From: Bacilli bacterium
GTDB taxonomy: Bacteria > Bacillota_I > Bacilli_A > RF39 > UBA660
NCBI GenBank assembly: GCA_017404385.1
Contig: JAFRCK010000022.1
Coordinates: 10,674 to 74,673, forward strand
Reading direction: 5' to 3'
DNA length: 64,000 bases
Shown here: piece after piece, positions 1 through 64,000 of the stretch
Position numbering within the stretch: the stretch's first letter is position 1
How the letters are laid out: each line of letters opens with the position of its first letter
The notes under the pieces: generated by a model
What the model saw: the letters and a program-made list of their open reading frames with translations, nothing else
Databases searched by the model: none
What the model was told of the DNA's origin: nothing
Made by a program: the position numbers and the translations under genes

Positions 1-2
1 AT

Positions 3-521
3 ATAACTGAATATAAAATAAGTAATAAACTAACGATTAAATTAGAATTTATTGGAATAGAGGATTTTGATAGTTTAAACTATTATAGATATAAATTTAT
101 TGTTAATGATAATTATATTTTAGAAGATGGAACAACAGGTGATGAAAGAAAAATATCAGTATTAGATAATTATTTAATATTGAAAAATGATCAAAATACT
201 GATCAAAGAAGTACTAAATTATTCATTTATTCTTTTGATGGTAAAAAAATAGATGAAATATATCAATTAGAAGACGATGAAGGCATGATTACTAAATCAT
301 ATGAAGTAAATGATGTTTTAAAAATAACAGGTACTAGATTAACTTATAATAATAATTTTGTATATAATGGAAAAACTTATACAGCTTGTAATAATAAGTT
401 AGATGATTCATTAGTTTTAACAAAAGAATATGAGTATTTAATTAGTAATAATAAATTAGAATTAAAAAATGAAAAAGAAATAGAAAAATTAAAAGATTAT
501 AAAAAGAATAATTGTAATTAA
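3..521 (+). CDS. hypothetical protein, 3' part (ORF open to window edge)
   Basis: Frame 3 is open from base 3 to the TAA at 519-521, so the TTG at 180 in the ORF track is probably internal. No recognisable motif. Confidence 0.45.
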   Translation: MTEYKISNKLTIKLEFIGIEDFDSLNYYRYKFIVNDNYILEDGTTGDERKISVLDNYLILKNDQNTDQRSTKLFIYSFDGKKIDEIYQLEDDEGMITKSYEVNDVLKITGTRLTYNNNFVYNGKTYTACNNKLDDSLVLTKEYEYLISNNKLELKNEKEIEKLKDYKKNNCN

Positions 522-525
522 AAAA

Positions 526-550
526 GCAATTCCAATTGGAATTGTTTTTT
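526..550. terminator. bidirectional rho-independent terminator between convergent genes
   Basis: Hairpin CAATTCCA-AT-TGGAATTG flanked by an A-run and a T-run, between the + ORF ending at 521 and the - ORF ending at 549. Confidence 0.6.
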
Positions 551-779
551 AACGTATATTAGAATACGAATTATAATCTATAGCCTGAGGATACATGCTT
601 CCTTCTAATCTTGATACTCTATTTTGTAAATTATCTATTTGTTTTTCTAATTTTTTGATCTTATTCTCCATATCATTATTCATAGAACAATTATTATTCA
701 TATTTGGATACATAATTGGTCCATTTGGATATGGAAAACTCATCATATTATAGCTTTCAACACCTGGGAATGTATTCAT
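549..779 (-). CDS. small hypothetical protein with coiled-coil segment
   Basis: 76-aa ORF with GGAGG-like RBS (aaggaggttttt, reverse strand) just upstream. Heptad-like KIKKLEKQIDNLQNRVSRLE. No family recognised. Confidence 0.4.
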   Translation of the reverse strand: MNTFPGVESYNMMSFPYPNGPIMYPNMNNNCSMNNDMENKIKKLEKQIDNLQNRVSRLEGSMYPQAIDYNSYSNIR

Positions 780-915
780 ACAAAAACCTCCTTATTAGTT
801 CTATTTTAATATATGCATTTGTACTAAATTTTGTGTAAAATTATGTCTAAAAATATTTAAAAAAAACTATTGTTTTTCTAAATTTTAAGTGATATAATCT
901 CCGTGAGGGAAGAGT

Positions 916-1494
916 ATGAAAGAAAAACATGTTAAGGGATTATATTGGTATATTAAAAGATTATTGGATATTATTTTTTCATTTGTATTGCTTATAATAA
1001 CAAGTCCAATAATGTTAATAGTTTCAATTTGTTTATTAATAAATTTAGGTAGACCTATATATAATCAAAGAAGGTATAGAGAAGGTTTAAATAAGAAGAA
1101 ATTTTTAATGTATAAATTAAGAACAAAAAAATTAGATTCTGATCATTTGCCTAGAAGACAAAGATATACTAATTTTTCTTATATTATAGATAAAAGTCAT
1201 TTAAATGAATTACCACAACTTATAAATATACTAAAAGGTGATATGAGCTTTATTGGGCCAAGACCTTTTATACCGGATGAAGATTTACCAAATAGTAAAA
1301 TAGATAAAAAAAGATACTTAGTAAGACCAGGGGTAACTGGACTAGCTTATATAAATGGTGGTAAATTTATGTCACATAAAAGTAAACTGAAATATGATTC
1401 TATTTATTATGAAAATTTTGGATTTATTCAAGATTTAAAAATATTATTAAAAACACCAATAGAAGTAATAAGACAATCAAAAGGCAAAAAATAA
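916..1494 (+). CDS. bacterial sugar transferase (polyprenyl-phosphate glycosyl-1-phosphate transferase family)
   Basis: N-terminal TM helix, then LNELPQLINILKGDMSFIGPRP and RPGVTGLA motifs typical of the WbaP/EpsL-type sugar transferase domain. Confidence 0.8.
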   Translation: MKEKHVKGLYWYIKRLLDIIFSFVLLIITSPIMLIVSICLLINLGRPIYNQRRYREGLNKKKFLMYKLRTKKLDSDHLPRRQRYTNFSYIIDKSHLNELPQLINILKGDMSFIGPRPFIPDEDLPNSKIDKKRYLVRPGVTGLAYINGGKFMSHKSKLKYDSIYYENFGFIQDLKILLKTPIEVIRQSKGKK

Positions 1495-1561
1495 TTTGTC
1501 TTTTTCTTTGACTTTAAATATCAATTACTATATAATAAACGCTTATCAAGGAGATATTAAT

Positions 1562-2224
1562 ATGAAATATACCTATGACGTTAATGATAATACAGAAAAA
1601 TATGTATTCGCACCAAAAAGAAAAAGATTAACTCCTTATCATAATGGGAGATTCTTAGTTGATATAGAATTTTCTAGTTTAGGTAAAAGAGAAAAATTAT
1701 TTAGATTATCAAGAGGAGAAAAACCTCAATGTAAACCTAGAACTATTAAAATAAATAAAAATAAAATATATCACTATGTTAACGGAGAACTTGATATATT
1801 ATTTGAAAAGTTATCTGATCAAATATTAGACTTTAAATATAGAAAAGAGTTAGAATGTTATAAAAGATATGGTAAATGTCATGAAATGAGCATGTCTTTA
1901 CTTGGTTCACTTAAAGAAGCAAATATATTAACTGGTTATATATCAATAGAAAATGAAGATATTCTTCACTCAGTTGTTGAATGTGAAAGAGATGGTAAAA
2001 CAAAAATAATAGACTATACTAAGAATATTATTATGGATAAAGAAGATTATGTAGGTTTAACTAATTTTAGAGTATTTCAAAGAATAAGCCGTAAAGACTT
2101 TTTAAAAGATAGAAAAATACTAAGAAAGTATTTTAATAATTTATCATCAAGATTCTATTTATGTTTTAGAGATGAAATAATGAATGAAATTAAGAATAAG
2201 AAAAAAATATTAAAGTTGAAATAG
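1562..2224 (+). CDS. uncharacterised paralog family member 1 (predicted Cys-His-Asp fold)
   Basis: ATG at 1562 follows AAGGAGA; the TTG at 1496 in the ORF track is unlikely. Shares GKC-x-E-x-S, LHSV, IDYTKN and the C-terminal FYLCFRDEIMNEIKNKKKILKLK with the ORFs at 2234 and 3642. Confidence 0.55.
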   Translation: MKYTYDVNDNTEKYVFAPKRKRLTPYHNGRFLVDIEFSSLGKREKLFRLSRGEKPQCKPRTIKINKNKIYHYVNGELDILFEKLSDQILDFKYRKELECYKRYGKCHEMSMSLLGSLKEANILTGYISIENEDILHSVVECERDGKTKIIDYTKNIIMDKEDYVGLTNFRVFQRISRKDFLKDRKILRKYFNNLSSRFYLCFRDEIMNEIKNKKKILKLK

Positions 2225-2233
2225 GGGAATAAT

Positions 2234-2872
2234 ATGATTGATAATAAAAATGGAATAAATAGTAAAACTTTTGATTTATTATTAGGAAAAGATAAGTTTA
2301 AGATTAGAGAAAAAACAAAAAGCGCTAAAGAAGAAGCACTAAAAACAATAGAGTTATTTACTTTATTAAGTGATGAAGAAGAGGATGAATATTTATATGG
2401 TTATAGTGACATAGTAAATAAAGATGGGACATATTTTTATGTTGGAGGTAGAAGACAATATATGTTTGATAGAATGGATAAATATAGTAATCCTGAAGAT
2501 GCTTCTAAATTAAGAACTAAAGATAGATATGGTTTATGTTGCCCAGAATCAATGAGATTAGCTTTTGAAAGAAATAAAGGTGGAAAAGTGGTAATAGGGT
2601 ATATTCATTATACTGAAAAGAAGATAATACATGCGGTATATGAAGAAGATGGAATAGTATATGACTATACTAAGAATTTAGTTATGATGAGTCATGATTA
2701 TTACAATTTAACTGATTTTGAGGAATTAAATACTGTTACAAGAAAAGAACTACAGTCAGATTATGAATATATACATAAATATGAATCAATACCATTAAAA
2801 CTATATTTAATATTTAGAGATGAATTTATGAGAGATTTAAAAAAGAATAAGAAAGTATTAAAAATAAAGTGA
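2234..2872 (+). CDS. uncharacterised paralog family member 2
   Basis: GLCCPESM, IHAV, YDYTKN and the C-terminal LYLIFRDEFMRDLKKNKKVLKIK align with the ORFs at 1562 and 3642. Confidence 0.55.
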   Translation: MIDNKNGINSKTFDLLLGKDKFKIREKTKSAKEEALKTIELFTLLSDEEEDEYLYGYSDIVNKDGTYFYVGGRRQYMFDRMDKYSNPEDASKLRTKDRYGLCCPESMRLAFERNKGGKVVIGYIHYTEKKIIHAVYEEDGIVYDYTKNLVMMSHDYYNLTDFEELNTVTRKELQSDYEYIHKYESIPLKLYLIFRDEFMRDLKKNKKVLKIK

Positions 2873-2942
2873 GCGTAAAACACTTGCTTTTTTGTTGACA
2901 TTTTTTATGGTGGGGCGTACCATTATTATAGGAGGAAAACGT

Positions 2943-3581
2943 ATGGAAAATAAGAAAAGTGGAAAAGGTTTGGTTATATGTTTGACTATATTTATGTTAG
3001 TGTTTGCAGCATGTGCAGTATTATTATTCACTGGAGTAATAAAGAGTCCAATGGTAAAATGTGAGGATAAAACTACAGAAAAAACTAGTACAAAGACAGA
3101 TGATGATACAAAGAAATCATCTACAACAGAAAAGACAGTAGATGAAAGATATAAAGATTATTTAAATAATCTTGCTAATGAAATAAAAGAAAAATCAAAA
3201 TTTGATGATGGTACTTTAGAAGCTGATTTACCAGGAATTGTAAATAGTACATATGATTTCGAATCTAAAATGTATACAGTAAGTATTAATAAAAATTTAG
3301 AACTTACATTTACTGGTAATGGATATAGTAATTATAAAATAGCTGATAATGTAGTTCTTTATAATAGAATATTTTATGGAAATGGTGGATATAGTAATAT
3401 ATACTATATAACTACAGATGGAAAAATACATATGTCAAATATGGAGGCAGTAGCATTTTTAGGAAAGGAACCTAATATTACTGATGTTGATAAAAAGAAT
3501 ATAGTAAATATAATACAAGGTTCTTCATCAGCTGGATTCCCTATTTTTATAGATATAGAAGGTAATGTTTATACTAACTAA
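2943..3581 (+). CDS. membrane-anchored secreted protein
   Basis: ATG at 2943 follows AGGAGG. One N-terminal TM helix (LVICLTIFMLVFAACAVLLFTGV), then a T/K/D-rich linker and a globular domain. Confidence 0.5.
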   Translation: MENKKSGKGLVICLTIFMLVFAACAVLLFTGVIKSPMVKCEDKTTEKTSTKTDDDTKKSSTTEKTVDERYKDYLNNLANEIKEKSKFDDGTLEADLPGIVNSTYDFESKMYTVSINKNLELTFTGNGYSNYKIADNVVLYNRIFYGNGGYSNIYYITTDGKIHMSNMEAVAFLGKEPNITDVDKKNIVNIIQGSSSAGFPIFIDIEGNVYTN

Positions 3582-3605
3582 GCAAGTGATAACTTGCTTT
3601 TTTTA
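3581..3605 (+). terminator. rho-independent terminator
   Basis: AGCAAGT-GATA-ACTTGCT followed by a T-run. Confidence 0.7.
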
Positions 3606-3641
3606 TTGTTTTTAGTATAATAATTACTCGTTGGTGATTTT

Positions 3642-4301
3642 ATGATTAGAAAAGATAAAAGTAATACTTTAGATGGTATTAATAACAATACATATGAATT
3701 ATTATTTAGTGATGAAAGAATTACTTCAATTGCAAAAGATGATAGAGAATTTTTAGCAGCTGCGATTCAAGAATTTACTAAATTATCTGATGAAGATATT
3801 GATTATGTTATAAGAGAAACAAATATTTTTAAGAAAAATGGAAAAATGTATGAGGCTAGAAAAGAATCTAAAATATATAGATTTTCTTTATTAGATTATT
3901 TTTTAGAAGAACGTAAAGATGAATTAAGAAGTGAAGATAGATTAGGAAAATGTACCGAAAAATCAATTAGTCTTGCAATGGGCAATGTAAATAAAAGTAA
4001 AGTTGTAATAGGCTATTTAGATAACAGTGTTGATAAAGTGCTTCATGCTATATTTGTAGATTATACTTATGATAAAGAATATGTTTTTGATTATTCAATG
4101 AATATAGTAATGGAAAAAAGGCAGTACTTAGAGTTAATGGATTATGATATTATAAATGAAATAGAATCAGTGAATATTAAAAAAGATAAAAAAATACTTG
4201 ATAGATTTGATCATTTTGGAACTAAATTTTATTTATGTTATAGAGATGAAATAATGAATAATTTAGAAAAGAATAAAAAGGTGTTAAGATTAGAAGACTA
4301 G
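3642..4301 (+). CDS. uncharacterised paralog family member 3
   Basis: GKCTEKSISLA, LHAIF, FDYSMN and the C-terminal FYLCYRDEIMNNLEKNKKVLRLED align with the ORFs at 1562 and 2234. Confidence 0.55.
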   Translation: MIRKDKSNTLDGINNNTYELLFSDERITSIAKDDREFLAAAIQEFTKLSDEDIDYVIRETNIFKKNGKMYEARKESKIYRFSLLDYFLEERKDELRSEDRLGKCTEKSISLAMGNVNKSKVVIGYLDNSVDKVLHAIFVDYTYDKEYVFDYSMNIVMEKRQYLELMDYDIINEIESVNIKKDKKILDRFDHFGTKFYLCYRDEIMNNLEKNKKVLRLED

Positions 4302-4342
4302 TTTTTATTCTTTTTTTATTATATAATTAAGAAGGTGATTAA

Positions 4343-4972
4343 ATGAGACTTAGAAATAATAAAAATGCTAAAGGAATTCTTGAAGAATCAAAATATGTTG
4401 TTAAGAATCCTGAAACTATTAAAGGTAAATGGAATAAGGAATTTGGTAATAATAATCCTATTGAAATAGAAATAGGCTGTGGAAAAGGCAATTTTATAAT
4501 AGAAAATGCACTAACATATCCAAATAAGAATTTTATTGGTATAGAAATGTATGATACTGTTTTAATGTACGCAATTGACAAAATAGATAAAGATATTCCA
4601 AATCTTAAATTTATTAGGATGGATGCTAGATTAATCGAAGATGTATTTGATAAAGAAATAGATTTAATATATCTTAATTTTTCTGATCCATGGCCAAAAA
4701 CTAGAAATGCTAAAAGAAGACTTACTCATGAAAGATTTTTAGAAAGATATGAGAATATTTTTAAAAAAGAAAAAAAGATATATATGAAGACAGACAATGT
4801 AAACTTATTTGAATTTTCTATAGAGTCACTATCATGTTTTGGATACAAATTAAAAAATGTTAGTTTAGATTTAGTTAATAGTAATTTTGAAGGAAATATC
4901 ATGACTGAATATGAAAAAAAGTTTACAGAAAAAGGAATAAAAATTAACAGATTAGAAGCATATAAAGATTAA
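4343..4972 (+). CDS. trmB: tRNA (guanine-N7)-methyltransferase
   Basis: SAM-binding IEIGCGKGNF and the family motif LNFSDPWPKTR. Size of about 210 aa is typical. Confidence 0.85.
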   Translation: MRLRNNKNAKGILEESKYVVKNPETIKGKWNKEFGNNNPIEIEIGCGKGNFIIENALTYPNKNFIGIEMYDTVLMYAIDKIDKDIPNLKFIRMDARLIEDVFDKEIDLIYLNFSDPWPKTRNAKRRLTHERFLERYENIFKKEKKIYMKTDNVNLFEFSIESLSCFGYKLKNVSLDLVNSNFEGNIMTEYEKKFTEKGIKINRLEAYKD

Positions 4973-5041
4973 TTTATAAAAAAGTACTTTTATAATATGC
5001 TTTTTTTTGGTATAATAATAAAGATAAAAGTAGGTGTTTAA

Positions 5042-5731
5042 ATGAATAGACATAAAGTATTACTATTTTTATTAACAGTAGTAATCTTATTAGGTTCTAC
5101 TGCTTGTAGTATTGTAAATATTAGCAGTAATAATTACATCAAAAATATTGAAGCCATTTTATCAAGAAATAGTAAATATGTTAATAAAGGCGCTATTGGA
5201 TTTCAATACTTTTTACCTAATGGTGTATCAGTATTTGAAGTAAATGACTTTAATCAAAAGTTATTATCTAATGGTGATATTTATTATTTGTATGCCGATG
5301 TAGTAAGTTATTATCATGGGGTAAATAATTCCTATGAAGAAAACGAAAATGCTTATTTATCTAAGAAATTTGAGTATAATAATAAACAGGGCTATGTCGA
5401 AGTAAATGAAGCAAAGAATTCTTATTTTGTAGAAATGATGTTTAATTATGCAAAAATAGAGAGTGTAGTTAAGAAGAGTAATTTAAAAGATTCATTAAAT
5501 AATATGGCATACATTTTATCAAGCATTAAATATAACGATGATGTAGTTGAAAATTTACTTGGCGATGAAAAATATAAAGTTTCTGAAGCTGAGAAATATA
5601 ATATATTTGAAACTAAGAAAGTTACAAATGATAATTTCTTGAAGTATGATGAAGAATATGGTCACTATGATGGTGAAGATGCTGTAGATTTAATAGAGAA
5701 AAAAGAAATCAATCAGAATGAGGATAATTAG
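5042..5731 (+). CDS. lipoprotein, unknown function
   Basis: Signal peptide with lipobox LLGSTAC. Confidence 0.55.
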   Translation: MNRHKVLLFLLTVVILLGSTACSIVNISSNNYIKNIEAILSRNSKYVNKGAIGFQYFLPNGVSVFEVNDFNQKLLSNGDIYYLYADVVSYYHGVNNSYEENENAYLSKKFEYNNKQGYVEVNEAKNSYFVEMMFNYAKIESVVKKSNLKDSLNNMAYILSSIKYNDDVVENLLGDEKYKVSEAEKYNIFETKKVTNDNFLKYDEEYGHYDGEDAVDLIEKKEINQNEDN

Positions 5732-5741
5732 AGGTGATGAT

Positions 5742-6782
5742 ATGAGTTTACTTAATAAAGTTAAAAACTTTTTCTATGAAGAAGTTGAAGTTGATGAGGA
5801 AGAAGAAGCGCGTAAAGAAGAAGAAAAAAGAAGATTAAAAGAGCAAAAAAGAGAAGAAAGAAGAAAAGCTTCAATAGAAAAAATAGAAAAAATGAAACAT
5901 GAAAGAGCTTTAAAAGAGGAAAAGAAGAGAGTAGAACAAGAATTACAAAGAACAGTTGAGGTTGAAAGACCAAAGCCAATTCAAAATGAAGATTTAACAG
6001 AAAGAGAATTATTCAAAAGTGAAAGAACTTTCAATTTTCCTATGGATTTAGGTGACGATATTTTTGATGAAGAACCAAAAAGAGAAGAAGTTGCTGTAAA
6101 GCCTAAAGTTGAAGAGAGAAAAACAACTTATGTTAGTCCTACTACTGTAAGAAGATATGAAAATATTAGTAGACAAACAGTAGAAGAAGTTAAAGAAGAA
6201 CCTCATAAGTTCCGTCCAACTCCAGTTATATCACCAATATATGGTATATTAGATAAGAATTATAGTGTTGATGACGTTAAAGAAAAAAGTTTAGATAAAA
6301 CAAAAGAATTTTCTATTGAAAAGAAAATAGTAGATTTTGATTCTGTTAGAAATAGAGCTTATAAAGAATTAGACGAAGAAATAGAAAAGACATTAACAGA
6401 TTCAAAAGATATATTTTATAATTTAGATTCTGAAGAACCAGCTGCATCAAATGATATATCTGATTATGAAGAAGAACCACATAATGCCGAAGAAGATACA
6501 GACGTAGTTATTACATACGAAGATATTCCTGAAGAACCTGATTTTGAAGAAGCTAAGGAAGTAGAGATTCAAGAAAAAACAATTGAAGAAGAAGATGACG
6601 ATTTTGAAATGCCTACTCCTGATATTGAAATACCAAAGAAAACAACAAAAACAAAAAGAACAAGAAGATCAAAAAAAGTAGATGATGAAGAAGAGGCAGA
6701 AACCTCAGAAGATTCAAAAGAAGATTTATTTAATTTAATAGATAATATGTATAGTGATGATGACGAGGAGGATGAAGATTAA
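5742..6782 (+). CDS. highly charged E/K/D-rich protein, unknown function
   Basis: Likely start is the ATG at 5742 (MSLLNKVKNFFYEE). Long EEKRRLKEQKREERRK low-complexity region and an acidic C-terminus. The N-terminal amphipathic segment resembles the membrane-targeting helices of division proteins, but this is only a resemblance. Confidence 0.45.
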   Translation: MSLLNKVKNFFYEEVEVDEEEEARKEEEKRRLKEQKREERRKASIEKIEKMKHERALKEEKKRVEQELQRTVEVERPKPIQNEDLTERELFKSERTFNFPMDLGDDIFDEEPKREEVAVKPKVEERKTTYVSPTTVRRYENISRQTVEEVKEEPHKFRPTPVISPIYGILDKNYSVDDVKEKSLDKTKEFSIEKKIVDFDSVRNRAYKELDEEIEKTLTDSKDIFYNLDSEEPAASNDISDYEEEPHNAEEDTDVVITYEDIPEEPDFEEAKEVEIQEKTIEEEDDDFEMPTPDIEIPKKTTKTKRTRRSKKVDDEEEAETSEDSKEDLFNLIDNMYSDDDEEDED

Positions 6783-7075
6783 TGGATTTCTTAAGTCAAT
6801 TATTACCTATAATAATTTATGTATTATTAATTGTCTTAATAATACTATTAATTGTTATAGCAATTAAAACTATTAAGACAATGAATAAAGTTGATGAAAT
6901 AGTAGATAATGTTGATAAAAAAGTAAAAGCATTAGATGGAGTATTTTCTTTAATAGAAACTACAACTGATAAATTTACATCAATTACTGAAACAATAATA
7001 GGCTCAATTACAGGCTTTTTTGCAAGTCTATTTAGTAAAAAAAAGAATAAAGATAAAATAGAGGAGGATGAGTAA
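6782..7075 (+). CDS. DUF948-like small membrane protein
   Basis: One N-terminal TM helix followed by a coiled segment. Paired with a YtxH-like gene, as in other Bacillota. Confidence 0.5.
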   Translation: MDFLSQLLPIIIYVLLIVLIILLIVIAIKTIKTMNKVDEIVDNVDKKVKALDGVFSLIETTTDKFTSITETIIGSITGFFASLFSKKKNKDKIEEDE

Positions 7076-7076
7076 T

Positions 7077-7472
7077 ATGAAAAAGACTACAGGATTTTTA
7101 TTAGGTGCTGGAATAGGTGCTGGTATTGCTTTATTATTCACTACAAAAAAAGGGGAAGAATTAAGAAAGTCTTTATCTGCTAAATTTGATGAATTAGTTA
7201 ATAAAGCTAAAGAAATTGATCCAAAAGAAGTTAAGGCTAATATTGAAAAGAAAGTTAATGAAATTAAAGCTGAGTTAAAAGACTTAGATAAAGAAAAAGT
7301 AAAAGCCATTGCGGCTAAAAAAGGTGAACAAATTAAAGCTAAAGCTGAAGATTTAGTTGTTTACGCTAAAGAAAAGGGTACACCAGTTCTTGAAAAAACA
7401 GCTAATGCAGCTAGATTAGAAGCTATAAAAGTTGTTAAAGAAGTACTTAAAAAATTAGAAGCTAAGGAATAG
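7077..7472 (+). CDS. YtxH-domain general-stress-type protein
   Basis: GFLLGAGIGAGIALLFTTKKGEELR N-terminus, then a K/E-rich helical region. The ATG at 7077 has better spacing to GAGGAGG than the ATG at 7068. Confidence 0.6.
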   Translation: MKKTTGFLLGAGIGAGIALLFTTKKGEELRKSLSAKFDELVNKAKEIDPKEVKANIEKKVNEIKAELKDLDKEKVKAIAAKKGEQIKAKAEDLVVYAKEKGTPVLEKTANAARLEAIKVVKEVLKKLEAKE

Positions 7473-7505
7473 CCTTCTAATTTTTTTGTAATAAAGGAGG
7501 AAAAT

Positions 7506-8039
7506 ATGTGTAGAATTATGACTTCAAATTACAAAAATTGTGTAACAGAAAATGGAATTTCTATCTCAGGTGATAGAGGAAGGAGTGCGGGTTTTACTGG
7601 TCTAGCTTTACCTGAACTTGCTCCTAAAAAAGAATTTTGGCAAGTATGGCATAATAGTTTAGGAAAGATTCCAAAAGAAGCAAGTGATAAGTATTATGTA
7701 AAGGAATATTATAGACAAGTTTTAAGTAAATTAGATCCAAAAGAAGTATTAAAAAAGATTCCAGATGGTTCAATTTTATTATGTTATGAAAAATCAGATG
7801 AATTTTGTCATAGACACCTTGTTGCCTTTTGGTTTGAATTATTTTTAGGTATTTCTTCTTCTGAAGTAATAGAGAATCCTAAACGAGAAACCGTTAGAAA
7901 GGTTAAAAGACCAGATTATTTAAAACAAGTACTAGAAGATGTTATAAAAGAAGAATTTGATATTAATAATTTTGATATTATAAAAAAATTATATGAAAAG
8001 AATCTAATACGAAGAAAAAGTTTGACTTTAAAAAGATAA
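7506..8039 (+). CDS. DUF488-family protein
   Basis: LLCYEKSDEFCHRHLVA motif typical of DUF488. AGGAGG RBS upstream. Confidence 0.5.
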   Translation: MCRIMTSNYKNCVTENGISISGDRGRSAGFTGLALPELAPKKEFWQVWHNSLGKIPKEASDKYYVKEYYRQVLSKLDPKEVLKKIPDGSILLCYEKSDEFCHRHLVAFWFELFLGISSSEVIENPKRETVRKVKRPDYLKQVLEDVIKEEFDINNFDIIKKLYEKNLIRRKSLTLKR

Positions 8040-8084
8040 TATATTAAAATTAAATTGTTAATGTTGATTGGCAAAATAGTAATT

Positions 8085-8257
8085 AATTAAATGAATAGAA
8101 GAGATTTAAGTGGTTGGTGAAAACTTAAACATATAATTAATGAATATACATTGCTAGTAGTTAAATCGTATACGCGTTAAGTATTAAGAGCATAGTAATT
8201 TCTATGAAGTAAGGTGGTACCGCTGTAATTAGTCCTTACATCATAGGAATTTTTTTG
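8085..8257 (+). promoter_or_regulatory. T-box leader (tyrosine-type) with terminator/antiterminator
   Basis: Conserved T-box sequence AAGGTGGTACCGC at 8211-8223. Stem I elements AGAGA and GTGGTTGGTGAAA. UAC candidates at 8147-8149 and 8171-8173. Terminator helix TCTATGAAGTAAGG / CCTTACATCATAGGA followed by a T-run ending near 8256. tyrS lies downstream. Confidence 0.8.
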
Positions 8258-8272
8258 TTTTATGGAGGCTTT

Positions 8273-8905
8273 ATGATAAAAAGAATAATATTAGATGAAG
8301 ATAATACTCTAATACCATGGCATAATGAATATATTAATTCATATGGATATGCATTAGATGAACTTGGTATAGAACATACTGATAAAGATATTTATGATAT
8401 AGATGATGCAGTTGATAAATATGAACAGTACTTTAATATGTATGATAGAAAAAAAATGAATGATTTTGTTAATGAAAGAGTAAATATTGATTTACCAGAT
8501 AATTTTATAGATATCGCAATTAAATATTTAGCAAAGTGTTATAAAGAAGAAGATAAAAGTATTTCAAAAGTACTTGAATATTTATCTAGTAAATATGAAT
8601 TAGTAGTACTAAGTAATTGGTTTAGAGAAAATCAAGAATCTAGATTAAAAGATCTTGGCTTAGATAAATATTTTACTGACATGGTTTTTACTGATGAAGT
8701 ACTAAATAAACCAAATAAAGAAGCTTTTATAAAAGCATGTGCTGATAAAAGCCCTGATGAATGTATAATGGTTGGAGATAATTTTGATGTAGATATTATA
8801 GGAGCAGTAAATGCAGGTATAAAAGCAATACTTATTGATCCTAATGATAAATATGAATATGAAAATAAAATAAAAAATATAAATGAATTGGAGGAATTAT
8901 TATGA
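8273..8905 (+). CDS. HAD-superfamily hydrolase
   Basis: Motif I LDEDNTL (DxDxT) and motif IV VGDNFDVDIIGA. The ATG at 8273 follows GGAGG. Confidence 0.7.
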   Translation: MIKRIILDEDNTLIPWHNEYINSYGYALDELGIEHTDKDIYDIDDAVDKYEQYFNMYDRKKMNDFVNERVNIDLPDNFIDIAIKYLAKCYKEEDKSISKVLEYLSSKYELVVLSNWFRENQESRLKDLGLDKYFTDMVFTDEVLNKPNKEAFIKACADKSPDECIMVGDNFDVDIIGAVNAGIKAILIDPNDKYEYENKIKNINELEELL

Positions 8906-10140
8906 AATTTTATGATGAATTAAAATGGAGAGGTTTAATAAAAGATGAAGCAGGTGAAGATTTAGAAGAAAAACTAAATAATGGAGGATTAACTTTTTAT
9001 ATAGGCGCTGATCCTTCTGCTGATAGCTTACATATTGGTCAATTTCCTACATTTTTAGTTGCTGAAAGGTTAAGAAGAGCGGGCCATAAACCAATTATCT
9101 TAGTAGGAGGAGCTACAGGAAGAGTAGGAGATCCAAGAGGAACTAAGGAAAGAGAAAAATCAGATGAGAAAGTAGTAGATAATAATTTTGAAAAGATTAA
9201 AGCTCAAATGAAAAAACTATTTGGTAAAGAAACACCAGTATTAAATAATTATGATTGGTTTAAAAATTATAATTATGTTGATTTTTTAAGAGATGTTGGT
9301 AAATATGTAAATGTCGCTTATATGATTAATAAAGATTTAGTTAAAAGACAAATGGAATCTGGTATTTCTTATGCAGAGTTTTCATATATGCTAATGCAAG
9401 GATATGATTTTAAACATATATTTGAAGAATATGGTGCTACTTTACAATTTGGTGGTTCTGATCAATGGGGTAATCTAACAACAGGCATAGAATTAATTAG
9501 AAAACTAAATAATAAAGAAGTATATGCTTTTTCAGTACCATTAACAGTTGATTCTACTGGTAAAAAATTAGGTAAAAGTGAAGGTAATGCTTTATGGCTT
9601 GATAAAAATAAAACATCTAGTTATGAAATGTATCAATATTTATTAAACTTTGAAGATTCTATGATTGAAGAATATCTTAAAAAATACACATTCTTAACAA
9701 AAGAAGAAATAGAAAATATTATGAAAGAACAAAATGAACATCCAGAAACTAGAATAGCTCAAAAGACTTTAGCTAAAGAAGTAATAACATTTATCCATGA
9801 TGAAGATAGTTATAATTCAGCTGTTAAAATAAGTGAAGCTTTATTTAGTGGAAATATTAAAGATTTAAGTGAAGAAGAATTAAAAGACGCTATGAGCGGT
9901 GTTGATACTTATACTATTGATACTGAACTTAATTTAGTTGATACATTAGTATCTACTGGTATTTTATCTAGTAAAAGAGAAGCAAGAGAATTTATAACAA
10001 ATGGTTCTATTAGTGTTAATGGAGAAAAGATTACTGATTTAGAATATCTTGTAAATAAATCTAATGCATTATATAATAAATATATAGTTATTAGAAGAGG
10101 TAAAAAGAAATATTATCTAGTTACTATTAAGGAGGAATAA
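8902..10140 (+). CDS. tyrS: tyrosine--tRNA ligase
   Basis: Class I motifs SLHIGQ (HIGH) and KLGKS (KMSKS), plus a C-terminal S4-like domain. Preceded by the T-box leader. Confidence 0.9.
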   Translation: MKFYDELKWRGLIKDEAGEDLEEKLNNGGLTFYIGADPSADSLHIGQFPTFLVAERLRRAGHKPIILVGGATGRVGDPRGTKEREKSDEKVVDNNFEKIKAQMKKLFGKETPVLNNYDWFKNYNYVDFLRDVGKYVNVAYMINKDLVKRQMESGISYAEFSYMLMQGYDFKHIFEEYGATLQFGGSDQWGNLTTGIELIRKLNNKEVYAFSVPLTVDSTGKKLGKSEGNALWLDKNKTSSYEMYQYLLNFEDSMIEEYLKKYTFLTKEEIENIMKEQNEHPETRIAQKTLAKEVITFIHDEDSYNSAVKISEALFSGNIKDLSEEELKDAMSGVDTYTIDTELNLVDTLVSTGILSSKREAREFITNGSISVNGEKITDLEYLVNKSNALYNKYIVIRRGKKKYYLVTIKEE

Positions 10141-10142
10141 AA

Positions 10143-10517
10143 ATGGCTTATTTATCTAAAGAAAAAGATATAGTTTTAAGAGTTATTAATTCAATATTAA
10201 TAATGGGGATAGTAGTATCAATTATATTATTAACCGCAACAGGTATAAAAATAATTAATAAAGAAAAAATAGGAACATATGAAGAATATGCTAAAGAAGT
10301 ATGTACTATTGATAAACTAGAATATGAATGCGCAGATGAAGATTGTATTAAAGATTTAGATAAAGAAAGAAAAAAGATCTGTACAAATTATTATCTAGAA
10401 GATAAAAAAGAAAAAGAAGAAATAAATAAATCTAATAGAAATAATTTTCTTGTATTTTTAGGTTCTACTGTTGTTTTATTTGTTGCTTTACGTTTATTAA
10501 ATAGAAAACATAAATAA
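10143..10517 (+). CDS. small two-TM membrane protein
   Basis: Hydrophobic helices near both ends with a Cys/charged middle. No family recognised. Confidence 0.4.
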   Translation: MAYLSKEKDIVLRVINSILIMGIVVSIILLTATGIKIINKEKIGTYEEYAKEVCTIDKLEYECADEDCIKDLDKERKKICTNYYLEDKKEKEEINKSNRNNFLVFLGSTVVLFVALRLLNRKHK

Positions 10518-10541
10518 TCACTTCTAATGAAGTGATTTTTC
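10517..10541 (+). terminator. rho-independent terminator
   Basis: ATCACTTC-TAAT-GAAGTGAT followed by TTTTT. Confidence 0.7.
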
Positions 10542-10576
10542 TTTTATTTGTGATAAAATAAGGTTAGGTGGTTTTT

Positions 10577-11209
10577 ATGCAGATAGAGATTGACGGAATT
10601 ATATATGATGTAATAATAGAAAAAAAACATATTAAAAATACTTATTTAAGAGTAAAAGAAGATTTAAATATATATGTAACTACATCAAATTTAACACCAA
10701 ATTATCTTATTAAAAAATTTGTAAATGATAATATAAGTTTTATAAGAAAACAAGTAAATAAACAAGAAAAAAGATTAGAAAAGAAACTAGATTATTATTA
10801 TCTAGGAGAAATAATAAATATAGATATTAATACCTCAAACAGGATTAAATTTGAAAACAATACTTTATATGTAAAAACTAAAAGTGATATTGAAAAATGG
10901 TATAAAAAACAAATGAAATTAGTATTCAAAGAACATCTTGATAATATATATAATCGTTTTACAGAGAATGTTCCATACCCAAGTTTAACAATTAGAAAGA
11001 TGTCTACTAGATGGGGTGTATGTAATAAGAAGTTAAAAAAGGTGACATTAAATAGTGAATTAATATATAAGAAACCAGAATATTTAGATTACGTTATTGT
11101 ACATGAGTTATCTCATTTTATACATTTTGATCATGGTAAGGGATTTTGGAAATTAGTTTCAGAAAATGAACCAGATTATAAGAGATTAAGAAAGGAATTA
11201 CAAGAATGA
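10577..11209 (+). CDS. YgjP-like (DUF45) metal-dependent hydrolase
   Basis: RWGVCN and the zinc motif VHELSHFIHFDH near the C-terminus. The ATG at 10577 follows AGGTG. Confidence 0.65.
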   Translation: MQIEIDGIIYDVIIEKKHIKNTYLRVKEDLNIYVTTSNLTPNYLIKKFVNDNISFIRKQVNKQEKRLEKKLDYYYLGEIINIDINTSNRIKFENNTLYVKTKSDIEKWYKKQMKLVFKEHLDNIYNRFTENVPYPSLTIRKMSTRWGVCNKKLKKVTLNSELIYKKPEYLDYVIVHELSHFIHFDHGKGFWKLVSENEPDYKRLRKELQE

Positions 11210-12003
11210 AAGAATTATTAATAAGTTTGGGTTATTCAGAAGAAGATTATGAATTATTTAAAAATAATTATGCATTATCTAATTATAAAGAAGAAACATT
11301 AAAAGAAAAAATAATTAAAAATTATGAGTTTTTAGTAAGTGTAGGATATACTAAAGAAGAAGTAATAAAAATTACAAAATCGTTACCACCAATCTATAGT
11401 TATTCGATAGAAAAAATAAAACAAAAGATAGAAGATATAATTGCTTTAGGATATACTAAAGAAGAAGTAATAAAAATGACAAAATCGTTACCACAAATCT
11501 ATGGTTATTCAAAAGAAAATATGAAACAAAAGATAGAAGATATGATTGCTTTAGGATATACTGAAGAAGAAGTAATAAAAATGACAAAATCGTTTACATC
11601 AATCTATAGTTTATCAAAAAAAAATATAAAACAAAAGATAGAAGATATGATTGCTTTAGGATATACGAAAGAAGAAGTAATAAAAATGACAAAATCGTTA
11701 CCAACAATCTATGGTTTATCAATAGAAAATATGAAACAAAAGATAGATTTTTATGATTCGATAGGCTTACACGAACTACTAGTAGTTGATGCAAAACAAT
11801 TAATGCAAAGTACAGTGTTAAGTTATGCTAGATATATGTTTTATAAAGATAAAGGAATAACTATAGATATGAATAATTATAGAAAATTATTTATTAATAA
11901 TAAAAGTTTTGAAAAGGCATATGGGATCACTAAAGAAGAATTACTAAAAAAATATGATTATAATAAATATATAGAAAAAAAAGAATTTGGAGGGTTAAAA
12001 TGA
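11206..12003 (+). CDS. mTERF-like repeat protein 1
   Basis: Four or more 35-aa repeats of the form ALGYTKEEVIKMTKSLPQIYGYSKENMKQKIEDMI, matching the mTERF repeat pattern (L-G-x-s...P-x-I/L...S-x-e-n...). Start overlaps the upstream stop (ATGA). Confidence 0.55.
   Translation: MKELLISLGYSEEDYELFKNNYALSNYKEETLKEKIIKNYEFLVSVGYTKEEVIKITKSLPPIYSYSIEKIKQKIEDIIALGYTKEEVIKMTKSLPQIYGYSKENMKQKIEDMIALGYTEEEVIKMTKSFTSIYSLSKKNIKQKIEDMIALGYTKEEVIKMTKSLPTIYGLSIENMKQKIDFYDSIGLHELLVVDAKQLMQSTVLSYARYMFYKDKGITIDMNNYRKLFINNKSFEKAYGITKEELLKKYDYNKYIEKKEFGGLK
11338..11757 (+). repeat. four tandem 105-bp coding repeats
   Basis: Unit starts at 11338, 11443, 11548 and 11653. Copies 2-4 are nearly identical at the DNA level (GCTTTAGGATATAC...AAACAAAAGATAGAAGATATGATT). 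Confidence 0.85.
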
Positions 12004-12395
12004 TAGAACTATATAGTATAGGAATAAGTGAAGAAACTATAAAAAATATGTTAGAAGTTAATCCTGAAATAAAAGATTTGTCTGAAAAAGAAATAAAAGA
12101 AAAAGTGTTGATTTTAGAAAAATTTGGTTGTTTTAATGATCAAATAATTAATATAATAAGCAGCAATCCAACCTTTCTAAGTAGGACAAAAGGAGAAATA
12201 CTGAATTTAGTTAAAACTCTAGTAGATTATAAATTTAGAACATTAAATATTTTGTTAGATTCAAATCCTTATATCTTAAATTTAGATCCATTTGAAATAA
12301 AAAATTATATTGAAAAAAGAGTTGAACAAGGTGAACTATTAGAGGATGTAATTGATGATTTAGATTCAAATCCAATTTTATTTAATGAAATGTAG
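12000..12395 (+). CDS. mTERF-like repeat protein 2 (short)
   Basis: Divergent repeats of the same type (FGCFNDQIINIISSNPTFLSRTKGEILNLV). Overlapping ATGA start. Confidence 0.45.
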   Translation: MIELYSIGISEETIKNMLEVNPEIKDLSEKEIKEKVLILEKFGCFNDQIINIISSNPTFLSRTKGEILNLVKTLVDYKFRTLNILLDSNPYILNLDPFEIKNYIEKRVEQGELLEDVIDDLDSNPILFNEM

Positions 12396-12403
12396 GTGAT
12401 TAT

Positions 12404-13528
12404 ATGATTCAAGAGTCAGTTAAAATAAAGAATTTGTTTTTATCATTAGGATATAAAGAGGAAGAATATAAAAGAGTGATAGAAACAATGGATATTAATG
12501 AGAATAATGAAGAAAGAGTAATAGAAAGAGTTAAAGAAATATATAAATATTTATTAAAGAATTATACTAAAGAAGAAATAATTAAAATGACTAATGCATT
12601 ACCTTCAATCTTTTTATACAAAATTGATAATTTAGAACAAAAAATAAATAATTTAATTTCTTTAGGATATAGTAAAAATGATATTATTAATATGACTAAA
12701 TCATTTCCATCTGCATTAACTCATTCGGTTGATAATATTAAGCAAAAAATAGAAGATATGGTATCTTTAGGTTTTGATAAGGAAGAAGTAATTAAAATTA
12801 CAAAAAATAATCCTTCAGTTTTTATATATTCAATAGATAGTATCAAACAAAAGATAAATGATATTTCTGATTTAGGATATACAAAAGAGGAAACTGTTAA
12901 GATGTTAAAATCATTTCCATCTATATTTGGTTACTCGATAGATAATATTAAGCAAAAAATAGAAGATATGATATCTTTAGGGTACTCTAAAAAAGAAGTA
13001 ATAAAAATGACAAATTCTACACCAACAATATTTGGTTATTCAATTGTTAATATTAGTAAAAAAATAGAAGATATGATATTTTTAGGGTATACAAAAGAAG
13101 AGGTAATAAAAATAACTGTTTTCTTTCCAAAAATATTTGGTTCATCAATAGATAGCATTAAGCAAAAAATAGATGAGATTATGTCTTTAGGTTATAGTAA
13201 GGAAGAAACTATTACTATGACTAAATCATTACCTTCAATTTTTACTATGTCTATAGAAAGTATTAAAGAAAAAATAAAGTTTTATGATTCTATAGATATG
13301 CATGATTTAGCAGTTGTTGCTCCAAAAGAATTAATGCAAAGTACTCAATTAAGTTATGCTAGATATATGTTTTATAGAGATAAAGAAATAAAAATAGATA
13401 TGTCAAACTATACTAAACTTTTTATTCGTAACAAGAAATTTGAAAAACAATACGGAATAAAAAAAGAGGAACTATTATCAAAATATAGTTATCTAGGTGA
13501 AATAGAAGGATTCGGAGGATTAAAATGA
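12404..13528 (+). CDS. mTERF-like repeat protein 3
   Basis: About eight 35-36-aa repeats (SLGYSKKEVIKMTNSTPTIFGYSIVNISKKIEDMI). The C-terminal 90 aa are homologous to the C-terminus of the ORF at 11206. Confidence 0.55.
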   Translation: MIQESVKIKNLFLSLGYKEEEYKRVIETMDINENNEERVIERVKEIYKYLLKNYTKEEIIKMTNALPSIFLYKIDNLEQKINNLISLGYSKNDIINMTKSFPSALTHSVDNIKQKIEDMVSLGFDKEEVIKITKNNPSVFIYSIDSIKQKINDISDLGYTKEETVKMLKSFPSIFGYSIDNIKQKIEDMISLGYSKKEVIKMTNSTPTIFGYSIVNISKKIEDMIFLGYTKEEVIKITVFFPKIFGSSIDSIKQKIDEIMSLGYSKEETITMTKSLPSIFTMSIESIKEKIKFYDSIDMHDLAVVAPKELMQSTQLSYARYMFYRDKEIKIDMSNYTKLFIRNKKFEKQYGIKKEELLSKYSYLGEIEGFGGLK

Positions 13529-14250
13529 TAATAGAATCTGTTGATAATAAAAAGATTAAAGAATATAGAAAGTTAAAAGAAAAGAAATATAGAGAGAGTG
13601 AAAAGTTATTTCTAGTTGAGGGAGAACATCTTGTTCTTGAAGCATATAAATCTGACTTACTAAAAGAAATAATTCTATGTGAAAGAGATATTGATTTAGA
13701 AGTAGAAAAAGTATATGTTACTGAAAAAGTAATGAATACTATTAGTGAACTACCTTCTAAAGTAGATATAATTGGTGTTTGTGAAATTAAGTTTAATGAA
13801 TTAGATTTAAATAGTCCTGTTATGATTCTTGATGGTGTACAAGATCCAGGGAATTTAGGAGCGATTATAAGATCAGCAGTTGCGTTTAATATAAAGAATA
13901 TAGTACTTAGTAAAAATACAGTGGATTTATATAACACTAAAGCACTTAGAAGTGCTCAAGGTATGAATTTTCATCTTAATATAGTTAGAGACGATTTAGT
14001 AAAAGTTATTAATTTATTAAAAGAAAACAACTATACTGTTTATGGTACTGATGTAGTTGACGGAATAGATGTAAAAAATGTGGAAAATGATAGGAAATAT
14101 GCTATAATAATGGGTAATGAAGGAAATGGCATCAGTGAAGAAGTAAAAAAATTAGTAGATAAAAATATATATATTAAAATGAATGAAAACTGTGAAAGTT
14201 TAAATGTATCTGTTTCTGCATCCATTATTATGTATGAATTAAATAAGTAG
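13525..14250 (+). CDS. TrmH/SpoU-family RNA 2'-O-methyltransferase
   Basis: Motifs GVQDPGNLGAIIRSA, IMGNEGNGIS and ESLNVSVSASIIMYE. Confidence 0.8.
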   Translation: MIIESVDNKKIKEYRKLKEKKYRESEKLFLVEGEHLVLEAYKSDLLKEIILCERDIDLEVEKVYVTEKVMNTISELPSKVDIIGVCEIKFNELDLNSPVMILDGVQDPGNLGAIIRSAVAFNIKNIVLSKNTVDLYNTKALRSAQGMNFHLNIVRDDLVKVINLLKENNYTVYGTDVVDGIDVKNVENDRKYAIIMGNEGNGISEEVKKLVDKNIYIKMNENCESLNVSVSASIIMYELNK

Positions 14251-14258
14251 GTGATTCT

Positions 14259-14735
14259 ATGGAATTTATAAATATTGGTAAAATTGTTAATACACATGGT
14301 ATTAAGGGTGAACTTAGAATACTATCTGATTTTAGACATAAAGATAAAGTATTTAAAGTTGGTATGAAATTTTATGTTGGTAGAGAAAAAGAAGAGTTTA
14401 TTGTTAATAGTTATAGATTCCATAAGATATTTGATATGGTTACCTTTAAAGGATTTAATAATATAAATGATGTTTTATATTTAAAAGGTAGACAAGTTTT
14501 TATAAATAAAGAAGATTTAGTTTTAGATGATGGAGAAATATATATAGAAGATTTAATTGGTTATGAAGTTTTTATTGGAGATAAAAATATTGGAAAAGTT
14601 ACTGATATAATTTTTAATCCAAAAGCTAATGATGTATTAAAAGTTGGAGATATATTAATTCCATACGTTAAAAATTTAATTATAAAAATAGAAGATAATA
14701 AAATTTACTATACTGAGATTGGGGGTCTAGTATAA
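14259..14735 (+). CDS. rimM: 16S rRNA processing protein RimM
   Basis: [17 protein letters not shown]-terminus, and its position directly upstream of trmD. Confidence 0.8.
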
Positions 14736-15829
14736 TGTTAAAGATAAATATATTAACTCTTTTTCCAAATATGTTTGATGGTTTTTTAACTGAATCAATC
14801 ATTAAAAGAGCAATTGATCAAGATAAAGTAAAAATTAATATAAAAAATCTTAGAGATTATGCCAATAATAAACATAATCAAGTAGATGATACCCCATATG
14901 GTGGAGGAGCAGGTATGGTTCTTAAATGTGAACCAGTATTTGAGGCAGTAGAAGACTTAAAGAAAAAAAATAGTAAAGTAATATTAATGACTCCACAAGG
15001 TAAACAGTTTACTCAAGAAATGGCTAAAGATCTTAGTAAGGAAAAGGATTTGATTTTAATATGTGGTCATTATGAAGGATTTGATGAAAGAATTGAATCT
15101 ATTGTAGATGAAGAATTATCTATTGGAGATTATATTTTAACTGGTGGAGAATTACCATCTATGGTTATAACTGATTCAATAACAAGACTAATCCCAGGTG
15201 TAATAGAAAATGAGTCTAAGGAAAATGAATCATTTACAGATAATCTTCTTGATTATCCTACTTATACTAAACCAAGAGAATATAGAGGTATGAAAGTACC
15301 TGATGTATTATTATCTGGCGATCATAAAAAGATAGAAGAGTGGAGAAAAGAAGAACAAGTTAAAAAAACAAAAGAAAAAAGACCGGATTTAATAAAAAAT
15401 AGAGTTAGAAAAGTTATTGGTAAGTATTCATTAATGGATGATACTGCTAATAAAAAAATGATTAATATAAATATAGATGGGGCATATAAATTTAAACCTA
15501 AAAAATATGATGTTAATAAGGTTATGCTTGTTGAACCATCATTTGTAAATAAAATAGCTAAAAAGAATTTACAAAAGAAATTAGATACATTAATGAAACA
15601 AGTTGAAATTGTTTTAAATGACGAAACTGATGATGAAGGTGGAAATTATGTATTTGGTGAAATAGATAGAATGCAAGGACTAATTATTACTTTATATGCT
15701 CAATATTTAGAACCAGAATATTTATCATTAGTTATGATGAAATTAGATGCATTAAAAAAAGAAATAGCTATTAAAGAAGTAGAAAGAATAGAAACAGTAA
15801 ATTATAATAAAAAGGGAAGGAGTAGATAA
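14735..15829 (+). CDS. trmD: tRNA (guanine37-N1)-methyltransferase with about 125-aa C-terminal extension
   Basis: [31 protein letters not shown] and [12 protein letters not shown]. The canonical end (KEKRPDLI) falls near aa 225, but the ORF continues to aa 364. Confidence 0.85.
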
Positions 15830-15830
15830 T

Positions 15831-16871
15831 ATGGGTAATATTATTTTAACTGGAGATAGACCAACAGGGAAGTTACATTTAGGTCATTATATAGGTTCAT
15901 TAAAAAATAGAGTAAGAATGCAAAATGAAGGAAATTATGATGAAATGTATGTTATGATTGCGGATGCTCAAGCTCTAACTGATAATTTTGATAATCCAAA
16001 AAAAATACAAGATAATTTACATGAAGTAATATTAGATTATTTAAGTGTAGGATTAGATCCAAATAAAGTAACATTTTTTATTCAATCAGAAGTTGATGAA
16101 TTAACAACATTAACATATTATTATATGAATCTTGTTACAGTATCTAGATTACAAAGAAATCCAACTATTAAGACAGAAATAGTTCAAAGAGGTTTTGAAA
16201 AAAGTGTTCCAGTAGGATTTTTAAATTATCCAGTTAGTCAAGCTGCGGATATAACTGCTTTTAAAGCAAATCTTATTCCGGTAGGTAATGATCAATTACC
16301 ACTATTAGAACAAACTAATGAAGTAGTTAGATCATTTAATAGAATATATGGTGATACTTTAGTAGAATGTGAAGCAATTCTTTCTGAAAAGGAAATTGAA
16401 CAAAGACTTCCAGGTTTAGATGGAAGTGCTAAAATGAGTAAAAGTTTAGGTAATTGTATATATTTATCTGATACTAGTGAAGAAGTTCATAAAAAAGTAA
16501 TGAGTATGTATACTGACCCAGATCATATTAATATAGAAGATAAGGGTAAAATTGAAGGTAACATGGTATTTACTTATTTAGATGCATTTAGTAATGATGA
16601 ACAAATAAGTAAATATTCTGAATTTAGTTCACTTGATGAAATGAAGAATAAATATAAATCAGGTGGGCTTGGTGATGTTAAAATTAAAAAAGTTTTATAC
16701 GAAGTATTGGAAGAATTATTGACTCCAATTAGAGAAAAAAGAAAATACTATGAAGAACATATGAATGAAGTAAATACTATTTTAAAAGAAGGTACTATTA
16801 AGGCAAAATCAAGAGCTAACAAAACATTAAAAGAAGTTAAGAAAGCTATAGGTATTGATTATTTTGAATAA
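15831..16871 (+). CDS. trpS: tryptophan--tRNA ligase
   Basis: TGKLHLGHYIGS (HIGH region) and AKMSKS. About 346 aa. Confidence 0.85.
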   Translation: MGNIILTGDRPTGKLHLGHYIGSLKNRVRMQNEGNYDEMYVMIADAQALTDNFDNPKKIQDNLHEVILDYLSVGLDPNKVTFFIQSEVDELTTLTYYYMNLVTVSRLQRNPTIKTEIVQRGFEKSVPVGFLNYPVSQAADITAFKANLIPVGNDQLPLLEQTNEVVRSFNRIYGDTLVECEAILSEKEIEQRLPGLDGSAKMSKSLGNCIYLSDTSEEVHKKVMSMYTDPDHINIEDKGKIEGNMVFTYLDAFSNDEQISKYSEFSSLDEMKNKYKSGGLGDVKIKKVLYEVLEELLTPIREKRKYYEEHMNEVNTILKEGTIKAKSRANKTLKEVKKAIGIDYFE

Positions 16872-17910
16872 AGTTAGTGTTATAGTACCAGTATATAATG
16901 CAGAAAAGTATTTACCAAAAACCCTTAATAGTATTATTAATCAAACATATAAAAATTTAGAAATAATTATTATAGATGATTGTTCTACAGATGATTCTAA
17001 AAAATTAATTAAATCTTATGCATCAAAAGATGATAGAATAAGACCTATTTATAGTGAAATAAATCAAGGTGTTAGTAAATCTAGAAATATGGGTTTAAAA
17101 ACATTCACAGGTGATTTTGTGTTATTTGTGGATTCAGATGATATATTAACAAAAGACGCTATAGAAATAATGGTTGATAGAGCTGAAAAATATGATGGTG
17201 ACGTTATAGATAGTTATCATCTAGTAGTATTCGAAGATAAGGGTAAAAAATATTTCTTTACTGAAGGTAAAATACCTAAAGAAGATTTAGTAATGGGCTC
17301 TTTGGAAGATAATTTAGAAGTTCTTAATAAAGCAACTTATATAACTGGTAAAATAATAAAAAAAGAATTGGTAGATGGTTTATATTTTGATGAATCATTA
17401 AGTAGATATGAAGATATGTTATTTGAACATCAAATTAAATTAAGATTAAAGAATATGATATTTTTAAATACAATAGTTTATTATTATGTTCAAGTATCTG
17501 GTTCATTAATAAATACTTTAGGTGAAAAACATAAAGCATATTTAGATTCAGCTAAAGAAATAATGAATAATTATAGTAAATCTAGTAAAAAGATTAGAGA
17601 TAAAATGGAAAGTATACTTGTTACTAATGCATTTTTAACAGGTATTACTAAAGTAATTAAAAATGATAAAAGTATTATAGAAAATACTAATATATTAATA
17701 GATTATTTAAAAAGAATTGATGAAGTATTTCCAAAATGGAAAGATAATAATGAAATAAGCATATTTATTAAAAAGGGTATAATTAAATATCAAAATGAAG
17801 AAAAAGCATATAAATTAGTTAAAAAGACTAGTAAAAAGAATTTTATTAAGATATATTTTAAATTTATGGCATTTAAGAATAAATATAAGGGTGATAGATA
17901 TACAGATTAG
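16855..17910 (+). CDS. family 2 glycosyltransferase
   Basis: VSVIVPVYNAEKYL, IIIDDCSTDDS and FVDSDD. Start is uncertain (TTG at 16855 or 16864); it overlaps the trpS end. Confidence 0.75.
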   Translation: MIILNKVSVIVPVYNAEKYLPKTLNSIINQTYKNLEIIIIDDCSTDDSKKLIKSYASKDDRIRPIYSEINQGVSKSRNMGLKTFTGDFVLFVDSDDILTKDAIEIMVDRAEKYDGDVIDSYHLVVFEDKGKKYFFTEGKIPKEDLVMGSLEDNLEVLNKATYITGKIIKKELVDGLYFDESLSRYEDMLFEHQIKLRLKNMIFLNTIVYYYVQVSGSLINTLGEKHKAYLDSAKEIMNNYSKSSKKIRDKMESILVTNAFLTGITKVIKNDKSIIENTNILIDYLKRIDEVFPKWKDNNEISIFIKKGIIKYQNEEKAYKLVKKTSKKNFIKIYFKFMAFKNKYKGDRYTD

Positions 17911-17920
17911 TAAAAAACAG

Positions 17921-17949
17921 TTGATTTTTATATAATTTTATGATAATAT
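17921..17949 (+). promoter_or_regulatory. sigma-A-type promoter of rplS
   Basis: TTGATT-N17-TAATAT, with TG two bases upstream of the -10 (TGATAATAT). Confidence 0.5.
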
Positions 17950-17959
17950 TATAAACGTT

Positions 17960-18027
17960 GTGAAAAAAGCAATCCGCTTATCGTAATAATGATTGCTGGT
18001 TATATAATTAGGAAAGGAAGATATAGT
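17960..18027 (+). promoter_or_regulatory. possible L19 ribosomal-protein leader
   Basis: Hairpin GCAATC-N16-GATTGC (17969-17996) in the 5' UTR of rplS. An L19 autoregulatory leader is known in low-GC Gram-positives. Not verified by a covariance model. Confidence 0.35.
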
Positions 18028-18387
18028 ATGGATATTATTAGAGAAATCACAAAGAAACAAATCAATCCAAACGTTCCTGAATTTAGAGTAGGAGATACTT
18101 TAAAAGTAGACGTTAGAATTATTGAAGGAAACAAAGAAAGAATCCAAGCTTTTGAAGGTGTTTGTACTGAAAGAAAAGGATCTGGTGTTTCAGAAACTTT
18201 TACAGTTAGAAAAAAATCTTCAGGAATTGGTGTTGAAAGAATTTTTCCAGTTAATTCGCCAAAGATTGATAAGATTACAGTAGTTAGAAAAGGTAGAGTT
18301 AGAAGAGCTAAATTAAGATTCTTAAGAGATAAGATTGCTAACTACAGGATTAAAGAAAGAAATAAAAACGTTAAAGAAACAAAGTAA
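18028..18387 (+). CDS. rplS: 50S ribosomal protein L19
   Basis: [18 protein letters not shown] and [15 protein letters not shown]. The ATG at 18028 (MDIIREI) follows GGAAAGGAAG and gives the canonical length of about 119 aa. Confidence 0.9.
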
Positions 18388-18389
18388 AG

Positions 18390-18412
18390 AACAAGTAAAT
18401 ACTTGTTTTTTT
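18390..18412 (+). terminator. rho-independent terminator
   Basis: AACAAGTA-AA-TACTTGTT followed by a T-run. Confidence 0.65.
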
Positions 18413-18461
18413 CTTGTAAAAAAATTAGTAGTATTATATAATTTTTATTGAGGTAATTAAA

Positions 18462-19046
18462 ATGGAAGAAAATAAAATTGTAATTAAACAACCAGAGCAA
18501 AAAAAACAAGTAGATAAAAAAAATAAAGTAATAAAAGAAATAATTAGTTATGCCTTGATAATACTTGTAGTAGTGGTTATAAGAATCTTTATATTTGAAC
18601 CAGTAAGAGTTGATGGTCCTTCAATGGATACTACACTTGCTGATGGACAAGTGTTAATTCTAAATAAGTTAAGATATAGAATGACTGATATAAGACGATA
18701 TGATATTGTTGTTGTGGATGTTGATGGAACAAGAATAATAAAAAGGGTAATAGGTTTACCAAATGAAGTAATAGAAATAAAAGATAATAAAGTTTATGCT
18801 GATGGTAAAGAATTAGATAATTCATTTGCATCTACTGTTTCAGCTGATTTTAAGATGAGTGATATAGGATTAGTAAAAGTGCCAGGTGATTCTTATATTG
18901 TAATGGGCGATAATAGAGCTATATCCCTAGATAGTAGAACACCAAAAGAGGGAGATAGTGGTATAGGCCCAGTAAAAAAAGATCAAATAATTGGTAGAGT
19001 AACTTTTAGAATTTGGCCATTAAATAAAATAGGTGTTGTAGATTAA
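18462..19046 (+). CDS. lepB: signal peptidase I
   Basis: N-terminal TM helix, GPSMDTTL (catalytic Ser box), KRVIGLPNE (Lys box) and GDNRAISLDSR. Confidence 0.85.
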   Translation: MEENKIVIKQPEQKKQVDKKNKVIKEIISYALIILVVVVIRIFIFEPVRVDGPSMDTTLADGQVLILNKLRYRMTDIRRYDIVVVDVDGTRIIKRVIGLPNEVIEIKDNKVYADGKELDNSFASTVSADFKMSDIGLVKVPGDSYIVMGDNRAISLDSRTPKEGDSGIGPVKKDQIIGRVTFRIWPLNKIGVVD

Positions 19047-19094
19047 CTACACATTTTTTTCTTTTATATGTTATAATTATAATAGAGGGATAAT

Positions 19095-19712
19095 ATGGAT
19101 TATAGTAGTAAAAAATTAGAATTATGGCAAAAAGTAGGAATTGCTTGTTTATTGTTTGTAATAGCGGGAATAATAGGATGGGTTACTGAATTTATATTTT
19201 ATTTTTTTAATGGAGGAATGAAAGAATTATATTGGCAAGGAGGTAATTTTCTTCCTTGGATGAATATATATGCCATAGGTGCTTTTTTAATGTTTGGATT
19301 AACTTATAAATTTAGAAAGAGTCCTGTTTTAATATTCTTAGTATCACTTATAGTTGGTGGATTATTAGAATATTTGGCGGGTTTTCTATTATATAGGATA
19401 GCTGGATTAAGATTTTGGGATTATAATGTTGAAATACTTAATTTTGGTAATATAAATGGATATGTTTGTTTAAGAAGTTTATTATGCTTTGGATGCGCAG
19501 GTTTATTTTTAATGTATGTGTTAATGCCTTTTTTAATTAAATTATCGAAAAGTATTCCAAAAAAAGTATTCTTAACGATAAGCATTAGTTTATTTTCATT
19601 ATTTTTAATAGATGAGTTATATAATCTTTTCTTATATAAGATATTTAATTTACCTAATGCAATGGAAATATATGAGTCAAAAGGGTGTAAATACTATGAA
19701 TTTAATAAATGA
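19095..19712 (+). CDS. polytopic membrane protein (DUF1113/CmpB-like)
   Basis: Four or five TM helices. GWVTEFIFYF and LLEYLAG resemble the putative ABC-transporter type IV family. Weak call. Confidence 0.4.
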   Translation: MDYSSKKLELWQKVGIACLLFVIAGIIGWVTEFIFYFFNGGMKELYWQGGNFLPWMNIYAIGAFLMFGLTYKFRKSPVLIFLVSLIVGGLLEYLAGFLLYRIAGLRFWDYNVEILNFGNINGYVCLRSLLCFGCAGLFLMYVLMPFLIKLSKSIPKKVFLTISISLFSLFLIDELYNLFLYKIFNLPNAMEIYESKGCKYYEFNK

Positions 19713-19736
19713 GTGTGTTTTTAAACACTCTTTTTT
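19711..19736 (+). terminator. rho-independent terminator
   Basis: GAGTGT-N8-ACACTC followed by TTTTTT. Confidence 0.6.
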
Positions 19737-19766
19737 AATGTTATAATTATTGTAAAGGTGATAAAT

Positions 19767-21422
19767 ATGAATAAAAGTAGAAATATACTAATAATAGTAT
19801 TATCTGTTTTTGTTATCGGAGTAGTAGGTTTATTAATATTTAATTATTTTTATAAACAAAGTCATGATTTTGTTTATGTAATAAATGTAAGTAATTTAAC
19901 GTATTCTAATAAAAAGATGAAAACATATTCACAAAGTGATTTTGATACTTTTTTAAGTGATTATAAATCTAAAACTTTACCTGAAGTATATGTAACAGAA
20001 TTTTTATTTGATGGTGTGTCTATGTATAAACCATTAGATTATGATGATTTTGTTAAAGAAGGTAATAATTTAAAAGTAGAACCCTTAAAAATAACAAATA
20101 TTAATATTAATACAACAAAGAAATTAGAATTTACGGGTAATTTAAAAGGTGGAATGGTTAGTATAAATACTAATCATTTAGATGCCGACTTAAATATAAC
20201 ATTAAATGATTTAAAAATAGATACAGATTCTAAAAAAGTACCAGTAGTATATGCTTATAATAAAGATATAACTTATACTGATCATAAAGTAACTATAAGC
20301 ACTAAAAAGAATACTCATAATTATTTAGATGGAGGTAAATTAAAAAAAATAAGTTTAATACCTTCAGAAGATTTAAATAACTATAGTGATAATTATTCGG
20401 CAAATATTAGCTATAGTAACTATACTAATTACTATGGAGTTTATTCTAGTTCTGATATAGATAATATTTTATTTGCCAAAGTTAAAGCAAATGAAGAAGA
20501 TCTTAAAGATGGAGATCCATATTATTTTTATAAAGCATCAGGAGCGATTAGTTCAGATATTGATCTATATTTTGAAGGAGAAGGTTATTTAGAAGTAAAT
20601 AGCAAGAATGATGAAGGAATAGAAACTAAGGGGAATCTTACTTTTAGTGGAGCATCAGGGGATTATGTAGTTAATGCGTATGATGATTGTTTAAATACTA
20701 CAACAGATAAAAGTGATAATGAAAATGCTAGAAATACTATAACTATAAATGTTAATAGTTTAACAGCTATAGTTTCTTTAGATGCTAAAGAGGGGGATGC
20801 GATTGATTCAAATGGAGAATTAATATTAAACGGAGGAAAAATAATTGCAATATCATTCCCAGGTTCTGATTCAGGTTTAGATTCAGAAGATGGAATCTAT
20901 ATAAACGCAGGAGCAGTTATTTCTACAGGAGATATGTTAGATAGCATTAGTCCTAATAGTAAACAAAAGTTTATAGCTCTATCATTCTCAGTAAAACCAG
21001 AAGAAAATGATATTGTAACATTATTAAATAAAGATAATAAAAATGTATTTGCATTTAAAACAGATAGATCATATTCTAATTTAATATATAGTAGTGGTAA
21101 TTTGGATATAGGAAATTATACTTTATATAAAAACGGAGAAATTGATGGAGAAGAAACAAATGGTTTCTATACAAAAATAAATAGTTATAATTTAGGCGTA
21201 CAATTAGCATACTCATCTCTTGGTGATAAAAATGGTGGTATGCCTGAAGATAGAAATGGTAATCCACCAGAAAAACCAGAAGGTGAACCACCAGAAAAGC
21301 CTGATGATAATGAAGATATATCCCGAGGTAACAATCAAAATATAATTGCAACAAATAAGACATTCACAATAACAGATTTATCTACATATTTTAATGGAAT
21401 TGCACCTTATGCAGAATTGTAA
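19767..21422 (+). CDS. membrane-anchored extracellular protein, beta-helix/carbohydrate-binding-like
   Basis: N-terminal anchor helix. Repeated G-x-L-x-hydrophobic segments (AIDSNGELILNGGKI, SGLDSEDGIYINAGAV) reminiscent of the Cthe_2159-type family. Pro/Glu-rich PPEKPEGEPPEKP near the C-terminus. Confidence 0.4.
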   Translation: MNKSRNILIIVLSVFVIGVVGLLIFNYFYKQSHDFVYVINVSNLTYSNKKMKTYSQSDFDTFLSDYKSKTLPEVYVTEFLFDGVSMYKPLDYDDFVKEGNNLKVEPLKITNININTTKKLEFTGNLKGGMVSINTNHLDADLNITLNDLKIDTDSKKVPVVYAYNKDITYTDHKVTISTKKNTHNYLDGGKLKKISLIPSEDLNNYSDNYSANISYSNYTNYYGVYSSSDIDNILFAKVKANEEDLKDGDPYYFYKASGAISSDIDLYFEGEGYLEVNSKNDEGIETKGNLTFSGASGDYVVNAYDDCLNTTTDKSDNENARNTITINVNSLTAIVSLDAKEGDAIDSNGELILNGGKIIAISFPGSDSGLDSEDGIYINAGAVISTGDMLDSISPNSKQKFIALSFSVKPEENDIVTLLNKDNKNVFAFKTDRSYSNLIYSSGNLDIGNYTLYKNGEIDGEETNGFYTKINSYNLGVQLAYSSLGDKNGGMPEDRNGNPPEKPEGEPPEKPDDNEDISRGNNQNIIATNKTFTITDLSTYFNGIAPYAEL

Positions 21423-21423
21423 A

Positions 21424-21446
21424 AACAAGCTTAGCTTGTTTTTTTA
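21424..21446 (+). terminator. rho-independent terminator
   Basis: AACAAGC-TTA-GCTTGTT followed by a T-run. Confidence 0.7.
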
Positions 21447-21504
21447 GTTATATAAAATAGTTATAATTTTATTAATTTCATATCATAAATTGAGGGTGAT
21501 TAAA

Positions 21505-21804
21505 ATGAATATAACAATAAAAATATATAATAGTTTTTATAAAACAAATGTAAGAATATATAATTGCTTTAAAGAAAAAGTTTGTGATGAAATTATTGAT
21601 AATAAATTAGATATGTTTTTAGAAAAAGGAATATATAAAATAGTATTTAATTCTTGTGGGAATTTATTAATAAGTACCTTTTTGGTTGATAAAACTGATG
21701 TTTTCGTTTTTTCGTATAACAGTCTTAAAAATATAACTTTTATATTAACTGATTATTATTATGGTAATTTACCCATTGAATATGGGTTATTAACTTTTAA
21801 ATAA
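21505..21804 (+). CDS. hypothetical protein
   Basis: The ATG at 21505 follows GAGGGTGA. No motif recognised. Confidence 0.35.
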   Translation: MNITIKIYNSFYKTNVRIYNCFKEKVCDEIIDNKLDMFLEKGIYKIVFNSCGNLLISTFLVDKTDVFVFSYNSLKNITFILTDYYYGNLPIEYGLLTFK

Positions 21805-21902
21805 ATATGTTAAGTATTAATTTTACTTGTTTCAAAATAATAACTTATGTAGTATAATACATATGTAGATAACTTTTTATTGAGTTAGAAAGAGGTTGTA
21901 GT

Positions 21903-24251
21903 ATGGAAGAGAGAGGTTTAACATCAGCTGAAGTAGCTAAGATGGTTGAAAAAGGTAAAGTAAATGTAATTGAAAACAAAGCTAGTAAAACAGTTAAACA
22001 AATAATTATTTCAAATGTAGTTACATACTTTAACATGGTTTTTGCTTTTTTAACAGTTTTATTAATAGTAACTGGTTCATTTAAGAGTTTAACTTTTTTA
22101 CCAGTTGTTATAGCTAATACATTAATTGGTATATTTCAACAATTAAGAGCTAAAAAAGTTTTAGATGAATTAGCATTATTAGATATATCTGAATATACTG
22201 TAATGCGTGATGGTGAAGAAGTAAGATTAAAATCTAATGAATTAGTATTAGGTGACGTAATTAGACTTGAGAGTGGAGCACAGGTTCCAGCAGATGCTGA
22301 AGTAGTTTATGGTATGGCTGGGGTTAATGAATCATTACTTACTGGTGAAGCAGATGAAGTAGAGAAAAAAGTAGGGTCTGAATTAAAATCTGGTAGTTTT
22401 TTAACATCAGGTAATTTAATGGCTAAGTTAACTTATGTAGGTGAAGATTCTTATGCAGCAAAGTTAACTAAGAAAGCAAAAGAAGTTAAAGAAAAAAAAT
22501 CAGAGATGATTAAAGATATAGAAACTATTATTAAAGTTGCTAGTATTATCATTATACCAATAGGAATAGCATTATTTTATGAAGCACGTTATATAAATGG
22601 AACATCATTACAAAAATCAGTTACTCAAATGGTTAGCGCTGTAATAGGAATGATTCCAGAAGGATTATATTTATTAGTTACTATAGCTCTTGCTTTGAGT
22701 GCAGCAAGACTAGCTAGAAAGAAAGTATTATTACATGACATGAGAAGTATTGAAACTCTTGCTAGAGTAGATGTATTATGTGTTGATAAAACTGGAACAA
22801 TTACAACTGATGTCATGGAAGTTTATGAAGTATTTGGTGCTCATAAAGAAACAAATGAAGAAATAGCTGAAGCAAAAATATTATTATCTAAATATATAAT
22901 GACATTACCTGATAATAATATTACAATGCAAGCTATGAGAAATTTCTTTAGAGAAAGAGAAACAATGGAATATATTGAATTAAGACCATTTGATTCAAAA
23001 AAGAAGTATTCTGAAGTTATTACTAATGATTATATATATAAGTTAGGTGCACCTGAATATTTATTAAGTGCTAGAGATCAAAGTTTAAATAGCATTAATA
23101 TAGAAAATTATACTAACACAGGTAAGAGAGTTATTGCCTTTGTTAAAGAAGATAGAAATGGCAAAGTAACTCCAATATTATTTATTGCTTTACATAATGA
23201 GATAAGAGAAAATGCTAAAGCAACATTTAGTCAATTTGAAAGACAAGGTGTTAATATAAAAGTAATATCTGGTGATAATCCAATAACTGTTTCAAGAATA
23301 GCTAAATCTGCAGGGATAACTAATGCGGAACAATATGTAGATGCAACTATGCTAGATACTAAAGAAAAGATACTAGATGCTGTTACTAAATATACAGTAT
23401 TTGGTAGAGTTAAACCAGAACAAAAAAAATATTTAGTACAAGCTCTAAAGGCTAATGGACTTAAAGTAGCTATGACTGGTGATGGTGTTAATGATATACT
23501 TGCCATGAAAGAAGCTGACTGTTCAATAGCTATGGGTGGTGGTAGTGATGCTGCTAGACAAGCTGCTCAAGTAGTATTATTAGATTCAGATTTTTCACAC
23601 ATGAATGAAATTGTATCTGAAGGTAGAAGAGATATAAATAATATAACAAGATCTGCAATATTATTCTTATATAAGAATATATTCTCATTATTATTAGCGT
23701 TCTTCTCTATATATAACGCATTTGCTTATCCACTTGAACCTAACCAAGTATCATTAGTATCAATGTTTAATATAGGTATACCTGCATTTTTACTTGCACT
23801 AGAACCTAATGAAAAGAAACAAGAAGGTAGATTTATAAAGAGGACACTAATTAAATCTTTACCAGCTGCATTAACTTCATTCTTTACTATTGCAGCACTT
23901 GTTATGTTTGCACAATTATTTGAAATACCATCAATAGAAATAGGTACTGCTAGCACATATTTATTATCAGCTGTAGGATTCTTAATTCTATGGGATATAA
24001 TAAGACCAATGAATAAATATCGTTTTATGGTATTAGTAATTTGTGTACTAGGATTTATAGTAGGATGTAACTATTTCTATCATATATTTGATATAACTAA
24101 TATATCTGTTAAAGCAACTGCTTTATGTGCAGTATTTGCAATCGCAGAAATATCTGTTATGAGAAACTTAACATTTGTATTTGAAAAGATAAATAGTTAT
24201 AATGGTAATTTAAAAGAAAAAATACGAAATACAATAAGAAAAAGAAAATAA
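21903..24251 (+). CDS. cation-transporting P-type ATPase
   Basis: Phosphorylation site CVDKTGTITT, hinge MTGDGVNDILAMKEAD, TGEA actuator motif and multiple TM helices. Confidence 0.9.
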   Translation: MEERGLTSAEVAKMVEKGKVNVIENKASKTVKQIIISNVVTYFNMVFAFLTVLLIVTGSFKSLTFLPVVIANTLIGIFQQLRAKKVLDELALLDISEYTVMRDGEEVRLKSNELVLGDVIRLESGAQVPADAEVVYGMAGVNESLLTGEADEVEKKVGSELKSGSFLTSGNLMAKLTYVGEDSYAAKLTKKAKEVKEKKSEMIKDIETIIKVASIIIIPIGIALFYEARYINGTSLQKSVTQMVSAVIGMIPEGLYLLVTIALALSAARLARKKVLLHDMRSIETLARVDVLCVDKTGTITTDVMEVYEVFGAHKETNEEIAEAKILLSKYIMTLPDNNITMQAMRNFFRERETMEYIELRPFDSKKKYSEVITNDYIYKLGAPEYLLSARDQSLNSINIENYTNTGKRVIAFVKEDRNGKVTPILFIALHNEIRENAKATFSQFERQGVNIKVISGDNPITVSRIAKSAGITNAEQYVDATMLDTKEKILDAVTKYTVFGRVKPEQKKYLVQALKANGLKVAMTGDGVNDILAMKEADCSIAMGGGSDAARQAAQVVLLDSDFSHMNEIVSEGRRDINNITRSAILFLYKNIFSLLLAFFSIYNAFAYPLEPNQVSLVSMFNIGIPAFLLALEPNEKKQEGRFIKRTLIKSLPAALTSFFTIAALVMFAQLFEIPSIEIGTASTYLLSAVGFLILWDIIRPMNKYRFMVLVICVLGFIVGCNYFYHIFDITNISVKATALCAVFAIAEISVMRNLTFVFEKINSYNGNLKEKIRNTIRKRK

Positions 24252-24282
24252 TAATTCTTGTTTAAACAAGAATTATTTTTTT
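24251..24282 (+). terminator. rho-independent terminator
   Basis: Perfect palindrome ATAATTCTTGTTTAAACAAGAATTAT followed by a T-run. Confidence 0.75.
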
Positions 24283-24368
24283 ATTGGTTTAATGTTATGA
24301 GTTAAAAATATTTATTTGAATATTATAAATTGGAATGAATAATTCCAAATAAAAAAGGGGGGATTTAT

Positions 24369-24902
24369 ATGTCTAAGACGATTGTTATTACAAATGGTAC
24401 AGGTACTGGTAGTTTAATTAATGATACATATTCTGTTACAGCTGAAGTAACAGGCTATGATAATAGTTCTATTAATCCTAGTTCTGTTTCTATAGTTGAA
24501 GGTACAGATACATATTCATTTACTATAGGTTCTACTGGTACATTAACATTACATGTTACTGATGATGGTACATCAACTGGTAATCCAATAGTAGGAGCAA
24601 CTTTTATTAGAGCGGATAGTACTGGTAATGAATATGGAACAGTTATTACATCTGATTCAAATGGTGATGCTGTATTTAATAATGTTCCATTTGCTGAAAC
24701 TGGAGCTCCAGCAATATATTTTAAACAAACTGCATCAGATGGTGATCATGAGTTTGATTCATCACTGCAAAATACAACTATGACAACTGAAACAAGTACT
24801 ATACAAATAGAAAACGTTGTAGGAGCAACCAGAACAATTAATTTAACTGATGCTAACTATACTAATTTACCAATAGATGGTTCTTTAACTTTAACTAATT
24901 AA
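24369..24902 (+). CDS. Thr/Ser/Gly-rich beta-rich protein without signal peptide
   Basis: Strong RBS GGGGGGA. The segment TLHVTDDGTSTGNPIVGATFIRADSTGNEYGTVITSDSNGDAVFNNVPF resembles a prealbumin/CnaB-like fold unit. No export signal or anchor. Confidence 0.4.
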   Translation: MSKTIVITNGTGTGSLINDTYSVTAEVTGYDNSSINPSSVSIVEGTDTYSFTIGSTGTLTLHVTDDGTSTGNPIVGATFIRADSTGNEYGTVITSDSNGDAVFNNVPFAETGAPAIYFKQTASDGDHEFDSSLQNTTMTTETSTIQIENVVGATRTINLTDANYTNLPIDGSLTLTN

Positions 24903-24903
24903 T

Positions 24904-24932
24904 AAAAGACGCAAGTTTTATCTTGTGTCTTT
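24904..24932 (+). terminator. rho-independent terminator
   Basis: AAAGACGCAAG-TTTTA-TCTTGTGTCTTT, followed by a single further T. Confidence 0.65.
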
Positions 24933-25024
24933 TATCAGTAAACAAGGTATACAAATTGTATACTAACGATTGTAAAATGTGATATAATTTAGTAGAAAGG
25001 TCTAAATAAAAAATGTGTGCTGAT

Positions 25025-25516
25025 ATGAAAATTAAAGTTTTAATAATTTGTTTTTGTGTTATAATAATTGGGGTATTAATTGGATTATTATTAATGAGTA
25101 AAAGTGGAGAAGATATTAAGAAAATAAAAAGATTATATTTTACTTATTCAAAAGGTTATATGGTAAATAGTGGAGTCAAATATGAATTAGAAAATGATAA
25201 AAATGGGTGTAAAGTTACTATTAAACCATATGATGTACCTGATAAAGATGAAATCTCATTATATGTAAGTGATAATTACTCAAAGAAAGTAGAAGAAGTT
25301 TTAAATAAATATAGTGTTGTTAAATGGGATGGTTTTAAAGGTAATGATCCATATGTGTTAGATGGTGACTCATTTAGTATGACCCTTACTTTAGATGATG
25401 GCAGAGAAATAAATGCAAGTGGTTATATGGACTGGCCAGATAACTATATGAAAGTAAGAAATGAATTAGATGATATATTTATGGAAATATATAATGAAAC
25501 AGATAGGAGTAATTAA
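25025..25516 (+). CDS. membrane-anchored protein, unknown function
   Basis: ATG at 25025 (MKIKVLIICF). One N-terminal TM helix. Confidence 0.45.
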   Translation: MKIKVLIICFCVIIIGVLIGLLLMSKSGEDIKKIKRLYFTYSKGYMVNSGVKYELENDKNGCKVTIKPYDVPDKDEISLYVSDNYSKKVEEVLNKYSVVKWDGFKGNDPYVLDGDSFSMTLTLDDGREINASGYMDWPDNYMKVRNELDDIFMEIYNETDRSN

Positions 25517-26046
25517 TGGAAAAGGGTTCTTGGAAGAATGTAATTTTTTTAGATTTTGATGGAGTAATAAATACTTGCAAAGATAATTCTAAAGAAGCTA
25601 CAGAAAAAAGAATAAGGATACTTGGGGAAATGTGTAAAAGATATGACTGTAAAGTTGTAATAGAGGCATCAGTAAAATGTTTTATAGATGAAGAAACATT
25701 AGAAACAGATGTTAAATGGGTAAATGAAATATATAAATTATTTGAAAAATATGGAATAGATTGTATAGGTAGAACTCCAGAAGTAAGTAAAAAAATAAAT
25801 GAATTTTCTGAAATGCCAATTTGTAAAGAAGATGAAATATTATTATATTTATCTAGGCATCCAAGTATTGAAAACTATGTAGTTATAGATGATGATGACT
25901 TACCTAAACATTCTGATTTAGACAAAGTAAGAGATCATTTAGTTACGCCTCTAATGTATGCTAAAACTGCTGAAGAAGAAGGATTACAAGAATTTCATAT
26001 TGAAGAGGTAGGAAAAATATTAAAAAAACAAAAGAAAAAATTGTAG
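25516..26046 (+). CDS. HAD-like phosphatase-fold protein
   Basis: VIFLDFDGVINT motif I and a late VVIDDDD acidic motif. Confidence 0.5.
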   Translation: MEKGSWKNVIFLDFDGVINTCKDNSKEATEKRIRILGEMCKRYDCKVVIEASVKCFIDEETLETDVKWVNEIYKLFEKYGIDCIGRTPEVSKKINEFSEMPICKEDEILLYLSRHPSIENYVVIDDDDLPKHSDLDKVRDHLVTPLMYAKTAEEEGLQEFHIEEVGKILKKQKKKL

Positions 26047-26055
26047 GAGGTTTTT

Positions 26056-26484
26056 ATGGAAGAAAGAAAAAAAGAAAAATCATGTGGAATAATCGTCTTT
26101 GATGATCAAAAAAGAGTTCTTATGGTAAAACATAAGGAAGGTCACTATGGGTTTCCAAAAGGACATGTAGAACCAAATGAGACAGAAGAGGAGACTGCAT
26201 TAAGAGAGGTAAAAGAAGAAACAAATTGTGATGTTACAATAATTCCTGGTTTTAGAGAAGAAAACAAGTATAGTCCTAAAGAAAATGTTGATAAGACAGT
26301 TGTTTTCTTTGTAGGTAGACCTACATCATTTAGTATAAAGAATCAGGAGAGTGAAACTGATTTTGCTGGGTTTGTTTCTTTGAAAGAATCATATAATTTA
26401 TTAAAAGATTTTCAAGATGTAGTTGATATATTAGAAAAAGCAGAGAGATTTATAGAAAAGGAGAATAAAAATGATAGAGATTAA
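26056..26484 (+). CDS. Nudix hydrolase
   Basis: Nudix box GFPKGHVEPNETEEETALREVKEETN. Confidence 0.8.
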   Translation: MEERKKEKSCGIIVFDDQKRVLMVKHKEGHYGFPKGHVEPNETEEETALREVKEETNCDVTIIPGFREENKYSPKENVDKTVVFFVGRPTSFSIKNQESETDFAGFVSLKESYNLLKDFQDVVDILEKAERFIEKENKNDRD

Positions 26485-27175
26485 AAATGTTGTTAAAAAA
26501 TATGGAGATAAAGTAGCTTTAAAAAATATTAGTTTTAATGTTGAAGATGGAGAAATATTTGCTTTTATTGGACATAATGGAGCAGGTAAAACTACATTAA
26601 TTAAGTCAATTGTAGGTATTCATGATTTTGATGAAGGTGAAATATTAATTAATGGAAAATCTATTAAAGATGATACTGTTGAATGTAAAAAGGAAATTGC
26701 TTATGTACCTGATAATCCAGAATTATATGAAAATATGAAAGCAATTGATTATATAGATTTTATTTGTGATATGTATGAAATTACTCAAGAAAGAAGAAAA
26801 GAAAATATTAAGAAATATGCGAAGATATTTGAAATAGAAGATAAATTAAATGATACAATTAATTCATTTTCACATGGTATGAAACAAAAGATTGCTTTAA
26901 TATCAGCTTTAGCTCATGATCCTAAAGTATTAATAATGGATGAACCATTTGTAGGCCTTGATCCAAAAGCAGTATTTGATATGAAAGAAATAATGAATGA
27001 AATGACTAAAGAAGGTAGAATAGTATTTTTCTCTACGCATATACTAGATGTAGCTGAAAAATTATGTTCTAGAGTAGCTATTATTAAAAAAGGTGAATTA
27101 GTTAAAGTGGGAAGCATGAAACAAGTAAAAGGAGATAAGTCTTTAGAAAAGGTCTTCTTAGAATTGGAAAACTAA
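26471..27175 (+). CDS. ABC transporter ATP-binding protein
   Basis: Walker A GHNGAGKTT, signature FSHGMKQK and Walker B VLIMDEP. Confidence 0.85.
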   Translation: MIEIKNVVKKYGDKVALKNISFNVEDGEIFAFIGHNGAGKTTLIKSIVGIHDFDEGEILINGKSIKDDTVECKKEIAYVPDNPELYENMKAIDYIDFICDMYEITQERRKENIKKYAKIFEIEDKLNDTINSFSHGMKQKIALISALAHDPKVLIMDEPFVGLDPKAVFDMKEIMNEMTKEGRIVFFSTHILDVAEKLCSRVAIIKKGELVKVGSMKQVKGDKSLEKVFLELEN

Positions 27176-27176
27176 T

Positions 27177-28793
27177 ATGAAAAAGATATGGTCATTATTA
27201 AAAGCATGTCTATCTAATGACATGGAATTATTTGTATTAAATAATAAGAGTAAAGATGGAAAAAAGAAAAGTAAAGCTTTACCTATAGTTATTTATTGCT
27301 TCTTAGCTTTATGTATGTTTGCATATGCAAATATGTTTATTGACAATTTAAAACAAACACATTTAGAGTATGTTACATTATCATTATTTGTATTTTTATC
27401 TTTCATATTAACTATTATAGAAGGTATATATAAAACAGGTAATTTATTATTTAATTGTAAAGATGATGATTTATTATTATCTTTACCAATTAAAAAATCT
27501 ACAGTATTATTTGTTAGAATATTTAAATTCTATTTATTTGAATTATTGTTTAATTCAGTATTTATGATACCAGCTATAGCGGCTTATGCAGTTAATTGTG
27601 ATGTAGGGGCATCATTTTATGTAGTATCATTCTTTATGCTTATATTACTTCCAGTTATACCAGTCGTAATATCTTGTATAATAGGAGCTATCACATCAGG
27701 TTTAGCATCTAGATTTAAATATAAGAACTTAGTTCAAATAATTATTACATCAATAGTATTCTGTTTATTAATGTATGTATCATTTAATTTAAACGAAATA
27801 ATTAAAAATTTAGCTGAAAATGCTACTAGTTTAAATGATATTATAACTAAACTATATTATCCAGCTGGTGCATTTGTAAATATGGTTATAGATTTTAAAA
27901 TAATGGATTTACTAATATTTATTCCAATAAATATTGGTTTACTAGCTTTAATAGTATTTTTATTAAGTTTAGTTTATTTCAAAATTAATACTAGAGTAAA
28001 ATCTGTTAGTAGTAGAAAATCAAGTAATAAAGCGGCTGTTATTAAGTCTAATAGTCCAATGAAAGCATTAATTAAAAAAGAATTAAAAAGATTTACATCT
28101 TCACCAGTATTTATTACTAATGCTGGTATAGGATTAGTATTTTATTTAATATTATGTGTAAGTGTATGTATTAAATTTGATTTATTTGCTAGTATGTTTT
28201 CTAGTCAAGGAGTTAAGATTACAGAAGCAGATGCAGCTTTATATATACCACTTATAACATATGGTCTTATTTGTTTTGCATCATTCTTAACTTCCATTAC
28301 TAGTTCAATGATTTCGTTAGAAGGTAGATCATTTAATATATTAAAAAGTTTACCAATTGAAACATCAAAGATTCTTTTATCAAAAGTATTAACTGCGGTA
28401 TTAGTTATGATTCCTTGTATAATAATTGGAGTAATAATAATATTTATATTCTTTAATATATCAATAGTTCAATTATTAATACTATTAGTAGCTTCATTTG
28501 TACTACCTTTAATATCAGAATTAGTTGGTATAATAATGAATTTAAAATATCCAAAAATGGATGCTCAAACTGATGCTGAAGTAGTAAAACAAAGTACAAG
28601 TTCTACAATGTCAGTATTTATAGGAATGGCTTTATTAGGATTAAGTATATTTGGTTTAATATATTTAAAAGAACCACTTGGTTCTACACTTTGTTTATTA
28701 ACAATTTTAGGTATACATTGTTTAATACTATTTGGTTTATTAATATATATGAAGAAAAAAAGTGTTAATGAATTTAATGATATTAATGTGTAA
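27177..28793 (+). CDS. ABC exporter permease-like polytopic membrane protein
   Basis: About 12 hydrophobic helices. Starts 1 nt after the ATPase gene stop. Confidence 0.6.
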   Translation: MKKIWSLLKACLSNDMELFVLNNKSKDGKKKSKALPIVIYCFLALCMFAYANMFIDNLKQTHLEYVTLSLFVFLSFILTIIEGIYKTGNLLFNCKDDDLLLSLPIKKSTVLFVRIFKFYLFELLFNSVFMIPAIAAYAVNCDVGASFYVVSFFMLILLPVIPVVISCIIGAITSGLASRFKYKNLVQIIITSIVFCLLMYVSFNLNEIIKNLAENATSLNDIITKLYYPAGAFVNMVIDFKIMDLLIFIPINIGLLALIVFLLSLVYFKINTRVKSVSSRKSSNKAAVIKSNSPMKALIKKELKRFTSSPVFITNAGIGLVFYLILCVSVCIKFDLFASMFSSQGVKITEADAALYIPLITYGLICFASFLTSITSSMISLEGRSFNILKSLPIETSKILLSKVLTAVLVMIPCIIIGVIIIFIFFNISIVQLLILLVASFVLPLISELVGIIMNLKYPKMDAQTDAEVVKQSTSSTMSVFIGMALLGLSIFGLIYLKEPLGSTLCLLTILGIHCLILFGLLIYMKKKSVNEFNDINV

Positions 28794-28819
28794 AGTAGAT
28801 ATTTTTATCTACTTTTTTT
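28794..28819 (+). terminator. rho-independent terminator
   Basis: AGTAGAT-ATTTTT-ATCTACT followed by a T-run. Confidence 0.65.
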
Positions 28820-28847
28820 GTGTTATAATAGGTCTTGGTGATTTTTT

Positions 28848-29717
28848 ATGAGAAAATTTATAGTAAGTGACTTACATGGTAATGGCAAAATATATGATTC
28901 TATTATTTCTTATTTAGAAAATATTAATAAAACTGAAGAAGTTATTTTATATATAAATGGTGATTTATTTGATAGAGGCCCAGAATCAGCTAGACTTCTT
29001 TTAGATGTTAAAGATAGAATAGAAAATAAAAAAGGTTTTAAAATTGAATACTTAGGTGGTAATCATGAATTAATGATGTATCAAGCCTATTTAGAAAAAG
29101 AAAATGGTAAGTGGAGATTAGATTCAGATTGGTTCTATAATGGAGCTGAAACTACACTATATGGTTTAAAAGAATTGATGACTAAAGATGGTGAAAAAGA
29201 TATAATGAATTTTATTTCTAATTTAAAACTATACCATAAGTTTAATGAAAAATTAAATGATAAGCCTATAGTTTTAGTTCATGCAAAATGTCCTAAAATA
29301 GTTAAAGATGACTGTGATATGTTTATTAAAGATAATACTATTGATACTAGTTTAACAGTTTGGACTAGAAGAGAAGATTATTGGACTATGTTATTGAATA
29401 ATGTAGGTAATAAAGATTACTTTACAATTATAGGTCATACACCAGTAAACAATTATTTGGGTTATGAATATTATAGAAATGATAATACATTAAATATAGA
29501 TGGTGGATGTGCTAAATATGCTTGCGGATTAACTGAGTTTGACCATACACCATTAGTAGAAATTGATGAAAAAAATGATAGATTAATAATATTAACTTTC
29601 AATAACAATAATAAAATAATTAGTGGTAATTATTTTACAAATGGAATGAGTACAGAAATTAAATCAAAAGAACTAGACAATTATAGTAAAAAACTAAAAA
29701 AAATTCTAAAAGAATAA
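28848..29717 (+). CDS. metallophosphoesterase (PPP-family phosphatase-like)
   Basis: VSDLHGN, GDLFDRGP and GGNHE motifs. Confidence 0.75.
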   Translation: MRKFIVSDLHGNGKIYDSIISYLENINKTEEVILYINGDLFDRGPESARLLLDVKDRIENKKGFKIEYLGGNHELMMYQAYLEKENGKWRLDSDWFYNGAETTLYGLKELMTKDGEKDIMNFISNLKLYHKFNEKLNDKPIVLVHAKCPKIVKDDCDMFIKDNTIDTSLTVWTRREDYWTMLLNNVGNKDYFTIIGHTPVNNYLGYEYYRNDNTLNIDGGCAKYACGLTEFDHTPLVEIDEKNDRLIILTFNNNNKIISGNYFTNGMSTEIKSKELDNYSKKLKKILKE

Positions 29718-29753
29718 TATTAAAAATGATATAATAAACATAGGAGAATACAT

Positions 29754-30506
29754 ATGAAAAAGAAATTAAAAGTAAAGAATATTATATATATAATGTTTTT
29801 GATTATTTTTTTAGCTATGTTTTTATATTCTGGATATAAAATAGTATGTTATTTAATAGATAATAAAAATAATAGAGACTTAGATGAAAAAACAAAACAA
29901 TATATTGAAATAAATGATCAAGCAACAAAAATTGATGAAAAATATGAAATTGATTGGGCTAAATTAAAAAATCATAATCCCAATACAGTTGCTTATTTAA
30001 AAGTAAATGGTACTAATATAGATTATATAGTTGTTAGAGGAAATGATAATAGTTATTATTTAAGAAGAACATTTGATAGAACATGGAATGCTTCTGGTTG
30101 GATATTTGGTGATTATAGAAATGATTTTGATGGTAGTGATAAGAATTTAATTATATATGGACATAATACAAAAGATGGTTCTATGTTTGGTACATTAAGA
30201 AATGTTTTAACAGAAGATTGGCAATCAAAAAAAGAAAACTTAAAAATAGAACTTGTTACTGAAAAAGGAAAATATATTTATGAAGTATTTTCTACTTATA
30301 TAATAAGTCCAGAAGAATACTATATAACAACATATTTTGGTAATATAGATTTTAATAACTTTGTTAAAGAGATGGCATCAAGATCTAATAAAGATTATGG
30401 AGTTGATTTAAGTAACGTTAGCTCAATTCTTACTTTATCGACATGTAGTGATAATTTAGTTGACAGAGTAGTTTTACATGCTAAATTAATTGAAAAAACA
30501 GAATAG
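29754..30506 (+). CDS. srtB: class B sortase
   Basis: N-terminal anchor, VAYLKVNGTNIDYIVV, IIYGHN and the active site LTLSTC. Confidence 0.75.
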   Translation: MKKKLKVKNIIYIMFLIIFLAMFLYSGYKIVCYLIDNKNNRDLDEKTKQYIEINDQATKIDEKYEIDWAKLKNHNPNTVAYLKVNGTNIDYIVVRGNDNSYYLRRTFDRTWNASGWIFGDYRNDFDGSDKNLIIYGHNTKDGSMFGTLRNVLTEDWQSKKENLKIELVTEKGKYIYEVFSTYIISPEEYYITTYFGNIDFNNFVKEMASRSNKDYGVDLSNVSSILTLSTCSDNLVDRVVLHAKLIEKTE

Positions 30507-30520
30507 GTGGGTGTGATTAT

Positions 30521-31216
30521 ATGAAAATTAGTACTTTTAATATACAAAATGATTCTAAAACTTATAAAAGAAAAAAAGTTGATGAATTACATAGTTATAT
30601 AGAAAAAAATAAAATAGATGTATTAGGTCTTCAAGAAGTTTTTCCTAAACTTGATAAAGATATAAAAGATGATTTAGGATATGACTATAAAGTAGAAGGT
30701 AAATTTAGATTTTTATCTAGAATTATTCTAAGAAGAATTAATGAAAAGAATCCAATTATTACTCCTTTAGAAGTAATATCTTCTAAAACTTATCATTTAC
30801 CATCTTTTCCATCATTAACTAAAAGAGTACTAACTCATGTAGTAATTAAATATAGAAATAAAGAAATAAGTATTTATAATACTCATTTAGAAGTATATAT
30901 TCCATCTGTTAAAATAAGACAATTAAATAAGATATATGAAATTATAAAAGATGATAATAGACCTAAAGTCTTAATGGGAGATTTTAATTTAAAAAACAAT
31001 AATAATATTTTTAATGAATTTGTTACAAAGTTAGAGGAACTTGATATTAAAAGAATTCCACTTGATGAAAAAACTTATAAACCATCTAAATATAAAAGAG
31101 AAATAGATCATATTTTTATAAGTAAAGAATTTAAATTAAAAAGTAAAAATGTAATAAAGGATTTAGTTATAAGTGATCATTATCCTGTTTTAATAGATGT
31201 AACTTTTAAGGGATAG
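30521..31216 (+). CDS. endonuclease/exonuclease/phosphatase (EEP) family protein
   Basis: LGLQEV, MGDFN and the C-terminal SDHYPV. Confidence 0.7.
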   Translation: MKISTFNIQNDSKTYKRKKVDELHSYIEKNKIDVLGLQEVFPKLDKDIKDDLGYDYKVEGKFRFLSRIILRRINEKNPIITPLEVISSKTYHLPSFPSLTKRVLTHVVIKYRNKEISIYNTHLEVYIPSVKIRQLNKIYEIIKDDNRPKVLMGDFNLKNNNNIFNEFVTKLEELDIKRIPLDEKTYKPSKYKREIDHIFISKEFKLKSKNVIKDLVISDHYPVLIDVTFKG

Positions 31217-31228
31217 AAAGGAGTTTAT

Positions 31229-31552
31229 ATGAAGAAACTGTTTTTGCCGGTAATTATACTAGCACTAGTATTAATAACTGTTGGATGTGGTAGTAAACCA
31301 AGCATAGTTGGATCATGGGAAAATAAAGAAGATGCTGTTGTTATTACATTTGATAAAAATGGAACTGGTTATACTAAAATAGAAAATAATTATTATGATA
31401 GTTTTATATATACATATAAAGATGGTATTTTAAAAATAAAATATCAAACTATTATGGAAGCAGAATTAAGTTATAAATGTGAAATTACTGAAGATACTTT
31501 AGAAATAAATATAGATAATAAAAAAGTAATATATAAAAGAATAAAAGACTAA
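31229..31552 (+). CDS. small lipoprotein
   Basis: Lipobox LITVGC. Confidence 0.55.
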   Translation: MKKLFLPVIILALVLITVGCGSKPSIVGSWENKEDAVVITFDKNGTGYTKIENNYYDSFIYTYKDGILKIKYQTIMEAELSYKCEITEDTLEINIDNKKVIYKRIKD

Positions 31553-31827
31553 TTATTTAGTCTTTTTAGTTTTAAATATTTTTCATTGTATTCTTTTTTT
31601 AAACCTAATTTATTATTAATTTCTTCATATATTCTTTTATATATATTAAAACTACTAGATTCTACTTTTGATGAAACATAATAATTATTTTTTGTAATAC
31701 AATAAAAGAATACAATTTTATCTAAAACATCTTCAAATACATATAATTTATCTATGTTATTTATATTATGTAAAACAAAATTTCTAAAATCAATTTCTGA
31801 TTTATAAACTATACTATTTAATTTCAT
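31549..31827 (-). CDS. hypothetical protein
   Basis: 92-aa minus-strand ORF convergent with the lipoprotein gene. No motif recognised. Confidence 0.35.
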   Translation of the reverse strand: MKLNSIVYKSEIDFRNFVLHNINNIDKLYVFEDVLDKIVFFYCITKNNYYVSSKVESSSFNIYKRIYEEINNKLGLKKEYNEKYLKLKRLNN

Positions 31828-31886
31828 ATTTAATTATATGTTATAATATAATTAATATTACAAAAAATTATATATAAGGTGTTAAT

Positions 31887-32115
31887 ATGAATGAATTACT
31901 AAATAATATTGATAAGATACATACAACTAAACTAGGTATAGGAAGAATCAAACGTAATGATAATATTTATGATATTGAATATATAAAAAAATAATATTAA
32001 ATAAAAAATCAATTATTAATAAAAAAGGAAAGAATTATTATGTAGAAATAGAAAATATAATAATAACAATTAATTCATATAATTATTGTATTATTACAGT
32101 TCATAGGAGGTAGTA
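31887..32115 (+). pseudogene. decayed DUF3781-like gene
   Basis: MNELLNNIDKIHTTKLGIGRIKRN stops at 31994. A shifted frame continues as KGKNYYVEIENIIITINSYNYCIITVH. Together these resemble the N- and C-terminal halves of DUF3781 proteins, with the middle deleted or frameshifted. Confidence 0.45.
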
Positions 32116-32117
32116 TT

Positions 32118-32663
32118 ATGGAAATGATAGATGTATATAATGAAAATAATGAATTCTTAGGTTATTCAAAAACAAGAGATGAAGTACATGAAGAAAACTT
32201 ATTTCATAGACATGTATCTGCTTGGATAATGAATTATGAAGGTAAAATATTACTCCAACAACGTGCATTCACTAAGAAAAAGAATCCAGGAAAATGGGCA
32301 AAAACTGGTGGACATGTAGATGCTGGTGAATCATGCAATGATGCTTTAAAAAGAGAAATAAAAGAAGAAATAGGATTGAATATAAGTGATATAGAAGAAA
32401 TTAATGTTTTTAAAAGTGAAAATCCTAATTATTTTTCATATAATTATATAGTTTTTACAAATTTAAATGAAGAGGATTTTATATTGCAAAAAGAAGAAGT
32501 TAATTCTGTTAAGTATTATGATATAGAAGAATTAGAGAGTTATAAAAAAGACAATAATAAAGATTTTACTTTTTGTAAATGGAATGTTGATGATTTTTAT
32601 AATCAAATGAATATACTAAAAGAATATAGAAATAAAATAAAAGAACTTGGTCAAAAAAAGTAA
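32118..32663 (+). CDS. Nudix hydrolase
   Basis: Nudix box GGHVDAGESCNDALKREIKEEIG. Confidence 0.8.
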   Translation: MEMIDVYNENNEFLGYSKTRDEVHEENLFHRHVSAWIMNYEGKILLQQRAFTKKKNPGKWAKTGGHVDAGESCNDALKREIKEEIGLNISDIEEINVFKSENPNYFSYNYIVFTNLNEEDFILQKEEVNSVKYYDIEELESYKKDNNKDFTFCKWNVDDFYNQMNILKEYRNKIKELGQKK

Positions 32664-32670
32664 TGACTAA

Positions 32671-32700
32671 AGAATAAGTAGGAGTAATCCTACTTATTCT
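32671..32700 (+). terminator. 13-bp-stem hairpin (no T-run)
   Basis: AGAATAAGTAGGA-GTAA-TCCTACTTATTCT. Its core recurs at 43862-43880. Confidence 0.5.
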
Positions 32701-32739
32701 ATGTTATAATGAATATGGACTTAAAAAGAGGTGAATATA

Positions 32740-35112
32740 TTGGATTTTAAATATGATGCTTTTATAAGTTATAGGCACTGTGATTTAGATAAATTTGTAG
32801 CGGAAAATTTACATAAGATTTTAGAAACTTATGAATTACCTAAAAATGTTAAAGAAAAACTAGGTATAACAGGTAGAACAATTAGAAGAGTATTTAGAGA
32901 TCAGGATGAATTACCATTATCAAGTAATTTAGAAGATCCAATAATTGATTCATTAAAAAATTCTAAATACTTAATAGTTATTTGTTCACCAAGATTAAAA
33001 GATTCTTTATGGTGTAAAAAAGAAATAGAGACTTTTAAAAAACTAAGAGGTAGAAAAAATATATTTTGTGTATTAATTGAAGGTGAACCAAAAGATTCAT
33101 TTCCAGAAGAAGTACTTTATGATGAAGAAGAAAAAATATTAAAAAATGGTAAAAAGAAAAAAGAAAAAGTATTAGTAGAACCACTAGCGGCAGATGTTAG
33201 AGGAGAAACAAAAAAAGATGTATTGAAGAAATTAAAAGAAGAAAAACTTAGATTAATCGCACCAATGTATAATTTAGACTATGATGATTTAAAACAAAGG
33301 CATAAAATAAGAAGACAAAAAAGAATACTAATCATTTCATTAATAGCGGCATCATTTTTATTCTTACTAGCTCTTTATACATCTATTATGCTTATTAAGA
33401 TTAATTCACAAAAGAATACTTTAAGATTACATCAAGCAGAATCACTATCAACTAAATCTAAAGAATCATTAAAAAATGATAATAGATATGATGCGATTAA
33501 TTATTCATATCAAGCTTTAACTGAATTTGATGGAGTTAATATGCCCTATACATCAGAAGCTGAATATGAGTTAGTAGAAAGTTTAGGATTATATGATGTA
33601 GGATCTTCATATAAAAATATTTCTGAATTAAAAACAGATGGAGTTGCGACATTTATTAAAACTAGCGATAATAATGAATATGGTTTAGTATATGATGAAT
33701 CTGAAAAACTAACTTTATTTAATACTAAGACAATGAAAGTTATAGATAACTATGATTTAAATGGAACATTTGATGAAGAATCATTTTCATTCCTGGATAA
33801 TGATAGATTTGCCTATATAAATAAAGAAGGGAATATAAATATTATTTCTATTAAAGATGGTAAATTAATAAAAGAAATAGAAAAGAAAGATGAAAAATAT
33901 AAATCAGTTATAGGTAGTAAAGACTATTTATCATATATAGATAAAAAGAATGTATATGTTTATAATTTAAAAGAAGATAAAGTAGTAGGTAGTATTTCAA
34001 CAAACGATAAATTTATAGATGATTTATATTATTCTGATAATGATGAATATTTATTCGCAACTACTACAGATGATAGTTTTAATGTAGATGAAGAAGACTA
34101 TTTAGAAGTTCATGTAATAGAATTAAAAACTGCTAAAGAAATTAATTCCACTAGAATAGATGCTAGTTATGTATCAGGAATGTTAACTAAAAATGGTAAT
34201 CTTTATATGCTTTTAAATAGATCATATGGTACAGAGTTTAGTATGATTTCGGTATCATATAATTATACTTCTGGTGATACTAATTGGACTAGGATATTCG
34301 AAGGTAATTATGGTAGATTTATAACTAAATCATATCCAGAAGATATTAATCATATTGTAGTAGTTAATTATCAAACTGTTAATATTTTAGATGGTGATTC
34401 TGGAGAAGTAGTAGAAGTCTTTAATTTAGATGATGAAATAATAAATATATATTCAAATCTAAATAAAGAACTTTATCTAGCTTTCTTAAAAAATGGTTCT
34501 GTTAATTATCTAAGCATGGAAAGTAGAAAGAGTTATGAACTTCTAGGTAAATATGAATTTAATATAGATAATTATTCTAAAGTAGCGTTATCTAAAGATG
34601 GATTCTTATTAATACCTAATAATGAAAACAGAGTAGTATTATATGAAACAAAGTCAAATAAAGATATTAAAAGTGTAGATATGAAATTTGATTTTGTTAA
34701 AGATGATTCAATAAAAATAACTGATTATGATAAGATTAAAGAAGAATATGATATAAAAAATAAAAGCTTAGTAGAAAAAATATTTTATGATGATAAAAAA
34801 GAATTATTATTTGTAAATTATACTAATGAAGATTTAGTTATATATAATGTTAAAGATAAAAAACAATTAAACAAAATAGAAAAAATTGGTAAAGTAAATC
34901 ATTATTTTGGAAAAGATAAGTATGGTAGAATCTATATTGGAGATAATTCAAATTCATATATAATAGATAATTATGAAAAAGTAGGACACATAAAAGGATT
35001 AATAAAATTAGAAAAAGATAAAGTATATATTTCTAATGATGAGAAGTTCTATTCTATAAAGATTTATAATTTAAACGAAGTATTAAAAGAAGCCAAAGAT
35101 TATTTAAAATAA
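32740..35112 (+). CDS. TIR-domain protein with TM helix and large C-terminal beta-propeller-like domain
   Basis: N-terminal YDAFISYRH, LIVICSP and SLWCKKEIE (TIR motifs including the conserved Glu context). TM helix ILIISLIAASFLFLLALYTSIMLI at about aa 200. About 570 further residues carry recurring blade-like strands (VYVYNLKEDK, VVLYETKSNK, LVIYNVKDKK). Start is TTG at 32740 or GTG at 32731. Confidence 0.75.
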   Translation: MDFKYDAFISYRHCDLDKFVAENLHKILETYELPKNVKEKLGITGRTIRRVFRDQDELPLSSNLEDPIIDSLKNSKYLIVICSPRLKDSLWCKKEIETFKKLRGRKNIFCVLIEGEPKDSFPEEVLYDEEEKILKNGKKKKEKVLVEPLAADVRGETKKDVLKKLKEEKLRLIAPMYNLDYDDLKQRHKIRRQKRILIISLIAASFLFLLALYTSIMLIKINSQKNTLRLHQAESLSTKSKESLKNDNRYDAINYSYQALTEFDGVNMPYTSEAEYELVESLGLYDVGSSYKNISELKTDGVATFIKTSDNNEYGLVYDESEKLTLFNTKTMKVIDNYDLNGTFDEESFSFLDNDRFAYINKEGNINIISIKDGKLIKEIEKKDEKYKSVIGSKDYLSYIDKKNVYVYNLKEDKVVGSISTNDKFIDDLYYSDNDEYLFATTTDDSFNVDEEDYLEVHVIELKTAKEINSTRIDASYVSGMLTKNGNLYMLLNRSYGTEFSMISVSYNYTSGDTNWTRIFEGNYGRFITKSYPEDINHIVVVNYQTVNILDGDSGEVVEVFNLDDEIINIYSNLNKELYLAFLKNGSVNYLSMESRKSYELLGKYEFNIDNYSKVALSKDGFLLIPNNENRVVLYETKSNKDIKSVDMKFDFVKDDSIKITDYDKIKEEYDIKNKSLVEKIFYDDKKELLFVNYTNEDLVIYNVKDKKQLNKIEKIGKVNHYFGKDKYGRIYIGDNSNSYIIDNYEKVGHIKGLIKLEKDKVYISNDEKFYSIKIYNLNEVLKEAKDYLK

Positions 35113-35125
35113 AAAAGGAGGAAAT

Positions 35126-36100
35126 ATGAAAAAGAGATTTTTAATATTAATTTTATTAATAGTAGGATTATTTACTATAACTGGATGTGGTTGTAGTAAA
35201 AAAACAAATGAAGATACAAAAAATAAAAAGGAAATAATAACACCACTAATGTATAAAGTAACAAAAGAAGGAAGTAGTAATACAATTTATATACTTGGTA
35301 CAATTCATGCCGGAAGTTTAAAAAATACAGAATTTGCTAAATATGTAACTAAAGCATTTGATGAAAGTCATTATGTAGCCGCTGAAATTGACAATGAAGA
35401 AGACGAATCTTTAGATGAAGTTCTTGAACAATTAGAAAAATTCACATATGATGGGGATGATACTATTAAGAATCATATGTCGTCAGAAGAAAATTATAAT
35501 AAACTAATGAAATATGTAGAAGATAATAATTTAGAAATAGAATTAATAGATAAAGAAAAATTAAACTTAGAATACTATTCTAGGTCATTAACACAAGTTG
35601 TTATAGAAAAATCAGGTTTAACTGCTGAAGAAGGAATAGATGAATATTTTGTTAATATGGCTAAAAAAGAAAAAAAGAATTTCTTAGTTGTTGAAGGTAC
35701 TGAATTCCAATCAGAAGTATTAGCTAGTCTATCTGATAAATTTTATGAAAATATGATAATAAGTGCAATTGAAAATTTAGATGAACAAATAAAAGAATTA
35801 AAGGACTCTTTTGAAATTTGGAAAAAGGGTAATGAAAAAGAAATATGGAAAGATGATGGTTCATCAATAAAAGAAGAAGATAAATCTAAATATAGTGAAG
35901 AAGATATTAAGGCAGCAGAAGAATTTGACGAAAAAATATTATATTCTAGAAATATAACTATGACTGATAAATTAGAAGAATACTTTAAAGATAATAAAGA
36001 TGTATTTTATATGGTAGGACAAGATCATGTTATAGGTGATAGAGGAATAGTATCATTATTAAGACAAAGAGGATATACTGTAACAAAAATATCAAAATAA
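35126..36100 (+). CDS. TraB/GumN (TIKI-like) family lipoprotein
   Basis: Lipobox LFTITGC and the family N-terminal motif TIYILGTIHAG. Starts 13 nt after the TIR gene stop. Confidence 0.65.
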   Translation: MKKRFLILILLIVGLFTITGCGCSKKTNEDTKNKKEIITPLMYKVTKEGSSNTIYILGTIHAGSLKNTEFAKYVTKAFDESHYVAAEIDNEEDESLDEVLEQLEKFTYDGDDTIKNHMSSEENYNKLMKYVEDNNLEIELIDKEKLNLEYYSRSLTQVVIEKSGLTAEEGIDEYFVNMAKKEKKNFLVVEGTEFQSEVLASLSDKFYENMIISAIENLDEQIKELKDSFEIWKKGNEKEIWKDDGSSIKEEDKSKYSEEDIKAAEEFDEKILYSRNITMTDKLEEYFKDNKDVFYMVGQDHVIGDRGIVSLLRQRGYTVTKISK

Positions 36101-36104
36101 AAAG

Positions 36105-36129
36105 TTCTAACATTCGTTAGAATTTTTTT
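36105..36129 (+). terminator. rho-independent terminator
   Basis: TTCTAAC-ATTC-GTTAGAA followed by a T-run. Confidence 0.7.
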
Positions 36130-36180
36130 ATTATAAAATATGTTATAATAATCTTAGATTATTAAAAGGAGGAAAATAAT

Positions 36181-36480
36181 ATGTCTAAAGAAAGCGCAAA
36201 AAGTTTTGTTGATAAGTTTTATAATGATGATGAATTTATAAGAGAATTAACTTTAAAAGGTGGAGTTAATTCAAAAGCTAGTGAAGAAGAAAGATCAAAG
36301 TTACTAATGAAGGTTTCAAAGGAAATGGGATTTAATTTCACTGAAGAAGAATATAGTGATGCTGTTAAAAAGTATTTTGAAGGAAAAGGTGTTTGGACTG
36401 CTATAAAAACTTTTAGACATTTTAATAAAATAGCTAAAAAAGCAGAAAAAGAAAGAGAAAAGAATAAAAAGCATAATTAA
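36181..36480 (+). CDS. Nif11-domain-like small protein
   Basis: MSKESAKSFVDKFYNDDEFIRELT ... VSKEMGFNFTEEEY resembles the Nif11 N-terminal domain. Lys-rich tail, no Cys-rich core. Confidence 0.45.
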   Translation: MSKESAKSFVDKFYNDDEFIRELTLKGGVNSKASEEERSKLLMKVSKEMGFNFTEEEYSDAVKKYFEGKGVWTAIKTFRHFNKIAKKAEKEREKNKKHN

Positions 36481-36518
36481 TTTAAGTTGATATATTTGCT
36501 TTTAGTAATAAATAAAAT

Positions 36519-36590
36519 AAGATTAATAAAACTAGTATAAACTAGTTGATTATGATACTATGACTAATAAACTTAGGGGGATTATAATAT
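36519..36590 (+). repeat. array repeat R0 (short form, one core)
   Basis: AATAAAACTAGTATAAACTAGTTGATTATGAT matches the family consensus AATAAAACTAATATAAATTGGTTGATTACGAT. Runs into the RBS of the ORF at 36591. Confidence 0.7.
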
Positions 36591-37265
36591 ATGAAGGTAA
36601 TTAAACATGAAGACGAATTTGGATTAAGAGTATCTTTTCAAGAATTAGATAAACAATTTGATGTATCATTTGGTGGTAATTTAGATTTATATTGGACAAT
36701 TCGTTCAAAAAATGAGAATGATAGACATGAATTTATAATCACAAAAGAAAATTATGAAGTATATAGATTGTTTGAAGAATTATTTGATGATATTGAAAAT
36801 ATAAGAATATTTACTGAACCTACTATTCCTTCTTATATAGTAACTGAAGAAGAAAAACAAGATTATATTAAGGAACTAGAATGTGAAAAAAATAAATATA
36901 GATTATATAATTATTCAAATTATAATGAGTTATTTGATAAGGAGAATAGTACTATTACTTGGTATTCAGATGAAACTAATCATGAGGTTTCTAATATACT
37001 AAAAATAATAAAAGAAAAAGAATCTTTTAGATTAGAGTTTTCTATACAAGCACATAAAAGAGAATATGATAGAGATTTTAATTCTTTGAATTATATTCCT
37101 ATTAGATTTAGAAATTCTGGTAGTTCATATGAACCATTTAATGTAATATTTATGAGAATGTATGAAAAAATGAAACAAATTGATGATATTAATGATTATG
37201 GGCATCAAATTCATATTGAAGAATTCTTTTACAATAAAAATAAAACGAAAAAACTAACTAAATAA
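36591..37265 (+). CDS. cassette ORF 1, hypothetical protein
   Basis: 224-aa ORF bounded by R0 and R1. No motif recognised. Confidence 0.5.
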   Translation: MKVIKHEDEFGLRVSFQELDKQFDVSFGGNLDLYWTIRSKNENDRHEFIITKENYEVYRLFEELFDDIENIRIFTEPTIPSYIVTEEEKQDYIKELECEKNKYRLYNYSNYNELFDKENSTITWYSDETNHEVSNILKIIKEKESFRLEFSIQAHKREYDRDFNSLNYIPIRFRNSGSSYEPFNVIFMRMYEKMKQIDDINDYGHQIHIEEFFYNKNKTKKLTK

Positions 37266-37270
37266 TTTAA

Positions 37271-37502
37271 ATGACATATGACCAGGAAACTATATACTAA
37301 TAATTGATTACGGTTTATAGTAACTTTTGTAGAAATCCTTTATTTATAAAGCTTTGTAAAGATTAACATCTTGCATGTTTATACTAAAATATATAAAAAA
37401 TGATGATAATTAGTGAAAATAGAGTGATTTTAAGTAAAATCAGATTAGAAATTGACATAGTGAGAACGGTTAGTTAAGACCAGATGAAAGGAGATGAGAA
37501 TC
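37271..37502 (+). repeat. array repeat R1 (long form, two cores)
   Basis: Degenerate left module. Core TTGATTACGGTT at 37304 and second core GTGAGAACGGTT at 37460 (156 bp apart). Promoter-like module, and hairpin TGATTTT-AAGT-AAAATCA at 37425-37442. Confidence 0.75.
37363..37390 (+). promoter_or_regulatory. promoter-like element inside R1
   Basis: TTAACA-N16-TAAAAT. The same arrangement is found at the same offset in R2 (39292), R5 (41500, with ATAGCA as -35) and R6 (42311). Confidence 0.45.
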
Positions 37503-38540
37503 ATGGCAAATAATTTAGTAATTAGAAGCAGTAGTGCGGAGTTTTTGATATTTGAGAGACAAACACATGATATGGGAATTCAAGTTAGATTTGAAAATGG
37601 AGATTTATGGTTAACTCAAAAAGCTATGAGTGAATTATATGATTGTACTACTGATAATATTTCTTTACATTTAAAAAACATTTATAATGACTACGAACTT
37701 AATAAAAATTCAACTACTGAGGAATTCTCGGTAGTTCAAAAAGAAGGAAATAGAAAAGTAAAAAGAAATATATTATATTATAATTTAGATGCAGTCATTT
37801 CGGTTGGATATAGAGTTAATTCTGATAAAGCAATTCAATTTAGACGATGGGCAACGAATATATTAAAAGAGTTTTCCAAAAAAGGATATATTATTGACAA
37901 ACGAAGAATGGAAAATGGTGCATTTTTTGATGAGGATTATTATGATTCATTATTAGCTGAAATAAGAGAAATTAGATTATCAGAAAGAAGATTCTATCAA
38001 AAGATAACTGATATATATGCTACTAGTATAGATTATGATTCTAAAGCACCAACAACTATTAAATTTTTTAAAAAAGTTCAAAACAAAATGCATTATGCAG
38101 TATCTCATCAAACAGCAGCTGAAATAATATATAATCGTGCTGATTCAGAAAAAGATAATATGGGACTTACATCATGGAAGAATTCTCCAAATGGGAAAAT
38201 TTTAGAAACCGATGTTGTTATTGCTAAAAACTATTTATCTAAAGATGAATTAGAAAGTTTAGAGAGGATAGTTTCTGCATTTTTAGATTTAGCAGAGAAT
38301 AGAGCTAAAAGAAATATTCCAATGACAATGGAAGATTGGTCATCAAGAATTGATAAATATTTACTTGCTGATGATTTGGATATATTAAAAGATGCAGGAA
38401 AAATATCTCATGAAATAGCTTGTGATAAAGCATTATCTGAATTTGAAAAATATAGAATAAAACAGGATAAATTATATAAATCTGATTTTGATTTATTAAT
38501 AGAAGAAGGAATTTCATTTAAAAAAAATGATGAAATTTAA
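37503..38540 (+). CDS. RhuM-family protein
   Basis: VRFENGDLWLTQKAMSELYDCTTDNISLHLKNIY, YNLDAVISVGYRVNSDKAIQFRRWATNILKEF and SERRFYQKITDIYATSIDYD are characteristic of RhuM. The ATG at 37503 is better spaced from AAAGGAG than the ATG at 37494. Confidence 0.8.
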   Translation: MANNLVIRSSSAEFLIFERQTHDMGIQVRFENGDLWLTQKAMSELYDCTTDNISLHLKNIYNDYELNKNSTTEEFSVVQKEGNRKVKRNILYYNLDAVISVGYRVNSDKAIQFRRWATNILKEFSKKGYIIDKRRMENGAFFDEDYYDSLLAEIREIRLSERRFYQKITDIYATSIDYDSKAPTTIKFFKKVQNKMHYAVSHQTAAEIIYNRADSEKDNMGLTSWKNSPNGKILETDVVIAKNYLSKDELESLERIVSAFLDLAENRAKRNIPMTMEDWSSRIDKYLLADDLDILKDAGKISHEIACDKALSEFEKYRIKQDKLYKSDFDLLIEEGISFKKNDEI

Positions 38541-38618
38541 AATTAATTATAAGAATTACTTATAAGTTGAGGTTAAACTAACAAAAATAACTTGTATGTT
38601 GGAGATGATGAAGTAAAT

Positions 38619-39197
38619 ATGATATTGTATGTAACTAAGAAAACTAAAGAGAGATTAAATATTCCTATGATAGATGAATTAAGTGATATATCTAAAAATA
38701 ACGCATCAATAGTTTTAAATAATGAGGAAGACACGGAATTACTTAAATGGGGAATTAAAATCTTTTATATGGATAGAAGAAAATGTTTGCAAGCCGTCAA
38801 TTTTGCTTCAAAACTAACTATATATTTATTTGACATTCATAATGATAGTATTGAATATATTGGTGATGCAATGGCAAATTATATGTATCATATATATGAT
38901 AATGATGAAAAAATGACAAATTTATTAAACAGATTATTTAATGAACATTCACTTTGTGTTTTTTCTAATTTAACAGATAAAACAGCAATTTCAACTTTAA
39001 ATTATAATGAACGTTGCTATGTCAATACATATAGATTTTATGATTACATTGAAAATAATACATTAAAAACAATAGAAATAAATAAAGATGTTAATTTTGA
39101 CAATTTATTAACTGTAAAAATTAATGGTAAAAGAGAATATATAGTTCCAGGTGAATATTTTAAAGAACTATTAACAAATTATTATAAAAGGAGTTGA
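38619..39197 (+). CDS. hypothetical protein sharing a cassette with RhuM
   Basis: No array repeat separates it from the RhuM gene; only 51-78 nt containing the hairpin TTATAAG-AATTA-CTTATAA. Start is ATG at 38619 or TTG at 38592. The stop lies inside the R2 left module. Confidence 0.5.
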   Translation: MILYVTKKTKERLNIPMIDELSDISKNNASIVLNNEEDTELLKWGIKIFYMDRRKCLQAVNFASKLTIYLFDIHNDSIEYIGDAMANYMYHIYDNDEKMTNLLNRLFNEHSLCVFSNLTDKTAISTLNYNERCYVNTYRFYDYIENNTLKTIEINKDVNFDNLLTVKINGKREYIVPGEYFKELLTNYYKRS

Positions 39198-39428
39198 TCC
39201 AAATGAATGAAAGTAAAACTAATATAAATTGGTTGATTACGATTTATTTAACCCCTTTAAGAAATCCTTTATTTACAAGGCTTTTCGAGAATTAACATCT
39301 TACATGTTTTATATAAAAATACTTAAAAATTGATGAAAATTAGTAAAAAAGGCTATTTTTAATTAAAAATAAGGTGGAAATTACTAAGGTGATTACACCT
39401 TTTAACTAGATAAAATGAGGTGATTAGA
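39187..39428 (+). repeat. array repeat R2 (long form)
   Basis: AAAGGAG-N9-ATGAATGAAAGTAAAACTAATATAAATTGGTTGATTAC. Cores at 39233 and 39389 (156 bp apart). TTAACA-N16-TAAAAA at 39292-39319. Palindrome TTTTTAATTAAAAA at 39356-39369. Confidence 0.8.
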
Positions 39429-40121
39429 ATGTATTTATATAAGAAAAATGATAAGTCAATTACTATTTATTCTTTTGTTCCTAATAAAGAAGAATTGATT
39501 AAATTAAAAAAAAGGTATCTAGAAGATATAAAAAGTGTAATTCTTCATATTAATGATAATGACACAGAGGAATTATTGTTTAGTAGTCCAACTATTATGT
39601 TTTATGCTTTAGATAGAAAAGAAACTAATGGTAAGATAACATACATAGAGGAAGAAAAAAATGATAAAAATATTTCTAGGTATATTAATGGAGAATTTGA
39701 TTCTTTAGATCCTTTATGTATTATTGGTGATACGGTTAATAAAAAATCTTCTTATAGTGGCGAATTGTATAATTGTGATAGCGCTTTACTATTTACTGGT
39801 GGTTATTATTACAATAATGAATTTATAACTAATGATGGAATATTATTAACCGGATATTTAGCAGATTTTCAACCATTATTAAGTAGTGATATAAGTAATG
39901 TTCTTTTTCCAGATACTTTTAGATATTTAAGTGATGAAATAATAGATTCCTTAAAAATATTTAGTTGTAAAAAAGAACGCATAATAAAATTGGATGATTT
40001 AAAATTTATGCAAGAACATGGACTAATTCAAATTAATGATAGTCTTCAAGATACTTTTGAAAAAAGTGAAGAAGTTTTAAATAGTTATAATAAAGTTAAA
40101 AAGTTAACTCAAAAAATGTAG
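39429..40121 (+). CDS. cassette ORF, hypothetical protein
   Basis: The ATG at 39429 is 6 nt after GAGGTG. No motif recognised. Confidence 0.5.
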   Translation: MYLYKKNDKSITIYSFVPNKEELIKLKKRYLEDIKSVILHINDNDTEELLFSSPTIMFYALDRKETNGKITYIEEEKNDKNISRYINGEFDSLDPLCIIGDTVNKKSSYSGELYNCDSALLFTGGYYYNNEFITNDGILLTGYLADFQPLLSSDISNVLFPDTFRYLSDEIIDSLKIFSCKKERIIKLDDLKFMQEHGLIQINDSLQDTFEKSEEVLNSYNKVKKLTQKM

Positions 40122-40141
40122 ATATAAAGCAGATGACTATT

Positions 40142-40216
40142 ATGAATGAAAATAAAACTAATATAAATCGGTTGAGAACAATTTAGTCAAGACTAGTTAA
40201 AAAAGAGGTGAATAAC
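40142..40216 (+). repeat. array repeat R3 (short form, one core)
   Basis: ATGAATGAAAATAAAACTAATATAAATCGGTTGAGAACAATTTAGTCAAGAC runs directly into the RBS AGAGGTG. Confidence 0.8.
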
Positions 40217-40840
40217 ATGAGTTTTAAAGAAGAAATAAATGAATTAGAATTATTAAGATTTGAAAGTGATTATATTATAAAAAAAGGGAATCTTCCTATT
40301 CTTTTTACTGCACCTCATACTATGAAACAAATAAGAGAAGATGGTTGTGAAAAATTAAGCGAACCATATACAAAAGCTATAGCTTTATATTTAAATAAGC
40401 ATTTTAATGTTAACTGTATGATTAAAATAAATGATACTGGGTTAGATGCTAATAGAAATCCAAGAGATGAATTTAAAACAGAATTGCTTAGATTTATAAA
40501 AGATAATAATATTAAATTAGTAATAGATCTACATGGTTCAAAAAAATCACGAGACTTTGATATCGAGTTTGGAACACTTAATAATTTATCCGCAGATTTT
40601 TCTACTATAAAAGAATTAGAAGAAGCATTTAATGAAAATGGCATTTCTAATATAATATATAATGACCCTTTTAAAGGAGGCGCTATTACTGAATATGTTT
40701 ATGGTTTAAAAGATGTAGATGTTATTCAAGTAGAAATAAATGGTAGATATAGAGATTATAATAATTTAGAAGAATTAGAAAAACTAATAAAAAGTCTTGA
40801 AAATTTTATAAAACAATATAAAGAATATATAAATAGATAG
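40217..40840 (+). CDS. cassette ORF, possible N-formylglutamate-amidohydrolase-fold protein
   Basis: FTAPHT near the N-terminus and VIDLHGS in the middle loosely resemble FGase-family motifs. Weak call. Confidence 0.3.
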   Translation: MSFKEEINELELLRFESDYIIKKGNLPILFTAPHTMKQIREDGCEKLSEPYTKAIALYLNKHFNVNCMIKINDTGLDANRNPRDEFKTELLRFIKDNNIKLVIDLHGSKKSRDFDIEFGTLNNLSADFSTIKELEEAFNENGISNIIYNDPFKGGAITEYVYGLKDVDVIQVEINGRYRDYNNLEELEKLIKSLENFIKQYKEYINR

Positions 40841-40852
40841 TAAGTGACTTTC

Positions 40853-40926
40853 ATGAACGAAAATAAAACTAATATAAATTGGTTGATAACAATTTAGTCA
40901 AGACCAAGAAAAAATGAGGTGATGTT
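40853..40926 (+). repeat. array repeat R4 (short form, one core)
   Basis: ATGAACGAAAATAAAACTAATATAAATTGGTTGATAACAATTTAGTCAAGACC, then the RBS TGAGGTGA. Confidence 0.8.
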
Positions 40927-41418
40927 ATGATTAAATTATTTGATAGTAATATGAATGAAGTGACTATCAAAAGAGAAATGTATCAATGGGATATTTTTCC
41001 ACTTGACAGCTTTTCCGCTTTCGGGTTTGTTATGAATAGTGAATATTTTCAAACAAGTGAACATGCGTTTCAATATTTAAAGTTTGTTGATACCAATAAA
41101 GAGATAGCTAATAAAATTAAAGAATCATTTTCACCTAATGATGCAAGAAATATTGCTCATGAAAATAAAGAATATAGATTATCTAATTGGTCAGATGTTA
41201 AGTATCAAAATATGGAAAAAATTTTAAGATTAAAAGTAGAACAGAATCCTATTGTAAAAGATGTACTTCTAAATACAAAAGATTATATAATTGTTGAAAA
41301 TTGTATTGATGAAGATACTGATTGGGGATTAGATAGTAATAATCAAGGAGATAATAATTTAGGTAAAATTTGGATGAAAATCCGTGATGATATAAAAGGA
41401 GTTGATCCAAATGAATGA
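40927..41418 (+). CDS. cassette ORF, NADAR (YbiA/DUF1768)-family protein
   Basis: FSAFGFVMNSEYFQTSEHAFQYLKF and the C-terminal NNLGKIWMKIRD match the NADAR domain signature. The stop lies inside the R5 left module. Confidence 0.6.
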   Translation: MIKLFDSNMNEVTIKREMYQWDIFPLDSFSAFGFVMNSEYFQTSEHAFQYLKFVDTNKEIANKIKESFSPNDARNIAHENKEYRLSNWSDVKYQNMEKILRLKVEQNPIVKDVLLNTKDYIIVENCIDEDTDWGLDSNNQGDNNLGKIWMKIRDDIKGVDPNE

Positions 41419-41640
41419 AAATAAAACTAATATAAACTGGTTGATTACAATTAATTTAAACCCCTTTGAAAAGTATTGTAAAATAAGGTAAAACTCAAAA
41501 TAGCATCTTACATGTTTTATATAAAATATGTTAAAATTGATAAAAATTAGTAAAAAATCACTATTTTTAAGTGAAAATAGTATAGGAATTAATAAGGCGA
41601 TTACAGAAGTTAAACCCCCTAGAAATTTGAGGTGAGATTC
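41395..41640 (+). repeat. array repeat R5 (long form)
   Basis: AAAGGAGTTGATCCAAATGAATGAAAATAAAACTAATATAAACTGGTTGATTAC. Cores TTGATTACAATTAATTTAAACCCC at 41441 and GCGATTACAGAAGTTAAACCCC at 41597 (156 bp apart). Hairpin TCACT-N7-AGTGA at 41558-41574. Confidence 0.8.
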
Positions 41641-42207
41641 ATGATATTACAGTATATTGATAATGAAGAATACAAGAATAAGATAGAAAAGTTATATTTA
41701 GAATCTTTTCCAGAAGAAGAAAGATTTCCATTTTGGATATTAGATGAATGTTCTAAAGAAGATAAGTCTGATTTATTAGCTGTATTAGATAATGATAAAT
41801 TTATTGGAATGTGTTATTTAGTTAATTGCAACGAGGTGTATTATCTTATGTATTTAGCAGTTGAACCAGAACTTAGAAGTCAAAATTATGGTTCTCAAAT
41901 ACTAATGGATTTAAAAGACAAATATAAAACATTATTTTTATCCATTGATGAACCTATAGATGATTTAAGTATAAGACGTAAAAACTTTTATTTAAGAAAT
42001 GGATTTTATGATACTAACAAGTATTACGAAGATACAGGTGTTAATTATGAAGTATTATGCACAAATCCTGAATATGAAATAACAAATGATAATATGAAAA
42101 TGAGATATATTAATATGACAAATAATCCTGAATTATCTAATGTAATAGCAAATACATTTAATGCAGATTTTGTTAATTTAAGAGATAAGAATAAACACTT
42201 AAAATAA
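41641..42207 (+). CDS. cassette ORF, GNAT-family N-acetyltransferase
   Basis: LAVEPELRSQNYGSQILMDL (acetyl-CoA binding Q/R-x-x-G-x-G/A) and the later YLRNGF. Confidence 0.65.
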   Translation: MILQYIDNEEYKNKIEKLYLESFPEEERFPFWILDECSKEDKSDLLAVLDNDKFIGMCYLVNCNEVYYLMYLAVEPELRSQNYGSQILMDLKDKYKTLFLSIDEPIDDLSIRRKNFYLRNGFYDTNKYYEDTGVNYEVLCTNPEYEITNDNMKMRYINMTNNPELSNVIANTFNADFVNLRDKNKHLK

Positions 42208-42441
42208 AGGAGTTGAGTGGGATGAATGAAAATAAAACGAATATCAATTGGTTGATTACGGTTTTTCGTAACTTTTGGAGAAAGCCTTTATTTATAAGAC
42301 TTTGTGAGAATTAACATCTTGCATGTTTATGATAAAATATAATAAAAATTGATAAAAGATAGTATAAAAAGACTAAAATAAGTTAAAAAAAGTATAGGAA
42401 TTACGATATTGATTACGCTAGTAAAAGAGGAGTGAAATAAT
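42206..42441 (+). repeat. array repeat R6 (long form)
   Basis: AAAGGAG-N9-ATGAATGAAAATAAAACGAATATCAATTGGTTGATTAC. Cores at 42252 and 42409 (157 bp apart). Confidence 0.8.
42311..42338 (+). promoter_or_regulatory. promoter-like element inside R6
   Basis: TTAACA-N16-TAAAAT with an extended -10 TG (TGATAAAAT). The 30-codon mini-ORF starting at 42222 stops at the TAA inside this -35 hexamer. Confidence 0.45.
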
Positions 42442-43032
42442 ATGAATTATGAAAGGGAAATAACTGTAGAAGTTTGTGTTGATTTAAGCAGTTTAATTAA
42501 AATACTTGAAGAAAATGGCTTTGAATTAAAAGAAGTTTATGATTTAAATGATATATATTTAATTAATAAGAATGATAAGGAAGATGATTACTTATCAATG
42601 TTAAACAAATGTGTTTTAATTAGAGATATTATTGAAGAAGATAAAGAAACTAAATTGTTAACTTATAAATATAAAGAGTATAATGAAAATAAAGAAATTA
42701 CAAAACAAGGAAAAGTAAAAGTAAAAATTGACGATATCAACAATTCTAAATTATTATTTGAAAAATTAGGCTTTGAGGAGTTAATTAGAATAAATGACCA
42801 TATGCTTGTATACGCAACAGATAAAGATGAATTGGTTATTCAAAATGTAAATGGTAAGCATATTTATATTGAATTAGAAGATAAATGTAATTATGCAAAT
42901 AGATTTTATAATTCTATAGATGAGATGAAAAAAGTAATTACTGATAATAATATTCCAATTAAGAATAATGATTTTTTCGTTAAAAAGGCTGAAATTGAAT
43001 TACAAGAAACTTATAATAAAGTAGGTGAATAG
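42442..43032 (+). CDS. cassette ORF, CYTH-like (class IV adenylate cyclase / triphosphate tunnel) protein
   Basis: N-terminal EREITVEV (ExExK-like strand), KHIYIELED near the C-terminus, and a length of about 195 aa fit CYTH/CyaB-like proteins. Moderate-to-weak call. Confidence 0.4.
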   Translation: MNYEREITVEVCVDLSSLIKILEENGFELKEVYDLNDIYLINKNDKEDDYLSMLNKCVLIRDIIEEDKETKLLTYKYKEYNENKEITKQGKVKVKIDDINNSKLLFEKLGFEELIRINDHMLVYATDKDELVIQNVNGKHIYIELEDKCNYANRFYNSIDEMKKVITDNNIPIKNNDFFVKKAEIELQETYNKVGE

Positions 43033-43034
43033 AT

Positions 43035-43300
43035 ATGAATAATGAAGAAAAAAACTTACAAAAAACTAATATAAATTGCTTGAGCATGATTTATCTAACC
43101 CCTTTAACAAATCCTTATAAAACAAGGAAAAACAAGAATTGAATCTTACATTTTTTTATAAAAAATGAGTAAAAATTAACAAAAAACACCAAAAATTATT
43201 AAAAATGGTGCTTTTTTTATATATTTTTAATAAGGTGATGTTTCCAGCTAACCCCATTGAAAAATAAGGGCTTTTTAACTTTTACTGAGTGTTCGGAAAA
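43035..43300 (+). repeat. array repeat R7 (long form, divergent subfamily)
   Basis: AAAACTAATATAAATTGCTTGAGCATGATTTATCTAACCCC. Second core GTGATGTTTCCAGCTAACCCC at 43235 (155 bp on). Hairpin CACCA-N14-TGGTG followed by a T-run at 43187-43218. The sequence after the second core resembles the start of another unit. Confidence 0.65.
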
Positions 43301-43397
43301 TAGTAATATTGCGATGTAATATGATTAATATTAGATTTTCATGATTATATGGTATAATATTATTGATTTATTGCAAATTTTTGATAAGAGGTTTATT

Positions 43398-43832
43398 ATG
43401 GAATATTTGGTTGAAAGTCATTTAGGTGGTTATTATGTTAGTAATTTAGATCCAGAAGTAATAACTGCGTATTGCGAATCTTGTGGTGATTCTGATTGGA
43501 TACTACTGTCTTGGGAAAAAGGACATATGATGGAAACTCTAATTCAATATTTTTCAGAATTAAAACATTCAACGGAGAATATAGAAAAAAACCGACAAGC
43601 AGGAATTACTAAGCAAGAGGCAATTGAAAGTGCTTTGTATGAATATTCTTTTAAAGATAAAAATATAATTGAAGCTCTTTATGAAGAAAAAATTATTTTG
43701 GAAGATGAATATAAACAATTATTAAAAGAAAATCTTCAAGCACAAAAAAATCAAATAACTTTAGTGTGTGAAGTTTATCCAAGAGAAGTCAAAAAAGTAT
43801 TAAAAAAGCAAAAAAAGAAAAATAAGAGATGA
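43398..43832 (+). CDS. cassette ORF, hypothetical protein
   Basis: The ATG at 43398 follows AAGAGG, with its own extended -10 TGGTATAAT at 43350-43358. The upstream ATG in the track (43341) precedes the promoter-like element. Confidence 0.45.
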   Translation: MEYLVESHLGGYYVSNLDPEVITAYCESCGDSDWILLSWEKGHMMETLIQYFSELKHSTENIEKNRQAGITKQEAIESALYEYSFKDKNIIEALYEEKIILEDEYKQLLKENLQAQKNQITLVCEVYPREVKKVLKKQKKKNKR

Positions 43833-43861
43833 TCGTAAGATTAAGATATTACGAACTGATG

Positions 43862-43884
43862 AGTAGGAGAAATCCTACTTTTTG
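43862..43884 (+). terminator. rho-independent terminator
   Basis: AGTAGGA-GAAA-TCCTACT followed by TTTTT. Core matches 32677-32695 at 18 of 19 positions. Confidence 0.7.
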
Positions 43885-43971
43885 TTATATAGTAGAGGCC
43901 ATATGTCCTAACAACTATATCAATATTTTTGATGTTGCAATATCTAATCCAATAAAAATGACTTAAAAATG

Positions 43972-44001
43972 GACGAAGCTATACTAAATTTCGTCTTTTT
44001 T
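43972..44001 (+). terminator. rho-independent terminator
   Basis: GACGAA-N12-TTCGTC followed by TTTTTT. Confidence 0.5.
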
Positions 44002-44021
44002 ATGCTATAATTGATTAGAAA

Positions 44022-44230
44022 TGGAGTGATTCCTATGGATAATAATACTAATATTAATTGTTCGATAGGAAATTAGGCAACATTTTTCGAAAACTCCCAT
44101 AAAATAAGGGTAAAACAGCTATCAAGTAATTACATTTTTTTAATAAAATTTGTAAAAAATAGCAAAAAATACCCAAAAATACCTTAAAAATGGCACAGCA
44201 TTTAAGGGGTGGTGTTCGGACGCAACACTT
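44022..44230 (+). repeat. array repeat R8 (terminal, divergent)
   Basis: GGAGTGATTCCTATGGATAATAATACTAATATTAATTG, then CATAAAATAAGGGTAAAAC and ATTACATTTTTTTAATAAAATTTGTAAAAAATAGCAAAAAATACCC, colinear with R5 and R7. Confidence 0.6.
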
Positions 44231-44246
44231 TAAAAAAGTAATTAAT

Positions 44247-44274
44247 ATCAGATAGTTTTATCTGATTTTTTTTA
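44247..44274 (+). terminator. rho-independent terminator separating the array from the ParB-like gene
   Basis: ATCAGATA-GTTT-TATCTGAT followed by eight T. Confidence 0.7.
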
Positions 44275-44296
44275 TGCAAAAATTTAGGAGGGTTTT

Positions 44297-45175
44297 ATGA
44301 AAGAGGAAGTCGTAGAATTAAATGTTAAAGACATATCAGATTTTCCAAAGCATCCATTTAAAATAAACAATGATTTAAATTATGAAGAACTTAAAAACAG
44401 TATTATTGAAAGTGGAGTTCTTGTTCCTACTATTGTAAGAAAGAAAGAAGACGGAAAATACGAAATGTTATCTGGACATAGAAGAAAGAAAATTTGTGAA
44501 GAACAAGGTATTAAAAAAATACCATGTATTGTCAAAGATATTTCAGATGAGGAAGCTATCATATTAATGGTTGATTCTAATCTTCAAAGAGATAAGATAC
44601 TACCAAGTGAAAAAGCAATAGCTTATAAAATGAAATATGAAGCGATTAAACATCAAGGTAAAACTTCCGACCCAATGGGTTCGAAGTTATCAATCGAAGA
44701 TATTGTAAAAGACACAAATGATAGTGCTACTCAAATAAGAAGATATATAAGATTAAATTATTTAATTCCAGAATTATTACAGTTAGTAGATGATACAGTA
44801 TTAAAAGATAAACGAGCTACTTTAACAATGGGATTAAGACCAGCTGTAGAATTATCTTATTTATCTAAAGATGATCAAGAACTTGTTTATGAAGAAATAA
44901 CTTATGAAGATTTAACTCCAAGTCATGTACAAGCTAAAAAAATAAGAGAACTTGGAGAAAAAGGTGAATTAGACTCAGATGTACTTGAGTCTATTTTTTT
45001 GGAACCAAAACCCAATCAAAAAAATAGAATATCTTTAAATGAAGAAAGAATACGAAAAGTATTACCCAAAGATATTAAGGATTATAAAATTGAAGATTTT
45101 ATAATAAAAGCAATTGAGAGTTATTCTAAAACACTCTCTAATGAAAGGGGTGATTCATATGATTTAGATATTTAG
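44297..45175 (+). CDS. ParB/Srx-like nuclease-domain protein
   Basis: ParB N-terminal domain motifs HPFKI, VLVPTIV and MLSGHRRKKICEEQG. Confidence 0.7.
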   Translation: MKEEVVELNVKDISDFPKHPFKINNDLNYEELKNSIIESGVLVPTIVRKKEDGKYEMLSGHRRKKICEEQGIKKIPCIVKDISDEEAIILMVDSNLQRDKILPSEKAIAYKMKYEAIKHQGKTSDPMGSKLSIEDIVKDTNDSATQIRRYIRLNYLIPELLQLVDDTVLKDKRATLTMGLRPAVELSYLSKDDQELVYEEITYEDLTPSHVQAKKIRELGEKGELDSDVLESIFLEPKPNQKNRISLNEERIRKVLPKDIKDYKIEDFIIKAIESYSKTLSNERGDSYDLDI

Positions 45176-45230
45176 CACCCTACAATAATTATTTTGTTTC
45201 TGATAGGATTTATGTAAGAGGTGAAGAAGA

Positions 45231-45854
45231 ATGAAAAAAGTTATTATTAGCTTAATCATTTTATTTCTTATTGCTTCAGGATTCTTAACTTATAAATTTA
45301 TATTTATGAGAAATAAAGATGAAAAAGAGCCAGTAGTTGAATCTACAGTTATTGAATCTAAAGTTGATTCAAAAGAAATGGAGGAAGAAGAAAATGAACC
45401 TATTACAGAAATTATTGAAAACGATAATAATATTGTTAAAGACAACAGCATTAATGACAATAATGCTAATTCGAACAATATGGAGAGCAATACTGTTCGT
45501 AACTCTAATGTCGTAAAAGAAAATACAACAACTAATAATGTTAAAAAGGAAGAACCTAAACAAGAATCTGCTCAAGTACAACAACCAGTAGTACAACCTG
45601 AACCAGAACCACCAAAACATGAACCAACAGCATGGGAAAGTTTAGGAATAAGTGAATATGATTATTATCATTCACCAATGTGGAGTTGGGCTAGAGTTGA
45701 TTATAAAATAGAAGATTATGGATCATTTGAAGCAACACATCAAGCTTGTATTGATGCTGGATATCAATTAGAAGACATAATTAGTTTTTCATGTACAAAC
45801 ATTAATAGTTATTCGGGTGCTTATTTAGGAGATATGCTCAGAGTAAAAAAATAA
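45231..45854 (+). CDS. membrane-anchored protein with low-complexity linker
   Basis: N-terminal helix, N/E/V-rich and PVVQPEPEPP linker, Cys-containing C-terminal domain. Confidence 0.45.
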   Translation: MKKVIISLIILFLIASGFLTYKFIFMRNKDEKEPVVESTVIESKVDSKEMEEEENEPITEIIENDNNIVKDNSINDNNANSNNMESNTVRNSNVVKENTTTNNVKKEEPKQESAQVQQPVVQPEPEPPKHEPTAWESLGISEYDYYHSPMWSWARVDYKIEDYGSFEATHQACIDAGYQLEDIISFSCTNINSYSGAYLGDMLRVKK

Positions 45855-45870
45855 TGAAAGGAAAAACAAT

Positions 45871-48654
45871 ATGAAATCGAAATTATTTAAGTGTGCTATG
45901 ATGAGCATGCTTTTTTTATTGTCAATTTTTAATATTACAACAGTACATGCTGAAAAATATACTGGACAAGCTATATGGCCTAGTGAATATATCAGCAATA
46001 TTTATATTAAAAAAGTAAAACCAGATGGTTATACAAAGTATCAACAAGCAAGATTTATTAGAAGAAGTGAAGATAATAAATTTGTTTATTGTTTACAGCC
46101 ATATACAGATATTGATAATAATTTACCTTATTATGATGTAATAAGAGAGGATTATGAAAGAGTTTTAGGTTTTAGTGAAGAACAATGGGAAAGAATATCT
46201 TTACTAGCTTATTATGGATATCAATATGACCAAAATGGATATAATCATAATGATCAAAAATGGTATGTTATTACTCAAGTTATGATTTGGAGAACAACAA
46301 ATCCTGAATCTCAAATATTTTTCACAGATACTCTAAATGGAAATAGAATATCTAAGTTTGATAGTGAAATAGCAGAACTTGAAAGTTTAGTAGCAAATCA
46401 TTATAAAAGACCACAATTACAAAGTGGATTAGTTGTTCCTATTGGAAGTACAATTGAAGTTAATGATAGTAATAATGTATTAAGTAATTATAAAGTTACT
46501 TCTACAGATAAAGTGTCAGCTTCAATTAATGGAAATACTTTATCAGTAACTGCAAATAGTATTGGTGAAGGATCTATTACTTTTGAAAAGAAAGCAACTA
46601 AATATGAAATACCACCTATAGTATATTTTAGTGATCATTCACAAAATGTATTTAGAGTTGGTAACTTTGACCCAGTAGTAAGTAAATTTACTTTAAAGGT
46701 TATAGGCGGAAAAGTTACACCTAAGAAAGTTGATGTTGAAACAAGAACAAATACACCTCAAGGTGAAGCTAAATTAGGTGGAGCAGTATATGGAATATAT
46801 AAAGTAGATGGAACTAGAATAGGTTCTGTAACTACTAAAGATGATGGAGCTAATACTTCAGATTATTTACCAGAACTTGGTAGATTCTACTTATTAGAAG
46901 AACAACCATCAGAAGGATATTTATTAGATAGTAATAAATATTATTTTGAAATAACAGAGGATAATTTAAATCCTGAAGTACAAGTATTTGAACAAGTAAT
47001 CAAAAGAGATTTTGAATTTACTAAAGTATATGCTAGTGCTGAAACTCAAATAATGGAACCAGAAGTAGGTATTAAATTTGGAATCTATAATAATAAAAAT
47101 GAACTTGTTGAAGAAGTAACTACTGATTCACAAGGAGTATTTAGATTTACTTTACCATATGGGACTTATACTGTTAAACAATTAACTACAACTAAAGGTC
47201 ATGAAAAAATTGATGATTTTACTGTTGAAGTAAAAACTACTGGAGAAGTAGTTAAAAAAGTTATTTCAAATGCTCCAATTACTGCTAAGTTAAGAGTTGT
47301 TAAAATTGACTCTGAAACAAAAGAAGTTATTAAGAGAAGTAATATCAAATTTAAAATATTTGATGTTAAAAATAATGAATATGTATGTCAAACAATTACA
47401 TATCCAGCTAAAGAAACTATCTGTGTATGGGAAACAGACAAAGATGGTGAATTTACAACAGCTTATCCATTAATGACTGGAACTTATAGACTTGAAGAAG
47501 TTGATCAAGTAATTGATGGTTATTTATGGAATAGTCAATCACATGAATTTAGTATTGATGAAGATTCAAATTTAAGAACTGATTCAGAGTATGGAATTAT
47601 ATTCGATACTGATTTTGAAAACACTAGAGTAAAAGGTGAAATCAAAATTGAAAAAACTGGAGAAGTTGCTGAACTTACTGAAAATGGATTTGAATTTAAA
47701 AATCAACCATTAGAAGGAGTTAAATTTGGATTATATGCTTTAGATGATATTGTATGGAATGGTAAAACAATATATACAAAAGATTCTTTGGTATCTGAAA
47801 AACTAACTGATAGTGAAGGTAAAATTGTATTTGATGAATTATATCTTGGTAAGTATTATGTAAAAGAAATTGAAACATTAGATAATTATGTTTTAGATGA
47901 AAATACATATGAAGCTGAACTAGTATATAAAGATCAATATACACCAACTATCTTCTATTCAGAAGCTATCTTAAATGTATTAAAAACTGGTAAATTAGAA
48001 TTTACTAAAACTGATATATCTGAATCTAAAACACTTCCAAATACATTAATCGAAATTTATACAGAAGATGATGAACTAGTATTTAGTGGAAGAACTGATG
48101 AAGAAGGTAAAATTGTTATAGAAAGACTTCCTCAAGGAAAGTATTATATTCTTGAAAAGGAAGCCCCAGAAGGTTATAAACTTAATGAAGAAAAAATGCC
48201 ATTTGAAATAAAAGAAAATGGTGAAGTAGTTAAATCAACTATGAAAGATGAAGACATAACTGGAACACTTGAATTCACTAAATTAGATTTTTCAAATGAT
48301 AATCCACTTCCAAACACTTTAATTGAAATATACAATGCTGATACAGAAGAATTAGTATTCTCTGGAAGAACTGATGATAATGGAACTATTACTATAGAAA
48401 AACTAAAATATGGTAAATATTACATTTTAGAGAAAGAAGCACCAGAGGGATATGAATTAAATCCTGAAAGAATGTATTTTGAAATTAAGGAAGATGGAGA
48501 AATTGTTAAATCTATAATGAAAGATAAGCAAATAGTTAAAGTACCTAATACTGAAGCTAATGATTATAAAGAATTATTATTTAGTGGAATTACTTTACTA
48601 GTTTGTGGAGCAGGTGTGATTATTTATGGAATCAAAAATAAAAAGAAAAAATAA
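45871..48654 (+). CDS. surface adhesin: thioester domain plus CnaB/SpaA-type repeats, sortase-anchored
   Basis: Signal peptide. Thioester-domain motifs FVYCLQP (Cys codon at 46090) and ITQVMIW. Repeated units of the form TGxLEFTKxD...LPNTLIEIY...FSGRTD..G.I.IE.L..GKYYILEKEAPEGY. C-terminal VPNTEA followed by a hydrophobic helix and KNKKKK. Confidence 0.8.
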   Translation: MKSKLFKCAMMSMLFLLSIFNITTVHAEKYTGQAIWPSEYISNIYIKKVKPDGYTKYQQARFIRRSEDNKFVYCLQPYTDIDNNLPYYDVIREDYERVLGFSEEQWERISLLAYYGYQYDQNGYNHNDQKWYVITQVMIWRTTNPESQIFFTDTLNGNRISKFDSEIAELESLVANHYKRPQLQSGLVVPIGSTIEVNDSNNVLSNYKVTSTDKVSASINGNTLSVTANSIGEGSITFEKKATKYEIPPIVYFSDHSQNVFRVGNFDPVVSKFTLKVIGGKVTPKKVDVETRTNTPQGEAKLGGAVYGIYKVDGTRIGSVTTKDDGANTSDYLPELGRFYLLEEQPSEGYLLDSNKYYFEITEDNLNPEVQVFEQVIKRDFEFTKVYASAETQIMEPEVGIKFGIYNNKNELVEEVTTDSQGVFRFTLPYGTYTVKQLTTTKGHEKIDDFTVEVKTTGEVVKKVISNAPITAKLRVVKIDSETKEVIKRSNIKFKIFDVKNNEYVCQTITYPAKETICVWETDKDGEFTTAYPLMTGTYRLEEVDQVIDGYLWNSQSHEFSIDEDSNLRTDSEYGIIFDTDFENTRVKGEIKIEKTGEVAELTENGFEFKNQPLEGVKFGLYALDDIVWNGKTIYTKDSLVSEKLTDSEGKIVFDELYLGKYYVKEIETLDNYVLDENTYEAELVYKDQYTPTIFYSEAILNVLKTGKLEFTKTDISESKTLPNTLIEIYTEDDELVFSGRTDEEGKIVIERLPQGKYYILEKEAPEGYKLNEEKMPFEIKENGEVVKSTMKDEDITGTLEFTKLDFSNDNPLPNTLIEIYNADTEELVFSGRTDDNGTITIEKLKYGKYYILEKEAPEGYELNPERMYFEIKEDGEIVKSIMKDKQIVKVPNTEANDYKELLFSGITLLVCGAGVIIYGIKNKKKK

Positions 48655-49237
48655 GAGCTGGTTAATATTAATCGGCTCTTTAATCTTTCTTAGTGGTATT
48701 GGATTAATAACATATGATTATTTATCTAATAGAAAGATAGATGAAAAAGAAACTGAGTTATTAGAAGAATTCTATGAAATAGAAGACGACATTGAATCTA
48801 TAGAAGAACCTCAAGTTATAGAAGAAGTGAAAGAGCAAGTTAAAGTTAACTATATTGCTGTACTTAAAATTCCTAAAATTGGTTTAGAAAGAGGTTTAGT
48901 AGATCCAAATAGTTATCTTAATAATGTTAATTATAATTTAGAGTGGTTAGATGGTTCATCTATGCCAGATGAAGTTAATGGTAATGTAATTATTGCTGGA
49001 CATTCTGGTAGTGCTAGAATATCTTATTTTAGAAAATTAGATAGACTAGAAATAGGTGATGAAGCTTCTATTATATATAATGGTAAAACATATAATTATA
49101 AAGTAGTAGATATTTATGATATAGAGAAAACTGGAACAGCAGAAATAGTTAAAGAAAGAAATACTACAACTTTAACATTAATTACATGCAGACATAATAC
49201 TAATAGACAGATAGTTGTCATATTAAAACAATTATAA
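48626..49237 (+). CDS. sortase (element-encoded)
   Basis: N-terminal anchor, VIIAGHSG and the active site TLITCRH. Overlaps the adhesin gene end by 29 nt. Confidence 0.75.
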   Translation: MESKIKRKNKSWLILIGSLIFLSGIGLITYDYLSNRKIDEKETELLEEFYEIEDDIESIEEPQVIEEVKEQVKVNYIAVLKIPKIGLERGLVDPNSYLNNVNYNLEWLDGSSMPDEVNGNVIIAGHSGSARISYFRKLDRLEIGDEASIIYNGKTYNYKVVDIYDIEKTGTAEIVKERNTTTLTLITCRHNTNRQIVVILKQL

Positions 49238-49293
49238 TTTTGCACAATATTTATTTATCTTTATGATGATATAATGTTTTATGAGGTGTTAGT

Positions 49294-49755
49294 ATGCAAC
49301 GATTCTTTGATTATTCAAAAGGTAAAGTAGATAAAAAGAATAAAGATAGAATTATCTTTATAAATAGAATGGCTATGCTTATGCAAGAATTTGAAAGTTC
49401 TAGCCCAGAAATAAATGAACTTGTTAATTGGTTATTTTGTAGATCTGAAGGAGTTCCTTATCATGATTCTGATACGGAAATAATTAGTGATATAAAATTA
49501 GAACCCATTAAATGGCTAGATAAAAAAAGAGTAATTAAAGAAGTATGGGAAAATGATGTTCATTTATATTCTTATGCATTAATGTTGCATGATTTAAATT
49601 ACTGGACTAATAATGATGTTTTAACTGAAATTATTAGAGAAATGTATTTTAGATTAGATTATTTAATACACCCTTACGAAGAAGAACAACATGATAGAGA
49701 TTTAGAAGATATAAGATATTTTATAGAATTTGATTATGTGGATAGAGAGCAATAG
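49294..49755 (+). CDS. hypothetical protein
   Basis: 153-aa ORF with no motif recognised. Confidence 0.4.
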   Translation: MQRFFDYSKGKVDKKNKDRIIFINRMAMLMQEFESSSPEINELVNWLFCRSEGVPYHDSDTEIISDIKLEPIKWLDKKRVIKEVWENDVHLYSYALMLHDLNYWTNNDVLTEIIREMYFRLDYLIHPYEEEQHDRDLEDIRYFIEFDYVDREQ

Positions 49756-49783
49756 CTCTTTTTATTTTGGAAGGAGGTTAATT

Positions 49784-50584
49784 GTGAATGAAAACATAAG
49801 AGACTTCGAAATACATGGTATCACAGGATATACTGTAATGAGTAATTATCATTTACGAGATCCTAATTTATCATTTAAAGCAAAAGGACTTCTTTCTATG
49901 ATGTTATCAATGCCTAAAGATTGGGATTATTCTATTAGTGGTTTAGAAAAGATATCTAATGAGGGTAAATTTGCAGTTAGATCAACTTTAGATGAATTAA
50001 AAAAGGCTCAATATGTAAATATAAGCCGACATAGAGGCGAAAAAGGATTATTTAGGTATAAATATACTGTTTATTATTTACCTTATCCTATGTGGTTAAA
50101 AATGCATAATTATCCAGATATCAATTTTCCGTATATGGATAATCCGAATACGGATAACTGCACACAAATAAAGAATAATAATAAAAAAGATAAAATAGAT
50201 AAAACACCAGATGAAACTGGTGAGGAAATTAAACATAATATTTTTACTAAAGAATTAATTAAAAGGAACTATATTTCAGCAGATGATAGTAGTTCTTTTT
50301 TGTTTGACCAATTATTTGAAGATTTATTAAAACAAGGAAATAACTATAAAGATTTATTAATCATGACTAATTATGTTGTTTCTAGAATTAAAGAAAGAGA
50401 TTATAAAGATGAGAATGGTAATGAAATAAAAAATAAATACGGTTATTTTAAAAATGCATTAATCGGAAATATAAGAAGATTTGAAAATCTAGAACACTTA
50501 TATGAAGATGATGAATTTAATTGGTTAGATGATGATTCAGAATATGATTGGTTAAACGATAATGAGGAGGATTATGAATTATGA
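49784..50584 (+). CDS. winged-helix DNA-binding protein, possible replication initiator/organiser
   Basis: The GTG at 49784 follows GGAAGGAGG. GYTVMSNYHLRDPNLSFKAKGLLSMMLSMPKDWDYSISGL is typical of the HTH domains of element-encoded initiator-like proteins. Weak functional call. Confidence 0.4.
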   Translation: MNENIRDFEIHGITGYTVMSNYHLRDPNLSFKAKGLLSMMLSMPKDWDYSISGLEKISNEGKFAVRSTLDELKKAQYVNISRHRGEKGLFRYKYTVYYLPYPMWLKMHNYPDINFPYMDNPNTDNCTQIKNNNKKDKIDKTPDETGEEIKHNIFTKELIKRNYISADDSSSFLFDQLFEDLLKQGNNYKDLLIMTNYVVSRIKERDYKDENGNEIKNKYGYFKNALIGNIRRFENLEHLYEDDEFNWLDDDSEYDWLNDNEEDYEL

Positions 50585-50802
50585 AAAATATAGAAGAAAT
50601 TAAGCTGATGGAGATTGAAGCTTTAAGTGATTTTGAAGATCATATAGGAACAGTTTTATCTGATATGGATATTTTTAGAGAATATCTAGATAAAAAAGAA
50701 TTAAAGAAATTTAATAAATGCTATGACTACTTAGATAATCTTTGGGAAAAGATAGAAAATATCATAGCAAAAATAAGTGATGCTGATGAAAGAGGTAAAT
50801 AA
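50581..50802 (+). CDS. hypothetical small protein
   Basis: 73-aa ORF with an overlapping start. Confidence 0.35.
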   Translation: MKNIEEIKLMEIEALSDFEDHIGTVLSDMDIFREYLDKKELKKFNKCYDYLDNLWEKIENIIAKISDADERGK

Positions 50803-50803
50803 T

Positions 50804-51088
50804 ATGGAAGACAAATTTACTTATGTAGGTAGAATGTATGATTGGTATGAAGTAAAAGAAGATTATTTAAGAGTTTTATTTCAAGTCTATGATAAAGAAA
50901 CTAAATCATTCTATTTTTATGAATTACAAGTTTATGAACCAGAATTAATTTCTAAGTTTATAAATTTAAAACCAAAACAAATAATTGGTGTAGAAGGTCA
51001 TTTTGAGGAACTTATAAGTCATCCAGATAGAGGACTTTCTCATATTGAATTAGAACATGTAGTAGATAAAATCATTACTTCTGAATAG
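50804..51088 (+). CDS. hypothetical small protein
   Basis: The ATG at 50804 follows AGAGG. Confidence 0.35.
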   Translation: MEDKFTYVGRMYDWYEVKEDYLRVLFQVYDKETKSFYFYELQVYEPELISKFINLKPKQIIGVEGHFEELISHPDRGLSHIELEHVVDKIITSE

Positions 51089-51202
51089 AGGTAATTTTTT
51101 TATTGAAAGGTGGTGGTTCTATAGAATGAAAAAAATTCAGGAATAGTCAACTGAATTAAATAAAATGGCTAAATATTTTGATTTATAGAAGGAGGATTAA
51201 AA

Positions 51203-51571
51203 ATGATGAATCAAATAGTTATTGTTGGGAGATTAACAAAAGATCCTGAAATTATTAAATCTGAAGATGGAAAGGAAAGAAGTCAAATTACACTAGCAGT
51301 ACCAAGAAGCTATAAAAATGCTGATGGAGTTTATGATACTGATTTTGTTGATTGTGTTCTTTGGGGTGGAGTTGCTGAAAATACTTCTGAGTATTGTAGA
51401 AAAGGCGACTTAATTGGACTTAAAGGTAGAATACAAACAAGCAACTATGAAACTGAGAATGGAGAAAAGAAAAAATCAACTCAAATAGTTGCTGAAAAAA
51501 TAACTTATTTATCTTCAAGAAAAGAAAAAGAAGACGACATTGAAAAATCAGACGATGAATTAGAGATGTAG
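51203..51571 (+). CDS. ssb: single-stranded DNA-binding protein
   Basis: IVIVGRLTKDPE, OB-fold pattern and the acidic tail DDELEM. Confidence 0.85.
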   Translation: MMNQIVIVGRLTKDPEIIKSEDGKERSQITLAVPRSYKNADGVYDTDFVDCVLWGGVAENTSEYCRKGDLIGLKGRIQTSNYETENGEKKKSTQIVAEKITYLSSRKEKEDDIEKSDDELEM

Positions 51572-51695
51572 TCATTTATGAGAATAAAGCAAAGAAAAAA
51601 GAGTTAAATCGCCAGCCAGCAAAATAACTCTAGTGATATTATATCACTTCTTTGCTTTTTCTTTTTAATTTTTTACAAAAGAAAGGAAAAAACAT

Positions 51696-51953
51696 ATGAA
51701 TTTATTTTATGAATTAATCAGCGATGATGCTGGAAAGAAATTAAAAAAAGAAAGACAAGCATGGGGAATGTCTAGAAGAAGATTAGCTAAATTAGTAAAA
51801 ACAGATAAGGAAACAATTGAATATATCGAAAAAGGATATGTTTGTATGTTGGATTCTGATTTACTTAGAAGAATAAGTGAAACTTTAGATGTTAATATGT
51901 TTGATTTCTTTAAAAGAAAATTAACATTTAAAGAAATGTTAGCAATAGTATAA
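51696..51953 (+). CDS. XRE-family HTH protein
   Basis: LKKERQAWGMSRRRLAKLVKTDKETIEYIEKG helix-turn-helix. Confidence 0.6.
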   Translation: MNLFYELISDDAGKKLKKERQAWGMSRRRLAKLVKTDKETIEYIEKGYVCMLDSDLLRRISETLDVNMFDFFKRKLTFKEMLAIV

Positions 51954-51965
51954 GGAGGAATATTT

Positions 51966-52244
51966 ATGGGTAATTATTTACAAATGTTAAAAATCGAACA
52001 TCTCGAAGGTGGAGGATATAATGTAGATTCTATTATTAAAGCGATTCAAACTTTTTCTTCTTGGGCTTTAAGAGTTGGAATTGCAGCAGCAGGAGTTTCA
52101 CTAATTGTTGGATTTATTTTATATGCTGTTGTTGATGTCGATAGAAAAGCTCAAGTAAAACAAAGAATAATTCAAACAATGTTTGGTATTGTAGGAATTA
52201 TTTTAGCAATATCAATTGTAAATCTAATCATTGATTTATTCTAG
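51966..52244 (+). CDS. small two-TM T4SS component (VirB2/TrbC-like)
   Basis: 92 aa with two hydrophobic helices. First gene of the membrane-component block. Confidence 0.35.
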   Translation: MGNYLQMLKIEHLEGGGYNVDSIIKAIQTFSSWALRVGIAAAGVSLIVGFILYAVVDVDRKAQVKQRIIQTMFGIVGIILAISIVNLIIDLF

Positions 52245-52256
52245 GAGGTGATTTGA

Positions 52257-53669
52257 ATGTTATTAAAAGCATTAGATTTATTAAGAACTCTTGGATGGGC
52301 ATTAGTACATTTTATTTATAATCTAATTGATTCATTATTTGATATTTTAAAAGGATTAAATGCTTTTGATATAATCAATTCTGTTTCTGGAGATAATAAC
52401 TTTATTACATTCCAAAAAGGTGTAATAGCAATTGCAGTTACACTTTTAGGATTATTTGCAATAAGTAGATTTGCTAAAAAGATAATTGATCCTGATGAGG
52501 GATTAAGTTCTAGTGGAATAGTAAAAGAAATTGTTAAATGTGGAGTACTTATAATTATGAGTACTTTTTTATTTGTACAAGCTTCTACATTTTCAATAAA
52601 ACTTGCTGGATTTACATCTAACATATTTTCAAATAATAATGTAACTATATCTGATTCTATGTTAACAATGTTTATTGATTATTCAGAAGGATATAAAGAA
52701 TGTGATGATTTTAAAGGTGAAGATATTGCAAAAAATGTTTCAAATGGAAACTTTAATGCAAAAGAAATGTATAACGATAAATATGTAACTTCAAAAAGAT
52801 TTATCTTACCAGATAAAAAAGATTATAAGTATAAAATTAATTGGATAATGGCTGTAATAGTTGGAGGCTTCTTCTTATATTCATTATTCTTCTGTGGAAT
52901 GATGTTAGCAAGAAGACAAATAGAATTTTTATTCCTATTTGTAATTAGTCCAATTATATTTGCTACTTCAATTGGAAATAAAGAAAGAAGAAGTGCAGTT
53001 GTTCAACAATTAGTTTCATTAATGTTGCAAGGTGCAGTCATAATGTTAATTATTTCTTTAACAGCTATTGTAATGGGGCAAATAAATAGTACAACATTCT
53101 TTAGTAATACATTTAAAGATATTGTAATTAAGTCAATCATGTATATTGGTTGTGGTTCATTCTTACTAACTGGATCTCAAGTAGTAAATAAGTTTATTGG
53201 TGGAAATGTATCTGCTAATAGTGGAAGAGAACAATTAATGGCTATGATGGGATTTGGTCAAGCAATGGGTGGAATAGCTTCAACAGCCGGACTTGGAGTT
53301 GCAGGTGCAGGATTAATGGGAGCTGGAGCTTTAGCAAAAGGTGGAGATGTAGTTGGCTCTAAAGTTGGTAAAGCTGGAAATTCTGCTCTAGGAAAAGTAG
53401 GACAAGCAGTTTCTAATTTTGGTTCTAAGATGGGTGGCAAAGATTATACATCTGGTGGAATTGGAAGTAATTTAAAATTTATGGGAGATTATTTACAAGC
53501 TTCATCAATGTCTAAGAGTGGAAATGCTGGAAATCAAAGATCTAGTAAACTATCTAGATTTGGATCTGGAATGATGAATGCAGGAAAAGAATCAATGGCT
53601 CAAGCAATGTCTAATGTAATGCCATCAAGAAGTATGTATAGAAGAAGATACAGAGGGAGAGATGATTAA
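52257..53669 (+). CDS. polytopic T4SS membrane protein (VirB6/TrbL-like)
   Basis: Six or more TM helices with a Gly/Ala/Met/Ser-rich C-terminal tail. Position is upstream of the VirB3/VirB4-like genes. Confidence 0.45.
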   Translation: MLLKALDLLRTLGWALVHFIYNLIDSLFDILKGLNAFDIINSVSGDNNFITFQKGVIAIAVTLLGLFAISRFAKKIIDPDEGLSSSGIVKEIVKCGVLIIMSTFLFVQASTFSIKLAGFTSNIFSNNNVTISDSMLTMFIDYSEGYKECDDFKGEDIAKNVSNGNFNAKEMYNDKYVTSKRFILPDKKDYKYKINWIMAVIVGGFFLYSLFFCGMMLARRQIEFLFLFVISPIIFATSIGNKERRSAVVQQLVSLMLQGAVIMLIISLTAIVMGQINSTTFFSNTFKDIVIKSIMYIGCGSFLLTGSQVVNKFIGGNVSANSGREQLMAMMGFGQAMGGIASTAGLGVAGAGLMGAGALAKGGDVVGSKVGKAGNSALGKVGQAVSNFGSKMGGKDYTSGGIGSNLKFMGDYLQASSMSKSGNAGNQRSSKLSRFGSGMMNAGKESMAQAMSNVMPSRSMYRRRYRGRDD

Positions 53670-53980
53670 TGTATATAACAGTACCAAGTATTAAAAAGAC
53701 TCTAGGAAAATATATAGAGATGAAAGATTTATACATAGGTCTTCCTATGTTATTTTCATTTTTACTATTATTTTCTTTTTCGAGTCATAAATTATTTTCG
53801 TTATTATATTTAACAATTTGTGTTTTTCTTATGTTACCAGTTAAGGTATCAAAGAAAAATAGAATGTATAAAGTTGTGGCTCTTTTCTTTAGATATATAA
53901 CTAGATGTAAAGAGTTCGCTTATAAAAGAAATGGAGATGAGGTAGATTGGAAAGAAAAACTAAAGATGAAAAAAATCTAA
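53669..53980 (+). CDS. small membrane protein (VirB3/PrgI-like position)
   Basis: 103 aa with two TM helices, immediately upstream of and overlapping the VirB4-like gene. Confidence 0.3.
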   Translation: MYITVPSIKKTLGKYIEMKDLYIGLPMLFSFLLLFSFSSHKLFSLLYLTICVFLMLPVKVSKKNRMYKVVALFFRYITRCKEFAYKRNGDEVDWKEKLKMKKI

Positions 53981-56409
53981 AAAAAGCAAAAAAGATTGAT
54001 TCCAAGACAAATAGAAAATATTCATCTAAAAGTCAAATGAAAAGAAGAATTAAAAATTCTAAGACAATTACCAATGTTAAAGAAATAGGTGATGATGGAT
54101 TAATCTATTTAAAGTCTGGAGAAGTTGCTACATTAATTGAAGTTAAAGCTATCGATTTATCTCTAACAAGTAATCATGAAAAGAATCTTTTCTTTTCTAT
54201 GTTGAAAGCATTATATCAAGTTCCTAATTTAAATTTAAAATGTTATAAGTTAAATGAGAAATTAAACTTAAATGCTAATAAAGTTAGTTTAGATAATAAG
54301 ATAGAAAAATTTCAAGATGATGAAGGTAAGAAATTATTATTAGAGGAATCAAGAAATTTAATTGATGATCTAGAAGAGAAAAACTTTACTGTATCAAGCA
54401 AATACTTTTGGGTATTAATTGCAAAAGATACAGCAGTATTAAATAAACAATTAGATGAGATAGAAGATATAACTTTAAATATTGTTCCAAGAATTTATAT
54501 TGAAAGTGTAACTAACAAATTAGAAATATATAAGTTCTTATCTAATTTATATTTAACATCTAATTCATTAGATGAATTAGTATGGAGTGATTTACCAAGT
54601 TTGGTAAGCCCAATGAATATGTCTGAAAGAACAGATAGAATTAAATTTGATGATAAAGAATTTCAAATTTTAACTGTTAAAAATGTTCCACCGTTTGTTA
54701 GTGAATTATTTTTTGAAGATATATTCAATTACCCAGATGTTAGAGCTTCAATAGGAATACAAGAATGTATTACTCAAGAAGAATTAATTAGATGGGTTAA
54801 TTCACAATATCAGTTTTTATTAACTGATAGAAATACTACTAAAAAATTAAGCGATGCTACTGAGTTAGATACTCAAAAAGAAAACTTTCAAGCTTTAATG
54901 CAAGATATTAAAAATGGTGATGAAAAGATAAAAGAAGTTTCGCTTATTTTAATAGTAGAGGGAGATAAAAAACATAGAGAAGAAGTAATAAGAGATTTAA
55001 AAAGAATAGCTGATTCATATCAAATTAAATTAGATGTTCCTAGATTAAGACAAATGGAAGCATGGCAAAGTTATGATTTATCAACTAAGACTTTTGAAGA
55101 TTATTGCTTTTATCTACCAACACTAACATTAAGTGCTGGTTTCCCATTTACTAGAACTTATTTTAATGATTCAAATGGTTATATGTTTGGTGTAGATATT
55201 CATACATCTTTACCAATATTCTTTGATCCATTTGTTTTAAATAATTCTAGAACTTCTCATAACATGGCAATTATATCTTCAACTGGTGGAGGTAAATCTT
55301 ACACTATGAAAAAGATGATTGTTAATGAGTATGGAAGAGGAACAAAGATATTTATATTTGATGCTGAAAATGAATATAAAAGAATCGTTGAAGCTAATAA
55401 AGGAGAATACATAGATCTTTATTCAAAAACTGGTGGAATTATAAATCCATTACAAATAAGATTTATTCCATCAGATGATGAAAATCATGATACTAAAGAA
55501 ACAGATTGTCCTTTAGCTAAACACTTAGGATTCTTAGAAGCATTCTTTAAAACAGCATTTGAAAGTATAACAGAAAAAGAACTTGTAATGTTACTTGCTA
55601 TAGTTGAAAAACTGTATAACAAAAAAGGTATATTTAAGAATACATCTATAAATACACTTCAAAATATGCAACCTGAAGAATTTCCTATATTCTCTGAATT
55701 ATATGAATTCTTACCAGAATATAAGAAAGATGTAGATAGTAAAGAAAAAGAAAAAATAATTGAACAATTAGATATTCTTTTATCTAGATTCTTAACTGGA
55801 ACAGATTCATATTTGTTTGATGGACATACAAATATAGATTTATCAAATGACTTAATCGCATTTAACTTACAAGAACTTTTATATAGTGGTAATCAAAGAT
55901 TAATTAATACTCAAACATTAAATCTATTAACTTATTTAAATAACAGTATTGTTGCTAATAAAATTAATAATGATAAAGTTAAATTAGAAGATAGAAAACA
56001 TGTAATGATCATTGCTGATGAATTTCACTTATTCATTGATGAAAACAATTTTGAAGTATTAAGAAACTTTGGACAACTAGCAAGAAGAATAAGAAAGTAT
56101 TCTGGATCACTTGTAGTTGCTACTCAATCTGTAAAAGATTTTGTGGGTAGTCAATCAATATTAAGACACTCAACAGCTATATTTAATAACTGTCAATATC
56201 AGATGATTGGAATGTTAAAAGAAGATGACTTACTTGCATATCTAGAACTATTTAAACAAAATCCTTTAACAGATACTCAGAAGAATTTCTTAATGTCTGC
56301 TAGAAGAGGAGAATTCTTACTTAATATAGATTCTAAAAATAGATTAAGAATTTGGATTAGAGCAACCGAACTTGAAAGAGAAATGATGGGAGAGGGTGAT
56401 TCTAAATGA
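53947..56409 (+). CDS. VirB4-family conjugative transfer ATPase
   Basis: Walker A SSTGGGKSYTMKK, Walker B VMIIADEFH, and a size of about 800 aa. Start codon is uncertain (TTG at 53947). Confidence 0.8.
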   Translation: MERKTKDEKNLKKAKKIDSKTNRKYSSKSQMKRRIKNSKTITNVKEIGDDGLIYLKSGEVATLIEVKAIDLSLTSNHEKNLFFSMLKALYQVPNLNLKCYKLNEKLNLNANKVSLDNKIEKFQDDEGKKLLLEESRNLIDDLEEKNFTVSSKYFWVLIAKDTAVLNKQLDEIEDITLNIVPRIYIESVTNKLEIYKFLSNLYLTSNSLDELVWSDLPSLVSPMNMSERTDRIKFDDKEFQILTVKNVPPFVSELFFEDIFNYPDVRASIGIQECITQEELIRWVNSQYQFLLTDRNTTKKLSDATELDTQKENFQALMQDIKNGDEKIKEVSLILIVEGDKKHREEVIRDLKRIADSYQIKLDVPRLRQMEAWQSYDLSTKTFEDYCFYLPTLTLSAGFPFTRTYFNDSNGYMFGVDIHTSLPIFFDPFVLNNSRTSHNMAIISSTGGGKSYTMKKMIVNEYGRGTKIFIFDAENEYKRIVEANKGEYIDLYSKTGGIINPLQIRFIPSDDENHDTKETDCPLAKHLGFLEAFFKTAFESITEKELVMLLAIVEKLYNKKGIFKNTSINTLQNMQPEEFPIFSELYEFLPEYKKDVDSKEKEKIIEQLDILLSRFLTGTDSYLFDGHTNIDLSNDLIAFNLQELLYSGNQRLINTQTLNLLTYLNNSIVANKINNDKVKLEDRKHVMIIADEFHLFIDENNFEVLRNFGQLARRIRKYSGSLVVATQSVKDFVGSQSILRHSTAIFNNCQYQMIGMLKEDDLLAYLELFKQNPLTDTQKNFLMSARRGEFLLNIDSKNRLRIWIRATELEREMMGEGDSK

Positions 56410-56690
56410 TAGAAGAATTATCAACTAAAGTAACTGATTTTTTCTATGACTATGATCCATATGAATTTAAAGATAATTATGAAAACTATAATGAAGGTTT
56501 GGAGGAAACACAAAGAGTGTTATCCTCTAAATCTGAAACAAGAAATCTTATATTTAATTTAAAAGAGATTAATGATGATTTATACGGAGATGAAGATAAA
56601 ACAATTAAAGAATTTTTCGATAGAAGTTCATCTTTAATTGAAGAATTGAAAGAGTATGAAAAATCATTAAAAGAAGAATATGTATTATGA
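56406..56690 (+). CDS. hypothetical acidic protein
   Basis: 94-aa ORF, translationally coupled on both sides. Confidence 0.35.
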   Translation: MIEELSTKVTDFFYDYDPYEFKDNYENYNEGLEETQRVLSSKSETRNLIFNLKEINDDLYGDEDKTIKEFFDRSSSLIEELKEYEKSLKEEYVL

Positions 56691-57613
56691 AAAAGAAATT
56701 ATTAAAAATTGTATTGGGTAGTAGTACAGGAATAATCGTACTTGCTTTAGTAATACTTGTACCAGTATTAATGGTATTGGATTTTTTTGGAGCTAATATA
56801 ACTGACAATTATGTAGAGAATAATATGGATTATGCCGATAGATATAAAGAGGCAGTTAATATGGCTATGAAAAATAAAAAAGGTTATGTACCTTTAACAA
56901 GAATTCTTTACTTCTTTTTAGAAGATGAGAATCAATCATTTTATCAAATTTATGTAGATAATTTAGATAAAGAAACTAATAGGTTATTACCAATTAGTGA
57001 AGTGTGTGAACTTCAAAAATATAAAAATTTTGATGGGTGTAAAGATTATGAATCTGGAGATCAAATTGATGAAGAACAAAATAAACCGTTCTCTCCACCA
57101 ATTGATTTTTCAAAAGTAACTGTTACATCTTTTTTTATGGAAGAAAGAATAGTTTTTGGAAATTCAGATGTACATGGTGGATGGGATTTAGCATGTGGTA
57201 ATAAGACACCAGTTAAAGCTGTATGCGATGGTAAAGTAACAAAAGTTAGTTTTCCTTATAAAGAAAATGTAACTAATACAAGTGGAGGTGGAGGTAACCA
57301 AATTCATCTCGAATGTGAAATTGATGAAGATGTAACTTATGAAGTTATATATGCTCACCTTTATCCAGACACAGCAAAAGTAAAAACTGGTGATACTGTT
57401 AAAGCAGGAGATGAACTTGCTGGAGTCGGTACAACTGGTTATTCAACTGGACCTCATTTACATTATCAGGTAGAACTAAATGGAAACAAAGTTGATGGTA
57501 TGAGTTTAATAGATTTTGCTGATAATACACCTAACTTTAATCAATATCCAGATTTAACACCTGACCATAATTATAATTTTAATAATAATTATAATAATCA
57601 ATTCAGACCATAG
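56687..57613 (+). CDS. membrane-anchored M23 peptidase (conjugation-associated cell-wall hydrolase)
   Basis: N-terminal TM helix, HGGWDLA and GPHLHYQV metal-binding motifs. Confidence 0.75.
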   Translation: MKKKLLKIVLGSSTGIIVLALVILVPVLMVLDFFGANITDNYVENNMDYADRYKEAVNMAMKNKKGYVPLTRILYFFLEDENQSFYQIYVDNLDKETNRLLPISEVCELQKYKNFDGCKDYESGDQIDEEQNKPFSPPIDFSKVTVTSFFMEERIVFGNSDVHGGWDLACGNKTPVKAVCDGKVTKVSFPYKENVTNTSGGGGNQIHLECEIDEDVTYEVIYAHLYPDTAKVKTGDTVKAGDELAGVGTTGYSTGPHLHYQVELNGNKVDGMSLIDFADNTPNFNQYPDLTPDHNYNFNNNYNNQFRP

Positions 57614-57849
57614 TTAAGACCATAAAATATTATTATAAAATAAGGGATTATTTAATCCTTATGACCATGAATATGGTTGAATTTTGCAAGTGCAAAATAA
57701 GTTTGTCCCCATTAAAAAAGCCGTATTTTCAAAGGAAAATGAAGGCTTTGGGGACATTCTCTTATGCTCTTAAATTATTTGACAAAATAATTATATATTT
57801 TATGGTCTGAATTGAACCATAGTATGTACATATAAGAAGGAGGTAATGT

Positions 57850-58017
57850 ATGAAAGAAGTTAAGATTAGATGTAATGAAGAATTAATAGAGATGATCCAA
57901 CTAATGGCAAAAAGAAGAGGAATAAGTTTGAACAAAATGCTTATTCGATTACTTGAAGCTGGATACTTAAAAACATATGCAGAGGAGGTTGATTATGGAG
58001 AAACTAAATCTAAATAA
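57850..58017 (+). CDS. ribbon-helix-helix small protein (not in ORF track)
   Basis: 55-aa ORF following AAGGAGG. MKEVKIRCNEELIEMIQLMAKRRGISLNKMLIRLLE shows the beta-strand plus two-helix RHH pattern. Confidence 0.5.
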   Translation: MKEVKIRCNEELIEMIQLMAKRRGISLNKMLIRLLEAGYLKTYAEEVDYGETKSK

Positions 58018-58417
58018 ATTAATTGCTAATGATATAGTTAACTATGGAATGGATGAGACTACTAGTTTTAATTATATAGTTAGTTTAAATGATTTTCTAG
58101 ATGATTATGATGAAGATTCTATAACATATATTAAATCTCATATTAACGACATAATTGAAGCTGTACATCAAAATGAAAATGTTGCACAGTTAGATTATGA
58201 TGAATCAAGACAAGAATTTGATATGGTATTTTATTTTGATGGACTATTTAGTAAATTAGATAAAAAAATCTATAATCTATCTCAAGAGATGGGAATAGAT
58301 TTTGAACCTGAAGAAGTTTGGGAGATATCTTATGATATAGAAAATTCTGAAGAGTATAATGATTTGATCACTAGTGCAATTAAAGAAAATTTTAAGACTA
58401 AAGGAAGGGAGATTTAA
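57995..58417 (+). CDS. hypothetical acidic protein
   Basis: The ATG at 57995 follows GAGGAGG. Confidence 0.4.
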   Translation: MEKLNLNKLIANDIVNYGMDETTSFNYIVSLNDFLDDYDEDSITYIKSHINDIIEAVHQNENVAQLDYDESRQEFDMVFYFDGLFSKLDKKIYNLSQEMGIDFEPEEVWEISYDIENSEEYNDLITSAIKENFKTKGREI

Positions 58418-58419
58418 TT

Positions 58420-58734
58420 ATGGCTGATCCACATATATATTTAACTCAAGATATTAAAGATAGAGTAAAAGAATATGCAAATAACAATGGATTAAATTTT
58501 TCTCAAGCAATTAGAAATTTAATAGATATAGGATTAAACACTAGTGAAGAAAATATTTTATTAAAACAAAATAGTGCTTTATTAGAAAAGATATTTTCTA
58601 GACAGTTATATCTAAGAGATTTAATAGAACAGTTTTATTCTGATATGGAAATAGAAAAATTAAGTAATCCTAGAAATAACAAAGCATTACAAAAGTTTAA
58701 AACTAATAAGGATAAATTAAAATACGATGAGTAG
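58420..58734 (+). CDS. RHH-type relaxosome accessory-like protein
   Basis: IYLTQDIKDRVKEYANNNGLNFSQAIRNLIDIG shows the RHH pattern. Directly upstream of and overlapping the relaxase gene. Confidence 0.45.
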   Translation: MADPHIYLTQDIKDRVKEYANNNGLNFSQAIRNLIDIGLNTSEENILLKQNSALLEKIFSRQLYLRDLIEQFYSDMEIEKLSNPRNNKALQKFKTNKDKLKYDE

Positions 58735-60007
58735 TCCTAATGTAGTAGTAAAGAATATGTTTACTCCTAGTTTTAAAAATCTTAATCATATTTATAAAAC
58801 ACAAAATCAAGTACATAATTCAACAATGAATATGTTTGATTATTATGCTAATGAAAAGAAGAAAGCATTTTTTATGCTTGACTACTTTAGTGGAAAAATA
58901 GGTAAAGATAAAGAAATGAATATTATATTTGAAAATGGAGAATATGCTACTAAAAATGAAATTGAAGCAAGAAAAAAACAATATGCTAAATATATAGAAA
59001 ATTCCAATATTTATAAGTTAGTTATTTCTTTTCCAGAAAATTATTTGGAAGAGAATGTAGATATTAAGAAGTTTGAGAAAGATTTAGCAAAGGATATTAT
59101 TCCAATGTTTTTGAAACAATGTGGATTTGAAAATATTGAAAATATGAGTTATCAGTTTTCACTTCATACTAATACAGATAATCTCCATTTTCATTTATCA
59201 TTTACAGAAAAGAAACCTAATTATAAAAGAACTTTCAGTAAAGAATTAGAATATAGACATGCTGGTAAGTTAGAACAAAAAGAATTGAATTTTTTAAAGA
59301 ATGAAATTGAACATTATATTAATTGTGATAAACATATTTATACTTCTTTAGTAAAAGAGACTAATGAAGAAATAGAATTGCTAAAAAAATATTTTAATCC
59401 TAAAGAAAAGAATTTTTTACTAAATGATAAATCAGATATTTTAATTGAAGAAAAGATTAATAAATTAGGAAAACTTTTAGAAGAAAAAAGAGATTCAAAA
59501 AATCAGAGAATAAAATTTAATTCAATTAAAAACAAAGAGATAAGAGATTTAACAAAAGAGATAAAAAGAAATATTTTTTCAAAAAAGGATACAGAGTTAT
59601 ATAATGATTATCAAAATTTTAAAAATAGTTTAAATGAAATTAATAAATATTTTACAGAGATAGCAAAAAGGAATCATTCAAAAGAAGTGGATGATTCTTT
59701 TATTAAGTCAAAACAAAAATATTTAGATAATTATGTTTTAAATGCAATTGTTAATTATGCTCAATATAAAAAAATAACAGATTCTAAAATAATACAAGAA
59801 GCTGTTTATAAAGAATATAAGAAGAATAAAAAGAGAAATAAGTTTGATATTTTAACAAGTTATTTATCTTCAAGTAACAGAAAGTCTCAATTTGTAAGTA
59901 AATACAAAATTAAAGAAGCTGTTAGAAATATAAATGATGAGTTAGAGCAAGCTGAAAAAGAATTTGAGAATTTATTTAAGGAGGACAAAGAACATGTATA
60001 TGAGTGA
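58727..60007 (+). CDS. relaxase/mobilisation nuclease
   Basis: Histidine triad context LHTNTDNLHFHLSF (H-x-D...H-x-H) in the N-terminal half. Genomic position between RHH genes and the coupling protein. Confidence 0.6.
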   Translation: MSSPNVVVKNMFTPSFKNLNHIYKTQNQVHNSTMNMFDYYANEKKKAFFMLDYFSGKIGKDKEMNIIFENGEYATKNEIEARKKQYAKYIENSNIYKLVISFPENYLEENVDIKKFEKDLAKDIIPMFLKQCGFENIENMSYQFSLHTNTDNLHFHLSFTEKKPNYKRTFSKELEYRHAGKLEQKELNFLKNEIEHYINCDKHIYTSLVKETNEEIELLKKYFNPKEKNFLLNDKSDILIEEKINKLGKLLEEKRDSKNQRIKFNSIKNKEIRDLTKEIKRNIFSKKDTELYNDYQNFKNSLNEINKYFTEIAKRNHSKEVDDSFIKSKQKYLDNYVLNAIVNYAQYKKITDSKIIQEAVYKEYKKNKKRNKFDILTSYLSSSNRKSQFVSKYKIKEAVRNINDELEQAEKEFENLFKEDKEHVYE

Positions 60008-60230
60008 AGAAGATGAGAAAAAAATCTATCACATATTTTGTGATATTTCAAAAGTTTGTAGAGATTATTTTTGGTTTAGGTTACATATGCCAAATGATGG
60101 TTGGAGTATAGATGGTGAAGTAAATGAAATGATTGCTTCACTTGAATATCTAAAGCAAACACATAAAGAACTTAGAGCAAAATATCCAGAGGAGGAAGAA
60201 GTATGGGATACAGATCAGATGTCAGAATAA
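59994..60230 (+). CDS. hypothetical small protein
   Basis: The ATG at 59994 follows AAGGAGG. Confidence 0.35.
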   Translation: MYMSEEDEKKIYHIFCDISKVCRDYFWFRLHMPNDGWSIDGEVNEMIASLEYLKQTHKELRAKYPEEEEVWDTDQMSE

Positions 60231-60634
60231 TGACTTCTAAAAAAGGTTTTGATGAATTAAAAAAATTTACAGATCAATATTTAAAAGAAAAGAATTATAC
60301 ATATGGTAATTTACTTGATCAATTAGATTTAAATCATGAAACAAAATATGCTAAATATATTGGTTGGAATTCTATAAAATGGTATGAATATTCAGGATCA
60401 GATTATGAAGATGTAAATGCAATTATGGAAGGACTAAGTCATTTAAAAGATAAAGACTTATCTTATAGATATGCAAGAATAGGAGAATCATATGATGATT
60501 ATGATGAACATTATTATGAAAGTAATAAAGAGGAAGAACAAGATTTAGAATATCCATCAATGGAAAGATATTTTGATGATGATTATGTAATTGATAATAT
60601 GAAACTTGATTCTAAAGAACCAGAACTAACTTAG
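60203..60634 (+). CDS. hypothetical acidic protein
   Basis: 143-aa D/E/Y-rich ORF. No motif recognised. Confidence 0.4.
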   Translation: MGYRSDVRIMTSKKGFDELKKFTDQYLKEKNYTYGNLLDQLDLNHETKYAKYIGWNSIKWYEYSGSDYEDVNAIMEGLSHLKDKDLSYRYARIGESYDDYDEHYYESNKEEEQDLEYPSMERYFDDDYVIDNMKLDSKEPELT

Positions 60635-60643
60635 AGGTATATT

Positions 60644-61093
60644 ATGTATGATGATATTTTAAAAGACTTAGAAACTAATTTAAGTTTTACATATGGAAAT
60701 AATATAACTCAATATGATAGTGGATATATATGTGATGTATTTTCTGAAATAGCTGACAGTAATGTAGATATTTATACTTCAGATTTATTTGAATGGGGTA
60801 AAAGCAATATGTATTATATAGATGAAGCTACTAAAGAATTTGGTAATCCTAATGATATATTAAGACAAATTCAACAAGGACAATACTATGCATATGAACA
60901 AGAATTATATGAGAATCAAGATGATATTATTAAATACTTTGCATATTCTTATTTAAAAGATAATAATATTAAATTAAATATTGATCAAGAAGAAGATTTA
61001 GATGATTATTTATCAGGTGTAGATTCAAATGATAAATTAGAAGATATTATTGATTATTGTAGAAATATTAATAAGGATTATGAATTAGCATGA
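60644..61093 (+). CDS. hypothetical strongly acidic protein
   Basis: 149-aa ORF very rich in D/E/Y/N. No motif recognised. Confidence 0.4.
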   Translation: MYDDILKDLETNLSFTYGNNITQYDSGYICDVFSEIADSNVDIYTSDLFEWGKSNMYYIDEATKEFGNPNDILRQIQQGQYYAYEQELYENQDDIIKYFAYSYLKDNNIKLNIDQEEDLDDYLSGVDSNDKLEDIIDYCRNINKDYELA

Positions 61094-63087
61094 ATATAGG
61101 ATTAATTGTTTTACTTGTAATAATGGTTATTTTTATTATTGGATTTATGTATATAGAACCTATATTAATGAAACATAAGGTAAAGAATGATAATGAGTAT
61201 GGCTCTGCTAGATTCAGTACAAATAAAGAAATAAAAAAGAACTTTAAGAAAGAGAGTATCTATCATATAAAAGAGGCTGGGTTTCCAGTTTCTTTTAGTA
61301 AGAATTTAAAAAGTATTTATTTTGATAGAGAAACACCTCACTATGTTTATTTAGGTTCAACTGGATCTGGTAAGTCAGTAACAGCAGTAATACCAACATG
61401 TATTTTTATATCAAAAGCAAAGAAAAAAAGAAGTGTTTTTATTACCGACCCAAAAGGGGAGATTTATCAAACAACATCGAAGATGTTTCAACATCAAGGA
61501 TATAAAATATTAACTATTGATTTTAGAAATCCAGAGAAGTCAAATAAGATAAATATACTAGAACCAGTAATAAAAGAGTATGAAGAATATATAAACTATG
61601 AAAAATTATCAATCGAATCAGATAACGAGAATGATAAATTAAATTACAATAATAAATCTATGAGTTGTTTAGCTGAAACAAATAGATTAATATCTTCACT
61701 TGCAACAATGGTTATGCAAGATAAAGTAGAACAGAAAGATCCGTTTTGGAATGAATCTGCTAAGAACTTATTAGAAGGACTAATTGGATTCTTTTTAGAA
61801 GAATATAAAGCTGGTAATATTACTAGAGAAAAAATTACTATGACTTCTATTAGAAAATTTCAAAATAGTTCTATGGAGGAAAATAACTTTAAAAAGTTTA
61901 AAGATTATATAAATACTAAATCATATGGAAGTAAGTCCAAAGATGCTTTAGTAAGTATATTAAGTGCTAGTGAGAACACTTATAAATCAATTACAGCAGT
62001 TTTTGGTCAAAAGATGAATATATTTGATGACATTAATGTAGCAAATGTTACTAGTACAAGTGATTTTGATTTTAATATATTAGGAAGTGAACCAGTAGCT
62101 TTATATGTAATTGTTCCAGATGAAGATAAAACATATTTTACTTTAGTAACAATTATAGTTGGATTATTATATAGAGACTTAGTAAAACTTGCTAATAGTA
62201 ATGATAAAAAGAAATTGCCTTATGAAATTGATTTTATATTAGATGAATTTGCTAACTGCCCACCACTTGCTGATATAGAGGCAATAGTGTCAGTAGCTAG
62301 ATCTAGAGGTATGCACTTCCATTTCTTTATACAATCATTTTCTCAGTTAGATAATGTATATGGAAAAGAAGTAGCACAAATTATTTTAGATAACTGTGGT
62401 CTTGTTTATTTAAAAACAAATACACAAGAAACAGCAGAAGCTATTTCTAAAAGATTAGGAAAAAAAACTATTGAATCAAATAGTATGAGACAATCAGTTT
62501 CTCTTATGAATTATAATGGAGATAAAACTACTAATTTAATTGGTAGAGATTTAATGACTCCAGAAGAGGTAAAACAACTTCATTATAAAACAATAATATT
62601 TCCTATAATTGGTTTTCCTATTTTTAGGAATACAGTTTTATATAATAAGTTTAGTTGTTATGAATCTGGTAGAGTAGAAAGAGAATCTAATCCATTAAAA
62701 GATTTATCTTATACATATTTTACTGTAGAACAAATAAAACATGAGATAAAAGAAAAAAGGAAACCTAATCCAAGAGAAGTTAAAGAGATGAATCAGTCAT
62801 TAGAACAAGCTGATAAAGATAATTTAAAACCAGTAGAAGATATAATTGAAAAAATCTTTAAAAAAGGATATCAATTAAAATATCTTGCTAATCCAGTTCA
62901 TAGAATTTATATGCAAATAACATTAAATCGAAATTTGATTCAAAAAGAGAAATCATTATTAAGTAAAAAAATAAAAGAAGAATATTATCATTTTCAAATT
63001 ATTGAAAAAGATAATAAAACAATAATAGAAGTTCATAATGAAAATCCAAATATTAATTTATTAAATAATATGAATAATGAAAGGTAG
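61090..63087 (+). CDS. VirD4/TraG-type type IV coupling protein
   Basis: N-terminal TM helix, Walker A GSTGSGKSV and Walker B FILDEFAN. About 665 aa. Confidence 0.8.
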   Translation: MNIGLIVLLVIMVIFIIGFMYIEPILMKHKVKNDNEYGSARFSTNKEIKKNFKKESIYHIKEAGFPVSFSKNLKSIYFDRETPHYVYLGSTGSGKSVTAVIPTCIFISKAKKKRSVFITDPKGEIYQTTSKMFQHQGYKILTIDFRNPEKSNKINILEPVIKEYEEYINYEKLSIESDNENDKLNYNNKSMSCLAETNRLISSLATMVMQDKVEQKDPFWNESAKNLLEGLIGFFLEEYKAGNITREKITMTSIRKFQNSSMEENNFKKFKDYINTKSYGSKSKDALVSILSASENTYKSITAVFGQKMNIFDDINVANVTSTSDFDFNILGSEPVALYVIVPDEDKTYFTLVTIIVGLLYRDLVKLANSNDKKKLPYEIDFILDEFANCPPLADIEAIVSVARSRGMHFHFFIQSFSQLDNVYGKEVAQIILDNCGLVYLKTNTQETAEAISKRLGKKTIESNSMRQSVSLMNYNGDKTTNLIGRDLMTPEEVKQLHYKTIIFPIIGFPIFRNTVLYNKFSCYESGRVERESNPLKDLSYTYFTVEQIKHEIKEKRKPNPREVKEMNQSLEQADKDNLKPVEDIIEKIFKKGYQLKYLANPVHRIYMQITLNRNLIQKEKSLLSKKIKEEYYHFQIIEKDNKTIIEVHNENPNINLLNNMNNER

Positions 63088-63112
63088 TCCGAAAGGGCTA
63101 CCTCTTTTTTTT
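63083..63112 (+). terminator. rho-independent terminator
   Basis: GGTAGTCC-GAAA-GGGCTACC followed by a T-run. Confidence 0.75.
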
Positions 63113-63187
63113 CTTGCAAAAAATTTCTCTATATTTTAAACTAAGTATAGTATCAATCCTATTTACTGGCAACAGCTTTACGCATAT

Positions 63188-63216
63188 TTGACAAAATAAC
63201 GTTTTTGTGCTATTAT
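63188..63216 (+). promoter_or_regulatory. near-consensus sigma-A promoter
   Basis: TTGACA-N17-TATTAT with an extended -10 TG (TGCTATTAT). Confidence 0.6.
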
Positions 63217-63259
63217 ATACAGCCAAACAAAGGGATTGGTTTGATTGTGAGGGGTTTAT

Positions 63260-64000
63260 ATGAAAAATATTAATGAAACCAAATATAATTATATGCTTGA
63301 ACAAAACAAAGATTACATGGATTTAACTGCTTTGTCTTTTGGTGATAGAAAAATAACTTATGAAGAAATGCATGATAGAATTGAAAAATATGTTAGATTA
63401 TTATATTCAAAAGGAGTAAGACAAGGAGATGTTATTGGTATTTGTGCTTATAATACTCCGGAATCTGTATATCTACTTTATGCTTTAGATATCATTGGTG
63501 CTATAGTCGTTGGTTATAGTCCATTTGATAGTAAAGAAAAAACAAAATTAGATATAGAAATGACTAAACCTAAAATGGTTATAAGTGTTGATATGTGTTA
63601 TAAAAATTTTAAAGATTGGGAAAAGGCTTTAAATTTTTCTACAATTTTGTACTCGCCAGTTGATTCTTTAGATGATATGAAGATAAAGGTTGGATATAAA
63701 TTATTACAATTAAAAAACGGTAATTTTAAGTTATCAAAAGATAGCAACTTAAAATCATTATTAAAGAAAAATTATAGTGATGTTGATTATGTAAAAGCTC
63801 CATTTGAACAAGATGGATTAAGAGATATTTTATTTACAGGTGGATCAACAGGAATTCATAAGGGTGTTGAATTATCAGATAATGGATTAAATTCAGTAGT
63901 GGAAGGAATGAATTCTATATTCCCAGCTGAACCTGGTATGATCCATTTAGGAAATATTCCATTTGGTCATATGGCATATGGTCGTTCAATATTACATTAT
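63260..64000 (+). CDS. AMP-dependent synthetase/ligase, 5' part (continues beyond window)
   Basis: The ATG at 63260 follows GTGAGGGG. The ORF is open to the window end. Adenylation motif ILFTGGSTGIHKGV. Not in the ORF track because it has no stop in the window. Confidence 0.7.
   Translation, partial: MKNINETKYNYMLEQNKDYMDLTALSFGDRKITYEEMHDRIEKYVRLLYSKGVRQGDVIGICAYNTPESVYLLYALDIIGAIVVGYSPFDSKEKTKLDIEMTKPKMVISVDMCYKNFKDWEKALNFSTILYSPVDSLDDMKIKVGYKLLQLKNGNFKLSKDSNLKSLLKKNYSDVDYVKAPFEQDGLRDILFTGGSTGIHKGVELSDNGLNSVVEGMNSIFPAEPGMIHLGNIPFGHMAYGRSILHY

Follow-up and report, generated by a model that had tools for sequence, protein, structure and literature searches.

In the Toll-like receptors (TLRs) and the IL-1 receptor family, a single membrane pass connects a repeat-built ectodomain outside the cell, made of LRR or Ig repeats, to a TIR domain inside, TLRs being type I proteins with N-terminal LRRs. 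SARM1, the plant TNL receptors, AbTir, ThsB and SpbK are soluble and cytosolic and respond to intracellular cues, the ThsB proteins being short as well, and TIR domains can also act as non-enzymatic scaffolds. PknD of M. tuberculosis, a kinase-TM-NHL propeller protein, joins an N-terminal cytosolic enzyme through one transmembrane (TM) helix to a C-terminal extracellular propeller that serves as the sensor. Enzymes that make a signal are accompanied by enzymes that degrade it in DacA with GdpP/CnpB (c-di-AMP) and in the type III CRISPR cyclase with its ring nuclease. Here, we analysed a stretch of 64,000 nucleotides of DNA from a ruminant-gut Bacilli bacterium (the window), which encodes a 790-aa protein with a predicted TIR-TM-propeller layout. 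To our knowledge, no characterised bacterial TIR system has this layout, and full-text literature searches found neither such a system nor a paper describing the protein family, which is sizeable, uncharacterised and found in gut Firmicutes.

The longest reading frame of the TIR gene in the ORF listing opens with a GTG at 32731 and would encode 793 aa. A TTG at 32740, located 6–7 nt 3' of the ribosome-binding site AAGAGGTG, yields a protein of 790 aa, equal in length to the database orthologues P0001 and P0002, and is the likely start codon, placing the gene at 32740..35112 on the plus strand. Between the stop codon of the preceding NUDIX gene and the TIR gene, RNA folding revealed a strong hairpin (32671..32700, plus strand; dG -20.8 kcal/mol, z -7.4), whose function as a terminator is uncertain because it lacks a U-tract. 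The hairpin is followed by an extended -10-like element, TGTTATAAT (32702..32710, plus strand), which, by consensus match only, is a candidate promoter of the TIR gene's own; a second copy of this element can be read off the sequence 5' of a Nif11-like gene further downstream.

The cytosolic part begins with a TIR domain (aa 1–155; 32740..33204, plus strand), which an initial annotation of this DNA had proposed from motifs that are indeed present. Profile searches placed three Pfam TIR profiles above their curated cut-offs, namely TIR_2 (38.9 bits versus 28), ThsB_TIR (27.9 versus 21.2) and TIR (22.6 versus 21.3), and the PDB matches listed by Foldseek for a structure model of aa 1–196 (pLDDT 84.9, pTM 0.81) were TIR domains almost without exception, starting at E 1.6e-4, with SARM1, TIR-1, RPP1, RUN1, Roq1 and TLR1 as the best fold matches, confirming the assignment; SARM1, RPP1 and RUN1 are NADase TIRs. 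The WxxxE motif of the domain reads W91-C-K-K-E95 (codons 33010–33012 and 33022–33024 for W91 and E95), and among 86 sequences spanning 27–97% overall identity, E95 is retained in 86/86 and W91 in 84/86. E95 aligns with the glutamate of the WCxYEL motif in TLR2 and TLR15, and its position is one that we take to be that of the catalytic Glu of plant TIRs. Judged by these residues, the domain appears to be of the catalytic (NAD-cleaving) type, with putative activity. Nearly invariant cytosolic juxtamembrane helices follow (aa 156–196; 33205..33327, plus strand) and end in the basic run KQRHKIRRQKR.

Part of this conservation could also be read in non-enzymatic terms, with the TIR domain serving protein assembly only, as it does in animal TLRs and adaptors, in an envelope or scaffold protein that links an extracellular propeller (a cell-wall or adhesion module, for instance) to conserved cytoplasmic machinery. 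The cytosolic surface, BB-loop region included, is nearly invariant, suggesting contact with a conserved protein partner, the TIR domains of TLR1, TLR2 and TLR15 are among the top matches by both sequence and fold, and the distribution of the gene is core-like, in a housekeeping context. We nevertheless consider a pure scaffold improbable, since an active site would be expected to keep both the E and the W of WxxxE invariant over such a wide range of identity, and since the nucleotide phosphoesterase encoded in one operon with the TIR gene in Lachnospiraceae, described below, points to a nucleotide product.

The initial annotation had also stated that the protein lacks a signal peptide and carries one TM helix at about aa 200, both in agreement with our hydrophobicity scan, which detected no N-terminal hydrophobic segment and a sole Kyte-Doolittle window above 1.6 at aa ~195–219. 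The helix itself (aa 197–219, LIISLIAASFLFLLALYTSIMLI; 33328..33396, plus strand) lies inside a long model helix (residues 181–245) and is flanked by seven K/R in the preceding 15 residues versus two after it, for which the predicted orientation is N-in with an extracytoplasmic C-terminal domain, i.e. type II. Cysteine is depleted 28-fold in the ectodomain of the Bacilli clade (0.07% versus 2.0% in the cytosolic part), a depletion that is gone when Lachnospiraceae sequences are added.

Conservation and modelling place a helical stalk directly beyond the membrane (aa 220–285; 33397..33594, plus strand), with R249, A252, P269, T271, L278 and Y285 conserved family-wide, followed by a WD40-like beta-propeller (aa 286–775) and a C-terminal helix (aa 776–790; together 33595..35109, plus strand). 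In the AlphaFold model of the full-length protein (pLDDT 87.5), the ectodomain contains ~45 beta-strands (aa 290–774, pLDDT ~90), and Foldseek aligned it with double propellers of tandem WD40 proteins (E 1e-15 to 1e-17) and with 8-bladed propellers (TM 0.66–0.79); the ~570 residues of blade-like strands noted earlier from the sequence are thus modelled as a WD40-like propeller in an ectodomain of ~570 aa. No curated Pfam propeller family accounts for it, the top match, Beta-prop_THOC3, having 44.9 bits where the cut-off is 305, while ANAPC4_WD40 reaches 26.0 bits versus 22.9, yet with no individual stretch above the cut-off alone. The model therefore suggests a WD40-like propeller fold that lies outside every curated Pfam family.

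More than 2,344 clusters match the TIR-TM-propeller family, the best 120 of them at full length, and the protein occurs in at least 557 species genomes, from uncultured ruminant-gut Bacilli and many Lachnospiraceae. Of the 118 full-length proteins that contain this ectodomain, 114 carry the TIR domain, so that the propeller sequence occurs almost exclusively with this TIR. Among relatives of 71–97% identity the gene keeps its orthologous position, and the family, besides being widespread, looks vertically inherited: in ruminant and other gut Firmicutes, this is a lineage-conserved, chromosomal and standalone gene. Its two halves evolve at different rates: compared with the window protein, identity is 63% for the TIR part but 23% for the propeller, and the ectodomain evolves 2–5 times faster than the TIR half. 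The dN/dS ratio is 0.05–0.13 in the TIR half, indicating strong purifying selection, and ~0.25 in the propeller, where domain-wide positive selection is not seen. Some Lachnospiraceae carry tandem paralogues, whose ectodomains are 27–39% identical compared with 56–68% for the cytosolic part.

A rapidly diverging ectodomain, in single genes as in tandem paralogues, together with a TIR domain of catalytic type, would suit a surface-sensing anti-phage or abortive-infection protein, in which the propeller senses phage adsorption or envelope damage and the TIR domain depletes NAD+ so that growth stops. The window gene moreover borders a variable cassette region with RhuM (PADLOC PDC-S05), DUF6933 (PDC-S63) and NADAR, and its TIR region shows weak partial PADLOC matches (SAVED_TIR, 3.3e-7; PDC-S66, 1.9e-5). 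We regard this role as rather unlikely, however, as the selection measured on both halves and several further observations count against it. The protein has no full-length match among the PADLOC-DB v2 models, which also contain no known anti-phage system with required partner genes that would correspond to it, and scans of the eight surrounding genes with Pfam and PADLOC lacked the ThsA effector of Thoeris (SIR2-SLOG or Macro-TM). Chromosomal synteny among housekeeping genes is kept over deep divergence, and searches of viral contigs and phage genomes detected no relatives. In a plasmid collection, BLAST matches were confined to the TIR part and included one family member, located on a 243-kb non-mobilizable Butyrivibrio replicon.

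Downstream of the TIR gene, the TraB/PrgY/GumN (TIKI-like) lipoprotein gene reported in the initial annotation was recovered (324 aa; 35126..36100, plus strand). Its product matches PF01963 across profile positions 1–262 of 263 (162.9 bits versus 26.8, E=1.8e-47) and contains a lipobox (...ITGC, Cys21), GTIH at position 58 and HVIG at 301. The gap of 13 nt between the two genes contains AAAGGAGG and is free of hairpins, suggesting that TIR and GumN are probably co-transcribed. At the 3' end of GumN, the terminator claimed earlier exists as an A/U-rich hairpin of 13 bp (36099..36128, plus strand; RNA fold, dG -11.3, z -5.6) that leads into a U-tract, but a simple terminator scan flagged nothing after GumN, and we consider it a weak intrinsic terminator. 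Contigs of the close relatives X7 and X8 have ~15 nt in place of the 76-nt stretch with this hairpin (36100–36175), and in two related loci, L092 and L095, the corresponding gaps measure 14–29 nt. The adjacent 99-aa gene (36181..36480, plus strand) had been called Nif11-like; by profile comparison the resemblance is real but lies below the curated threshold, with 23.3 bits for Pfam Nif11 (PF07862; cut-off 23.8) and 21.8 for TIGR03798 (cut-off 32.3), and neither a Cys-rich core nor a C-terminal GG cleavage site could be read from its sequence.

The proposal that GumN is a functional partner of the TIR protein was not supported. A survey of TIR-GumN co-occurrence, set beforehand as the test that could refute it, found largely no conserved synteny of the pair at the family level: GumN and Nif11 homologues occurred in 0/89 TIR loci (L001–L089, comprising 80 species-genome loci and nine loci from three distant family contexts), and both genes are absent beside TIR orthologues of 77% and 71% identity. 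The TIR-GumN-Nif11 trio is confined to the closest, shallow subclade, consisting of the window, L092, L095 and ~97–98%-identical ruminant strains from sheep, goat and bovine hosts. In strain L090, which is 95–97% identical, blastn breakpoints and junction sequences revealed a clean deletion of 1,325 bp (35118..36442) that removes GumN together with ~85 codons from the 5' end of the Nif11-like gene and leaves the TIR gene intact; in the window, the segment has the 8-nt direct repeat TAAAAAAG at its two boundaries (35110–35117 and 36435–36442). GumN orthologues of 61–72% identity (tblastn) sit in unrelated contexts, beside ABC transporters, thioredoxin reductase or a cation ATPase, and GumN is far rarer, with 48 clusters, than the TIR protein. 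In L092 and L095, GumN is again followed by a Nif11-like homologue (74% and 67% identity), and the two genes form a separate two-gene cassette, an optional local neighbour on which the TIR protein does not depend. It is thus very improbable that the exported TIKI-like protease processes or presents a ligand of the propeller, possibly the Nif11-like peptide, even though the hairpin-free gap suggests co-transcription, the gene order is retained in the window, L092 and L095 despite different flanks as well as in the sheep, goat and bovine strains, and GumN divergence in L092 and L095 (76–78%, tblastn) tracks that of the TIR protein (80%, 73%).

Another local neighbour is a 224-aa protein (36591..37265, plus strand), whose proximity to the TIR gene is conserved among the closest relatives and which has zero Pfam, NCBIfam or PADLOC matches. 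Its homologues adjoin the TIR gene in L001–3 and L090, lie farther downstream in L011 and L012, and lie upstream of it in L092 and L095.

The gene order purH-DHH-TIR-glnS is syntenic throughout Lachnospiraceae comparisons. Of 83 loci examined, 51 have the DHH gene immediately 5' of the TIR gene, most often at a spacing of -16 to +93 nt, and it stays there even where all remaining neighbours change. The encoded DHH-DHHA1 protein is nearest to Rv2837c/CnpB and NrnA and has an additional C-terminal region of ~200 aa with no assigned function. The conserved operon partner of the TIR gene in Lachnospiraceae is therefore an NrnA/CnpB-like DHH-DHHA1 phosphoesterase, and signal turnover is a better fit for a phosphodiesterase partner than is the one-way NAD+ depletion expected of a defence protein. 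Among the loci compared, DHH is absent from the window's own clade, so that the turnover argument is borrowed there from Lachnospiraceae. Within the Bacilli clade, genes related to NAD or ADP-ribose (NUDIX, ADP-ribosylglycohydrolase, NADAR and SIR2) are repeatedly found as neighbours, at most a possible enrichment since these genomes are NUDIX-rich.

We propose that the 790-aa protein is a standalone, single-pass type-II receptor-enzyme, a reading that in our estimate has an even chance of being right. A ligand or surface event would cluster the propeller ectodomains, and clustering would align the TIR domains head to tail, in the assemblies required for the activity of TIR enzymes. The WxxxE site would then cleave NAD+ in the cytosol, yielding an ADP-ribose-derived signal or lowered NAD+, and in Lachnospiraceae the NrnA/CnpB-like DHH-DHHA1 enzyme would probably turn over or process the nucleotide product. 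Both the NADase activity and the ligand-driven clustering are extrapolated from other TIR proteins, and no receptor or effector gene for the proposed TIR product was identified. Much more tentatively, this receptor-enzyme could be the founding member of a TIR transmembrane signalling pathway of gut Firmicutes, converting an outside cue, sensed by the propeller, into an NAD-derived second messenger that is removed by a dedicated DHH-DHHA1 phosphodiesterase in Lachnospiraceae and by other hydrolases in the Bacilli clade. If true, it would represent a bacterial counterpart to Toll-like receptor logic that is physiological rather than suicidal and works by enzymatic TIR chemistry.

Set against the known systems, the downstream lipoprotein is like the TraB/PrgY/GumN family in its full-length Pfam match and its GTIH and HxxG motifs, but it is a lipoprotein form that is paired with a 99-aa Nif11-like protein. 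The Lachnospiraceae TIR-DHH operon resembles the maker-degrader pairs, with a putative signal and with a window clade that lacks DHH. The layout parallels that of PknD, from which the protein differs in its output, a TIR domain instead of a Ser/Thr kinase, and in its propeller family. With SARM1, RPP1, RUN1, Roq1, AbTir, ThsB and SpbK it shares a Glu in the same motif and an expected activation by self-association, whereas it is membrane-anchored, with an extracytoplasmic sensor, and at 790 aa is unlike the short ThsB proteins. The Toll-like-receptor-like layout suggested in the initial annotation stands in that a TIR domain inside is connected by one TM helix to a propeller outside; the topology, however, is inverted, being type II with an N-terminal TIR domain, the ectodomain is a WD40-like propeller with no LRR profile match, and the protein keeps the WxxxE glutamate typical of NADase TIRs, while adaptor proteins are not evident. 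The similarity to TLRs is thus one of convergent logic and not of orthology.

The TIR gene lies in a region of about 24% G+C in which every gene is on the + strand, in the order NUDIX (32118-32663), TIR protein (32740-35112), GumN lipoprotein (35126-36100), Nif11-like gene (36181-36480), a 224-aa unknown (36591-37265), RhuM (37494-38540) and DUF6933 (38592-39197). An automated ORF listing opens the long reading frame at GTG 32731; a ribosome-binding site (AAGAGGTG) is found directly 5′ of TTG 32740, and the start and 790-aa length given in the initial annotation are right, because database orthologues are also 790 aa long and begin MDFKYDAF. RNA folding placed a strong hairpin (dG -20.8, z -7.4) 3′ of the NUDIX stop, and an extended -10-like element, TGTTATAAT, precedes the TIR gene.

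The TIR assignment, made originally from motifs, was borne out by three Pfam profiles (TIR_2, ThsB_TIR and TIR), each above its curated cut-off, and by fold comparison: PDB matches of the predicted structure of aa 1-196 (pLDDT 84.9, pTM 0.81) were almost exclusively TIR domains, led by those of SARM1, C. elegans TIR-1, the plant TIRs RPP1, RUN1 and Roq1, and TLR1. The WxxxE motif corresponds to W91-C-K-K-E95, with E95 kept in 86/86 and W91 in 84/86 family members at 27-97% overall identity; S10, R53, P84, P117 and R154 are each present in all 86 sequences of the same alignment. As first described, the protein has no N-terminal signal sequence and a single TM helix, its sole hydrophobic segment spanning aa ~195-219, with seven K/R among the preceding 15 residues and two on its other side. 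All four cysteines of the window protein fall within the TIR domain, and across the Bacilli clade cysteine makes up 2.0% of cytosolic versus 0.07% of C-terminal residues, a contrast that is gone once Lachnospiraceae are included. Taken together, the single hydrophobic segment, the charge bias, the signal absence and the cysteine placement support an N-in/C-out topology. In the full-length model (pLDDT 87.5), a long helix (181-245) is predicted to cross the membrane and continue as a helical stalk up to aa 285, followed by about 45 strands within aa 290-774 and a terminal helix. Foldseek matched this modelled ectodomain to the tandem WD40 double propellers Pwp2, Utp21, COPB2, Gemin5 and Apaf-1 (E 1e-15 to 1e-17, ~600 columns) as well as to the 8-bladed propellers ODA16 and Tako8 (TM 0.66-0.79), upholding the propeller-like extracytoplasmic domain proposed earlier. 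Sequence and models point to a receptor architecture whose TIR domain is of enzymatic type.

The protein has more than 2,344 homologous clusters; its 120 best matches, at 57-97% identity, all cover the full length. When each species was represented by one genome, relatives were found in at least 557 species. The few named homologues are annotated only as "TIR domain-containing protein [Bacilli bacterium]". Relatives at 53-62% identity occur in ruminant-gut MAGs labelled Bacilli or Tenericutes, and the window's own sequence is contained in sheep, goat and bovine gut metagenomes; very many further relatives (27-38% identity, 800-1,130 aa) come from Lachnospiraceae, including Acetatifactor, Wujia, Butyrivibrio and isolates AB2028 and NC2008. 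A search with the ectodomain only returned just 205 clusters among 1.84 billion representatives, and when the TIR half in ectodomain-bearing representatives was scored with a local HMM, 114 of 118 full-length matches carried the same TIR half, so the propeller is essentially private to its associated TIR. Four representative proteins (P0176, P0221, P0247 and P0303) have the same stalk, propeller and TM helix, with just a short cytoplasmic tail in place of the TIR; they could be variants lacking this domain or the result of truncated gene calls.

Mean identity to the window protein is 63% for the TIR part, 56% for the linker and 23% for the propeller, and in comparisons with five close orthologues the TIR half has a dN/dS of 0.05-0.13 and the propeller one of about 0.25, values that indicate purifying selection on both halves, with the outside part evolving 2-5 times more freely. 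In some Lachnospiraceae two or three paralogues stand in tandem (L024 5962-13487; L063 5968-13505; L040 3442-8460), their ectodomains 27-39% and their cytosolic halves 56-68% identical. A sensor that diverges quicker than the TIR half and the occurrence of tandem paralogues both favour the main rival to a conserved receptor-enzyme, namely surface sensing of phage in defence, as does the catalytic type of the TIR; the very strong constraint on the TIR half speaks against it.

GumN begins 13 nt after the TIR gene ends, as originally noted, and this gap contains AAAGGAGG and showed no structure on RNA folding; GumN is probably co-transcribed with the TIR gene in the window. The spacer that separates GumN from the Nif11-like gene includes 76 nt (36100-36175) with a hairpin, a U-run and a TGTTATAAT promoter-like element. 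The hairpin, of 13 A/U-rich bp (dG -11.3, z -5.6), enters a U-tract and was recognised only by sequence reading and folding; a simple terminator scan returned nothing, because the stem has just two G-C pairs, and an Rfam scan of the window gave no match. Ruminant strains at ~97-98% identity have about 15 nt in place of this segment, and the gap is 14-29 nt in the relatives L092 and L095, so the two genes are tightly coupled there. GumN and the 99-aa Nif11-like gene form a two-gene cassette.

The proposal that the GumN lipoprotein is a ligand-processing or ligand-presenting partner of the TIR protein was not upheld. By tblastn, no GumN or Nif11 homologue was found in any of the 89 loci first sampled (L001-L089; TIR identity 27-77%). 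Among these, L001 (TIR identity 77%) keeps the upstream ABC, 12TM, Metallophos, sortase, Exo_endo_phos, DUF5640 and NUDIX genes, and continues after the TIR gene with the 224-aa unknown, AAA_28, Lactamase_B and DHH; locus L093 (71%) likewise has no GumN. Locus L090 (TIR identity 95%, DNA 97%) reads NUDIX-TIR-unk224-RhuM-DUF6933, which is the window order less 1,325 bp comprising GumN and most of the Nif11-like gene. Two copies of an 8-nt direct repeat, TAAAAAAG (window 35110-35117 and 36435-36442; L090 3138-3152), bound the missing segment, and L090 keeps the final 46 nt of the Nif11-like gene, so the difference is a deletion in L090. The cassette is present as TIR-186aa-GumN-Nif11 in L092 (TIR identity 80%) and as HTH-TIR-GumN-Nif11 in L095 (73%), both with flanks unlike the window's, and contigs from sheep, goat and bovine runs span TIR-GumN-Nif11-unk224 at ~97-98% identity; matching of public runs is noisy because the sequence is AT-rich, and only long contig pieces were used for this comparison.

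Seen from the other side, GumN has only 48 clusters at E<=1e-10, and its orthologues at 61-72% identity (tblastn) adjoin an ABC transporter, a thioredoxin reductase plus NUDIX, or a cation ATPase, with no TIR gene nearby in the contexts examined; a metagenome scan with GumN returned one distant locus (L094, 37% identity) and was otherwise uninformative. The tblastn survey, the contexts from both sides and the deletion junction led us to reject GumN and Nif11 as conserved partners, and indicate that the cassette joined the TIR gene in one shallow subclade, co-diverged with it there and has been lost without harm to it, the pairing being a local accident of gene order.

A different gene accompanies the family in Lachnospiraceae. 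Neighbour clustering of 83 loci placed a ~510-aa DHH/DHHA1 gene directly upstream of the TIR gene on the same strand in 51, mostly with gaps of -16 to +93 nt (for example L061 4308-5849), a conserved two-gene operon of the Lachnospiraceae loci L016-L088. It stays adjacent where all other neighbours differ, as in L022, L025, L028, L033 and L035, and likewise in L041, L054, L077, L080 and L088. The protein carries DxD, DHH and GGGH motifs and an additional ~200-aa C-terminal region, and its nearest solved relatives are Rv2837c/CnpB, NrnA and TmPDE; motifs and kinship together mark it as a putative nanoRNA or (cyclic) dinucleotide phosphoesterase. The order purH-DHH-TIR-glnS-DUF2225-GntR is kept in many Lachnospiraceae, which suggests vertical transmission as part of the core genome.

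No homologue of this DHH protein was found in the window or in Bacilli-clade loci, and it was rejected as a partner there; no consistent neighbour of the TIR gene emerged in this clade, the window included. NUDIX, ADP-ribosylglycohydrolase (L004, L013), NADAR and SIR2 (L007-9) genes recur near Bacilli-clade orthologues; the window has a NADAR gene (40927-41418, 84 bits) 5.8 kb downstream of the TIR gene, and NUDIX lies within ~4 kb in about 7/12 Bacilli-clade contexts. This enrichment of NAD/ADP-ribose genes is suggestive and not defensible, because the genomes are NUDIX-rich (locus L098 holds two NUDIX genes in 13 kb without a TIR) and the contexts are not independent. The 224-aa protein (36591-37265), which has no family match, is the locally conserved neighbour: it is located 3′ of the TIR gene in the window and in L090, L001, L011 and L012, and 5′ of it in L092 and L095.

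Downstream, an intergenic repeat of ~160-250 nt occurs in 5-7 copies of one orientation (37304-43197) between consecutive + strand genes (RhuM, DUF6933, a 233-aa unknown, FGase-like, NADAR, GNAT and two unknowns). At the start of full copies are AAAGGAG, which resembles an RBS, and a ~30-codon ORF (MNENKTNINWLITI...). The repeat, which had no Rfam match, is also present in L090, L011 and L012 and resembles a cassette array or a repeated leader. Just past it, 44297-49237 encodes a ParB_N protein, a 927-aa adhesin with a thioester domain (TED) and 6x SpaA, and a sortase, which suggest a Gram-positive conjugative element or adhesin island; L001 has AAA_28, Lactamase_B, DHH, RsgA, RNase HII and TopoI at the same position instead.

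The variable window neighbourhood, which includes PADLOC candidate families, is a further point for anti-phage surface sensing, but PADLOC matched no system, no phage or viral-contig copies were found, the synteny of the TIR gene is conserved and a phosphodiesterase partner suits signal turnover. A mobile-element origin was rejected, there being no viral-contig relatives and no phage match. Plasmid matches covered the TIR part only, except for the sole plasmid-record member, on the 243-kb non-mobilizable replicon of Butyrivibrio fibrisolvens D1. This member (pNP243; L100 4983-7427; WP_167562754.1, 814 aa) lies on a secondary replicon with no DHH gene upstream, and its host is a cultured rumen bacterium practical for experiments. 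As these points argue against a typical mobile defence gene, we rank a conserved receptor-enzyme first; of the initial interpretation, the architecture stands and the GumN partnership falls, with defence as a possible role. Domain identity, topology prediction and gene-order statistics aside, every mechanistic step is inferred.

In the literature searched, which included PMC7075850 and PMC8195603, a bacterial TIR-TM-propeller protein or a TIR-DHH operon is undescribed, which is not proof of absence. The incidental nature of the GumN pairing saves experimental effort, and the conserved TIR-DHH operon offers a handle on what may be a new NAD-derived messenger, together with the enzyme that turns it over. 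To our knowledge, characterised bacterial TIR enzymes all respond to intracellular events; the present family, whose Lachnospiraceae and uncultured Bacilli hosts are abundant commensals of gut and rumen, would, if true, be a bacterial case of receptor-type TIR logic, couple TIR chemistry to the cell exterior and widen the known input range of TIR signalling.

Follow-up and report, generated by a model that had tools for sequence, protein, structure and literature searches.

The repeats of the analysed DNA are copies of the attachment site at the start of rbgA, the essential gene for ribosome biogenesis GTPase A, and the single genes between them look like small mobile cassettes that were stacked there by a serine recombinase. 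This integron-like gene-capture system is found in at least 80 uncultured gut and rumen Bacilli species. The window, a stretch of 64,000 nt from a Bacilli bacterium (GCA_017404385.1 JAFRCK010000022.1:10674-74673), contains eight such repeat units and a degenerate ninth (R1). Its features are listed in Table 1, in which related loci are given as L numbers.

Table 1. Features of the window. All are on the + strand; E-values for R2 to R9 refer to the repeat profile described in the text.
Coordinates	Feature	Observations
17989..19046	rplS (17989-18387) and lepB (18462-19046), chromosomal left flank of the rbgA integration hotspot	tblastn with L19 and signal peptidase of L207: 58% identity at 18031-18363 and 38% at 18600-19034
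19095..36480	Older part of the island, co-oriented accessory genes	Pfam: P-type ATPase, ABC transporter, sortase, NUDIX, TIR-WD40, TraB/PrgY, Nif11-like protein; all ORFs on the + strand; no recognisable att repeats and no profile hits; TIR-WD40 homologues lie upstream of arrays in L049, L035, L166 and L085
36519..36590	R1, decayed att copy in short form, no start codon left	Core AAAACTAGTATAAACTAGTT with 2 mismatches; not detected by the profile
36591..37265	Cassette 1, 224-aa protein	No Pfam family; homologues directly upstream of rbgA in L200, and also in L080, L049 and L064
37266..37493	R2, decayed left arm plus long right arm (promoter module)	Model positions 64-260 only, E 3e-25
37494..39197	Cassette 2, RhuM (37494-38540) plus DUF6933 protein (38619-39197)	Pfam E 6e-108 and 3e-13; stop of the latter lies inside the next repeat
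39187..39428	R3, long form	E 5e-50; left arm (SD AAAGGAG, ATG 39203, small ORF MNESKTNINWLIT...), core 39215-39234, right half-site, promoter-like module, second half-site copy, SD of the next gene
39429..40121	Cassette 3	Protein of unknown function
40122..40216	R4, short form	Model positions 11-90, E 8e-15; left arm, core 40154-40173, single right half-site, SD
40217..40840	Cassette 4, N-formylglutamate amidohydrolase-like	Pfam FGase E 2e-8
40841..40926	R5, short form	Model positions 11-87, E 4e-16; core 40865-40884
40927..41418	Cassette 5, NADAR	Pfam E 2e-23; frame ends ...GVDPNE* inside the next left arm; in L100 and L084 (93-96% identity) homology stops at 41441, core position 18
41395..41640	R6, long form	E 2e-52; core 41423-41442
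41641..42207	Cassette 6, GNAT acetyltransferase	Pfam; homologue in L003 has different neighbours
42206..42441	R7, long form	E 2e-40; core 42234-42253, second half-site copy at about 42409-42425
42442..43032	Cassette 7, 196-aa protein	Matches L046 at 94% identity; homology ends at 43078, core position 16
43033..43340	R8, variant left arm (MNNEEKNLQKTNINC...), right arm of the class carried by recombinase-bearing elements	E 1e-29; core 43062-43081; 43062 to about 43320 is 88-91% identical to the left ends of the serine-recombinase elements of L145 and L070
43341..43832	Cassette 8, 163-aa protein of unknown function	Followed by a terminator-like hairpin at 43861-43880
43884..44296	R9, long left arm with TGCTATAAT promoter-like box and MDNN... 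start; right arm forms the left end of the conjugative element	E 3e-25; degenerate core 44044-44063; the same junction precedes the same ParB gene in L014, L067 and L008
44297..63087	Conjugation module entered through R9	Pfam: ParB_N protein, thioester/SpaA adhesin, sortase, SSB, pilin, VirB4-like ATPase, M23 peptidase, MobL-type relaxase, coupling protein; no integrase

A sequence-only reading had described nine copies of one repeat family that separate unrelated ORFs, and this observation holds. The 26-mer AAAACTAATATAAATTGGTTGATTAC occurs five times with at most 3 mismatches, at 39215, 40154, 40865, 41423 and 42234, all on the + strand, while none is expected by chance. In contrast, TTGATTAC alone is not significant (7 found against 4.6 expected). 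To test whether the family is confined to this locus, we built an nhmmer profile from 121 units of other genomes, with the window excluded. It hit the 64 kb only at R6, R3, R7, R8, R9, R2 (right arm only), R5 and R4, that is between 37.3 and 44.3 kb, and nothing else was hit on either strand. Since copies in other genomes cluster upstream of rbgA, the repeat is not a genome-wide REP/MITE-type element, a possibility that had been named beforehand as refuting the cassette reading. The two ORFs described as terminating within the repeat do so, with the TGA at 39195-39197 in GGAGTTGA and the TGA at 41416-41418 in AATGAATGA. The motif GAGGTGA-N5-ATG, which had been assigned to R2-R5, precedes the ORFs after R3, R4, R5 and R6, but not R2. 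There are ten ORFs rather than nine, counting RhuM plus its DUF6933 partner. Pfam confirmed RhuM, NADAR, GNAT and an FGase-like amidohydrolase, while the CYTH assignment of cassette 7 was not confirmed.

The conserved left module of the repeat is the Shine-Dalgarno site plus the first 10 codons of rbgA. Intact rbgA genes (L033, L049) begin with MNENKTNINW followed by FPGHMAK, with the same upstream AAGGAGTTGATCCAAATG as the repeat, and variation in the repeat falls at third codon positions (ACN, ATH, AAY). In related contigs identical arrays run directly into an intact rbgA, arrays of 1-6 units abut rbgA in metagenome loci, and in 46 of 249 cassettes the right end is the rbgA junction itself. 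The canonical order, as seen in L207, is rplS-lepB-[island]-rbgA-rnhB. As rplS and lepB lie at 18.0-19.0 kb of the window, everything from 19 kb to beyond 64 kb is one co-oriented island of at least 45 kb, of which the array is only a part, and rbgA is not reached. Neither this nor the small ORF within the repeat had been recognized in the sequence-only reading.

In order to characterize the cassettes, we analysed 249 cassettes. Their median length is 934 bp, 178 of 249 (71%) hold one ORF, 655 ORFs are on the same strand against 17 on the opposite strand, and the distance from stop codon to core is mostly 40-50 nt. Content is highly diverse, as 245 proteins fall into 164 families. Cassettes at 70% identity or more share the upstream neighbour in 0 of 32 comparisons and the downstream neighbour in 4 of 66. 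Conspecific contigs that are at least 98.6% identical downstream of rbgA differ completely upstream, and homology starts 29-50 nt before the core. Gene content is therefore hypervariable between related contigs, although some strain differences in older islands are not bounded by recognisable cores. Linkage switches from the left flank to the right flank between core positions 11 and 17, and BLAST homology of shared cassettes stops at core positions 16-18.

No serine or tyrosine recombinase is encoded in the window, no recombinase was found in 10 kb beyond it, and no rbgA or further att copy follows the conjugation module. However, a large serine recombinase of ~410 aa is found at the rbgA-proximal end of sibling elements in 8 of 9 contexts. 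It lies within 3 kb upstream of rbgA in L070, L137, L149, L107, L207, L208, L211/212 and L213/214, and inside an array in L145, while decayed copies occur in L106, L115 and L208. Most arrays examined have no recombinase in the 8-20 kb of sequence analysed. The elements that carry the gene are bounded by direct repeats of the same family, and their left-end class matches R8 of the window. The protein has Resolvase, Recombinase and Zn_ribbon_recom domains (Pfam), and an AlphaFold model (pLDDT 82) predicts an LSR fold, with full-length serine integrases as top Foldseek hits (E 4e-22). A jackhmmer search of 1721 ORFs from about 200 related loci revealed no tyrosine recombinase in or upstream of any array. 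The only ones found were XerC-like genes 5-7 kb downstream of rbgA, and one further tyrosine recombinase about 8 kb downstream on the opposite strand in L180.

The interpretation given in the sequence-only reading is thus supported in part. A site-specific-looking cassette array with integron-like granularity, repeats that are not attC-like and the lack of a recombinase in the window are supported. The view that the mechanism, if there is one, would differ from known systems is not supported, and neither is the lack of a partner recombinase, considering that the conserved module is the attachment point used by Tn5253-type ICEs in streptococci (PMC6079316, PMC8571831), that a dedicated large serine recombinase family sits next to rbgA, and that tandem accretion by serine recombinases at a conserved gene end occurs in SCCmec.

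Among the alternatives, homologous recombination alone survives best, although we consider it unlikely. In this view the repeats are conserved expression units (a translational-coupling small ORF, a promoter and an SD), and genes are swapped between genomes by RecA-type recombination or gene conversion between these 50-250-nt repeats, without a site-specific step, as proposed for promoter-stem-loop (PeSL) cassettes of T4-type phages. Repeats are 75-90% alike over up to 250 nt. Linkage of the left arm to its upstream ORF decays gradually over about 35 nt rather than in a step, and the right arm is only weakly linked to the downstream ORF. A 157-nt promoter-like module is gained or lost precisely between two direct repeats, with class-matched flanks; the same NADAR cassette carries it in L100 and lacks it in the window (R5). 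A second exchange point exists at the inner half-site copy. These patterns fit a substantial role for homologous recombination or gene conversion, as does the lack of a recombinase in most arrays. However, this view does not explain why the repeat is the rbgA 5' end, why arrays end exactly at rbgA, why a serine recombinase family sits at the rbgA-proximal end, or why short forms with only about 45 + 27 nt of shared sequence still delimit cassettes.

It is doubtful that the cassettes are CIME-like remnants of repeated ICE or IME insertions by a tyrosine integrase encoded at the unseen right end of a Tn5252/Tn5253-like ICE such as the one in the window. In favour of this, Tn5253 integrates at the same position of rbgA, with int/xis at the rbgA-proximal end (PMC6079316, PMC8571831, PMC4701971), and the conjugation module of the window is entered through an att-like junction. 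Related contigs continue beyond this module with AMP-binding, HisKA and defence cargo and no integrase within 10 kb, but the right end of the conjugative element was not reached. The lack of tyrosine recombinases in or upstream of arrays among the 1721 ORFs argues against this view, and the cassettes, with one ORF each, fixed distances and intact arms, are too uniform for random decay remnants. Even less likely, the small ORF (MNENKTNINWLITI and variants) is a leader or signalling peptide that regulates each downstream gene, with a merely secondary similarity to rbgA. A strong SD and ATG are conserved, substitutions follow a wobble pattern, the commonest product is a 14-aa peptide (78 of 214), and a TraB/PrgY gene lies nearby. 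But the peptide is identical to the RbgA N-terminus only up to the exchange point, after which it varies freely in sequence and length (11 to 68 aa), decayed copies (R1, R2, R9) lose the ORF without loss of the downstream gene, and coding-type conservation is explained by selection whenever the arm serves as the real rbgA start. Movement by host XerC/XerD, as for IMEX elements or Acinetobacter pdif modules, is least likely: a XerC-like gene is conserved downstream of rbgA and most cassettes lack their own recombinase, but this position matches ordinary Firmicute synteny near topA (L207), the core on inspection shows only a 9+9 imperfect palindrome and no evident 11-6-11 dif-like site, and a dedicated serine recombinase is associated with the site.

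The array can be compared to several systems. In SCCmec and related cassette chromosomes of staphylococci and enterococci, large serine recombinases insert elements at the end of a conserved housekeeping gene, each insertion regenerates the site, and tandem arrays build up that include recombinase-less elements bounded by direct repeats of the site, carrying resistance or defence cargo (PMC11470126, PMC6222049). Here the target is the 5' end of rbgA and not the 3' end of rlmH, so that the array is not SCC proper. Units are mostly single genes of about 0.9 kb instead of 3-60 kb, the coiled-coil region of the ~410-aa recombinase is reduced to a short helix in the model, and the element must supply an SD and start codon for an essential gene. 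Tn5253/Tn5252-family ICEs use the same gene and position: the duplicated site ends at ..TGGTT of the Trp-Phe codons, includes the upstream region plus about 20 nt of CDS and restores rbgA, and the recombinase gene lies at the rbgA-proximal end (PMC6079316, PMC8571831). They are, however, single large ICEs with a tyrosine integrase plus Xis, and none was found among the ORFs searched here. Integrons share arrays of co-oriented, mostly promoterless single-ORF cassettes of about 0.5-1 kb with boundaries abutting the stop codon, an enormous content dominated by small enzymes such as GNATs, ORF-less promoter cassettes (PMC6557892) and recombinase-less cassettes moved in trans, the latter being inferred for the array. 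But no IntI tyrosine recombinase and, as judged by inspection, no attC hairpins were seen, the sites are double-stranded att junctions copied from a host gene, growth is next to an essential gene rather than next to attI/Pc, and many cassettes carry their own promoter-like module. Tycheposons (10.1101/2020.12.28.424599) and ICE/IME/CIME accretion (e.g., ICESt3) also show tandem accumulation of integrative elements and recombinase-less cargo units flanked by partial copies of the target gene, and neighbours can be mobilised in cis, but these target tRNA genes or the 3' ends of genes, units are larger and less regular, and the hosts are different. PeSL cassettes and pdif modules likewise have short conserved repeats that flank single genes and mediate modular shuffling, but the former act by homologous recombination in phage genomes, the latter use XerC/D and inverted sites, and neither copies the 5' end of a host gene.

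Taken together, we favour with fair but not full confidence the view that the array is a stack of small integrative elements, built by serine-recombinase accretion of mostly recombinase-less cassettes, which works like SCCmec or Tn5253 insertion but has integron-like granularity. In this view each repeat is an att junction. The left arm is the copy of the rbgA start, so that whatever element lies next to rbgA would restore this essential gene. It is followed by an exchange region around AAYTGG and by a right half-site of about 25 nt that belongs to the following element, and many units also carry the 157-nt module, which ends in a second copy of the half-site. The short form keeps only about 45 nt on the left and about 27 nt on the right of the exchange region, which is compatible with the short att sites (about 40-50 bp) of large serine recombinases, and the crossover was mapped by linkage only to core positions 11-17. 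Our data demonstrate the identity of the repeat with the rbgA 5' end, the position of arrays next to rbgA, the statistics and shuffling of cassettes and the association of the recombinase with rbgA, whereas catalysis by this enzyme, mobilisation of cassettes in trans and promoter activity of the module are inferred. Canonical large serine integrases recombine only attP with attB, while here the left half-site is the same in both partners, and the classical directionality logic does not apply directly. Because the left arm of the element mimics the chromosomal one, each insertion would regenerate a usable site next to rbgA, and elements could then pile up, all in one orientation. The single-gene cassettes, which have no recombinase, may be moved, deleted and reassorted in trans by the serine recombinase, with a contribution of homologous recombination between the repeats, and may travel between species in cis with the conjugative element that occupies the same site.

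To examine whether the repeats that separate the cassettes form one family, and whether this family is confined to the array, we combined motif counts, alignment and profile searches. The 26-nt core occurs five times with at most 3 mismatches, while zero occurrences are expected. Alignment of the nine intergenic units (R1–R9) revealed a single family with long (about 230 nt) and short (about 90 nt) forms. A profile HMM built from 121 units of other genomes, leaving out the window, detected R2–R9 and nothing else in the 64 kb on either strand (E-values from 2e-52 to 8e-15), while R1 is a decayed copy that was seen only as a core with 2 mismatches. TTGATTAC as a core is not significant on its own, and is part of one class of right half-site. 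The two ORF ends that the sequence-only reading had placed inside the repeat are correct. Of the cassette products named there, Pfam confirmed RhuM, the FGase-like protein, NADAR and GNAT, and it also assigned DUF6933, but it did not confirm CYTH. The observation of a repeat-bounded array is thus confirmed. A megablast search of the array against plasmids and phages gave no match, and Rfam found nothing in the window.

The left module of the repeat consists of AAAGGAG-N9-ATG followed by codons for MNENKTNINW. The pattern AAAACNAATATNAAYYGGTTGA hit more than 119 stretches in species-representative genomes, almost all of them rumen or gut MAGs labelled Bacilli, Erysipelotrichaceae, Tenericutes or Bacillales, and many of these hold several copies per 8 kb. 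At least about 83 distinct assemblies carry units of the family type. AT-rich array contigs of this family are also binned into MAGs of unrelated phyla, namely the related contigs L027, L031, L082 and L083 (Muribaculaceae) and L101 (Actinomycetes) (here and below, L numbers designate related loci), which most likely reflects binning errors caused by mobile DNA. The free positions in the pattern are third codon positions and take all synonymous values. Translation from the ATG gives mostly a 14-aa product (78 of 214), but in two loci it gives a full-length protein, MNENKTNINWFPGHMAKTKRE..., the ribosome biogenesis GTPase RbgA/YlqF. The conserved module is therefore the ribosome-binding site plus the first 10 codons of rbgA, and in array copies the frame runs into foreign sequence after the Trp codon and soon stops.

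RbgA proteins of the loci L126–L205, L207, L208, L211 and L213 that are only 57–65% identical overall mostly keep the N-terminal extension MNENKTNIN, and other variants (M..EEK.F.K[TS].IN) resemble the left arms seen next to recombinase-bearing elements. This suggests that mobile elements repeatedly overwrite the start of this essential gene, although our test of conservation of the rbgA 5′ end against the rest of the gene is biased by the selection of the loci and is not used as evidence.

In 80 metagenomic rbgA loci, 1–6 units lie directly upstream of rbgA in many contigs, and of 249 core-to-core cassettes 46 end at the rbgA junction itself. The canonical neighbourhood, as seen in L207, is rplS-lepB-[island]-rbgA-rnhB. 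The window contains rplS and lepB after housekeeping genes such as tyrS, trmD and trpS. Everything from about 19 kb to the end of the window is therefore the island, and all of it is on the + strand. The distance between lepB and rbgA in other contigs is 2.2–9.7 kb or more than 10 kb, and the interval is never empty. Neither rbgA nor another att copy appears in the window or in the 10 kb beyond it (L124), and no integrase was found in these 10 kb either. The homologous elements L209 and L210 show only cargo, and no cargo gene of these elements lies upstream of rbgA in the 80 rbgA loci. The features of the island and its surroundings are listed in the table.

Coordinates of features in the window and in related loci
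Locus	Position	Feature	Observation
Window	8902-10140 and 15831-16871	Two class I Trp/Tyr-type tRNA synthetase genes	Within 7 kb; one with the TyrRS C-terminal and S4 domains, one of TrpRS size
Window	12404-13528	374-aa protein of the mTERF family	PF02536, E 1e-36; family mainly known from organelles, unusual for a bacterium
Window	14735-15829	TrmD gene, product of 364 aa	tRNA_m1G_MT domain covers only residues 24-217, leaving an unassigned C-terminal extension of about 150 aa
Window	18031-18363	rplS	
Window	18600-19034	lepB	
Window	19-36.5 kb	Accessory genes	No recognisable repeats
Window	32731-35112	793-aa TIR plus WD40/beta-propeller protein	Homologues at 47-61% identity recur upstream of rbgA arrays in L049, L035, L166 and L085
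Window	35126-36100	TraB/PrgY-family gene	Follows the TIR-WD40 gene
Window	36181-36480	Nif11-like gene	Follows the TIR-WD40 gene
Window	36.5-44.3 kb	Repeat-bounded array	
Window	39232-39410, 41440-41610, 42251-42425	Segments within long repeat units	Two class-matched direct copies of the half-site
Window	41441	NADAR cassette	End of homology with relatives
Window	43078	Cassette 7	End of homology with relatives
Window	44297-63087	Conjugation module	Followed by variable cargo
L070	7564	Stop of the serine recombinase gene	
L070	7658	rbgA junction	
L206	8421-9905	Reverse-transcriptase (RVT_1) gene	Next to the serine recombinase; may be a retron-type or other defence system
L210	11264-12301	Reverse-transcriptase (RVT_1) gene	In the cargo of the conjugative element; may be a retron-type or other defence system

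The conjugation module is conserved at 87–98% protein identity (coupling protein) across many gut and rumen assemblies (L008, L014, L067, L209, L210). The cargo that follows it comprises an AMP-binding enzyme plus a HisKA-receiver hybrid in the window's element and in L209, type I restriction-modification in L209, and reverse transcriptase plus AAA_5 in L210. No integrase was found within 10 kb.

We next determined the properties of the 249 cassettes. Their median length is 934 bp, 178 have one ORF of at least 50 aa, and 44 have two. The distance from the core to the first start codon is bimodal, with 30–50 nt or 180–210 nt, while the last stop lies mostly 40–50 nt before the next core and often inside the left arm, which gives the recurrent ...GVDPNE* ends. 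ORFs on the array strand outnumber those on the opposite strand by 655 to 17. In total, 245 cassette proteins fall into 164 clusters at 30% identity, 118 of them singletons. Pfam analysis of 150 cluster representatives assigned GNAT (13), NUDIX (5), methyltransferases (4), AAA_18 kinases (4), peptidase S51 (3), Bro-N (3), and two each of RhuM, SDR, deaminase, APH, ASCH and UDG. Cassettes with 70% identity or more in different loci share the upstream neighbour in 0 of 32 comparisons and the downstream neighbour in 4 of 66. Contigs that are at least 98.6% identical downstream of rbgA can be entirely different upstream, with homology starting 29–50 nt before the core (L167/L183, L143/L149). In older islands (L143/L144), however, strain differences are not bounded by recognisable cores. 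A generic genome-wide intergenic repeat unrelated to gene boundaries, or a gene content that is invariant across related strains with no partner recombinase anywhere, had been named in advance as grounds for rejecting the array, and both conditions therefore fail.

To map the exchange points, we analysed linkage in 327 array units. Positions at or left of −1 are linked to the left flank, positions +5 to +11 are weakly linked to it, position +14 is linked to neither side, and positions from +17 onward are linked to the right arm. Homology between window cassettes and their relatives stops at core positions 16–18. The excess identity of left arms that follow the same ORF decays gradually from −35 to 0, and the right arm is only weakly tied to its ORF. 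Gene conversion or homologous exchange among repeats is therefore also at work.

The long form of the repeat holds a second site. Every long right arm begins with a half-site of about 25 nt, for example TGGTTGATAACAATTTAGTCAAGACCA, and carries a class-matched second copy 157–158 nt (15 helical turns) further on, just before the SD of the cassette gene. The self score is 10.5 against 7.4 for random pairs (p 7e-40), and the spacing is very tight. This arrangement is found in the window and in L100, L070, L060, L009, L109 and other loci, while short forms contain exactly one copy. For the same cassette in different genomes, homology starts either at the core or at the inner copy, and long and short versions differ by precisely this segment of 156–157 nt. 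The segment contains a conserved, promoter-like TTAACA-16/17-TAAAAT box and, by inspection of the sequence, a small hairpin with compensatory changes. A consensus promoter scan is uninformative at 25% G+C (62 hits against 74.5 expected), and only the conserved position of the box in R2, R3 and R7 is suggestive. We read the segment as a putative ORF-less promoter cassette, or as a module gained and lost between direct repeats, or it may be an accessory or looping site.

No recombinase is encoded in the window. A simple motif search for recombinases in the first 94 loci found none, but the later phmmer and jackhmmer searches were decisive. In related loci a protein of 400–415 aa with Resolvase, Recombinase and Zn_ribbon_recom domains lies at the rbgA-proximal end of the last element, namely in L070, L137, L149, L107, L207 (45 nt before rbgA), L208, L211/212 (15 nt before rbgA, only 43% identical to the query) and L213/214 (three genes before rbgA). 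It lies inside an array in L145, is a pseudogene in L106, L115, L070 and L208, and lies elsewhere in L206. Its elements (2.8–9 kb) are bounded by units of the same family, and the left-end class of the L145 and L070 elements is 88–91% identical to R8 of the window. The AlphaFold model (pLDDT 82) shows the three domains of a large serine recombinase, but predicts only a 15-residue helix (357–371) where phage integrases of 490–600 aa have their coiled-coil. A jackhmmer search for tyrosine recombinases over 1721 ORFs found only XerC-like genes 5–7 kb downstream of rbgA on the same strand (L132, L136, L141, L143, L144, L149, L167, L183, L187), plus one further tyrosine recombinase about 8 kb downstream on the opposite strand in L180. 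The XerC-like genes probably reflect ordinary synteny near topA, but they are the only tyrosine recombinase class near the arrays.

Considering these data, we propose that integration occurs at a site of roughly 50 bp that spans the rbgA start. In this model the left arm of the element mimics the chromosomal one, so that it restores rbgA and recreates an insertion site next to it, and internal junctions are all of the element type. Recombination between an internal junction and the rbgA-proximal site would excise blocks as circles. While the repeat structure, the cassette statistics and the position of the recombinase genes are results of our sequence analysis, recombination by this enzyme and the dependence of recombinase-less cassettes on it in trans are inferred. 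The conjugative element enters through the same kind of junction, R9 in the window and likewise in L008, L014 and L067, and could carry adjacent cassettes in cis. A serine integrase with identical left half-sites in both partners does not fit the classical attP/attB rule (PMC12286644). The reduced coiled-coil may be relevant here, but this is speculation. The view of the sequence-only reading, that this is a site-specific cassette-capture array comparable to integron arrays, is thus supported in part.

The attachment point is that of Tn5253, with a duplicated site ending ..TGGTT that is made of the upstream region plus 20 nt of CDS (PMC6079316, PMC8571831), but Tn5253 uses a tyrosine integrase. 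The accretion logic is that of SCCmec, and the granularity and content are those of integrons. In the literature searched, which was not complete, no paper described serine-recombinase cassette arrays at rbgA. Among other explanations, the small ORF as a leader peptide remains only a minor alternative. A leading-region anti-defence island with single-stranded (Frpo-like) promoters was dropped once the repeat proved to be the rbgA 5′ end and the locus proved chromosomal.

A further-reaching reading is possible, but we consider it somewhat less likely than not. In this view the system is a true functional analogue of the integron in AT-rich Bacilli and Mollicutes-like gut and rumen bacteria, in which a compact large serine recombinase without the usual coiled-coil directionality switch captures, excises and reorders hundreds of recombinase-less single-gene cassettes, and also handles separate 157-nt ORF-less promoter cassettes. 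All of this would happen at a site that doubles as the translation start of the essential gene rbgA, and arrays would be exported between species by a conjugative element that uses the same site.

At least 80 species-level genomes from rumen and gut carry the system, and their cassette pool is rich in acetyltransferases, NUDIX hydrolases, methyltransferases, kinases and phosphotransferases, that is, resistance-like and defence-like functions. The proposed mechanism would explain why the first codons of rbgA are so uniform in these bacteria. The system offers a compact predicted serine recombinase with short natural sites and perhaps with no directionality control, and a concrete case for asking how promoterless cassettes are generated and expressed. 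It also links cassette arrays physically to a conjugative element that could spread them. Integron-type gene capture is considered essentially absent from Bacillota, and this locus suggests that an unrelated enzyme class has produced the same architecture there.

Follow-up and report, generated by a model that had tools for sequence, protein, structure and literature searches.

The 5′ end of rbgA is a documented target of mobile elements: streptococcal ICEs with tyrosine integrases insert there (PMC4701971), and Tn5253 integrates after nucleotide 20 of the gene, whose coding sequence is restored by the duplicated attachment (att) site (PMC8571831). Cis-mobilizable elements (CIMEs), such as those related to ICESt1 and ICESt3, are described as ICEs or IMEs in decay, of which a site usually has one or two (PMC5704250; for S. 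suis, PMC5053989). In the tycheposon islands of Prochlorococcus, successive integrations of integrase-bearing elements at one host-gene site, the 3′ end of a tRNA or tmRNA gene, push older elements inward and leave an island punctuated by partial target-gene copies and degenerate remnants (bioRxiv 10.1101/2020.12.28.424599). Integron cassette arrays are unidirectional series of mostly single-gene cassettes split by a recurring recombination site, with cassettes common to several genomes and reshuffled between them. The PeSL modules of T4-type phages are repeated intergenic units of a promoter plus a stem-loop that lie between small accessory genes and are shuffled there; they are phage early promoters acting through homologous recombination.

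Here we describe a cassette array that resembles each of these systems in part. It lies in a 64,000-nucleotide stretch of DNA (the window) from a Bacilli bacterium of the RF39 lineage (GCA_017404385.1, contig JAFRCK010000022.1, positions 10,674 to 74,673) and was compared with related loci (L numbers). The attachment site is that of Tn5253/Tn5252-family ICEs, the same end of the same target gene (PMC8571831, PMC4701971): the duplicated att consists of upstream sequence plus the first codons, the duplication restores the coding sequence, the boundary falls where the conserved W-F/Y-P-G-H-M motif begins, and a conjugative element lies at one copy. In contrast to those ICEs, the units here are 0.3 to 3.4 kb long, mostly carry a single gene and lack integrase and transfer genes, their hosts are uncultured, very A+T-rich gut Bacilli, and an array can pack at least 12 units into 8 kb (L007). 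As in CIMEs, attL and attR are kept, integration and transfer genes are absent and units stack in tandem by reuse of the site; unlike CIMEs, these units are uniform, modular and numerous, have their own promoter-like arm and recur in many genomes in different orders. The likeness to integrons lies in orientation, cassette size and reshuffling, but IntI, attI and Pc are lacking, the site is the start of a host gene and not a folded attC, and many cassettes would bring a promoter of their own. The partial target-gene copies recall tycheposons, whereas the target here is the 5′ end of a protein gene, so each copy must also provide a translation start. Compared with PeSL modules, exchange takes place mainly at the att core and not at the promoter or stem-loop.

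RESULTS

The repeat core is the start of rbgA

The "left core" of the long repeats is the beginning of rbgA/ylqF: its 45 nt comprise the ribosome-binding site, the start codon and the codons up to the tenth (AAAGGAG, ATG and codons N-E-N-K-T-N-I-N-W). In 27 related loci, the same array is terminated by an intact rbgA, where the last core copy restores the target gene. The full-length protein at these array ends reads MNENKTNINW(Y/F)PGHMAK..., scores as RbgA/YlqF (TIGR03596, 341.6 bits versus a cut-off of 208) and aligns with B. subtilis YlqF (1PUJ) from I-x-W onward. The window ends before rbgA, which was present neither in it nor in the 10 kb past it; rimM and trmD (recognised from translations) and rplS and lepB (NCBIfam) do lie within the window, and these four genes form the usual rbgA neighbourhood. 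Codon changes among 275 core copies outside rbgA itself were predominantly synonymous (184 versus 40 nonsynonymous, with approximately 15% synonymous expected), and the in-frame ATG was kept in 268 of 287 copies. Seven recognisable and two degenerate copies occur in the window. The repeat is a copied rbgA 5′ end, i.e., an attachment site, which replaces the integron framing of the original prediction, made from the sequence of the window.

Cassettes are bounded by the core and carry a modular 5′ arm

Cassette boundaries are at TGG|TT. Junction pairs with the same upstream cassette and different downstream cassettes (85 pairs) diverge from core position +17/19, and those sharing the downstream cassette (176 pairs) show identity from +15 on toward the right. 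The sequence that follows the core, promoter-like element and hairpin included, moves with the downstream gene. The 5′ arm runs from an X-Y site, a type-specific 20-nt sequence (e.g., TGATTAC-N7-TTAACCCC), through a module of approximately 150 nt, in which a promoter-like element pointing toward the cargo is accompanied by a weak T-run/A-run hairpin, to a second, direct X-Y copy and then the ribosome-binding site that belongs to the cargo gene. The "short" units are junctions of this kind that are without the module. Each cassette has up to three such sites, all direct and type specific. The left and right sites inside one unit match with a score of 9.4, whereas permuted pairs score 7.0 ± 0.2 and comparison with the reverse complement gives 5.6, and the third copy, located in the 3′ arm, fits its own cassette (11.5) better than the next one (8.1). 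The module has been gained or lost next to the same cargo gene (91 to 96% identity): the unit of this gene is short in L016 and L041 and long in L074, L015 and L007. Hybrid units with unlike left and right arm types were seen in the window (R1) and in L068, L080 and L102. Deletions between the 20-nt X-Y repeats have also happened.

Organization of the array in the window

All genes of the array have one orientation, and every feature given here is on the + strand. The first unit, R0 (36505 to 36549), is a degenerate rbgA-start core copy (pattern match at 36528 to 36549 with 3 mismatches; weak nhmmer match) followed by a short-type arm. An inverted copy of rbgA codons P-G-H-M, CATATGACCAGG (37275 to 37286), is the remnant of the preceding cassette's 3′ arm, with the core missing and the remnant fused directly onto the next cassette; the homologous cassette end in L053 retains terminator, promoter and core. 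R1 then consists of a left X-Y site of the TGATTAC..AGTAACT type (37305 to 37325), the promoter-like element TTAACA-N16-TAAAAT (37363 to 37390; TTAACA at 37363 to 37368 and TAAAAT at 37385 to 37390), the weak hairpin TGATTTT/AAAATCA (37425 to 37442; −3.5 kcal/mol, z −1.1) and a right X-Y site of the TGAGAAC..AAGACC type (37461 to 37481), a mismatch of types that makes R1 a hybrid. Inside its promoter-like element lies ATCTTGCATGTTT (37368 to 37380), the most conserved block of the family. Cassette 1 (37494 to 39197) encodes a RhuM-family protein (37494 to 38540) and a DUF6933 protein (38592 to 39197; both Pfam), which fall into the PADLOC candidate families PDC-S05 and PDC-S63.

The R2 core copy (39187 to 39232) reads AAAGGAG, ATG and codons N-E-S-K-T-N-I-N-W and leads into the 5′ arm of cassette 2 (39233 to 39406; X-Y sites at 39233 to 39255 and 39390 to 39406), with a promoter-like element whose −10 is TAAAAA (39292 to 39319), an A/T palindrome (39354 to 39371) and, as cargo, a 233-amino-acid protein of no confident family (39420 to 40121). 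Two short units follow, each a core copy plus a single X-Y site: R3 (40142 to 40193), which is without the promoter module and whose core forms the mini-ORF MNENKTNINRLRTI ending in a stop, precedes an N-formylglutamate amidohydrolase-like gene (cassette 3, 40208 to 40840), and R4 (40853 to 40905) precedes a gene for a NADAR-domain protein (cassette 4, 40927 to 41418). The R5 core copy (41395 to 41440; E 7e-15) is joined to the 5′ arm of cassette 5 (41441 to 41619; X-Y sites at 41441 to 41464 and 41598 to 41619), which has a promoter-like element with ATAGCA as its −35 (41500 to 41527), a second, extended −10, TGTTAAAAT (41529 to 41537), a hairpin with a better stem, ACTATTTTT/AAAATAGT (41559 to 41581; −5.7 kcal/mol, z −2.4), and a GNAT acetyltransferase gene as cargo (41632 to 42207). 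R6 comprises a core copy (42206 to 42251) and the 5′ arm of cassette 6 (42252 to 42421), with a left X-Y site at 42252 to 42273, a TTAACA-N16-TAAAAT element preceded at its −10 by TG (42311 to 42338) and a right X-Y site (42409 to 42421) that is without 12 nt present in relatives; an insertion, GACGCAGTAACT, at 42416 was observed in run X5. Its cargo is CYTH/CyaB-like but below the family cut-off (42442 to 43032; NCBIfam TIGR00318, 38.4 bits versus 58).

R7 (43035 to 43255; core copy at 43035 to 43079, X-Y sites at 43080 to 43102 and 43236 to 43255) is of a type also found in L024 and L073 and has a degenerate promoter block (43143 to 43155) and a terminator-like hairpin, CACCA/TGGTG plus T7 (43187 to 43218). 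Cassette 7 (43341 to 43832) encodes a 163-amino-acid protein of no family and has its own upstream region. Its 3′ arm (43863 to 44011) contains a terminator (43863 to 43883), CCATATGTCC (43899 to 43908), an X-Y site of the same type as the right site of R7 (43930 to 43950), a second terminator-like hairpin (43972 to 44001) and a putative extended −10 promoter, TGCTATAAT (44003 to 44011). R8 (44023 to 44230) is made up of a Shine-Dalgarno sequence, ATG and diverged core copy (MDNNTNINC..., 44023 to 44061), followed by the next element's 5′ arm (left site 44062 to 44085, right site 44212 to 44230). Directly downstream is a ParB-led conjugative element (44297 to 63087) with genes for a ParB-like protein, Cna_B adhesin, sortase, SSB, VirB4-like ATPase, M23 peptidase, weakly MobP2-like relaxase and coupling protein; its right end lies outside the window and was not reached in the 10 kb past the coupling protein, which hold no core, integrase or rbgA. 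Elsewhere, arrays adjoin rbgA also in chromosomes without conjugative genes in view.

A promoter-like block is held at a fixed offset

The promoter-like strings of the original prediction are present as described at 37363 (R1), 39292 (R2), 41500 (R5) and 42311 (R6). Their proposed common offset extends to other genomes, in which the block lies 77 nt from the core start in 82 of 87 homologous units, far beyond chance, and the proposed orientation toward the downstream cassette agrees with the junction pairs, which tie the sequence from core +17/18 onward to the downstream gene. The DNA of the region is 24% G+C, and bare hexamer matches occur in it at chance density (64, versus 71.6 ± 9.2 in shuffles). 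R1 and R6 agree with the consensus at 10 of 12 positions, R6 adding the TG, and R2 is weak owing to its TAAAAA. Among 76 homologues, 36 keep an extended −10 (TGnTAnnnT), which occurs in two registers and often with the Gram-positive TRTG extension, and five more of the 76 keep −35 and −10 boxes spaced 16 to 18 nt apart. The best-conserved bases of the "promoter" are those of the spacer, ATCTTRCATGTTT, and the −35 hexamer varies (at least 20 forms), a combination that a protein-binding site fits at least as well as a promoter. Short units, which are without the module, always come after another cassette in the same orientation. In eight RNA runs, available as assembled contigs only (depth 2 to 10), some contigs enter from the upstream side and run across the promoter; either read-through or DNA carry-over could account for them. 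Promoter activity of the repeat-borne element is plausible from these sequence features.

The hairpins are local and lineage variable

Small hairpins lie approximately 60 nt past the promoter-like motifs. That every long unit has one, as originally proposed, is overstated: R1, R5 and R7 do, but at this place R2 has an A/T-only palindrome (local minimum free energy −2.1 kcal/mol, z −0.5) and R6 folds no better than shuffles (−1.2 kcal/mol, z −0.4). The A-rich flanking stretch reported as conserved is real and stands out in the consensus of homologues. Covariation of the stems is not supported. RNAalifold returned no consensus pairs for 76 homologues; the covariation score of the named helix (0.208) is matched when the helix is slid by +2 or +3 (0.220 and 0.216), and it pairs in 63.5% of cells, compared to 58.2% after shuffling. 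In the main subfamily, pairing is carried by an invariant T4/A4 core, and the informative outer pairs hold in only 44 to 47% of sequences. Compensatory change within one helix was rejected as an account of the differing stems of R1, R2, R5 and R7, which are different hairpins in different registers. The predicted structured leader of some 110 nt likewise found no support (109-nt leader, z +0.77), the whole unit was no more folded than shuffles, whether taken as RNA or as single-stranded DNA (ssDNA; z +0.66 for the top strand and +0.17 for the bottom strand), and Rfam at gathering thresholds gave no matches.

Local hairpin propensity nevertheless exceeds that of shuffles (mean z −1.07, with 32% of 76 units below −1.64), an enrichment that, given the common ancestry of the units, may be inherited. 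In 57 of 76 units, the RNA of the + strand folds better than that of the − strand, and single compensatory cases exist (ACC/GGT in L108; G-C in R1 versus A-T in relatives). At the same place, approximately 10 of the 76 relatives, like R7, have a hairpin followed by a T-run, which is terminator-like; the R7 structure (5-bp stem, 14-nt loop, T7) was not called by the terminator scan, and in a relative (L002+3486) the stem is 11 bp long (−12.4 kcal/mol, z −4.1) and T7 follows it. The extended −10 is present in only 1 of 10 T-run-bearing units. We interpret the hairpin as a lineage-variable local stem and not a conserved regulatory fold. A small ORF, MTIFNAK plus stop, overlaps the hairpin in many units; it has no ribosome-binding site, and R2 and R5 lack it.

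Search for a recombinase

When the stop-to-stop ORFs of the window and of 110 loci were searched by phmmer with XerD as the query, no tyrosine recombinase, of the IntI type or otherwise, was found except for a fragment in L033, which belongs to an IS91-type element. The divergent tyrosine recombinase upstream of the array in L033 was considered as an integron-style integrase and rejected as part of an unrelated insertion sequence, its homologues adjoining IS91 transposases (Zn_Tnp_IS91 plus Y2_Tnp) and not cores. Apart from an IS91-associated tyrosine recombinase and large serine recombinases, the window and approximately 0.8 Mb of array-bearing loci contained no integrase, and none like IntTn5253 was found. 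In assembled contigs of public runs, the joint of an excised circle would be indistinguishable from a tandem junction. Large serine recombinases lie 1 to 2 kb past a core in L013, L069 and L072 only. A CATATG-centred palindrome in the 3′ arm was considered as a site for such enzymes and dropped because the recombinase-bearing sequence of L072 diverges from the window before the palindrome and not at its centre. The array had no megablast match in phage and plasmid collections, and the core pattern was absent from viral contigs. In an attC test, the arms proved to be direct repeats without ssDNA structure, which, together with the missing IntI, speaks against the integron framing.

DISCUSSION

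We favour the view, with a probability of about 0.68 for the model as a whole, that the array consists of tandem cassettes integrated at the start of rbgA, with a promoter arm, transcriptional read-through and a recombinase acting in trans. The long repeat would mark where two small gene cassettes meet within a tandem stack of integrated units ahead of the essential gene rbgA, with the duplicated attachment core at the 3′ end of every cassette, so that the copy landing beside rbgA restores the gene. A sigma-A-type promoter in the 150-nt module would transcribe the cargo, and since most junctions have no terminator, transcription is proposed to continue through the next core. Such read-through may keep downstream cassettes and ultimately rbgA expressed despite the displacement of rbgA from its native promoter. 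In a minority of units, here R7, a GC-richer stem plus T-run would replace the weak hairpin and the extended −10 is absent; these units may instead provide a new promoter, TGCTATAAT, ahead of the next core. The core identity, the boundaries, the linkage of arm and gene, the presence or absence of the module and the lack of covariation are direct observations, and the cassettes are probably moved by a site-specific recombinase supplied in trans by an rbgA-targeting conjugative element.

The conserved block may alternatively serve something other than transcription. If ATCTTRCATGTTT and the A-rich flank were mainly a protein-binding site (an arm-type integrase site, an excisionase site or a repressor operator), the promoter-like hexamers would be incidental, in keeping with their chance density, with a block that is the unit's most conserved part next to so variable a −35, and with its position between two direct att-like sites, like that of arm sites. 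We regard this as unlikely, since TGnTAAAAT, downstream of the block, retains its T-A...T signature together with the TRTG extension, and does so in two independent registers, since it is missing from units with T-run hairpins, and since the short units that are without it always come behind a cassette of the same orientation. Less probable still is the originally proposed integron-like array, in which each cassette is transcribed via a structured leader of approximately 110 nt with a covarying hairpin that acts in attenuation, in processing or as a fold recognised by a recombinase. The excess hairpin propensity, the better folding of + strand RNA and the isolated compensatory cases are what it would predict; shared descent may account for the enrichment, and the absence of consensus pairs, covariation no higher than in slid controls, the unfolded leader and ssDNA, the direct and not inverted arms and the lack of an integron integrase all oppose it. 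That the units work as ssDNA in the leading region of a conjugative element, as Frpo-type ssDNA promoters or single-strand origins do, would suit an array just upstream of a ParB-led conjugative element with all genes in one orientation, but with neither strand folding above shuffles, no long imperfect hairpin, and the same arrays beside rbgA where conjugative genes are not in view, we consider it exceedingly improbable.

A different question is whether a dedicated recombinase is needed at all. The 45-nt core and the 150-nt module could act as handles for homologous recombination that reshuffles accessory genes after transformation or conjugation, much like the PeSL modules of T4-type phages: most arrays have no nearby integrase, deletions between X-Y repeats have occurred, and the hybrid units, with their unlike left and right arms, show that crossovers took place inside the module. 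Yet integration is needed for a core to be duplicated in tandem, the boundary coincides with a documented Tn5253-type site at the rbgA 5′ end, a conjugative element adjoins the array, and type-specific sites in triplicate are hard to account for by homology alone, which together make homologous recombination as the sole agent improbable. Beyond the tandem-cassette model that we favour, we suggest tentatively, and with considerable doubt, that in uncultured gut Bacilli the rbgA start may serve as an integron-like gene-capture platform, built from the attachment site of an integrative element. Minimal cassettes, usually of one gene, each bounded by a 45-nt rbgA-start copy and each with up to three direct, type-specific att-like sites, would be inserted, excised and reshuffled by a recombinase in trans, and gain or loss of the 150-nt promoter module between two of those sites might toggle a cassette between self-expressed and read-through states.

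These observations bear on how such genomes are read. Short-read assemblies are broken by the repeats at each junction, and the mini-ORFs of 14 to 30 amino acids beginning MNENKTNINWL... are truncated rbgA starts, not genes. The cargo includes candidates from defence islands (RhuM/PDC-S05, with weaker matches for the DUF6933 and NADAR proteins). For insertion into the 5′ end of an essential gene, a rule may be stated for how that gene stays functional: each unit brings a translation start and would also supply a promoter, the latter directly or by read-through. To our knowledge, integrons are essentially absent from Bacillota, and an array that stockpiles and reshuffles single accessory genes at the start of a housekeeping gene would fill this gap in a large group of uncultured bacteria of the rumen and the human gut.

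The repeat core is a copy of the rbgA start

The small-gene array at ~37 to 43 kb of the window is a stack of small units, the end of every unit being a copy of the start of rbgA. The 22-nt core, AAAACTAATATAAAYYGGTTGA, was found in 108 stretches of one-per-species genomes, which are rumen and gut metagenome-assembled genomes (MAGs) labelled Bacilli, Erysipelotrichaceae, Bacillales, Tenericutes, or Clostridia; a single 8-kb stretch contained up to 7 exact matches, or 12 units with mismatches allowed (related locus L007). A Shine-Dalgarno (SD) sequence and in-frame ATG open 268/287 units, most of which begin a mini-ORF of 14 or ~30 amino acids (MNENKTNINWL...). Some 20 units extend this start into a protein of ~285 amino acids, MNENKTNINW(Y/F)PGHMAK..., identified as RbgA/YlqF (TIGR03596, 341.6 bits versus a cut-off of 208.2) and aligning to B. 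subtilis YlqF (PDB 1PUJ) from I-x-W-F-P-G-H-M. Intact rbgA directly terminates the unit array in 27 loci, several of which have RNase HII after rbgA, as recognized by eye from the translation. Among core copies outside rbgA, 184 codon changes were synonymous and 40 nonsynonymous, against a chance expectation of ~15% synonymous, indicating that the copies retain the capacity to encode the RbgA N terminus.

rbgA is absent from the window, and neither the core nor rbgA occurs in the 10 kb past its end. The window does encode rimM and trmD (recognized through their translations) and rplS and lepB (NCBIfam), genes that customarily neighbor rbgA. The core bin of R5 (41166-41452), one of the seven successive repeat units R1 to R7, had a word depth of 790 to 2260 in metagenomes from sheep and other guts, compared with 10 to 60 in flanking cassettes, and source-sample assemblies are interrupted at every junction; the core is thus a very abundant repeat in these gut communities.

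Cassette boundaries and arm anatomy

Cassette boundaries were derived by pairwise comparison of all junctions. The 85 junction pairs with a common upstream 60 nt and different downstream sequence were identical to core position +16 and diverged from +17/19, and the 176 pairs with common downstream and different upstream sequence were identical from +15 rightward and diverged upstream of about -28. Each cassette thus extends from TGG|TT... to the next ...AAATTGG, and all of the long repeat right of the core travels with the downstream gene. Arm type is constant for a given gene, such as the CYTH-like gene found in the window, L002, L012, L026, and L096, and in other genomes units recur beside different neighbors, each with its own 5′ arm.

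The 5′ arm consists, in order, of a left X-Y site (a type-specific direct site of ~20 nt), CCTT...AAGG, the promoter block, an A-rich stretch, the hairpin region, a right X-Y site, and the cargo ribosome-binding site. The left X-Y site comes in at least 8 types, e.g., TGATTAC-N7-TTAACCCC, TGAGAAC-N5-AGTCAAGACC, and TGATTAC-N6-AGTAACT, and the right site is a direct copy of the same type: left and right sites within a unit scored 9.4, compared with 7.0 ± 0.2 for permuted pairs (maximum 7.6 in 200 permutations), and no match was found when the sites were compared as inverted repeats (score 5.6). Copies in the window lie at 39233-39255/39390-39406, 41441-41464/41598-41619, and 43080-43102/43236-43255/43930-43950. 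Each cassette has two or three such copies, each preceded by an A/T-rich stretch loosely resembling the 3′ part of the core. The right site of R6 (42416) lacks 12 nt, GACGCAGTAACT, present in contigs of sequencing run X5 and in homologous units of L002, L012, and L096.

The ~150-nt promoter/hairpin module between the two sites is optional. Short units R3 and R4 have a single X-Y site at the junction and lack the module, and one cargo gene (91 to 96% identity) is preceded by the short form in L016 and L041 and by the long form in L074, L015, and L007, indicating that the module is gained or lost between two direct sites. R1 is a related deletion, in which the X-Y site of the preceding cassette's 3′ arm is fused to the next cassette's arm with loss of the core. 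Deletions between X-Y sites explain both the short units and R1, and the sites may function in recombination, as arm-type or secondary sites.

At some 28 cassette ends the 3′ arm is longer, comprising CCATATGACCTGG, a third X-Y site, a terminator, an extended -10 promoter (TGCTATAAT), and the core with a ribosome-binding site. The one such arm in the window (43863-44061) lies ahead of a ParB-led conjugative element. The third X-Y site is of the cassette's own type (score 11.5 against its own left arm, 8.1 against that of the next cassette). CCATATGACCTGG corresponds to the rbgA P-G-H-M codons in reverse complement; in the window it occurs at 43899-43908 and 37275-37286, and related loci (e.g., L039, L063, and L081) contain 28 copies. 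The element lies 144 to 158 nt upstream of a core copy, central in an imperfect palindrome, which in L042 reads ATAGTTTAAATGT-CATATG-ACCTGGAAACTAT. In the unit abutting rbgA, the terminator, promoter, and start codon are bracketed by the two P-G-H-M copies as 13-nt inverted repeats. Similar small palindromic elements flank the ORF at 43341-43832, namely, TCGGAAAATAGTAATATTGCGA (43297-43320) and TCGTAAGATTAAGATATTACGA (43834-43858), the latter recurring at many cassette ends elsewhere immediately ahead of the CCATATGACCTGG element.

Putative repeat-borne promoters and hairpins

The original prediction placed a promoter in each long repeat, followed by a conserved, structured leader of ~110 nt with a covarying hairpin. 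The promoter-like strings are present at the predicted positions: TTAACA (37363-37368), 16 nt, and TAAAAT (37385-37390) in R1, the same TTAACA-N16-TAAAAT with TG ahead of the -10 in R6 (42311-42338), a TAAAAA -10 in R2 (39292), and an ATAGCA -35 in R5 (41500), where there is also a second, extended -10, TGTTAAAAT (41529-41537). Taken singly, such strings mean little: window G+C is 24%, and the 8.4-kb region had 64 promoter-like matches compared with 71.6 ± 9.2 in shuffles. The promoter case is instead made by placement and conservation. The block lies 77 nt past the core start in 82/87 units recovered from other genomes, a placement beyond chance. In AGTAACT-type units, the -10 follows TTAACA by 16 nt and varies as TAnnnT (TAAAAT, TAATAT, TATAAT, TAGAAT, and also TGAAAT), and in other arm types a 10-nt insertion moves a TRTGnTAAAAT extended -10 downstream. 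TGnTAnnnT is kept in 36/76 nonidentical units, with 5 more having a -35/-10 pair at 16 to 18 nt; of 10 units with a run of at least 6 T after the hairpin region, only 1 keeps the extended -10. All RNA runs with these sequences exist as contigs (depth 2 to 10), some traversing the putative promoter from upstream. A repeat-borne promoter is a reasonable prediction from the sequence. Across 76 homologues, conservation in the long unit peaks at the spacer, ATCTTRCATGTTT (37368-37380, 39297-39309, 41505-41517, 42316-42328, and 43143-43155), above that of the overlapped -35 hexamer, itself found in more than 20 forms. This block may also, or instead, serve as a protein-binding site.

Hairpins do exist but are uneven across units by local minimum free energy: -5.7 kcal/mol in R5 (z -2.4), -3.5 in R1 (z -1.1), -2.1 in R2, where the stem is an A/T-only palindrome (z -0.5), and -1.2 in the R6 region (z -0.4). 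In R7, CACCA/TGGTG encloses a 14-nt loop and is followed by seven T (43187-43218). Covariation of the stem and the structured leader were not borne out, the former on the larger alignment, which by the original prediction's own standard counts against them. RNAalifold predicted no pair on 76 homologues, and the stems of R1, R2, R5, and R7 lie in different registers, making them separate hairpins rather than compensatory variants of one. For the majority-type helix ACTATTTT/AAAATAGT (columns 67-74 with 81-88), 63.5% of cells pair versus 58.2 ± 1.3% in shuffles, with a covariation score of 0.208 compared with 0.220 and 0.216 when slid by +2 and +3. In the main subfamily (36 units), pairing is carried by an invariant T4/A4 core, and the two informative outer pairs form in 44 to 47% of sequences. 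Local structure is nevertheless modestly enriched (mean z -1.07; 32% of units below -1.64), and + strand RNA structure is stronger in 57/76 units (13% G-U pairs); since the units are related by descent, this enrichment is possibly inherited. The predicted leader is not structured (z +0.77), nor is the whole unit as single-stranded DNA (z +0.66 and +0.17 on the two strands). Many long units (e.g., in L007, L013, and L040) have MTIFNxK* (ATG ACT ATT TTT AAT RCA AAA TAG) overlapping the hairpin, at columns 64-88 of the long-unit alignment and without a ribosome-binding site; neither R2 nor R5 of the window has it.

Mobile elements and comparison with known systems

An integron was the system with which the array had been compared. 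The defining features of an integron are lacking: no IntI was found, the site is not a folded attC, and the repeats are direct. The comparison is superseded by the clearer explanation that the rbgA-start copies are attachment sites. Tn5253 integrates in rbgA downstream of coding nt 20, and its duplicated att, comprising upstream sequence and the first 20 coding nt, restores the gene (PMC8571831). Streptococcal integrative conjugative elements of the Tn5252 and Tn1549 conjugation types have tyrosine integrases targeting the rbgA 5′ end. The array boundary falls after the Trp codon plus TT, just ahead of the conserved F/Y-P-G-H-M motif. Pneumococcal RbgA presumably starts MATIQWFPGHM; if so, this is the same relative position as the Tn5253 boundary. 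Structurally, the array qualifies as tandem accretion at an att site, and its units as CIME-like, but it differs in scale and regularity, with uniform units of 0.3 to 3.4 kb reaching 12 in 8 kb (L007), a modular promoter arm on every unit, and units common to many gut MAG species (sheep, deer, goat, buffalo, reindeer, pig, and human). Tycheposon-seeded Prochlorococcus islands are a parallel, at tRNA genes. No description of such arrays at rbgA was found in the literature searched.

Our best guess at the recombinase is an integrase supplied in trans by an rbgA-targeting conjugative or mobilizable element, as with cis-mobilizable elements (PMC5704250); on this speculative view, the triplicate type-specific X-Y sites would be its arm-type sites. 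The small tyrosine recombinase of L033 (1-465, minus strand; Phage_int_SAM_4 and Phage_integrase), divergent from the array, was rejected as the array enzyme: it belongs to an IS91-type element (also in L121 and L123-L125) with an integrase-like ORF followed by an often frameshifted Zn_Tnp_IS91/Y2_Tnp transposase. A large serine recombinase gene (Resolvase, Recombinase, and Zn ribbon), with its own terminator and GATATAAT promoter, follows a core copy at a distance of 1 to 2 kb, in the same orientation, in L013 (rc 7336-8000), L069 (rc 2727-3054 and 5410-6468), and L072 (7352-8000), in L013 and L069 after a gene that by eye looks uracil-DNA-glycosylase-like.

The conjugative element of the window (44297-63087) starts right after the last core copy and encodes a ParB_N protein, a Cna_B adhesin with sortase, SSB, a VirB4-like ATPase (DUF87), an M23 peptidase, a weak MobP2-like relaxase, and a TraG/VirD4 coupling protein. 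L111/L112 contain a relative of this element that opens with a large serine recombinase and occupies another site. Just upstream of the array, adjoining a TraB/PrgY-family protein (35126-36100), is a 793-amino-acid protein (32731-35112) with an N-terminal TIR domain, a transmembrane-like segment, and WD40/beta-propeller repeats, weakly matching SAVED_TIR and PDC-S66 in PADLOC. Elsewhere in the window, judging by translations, three paralogous ORFs (1496-2224, 2234-2872, and 3642-4301) have a common C-terminal ...FRDExM...KKNKKVLKxK, and ORFs 11206-12003 and 12404-13528 are tandem repeats of ~35 amino acids (KQKIEDMIALGYTKEEVIKMTKS...).

Proposed model of expression

In the proposed model, the R1 promoter would serve RhuM and DUF6933, the weak R2 promoter three genes through short units R3 and R4, and the R5 and R6 promoters the GNAT and CYTH-like genes, respectively. 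R7 would be a transcription stop, ORF 43341 would have its own start region, and TGCTATAAT would restart transcription into the conjugative element. A terminator, whether of the R7 type or in a 3′ arm, is followed by a putative promoter before the next core (e.g., window 43863-44011 and L012). TGCTATAAT lies immediately ahead of rbgA in 9 of the 27 loci, and most of the others have a long unit among the last one to three cassettes. Gene orientation is uniform across the array, and most junctions lack a terminator, the cargo stop codon lying inside or beside the SD of the core. A unit inserted ahead of an essential gene would have to provide that gene's translation start, which may account for the conserved SD, ATG, and codons, and would also have to let transcription reach rbgA, which may account for the uniform orientation and terminator-poor junctions.
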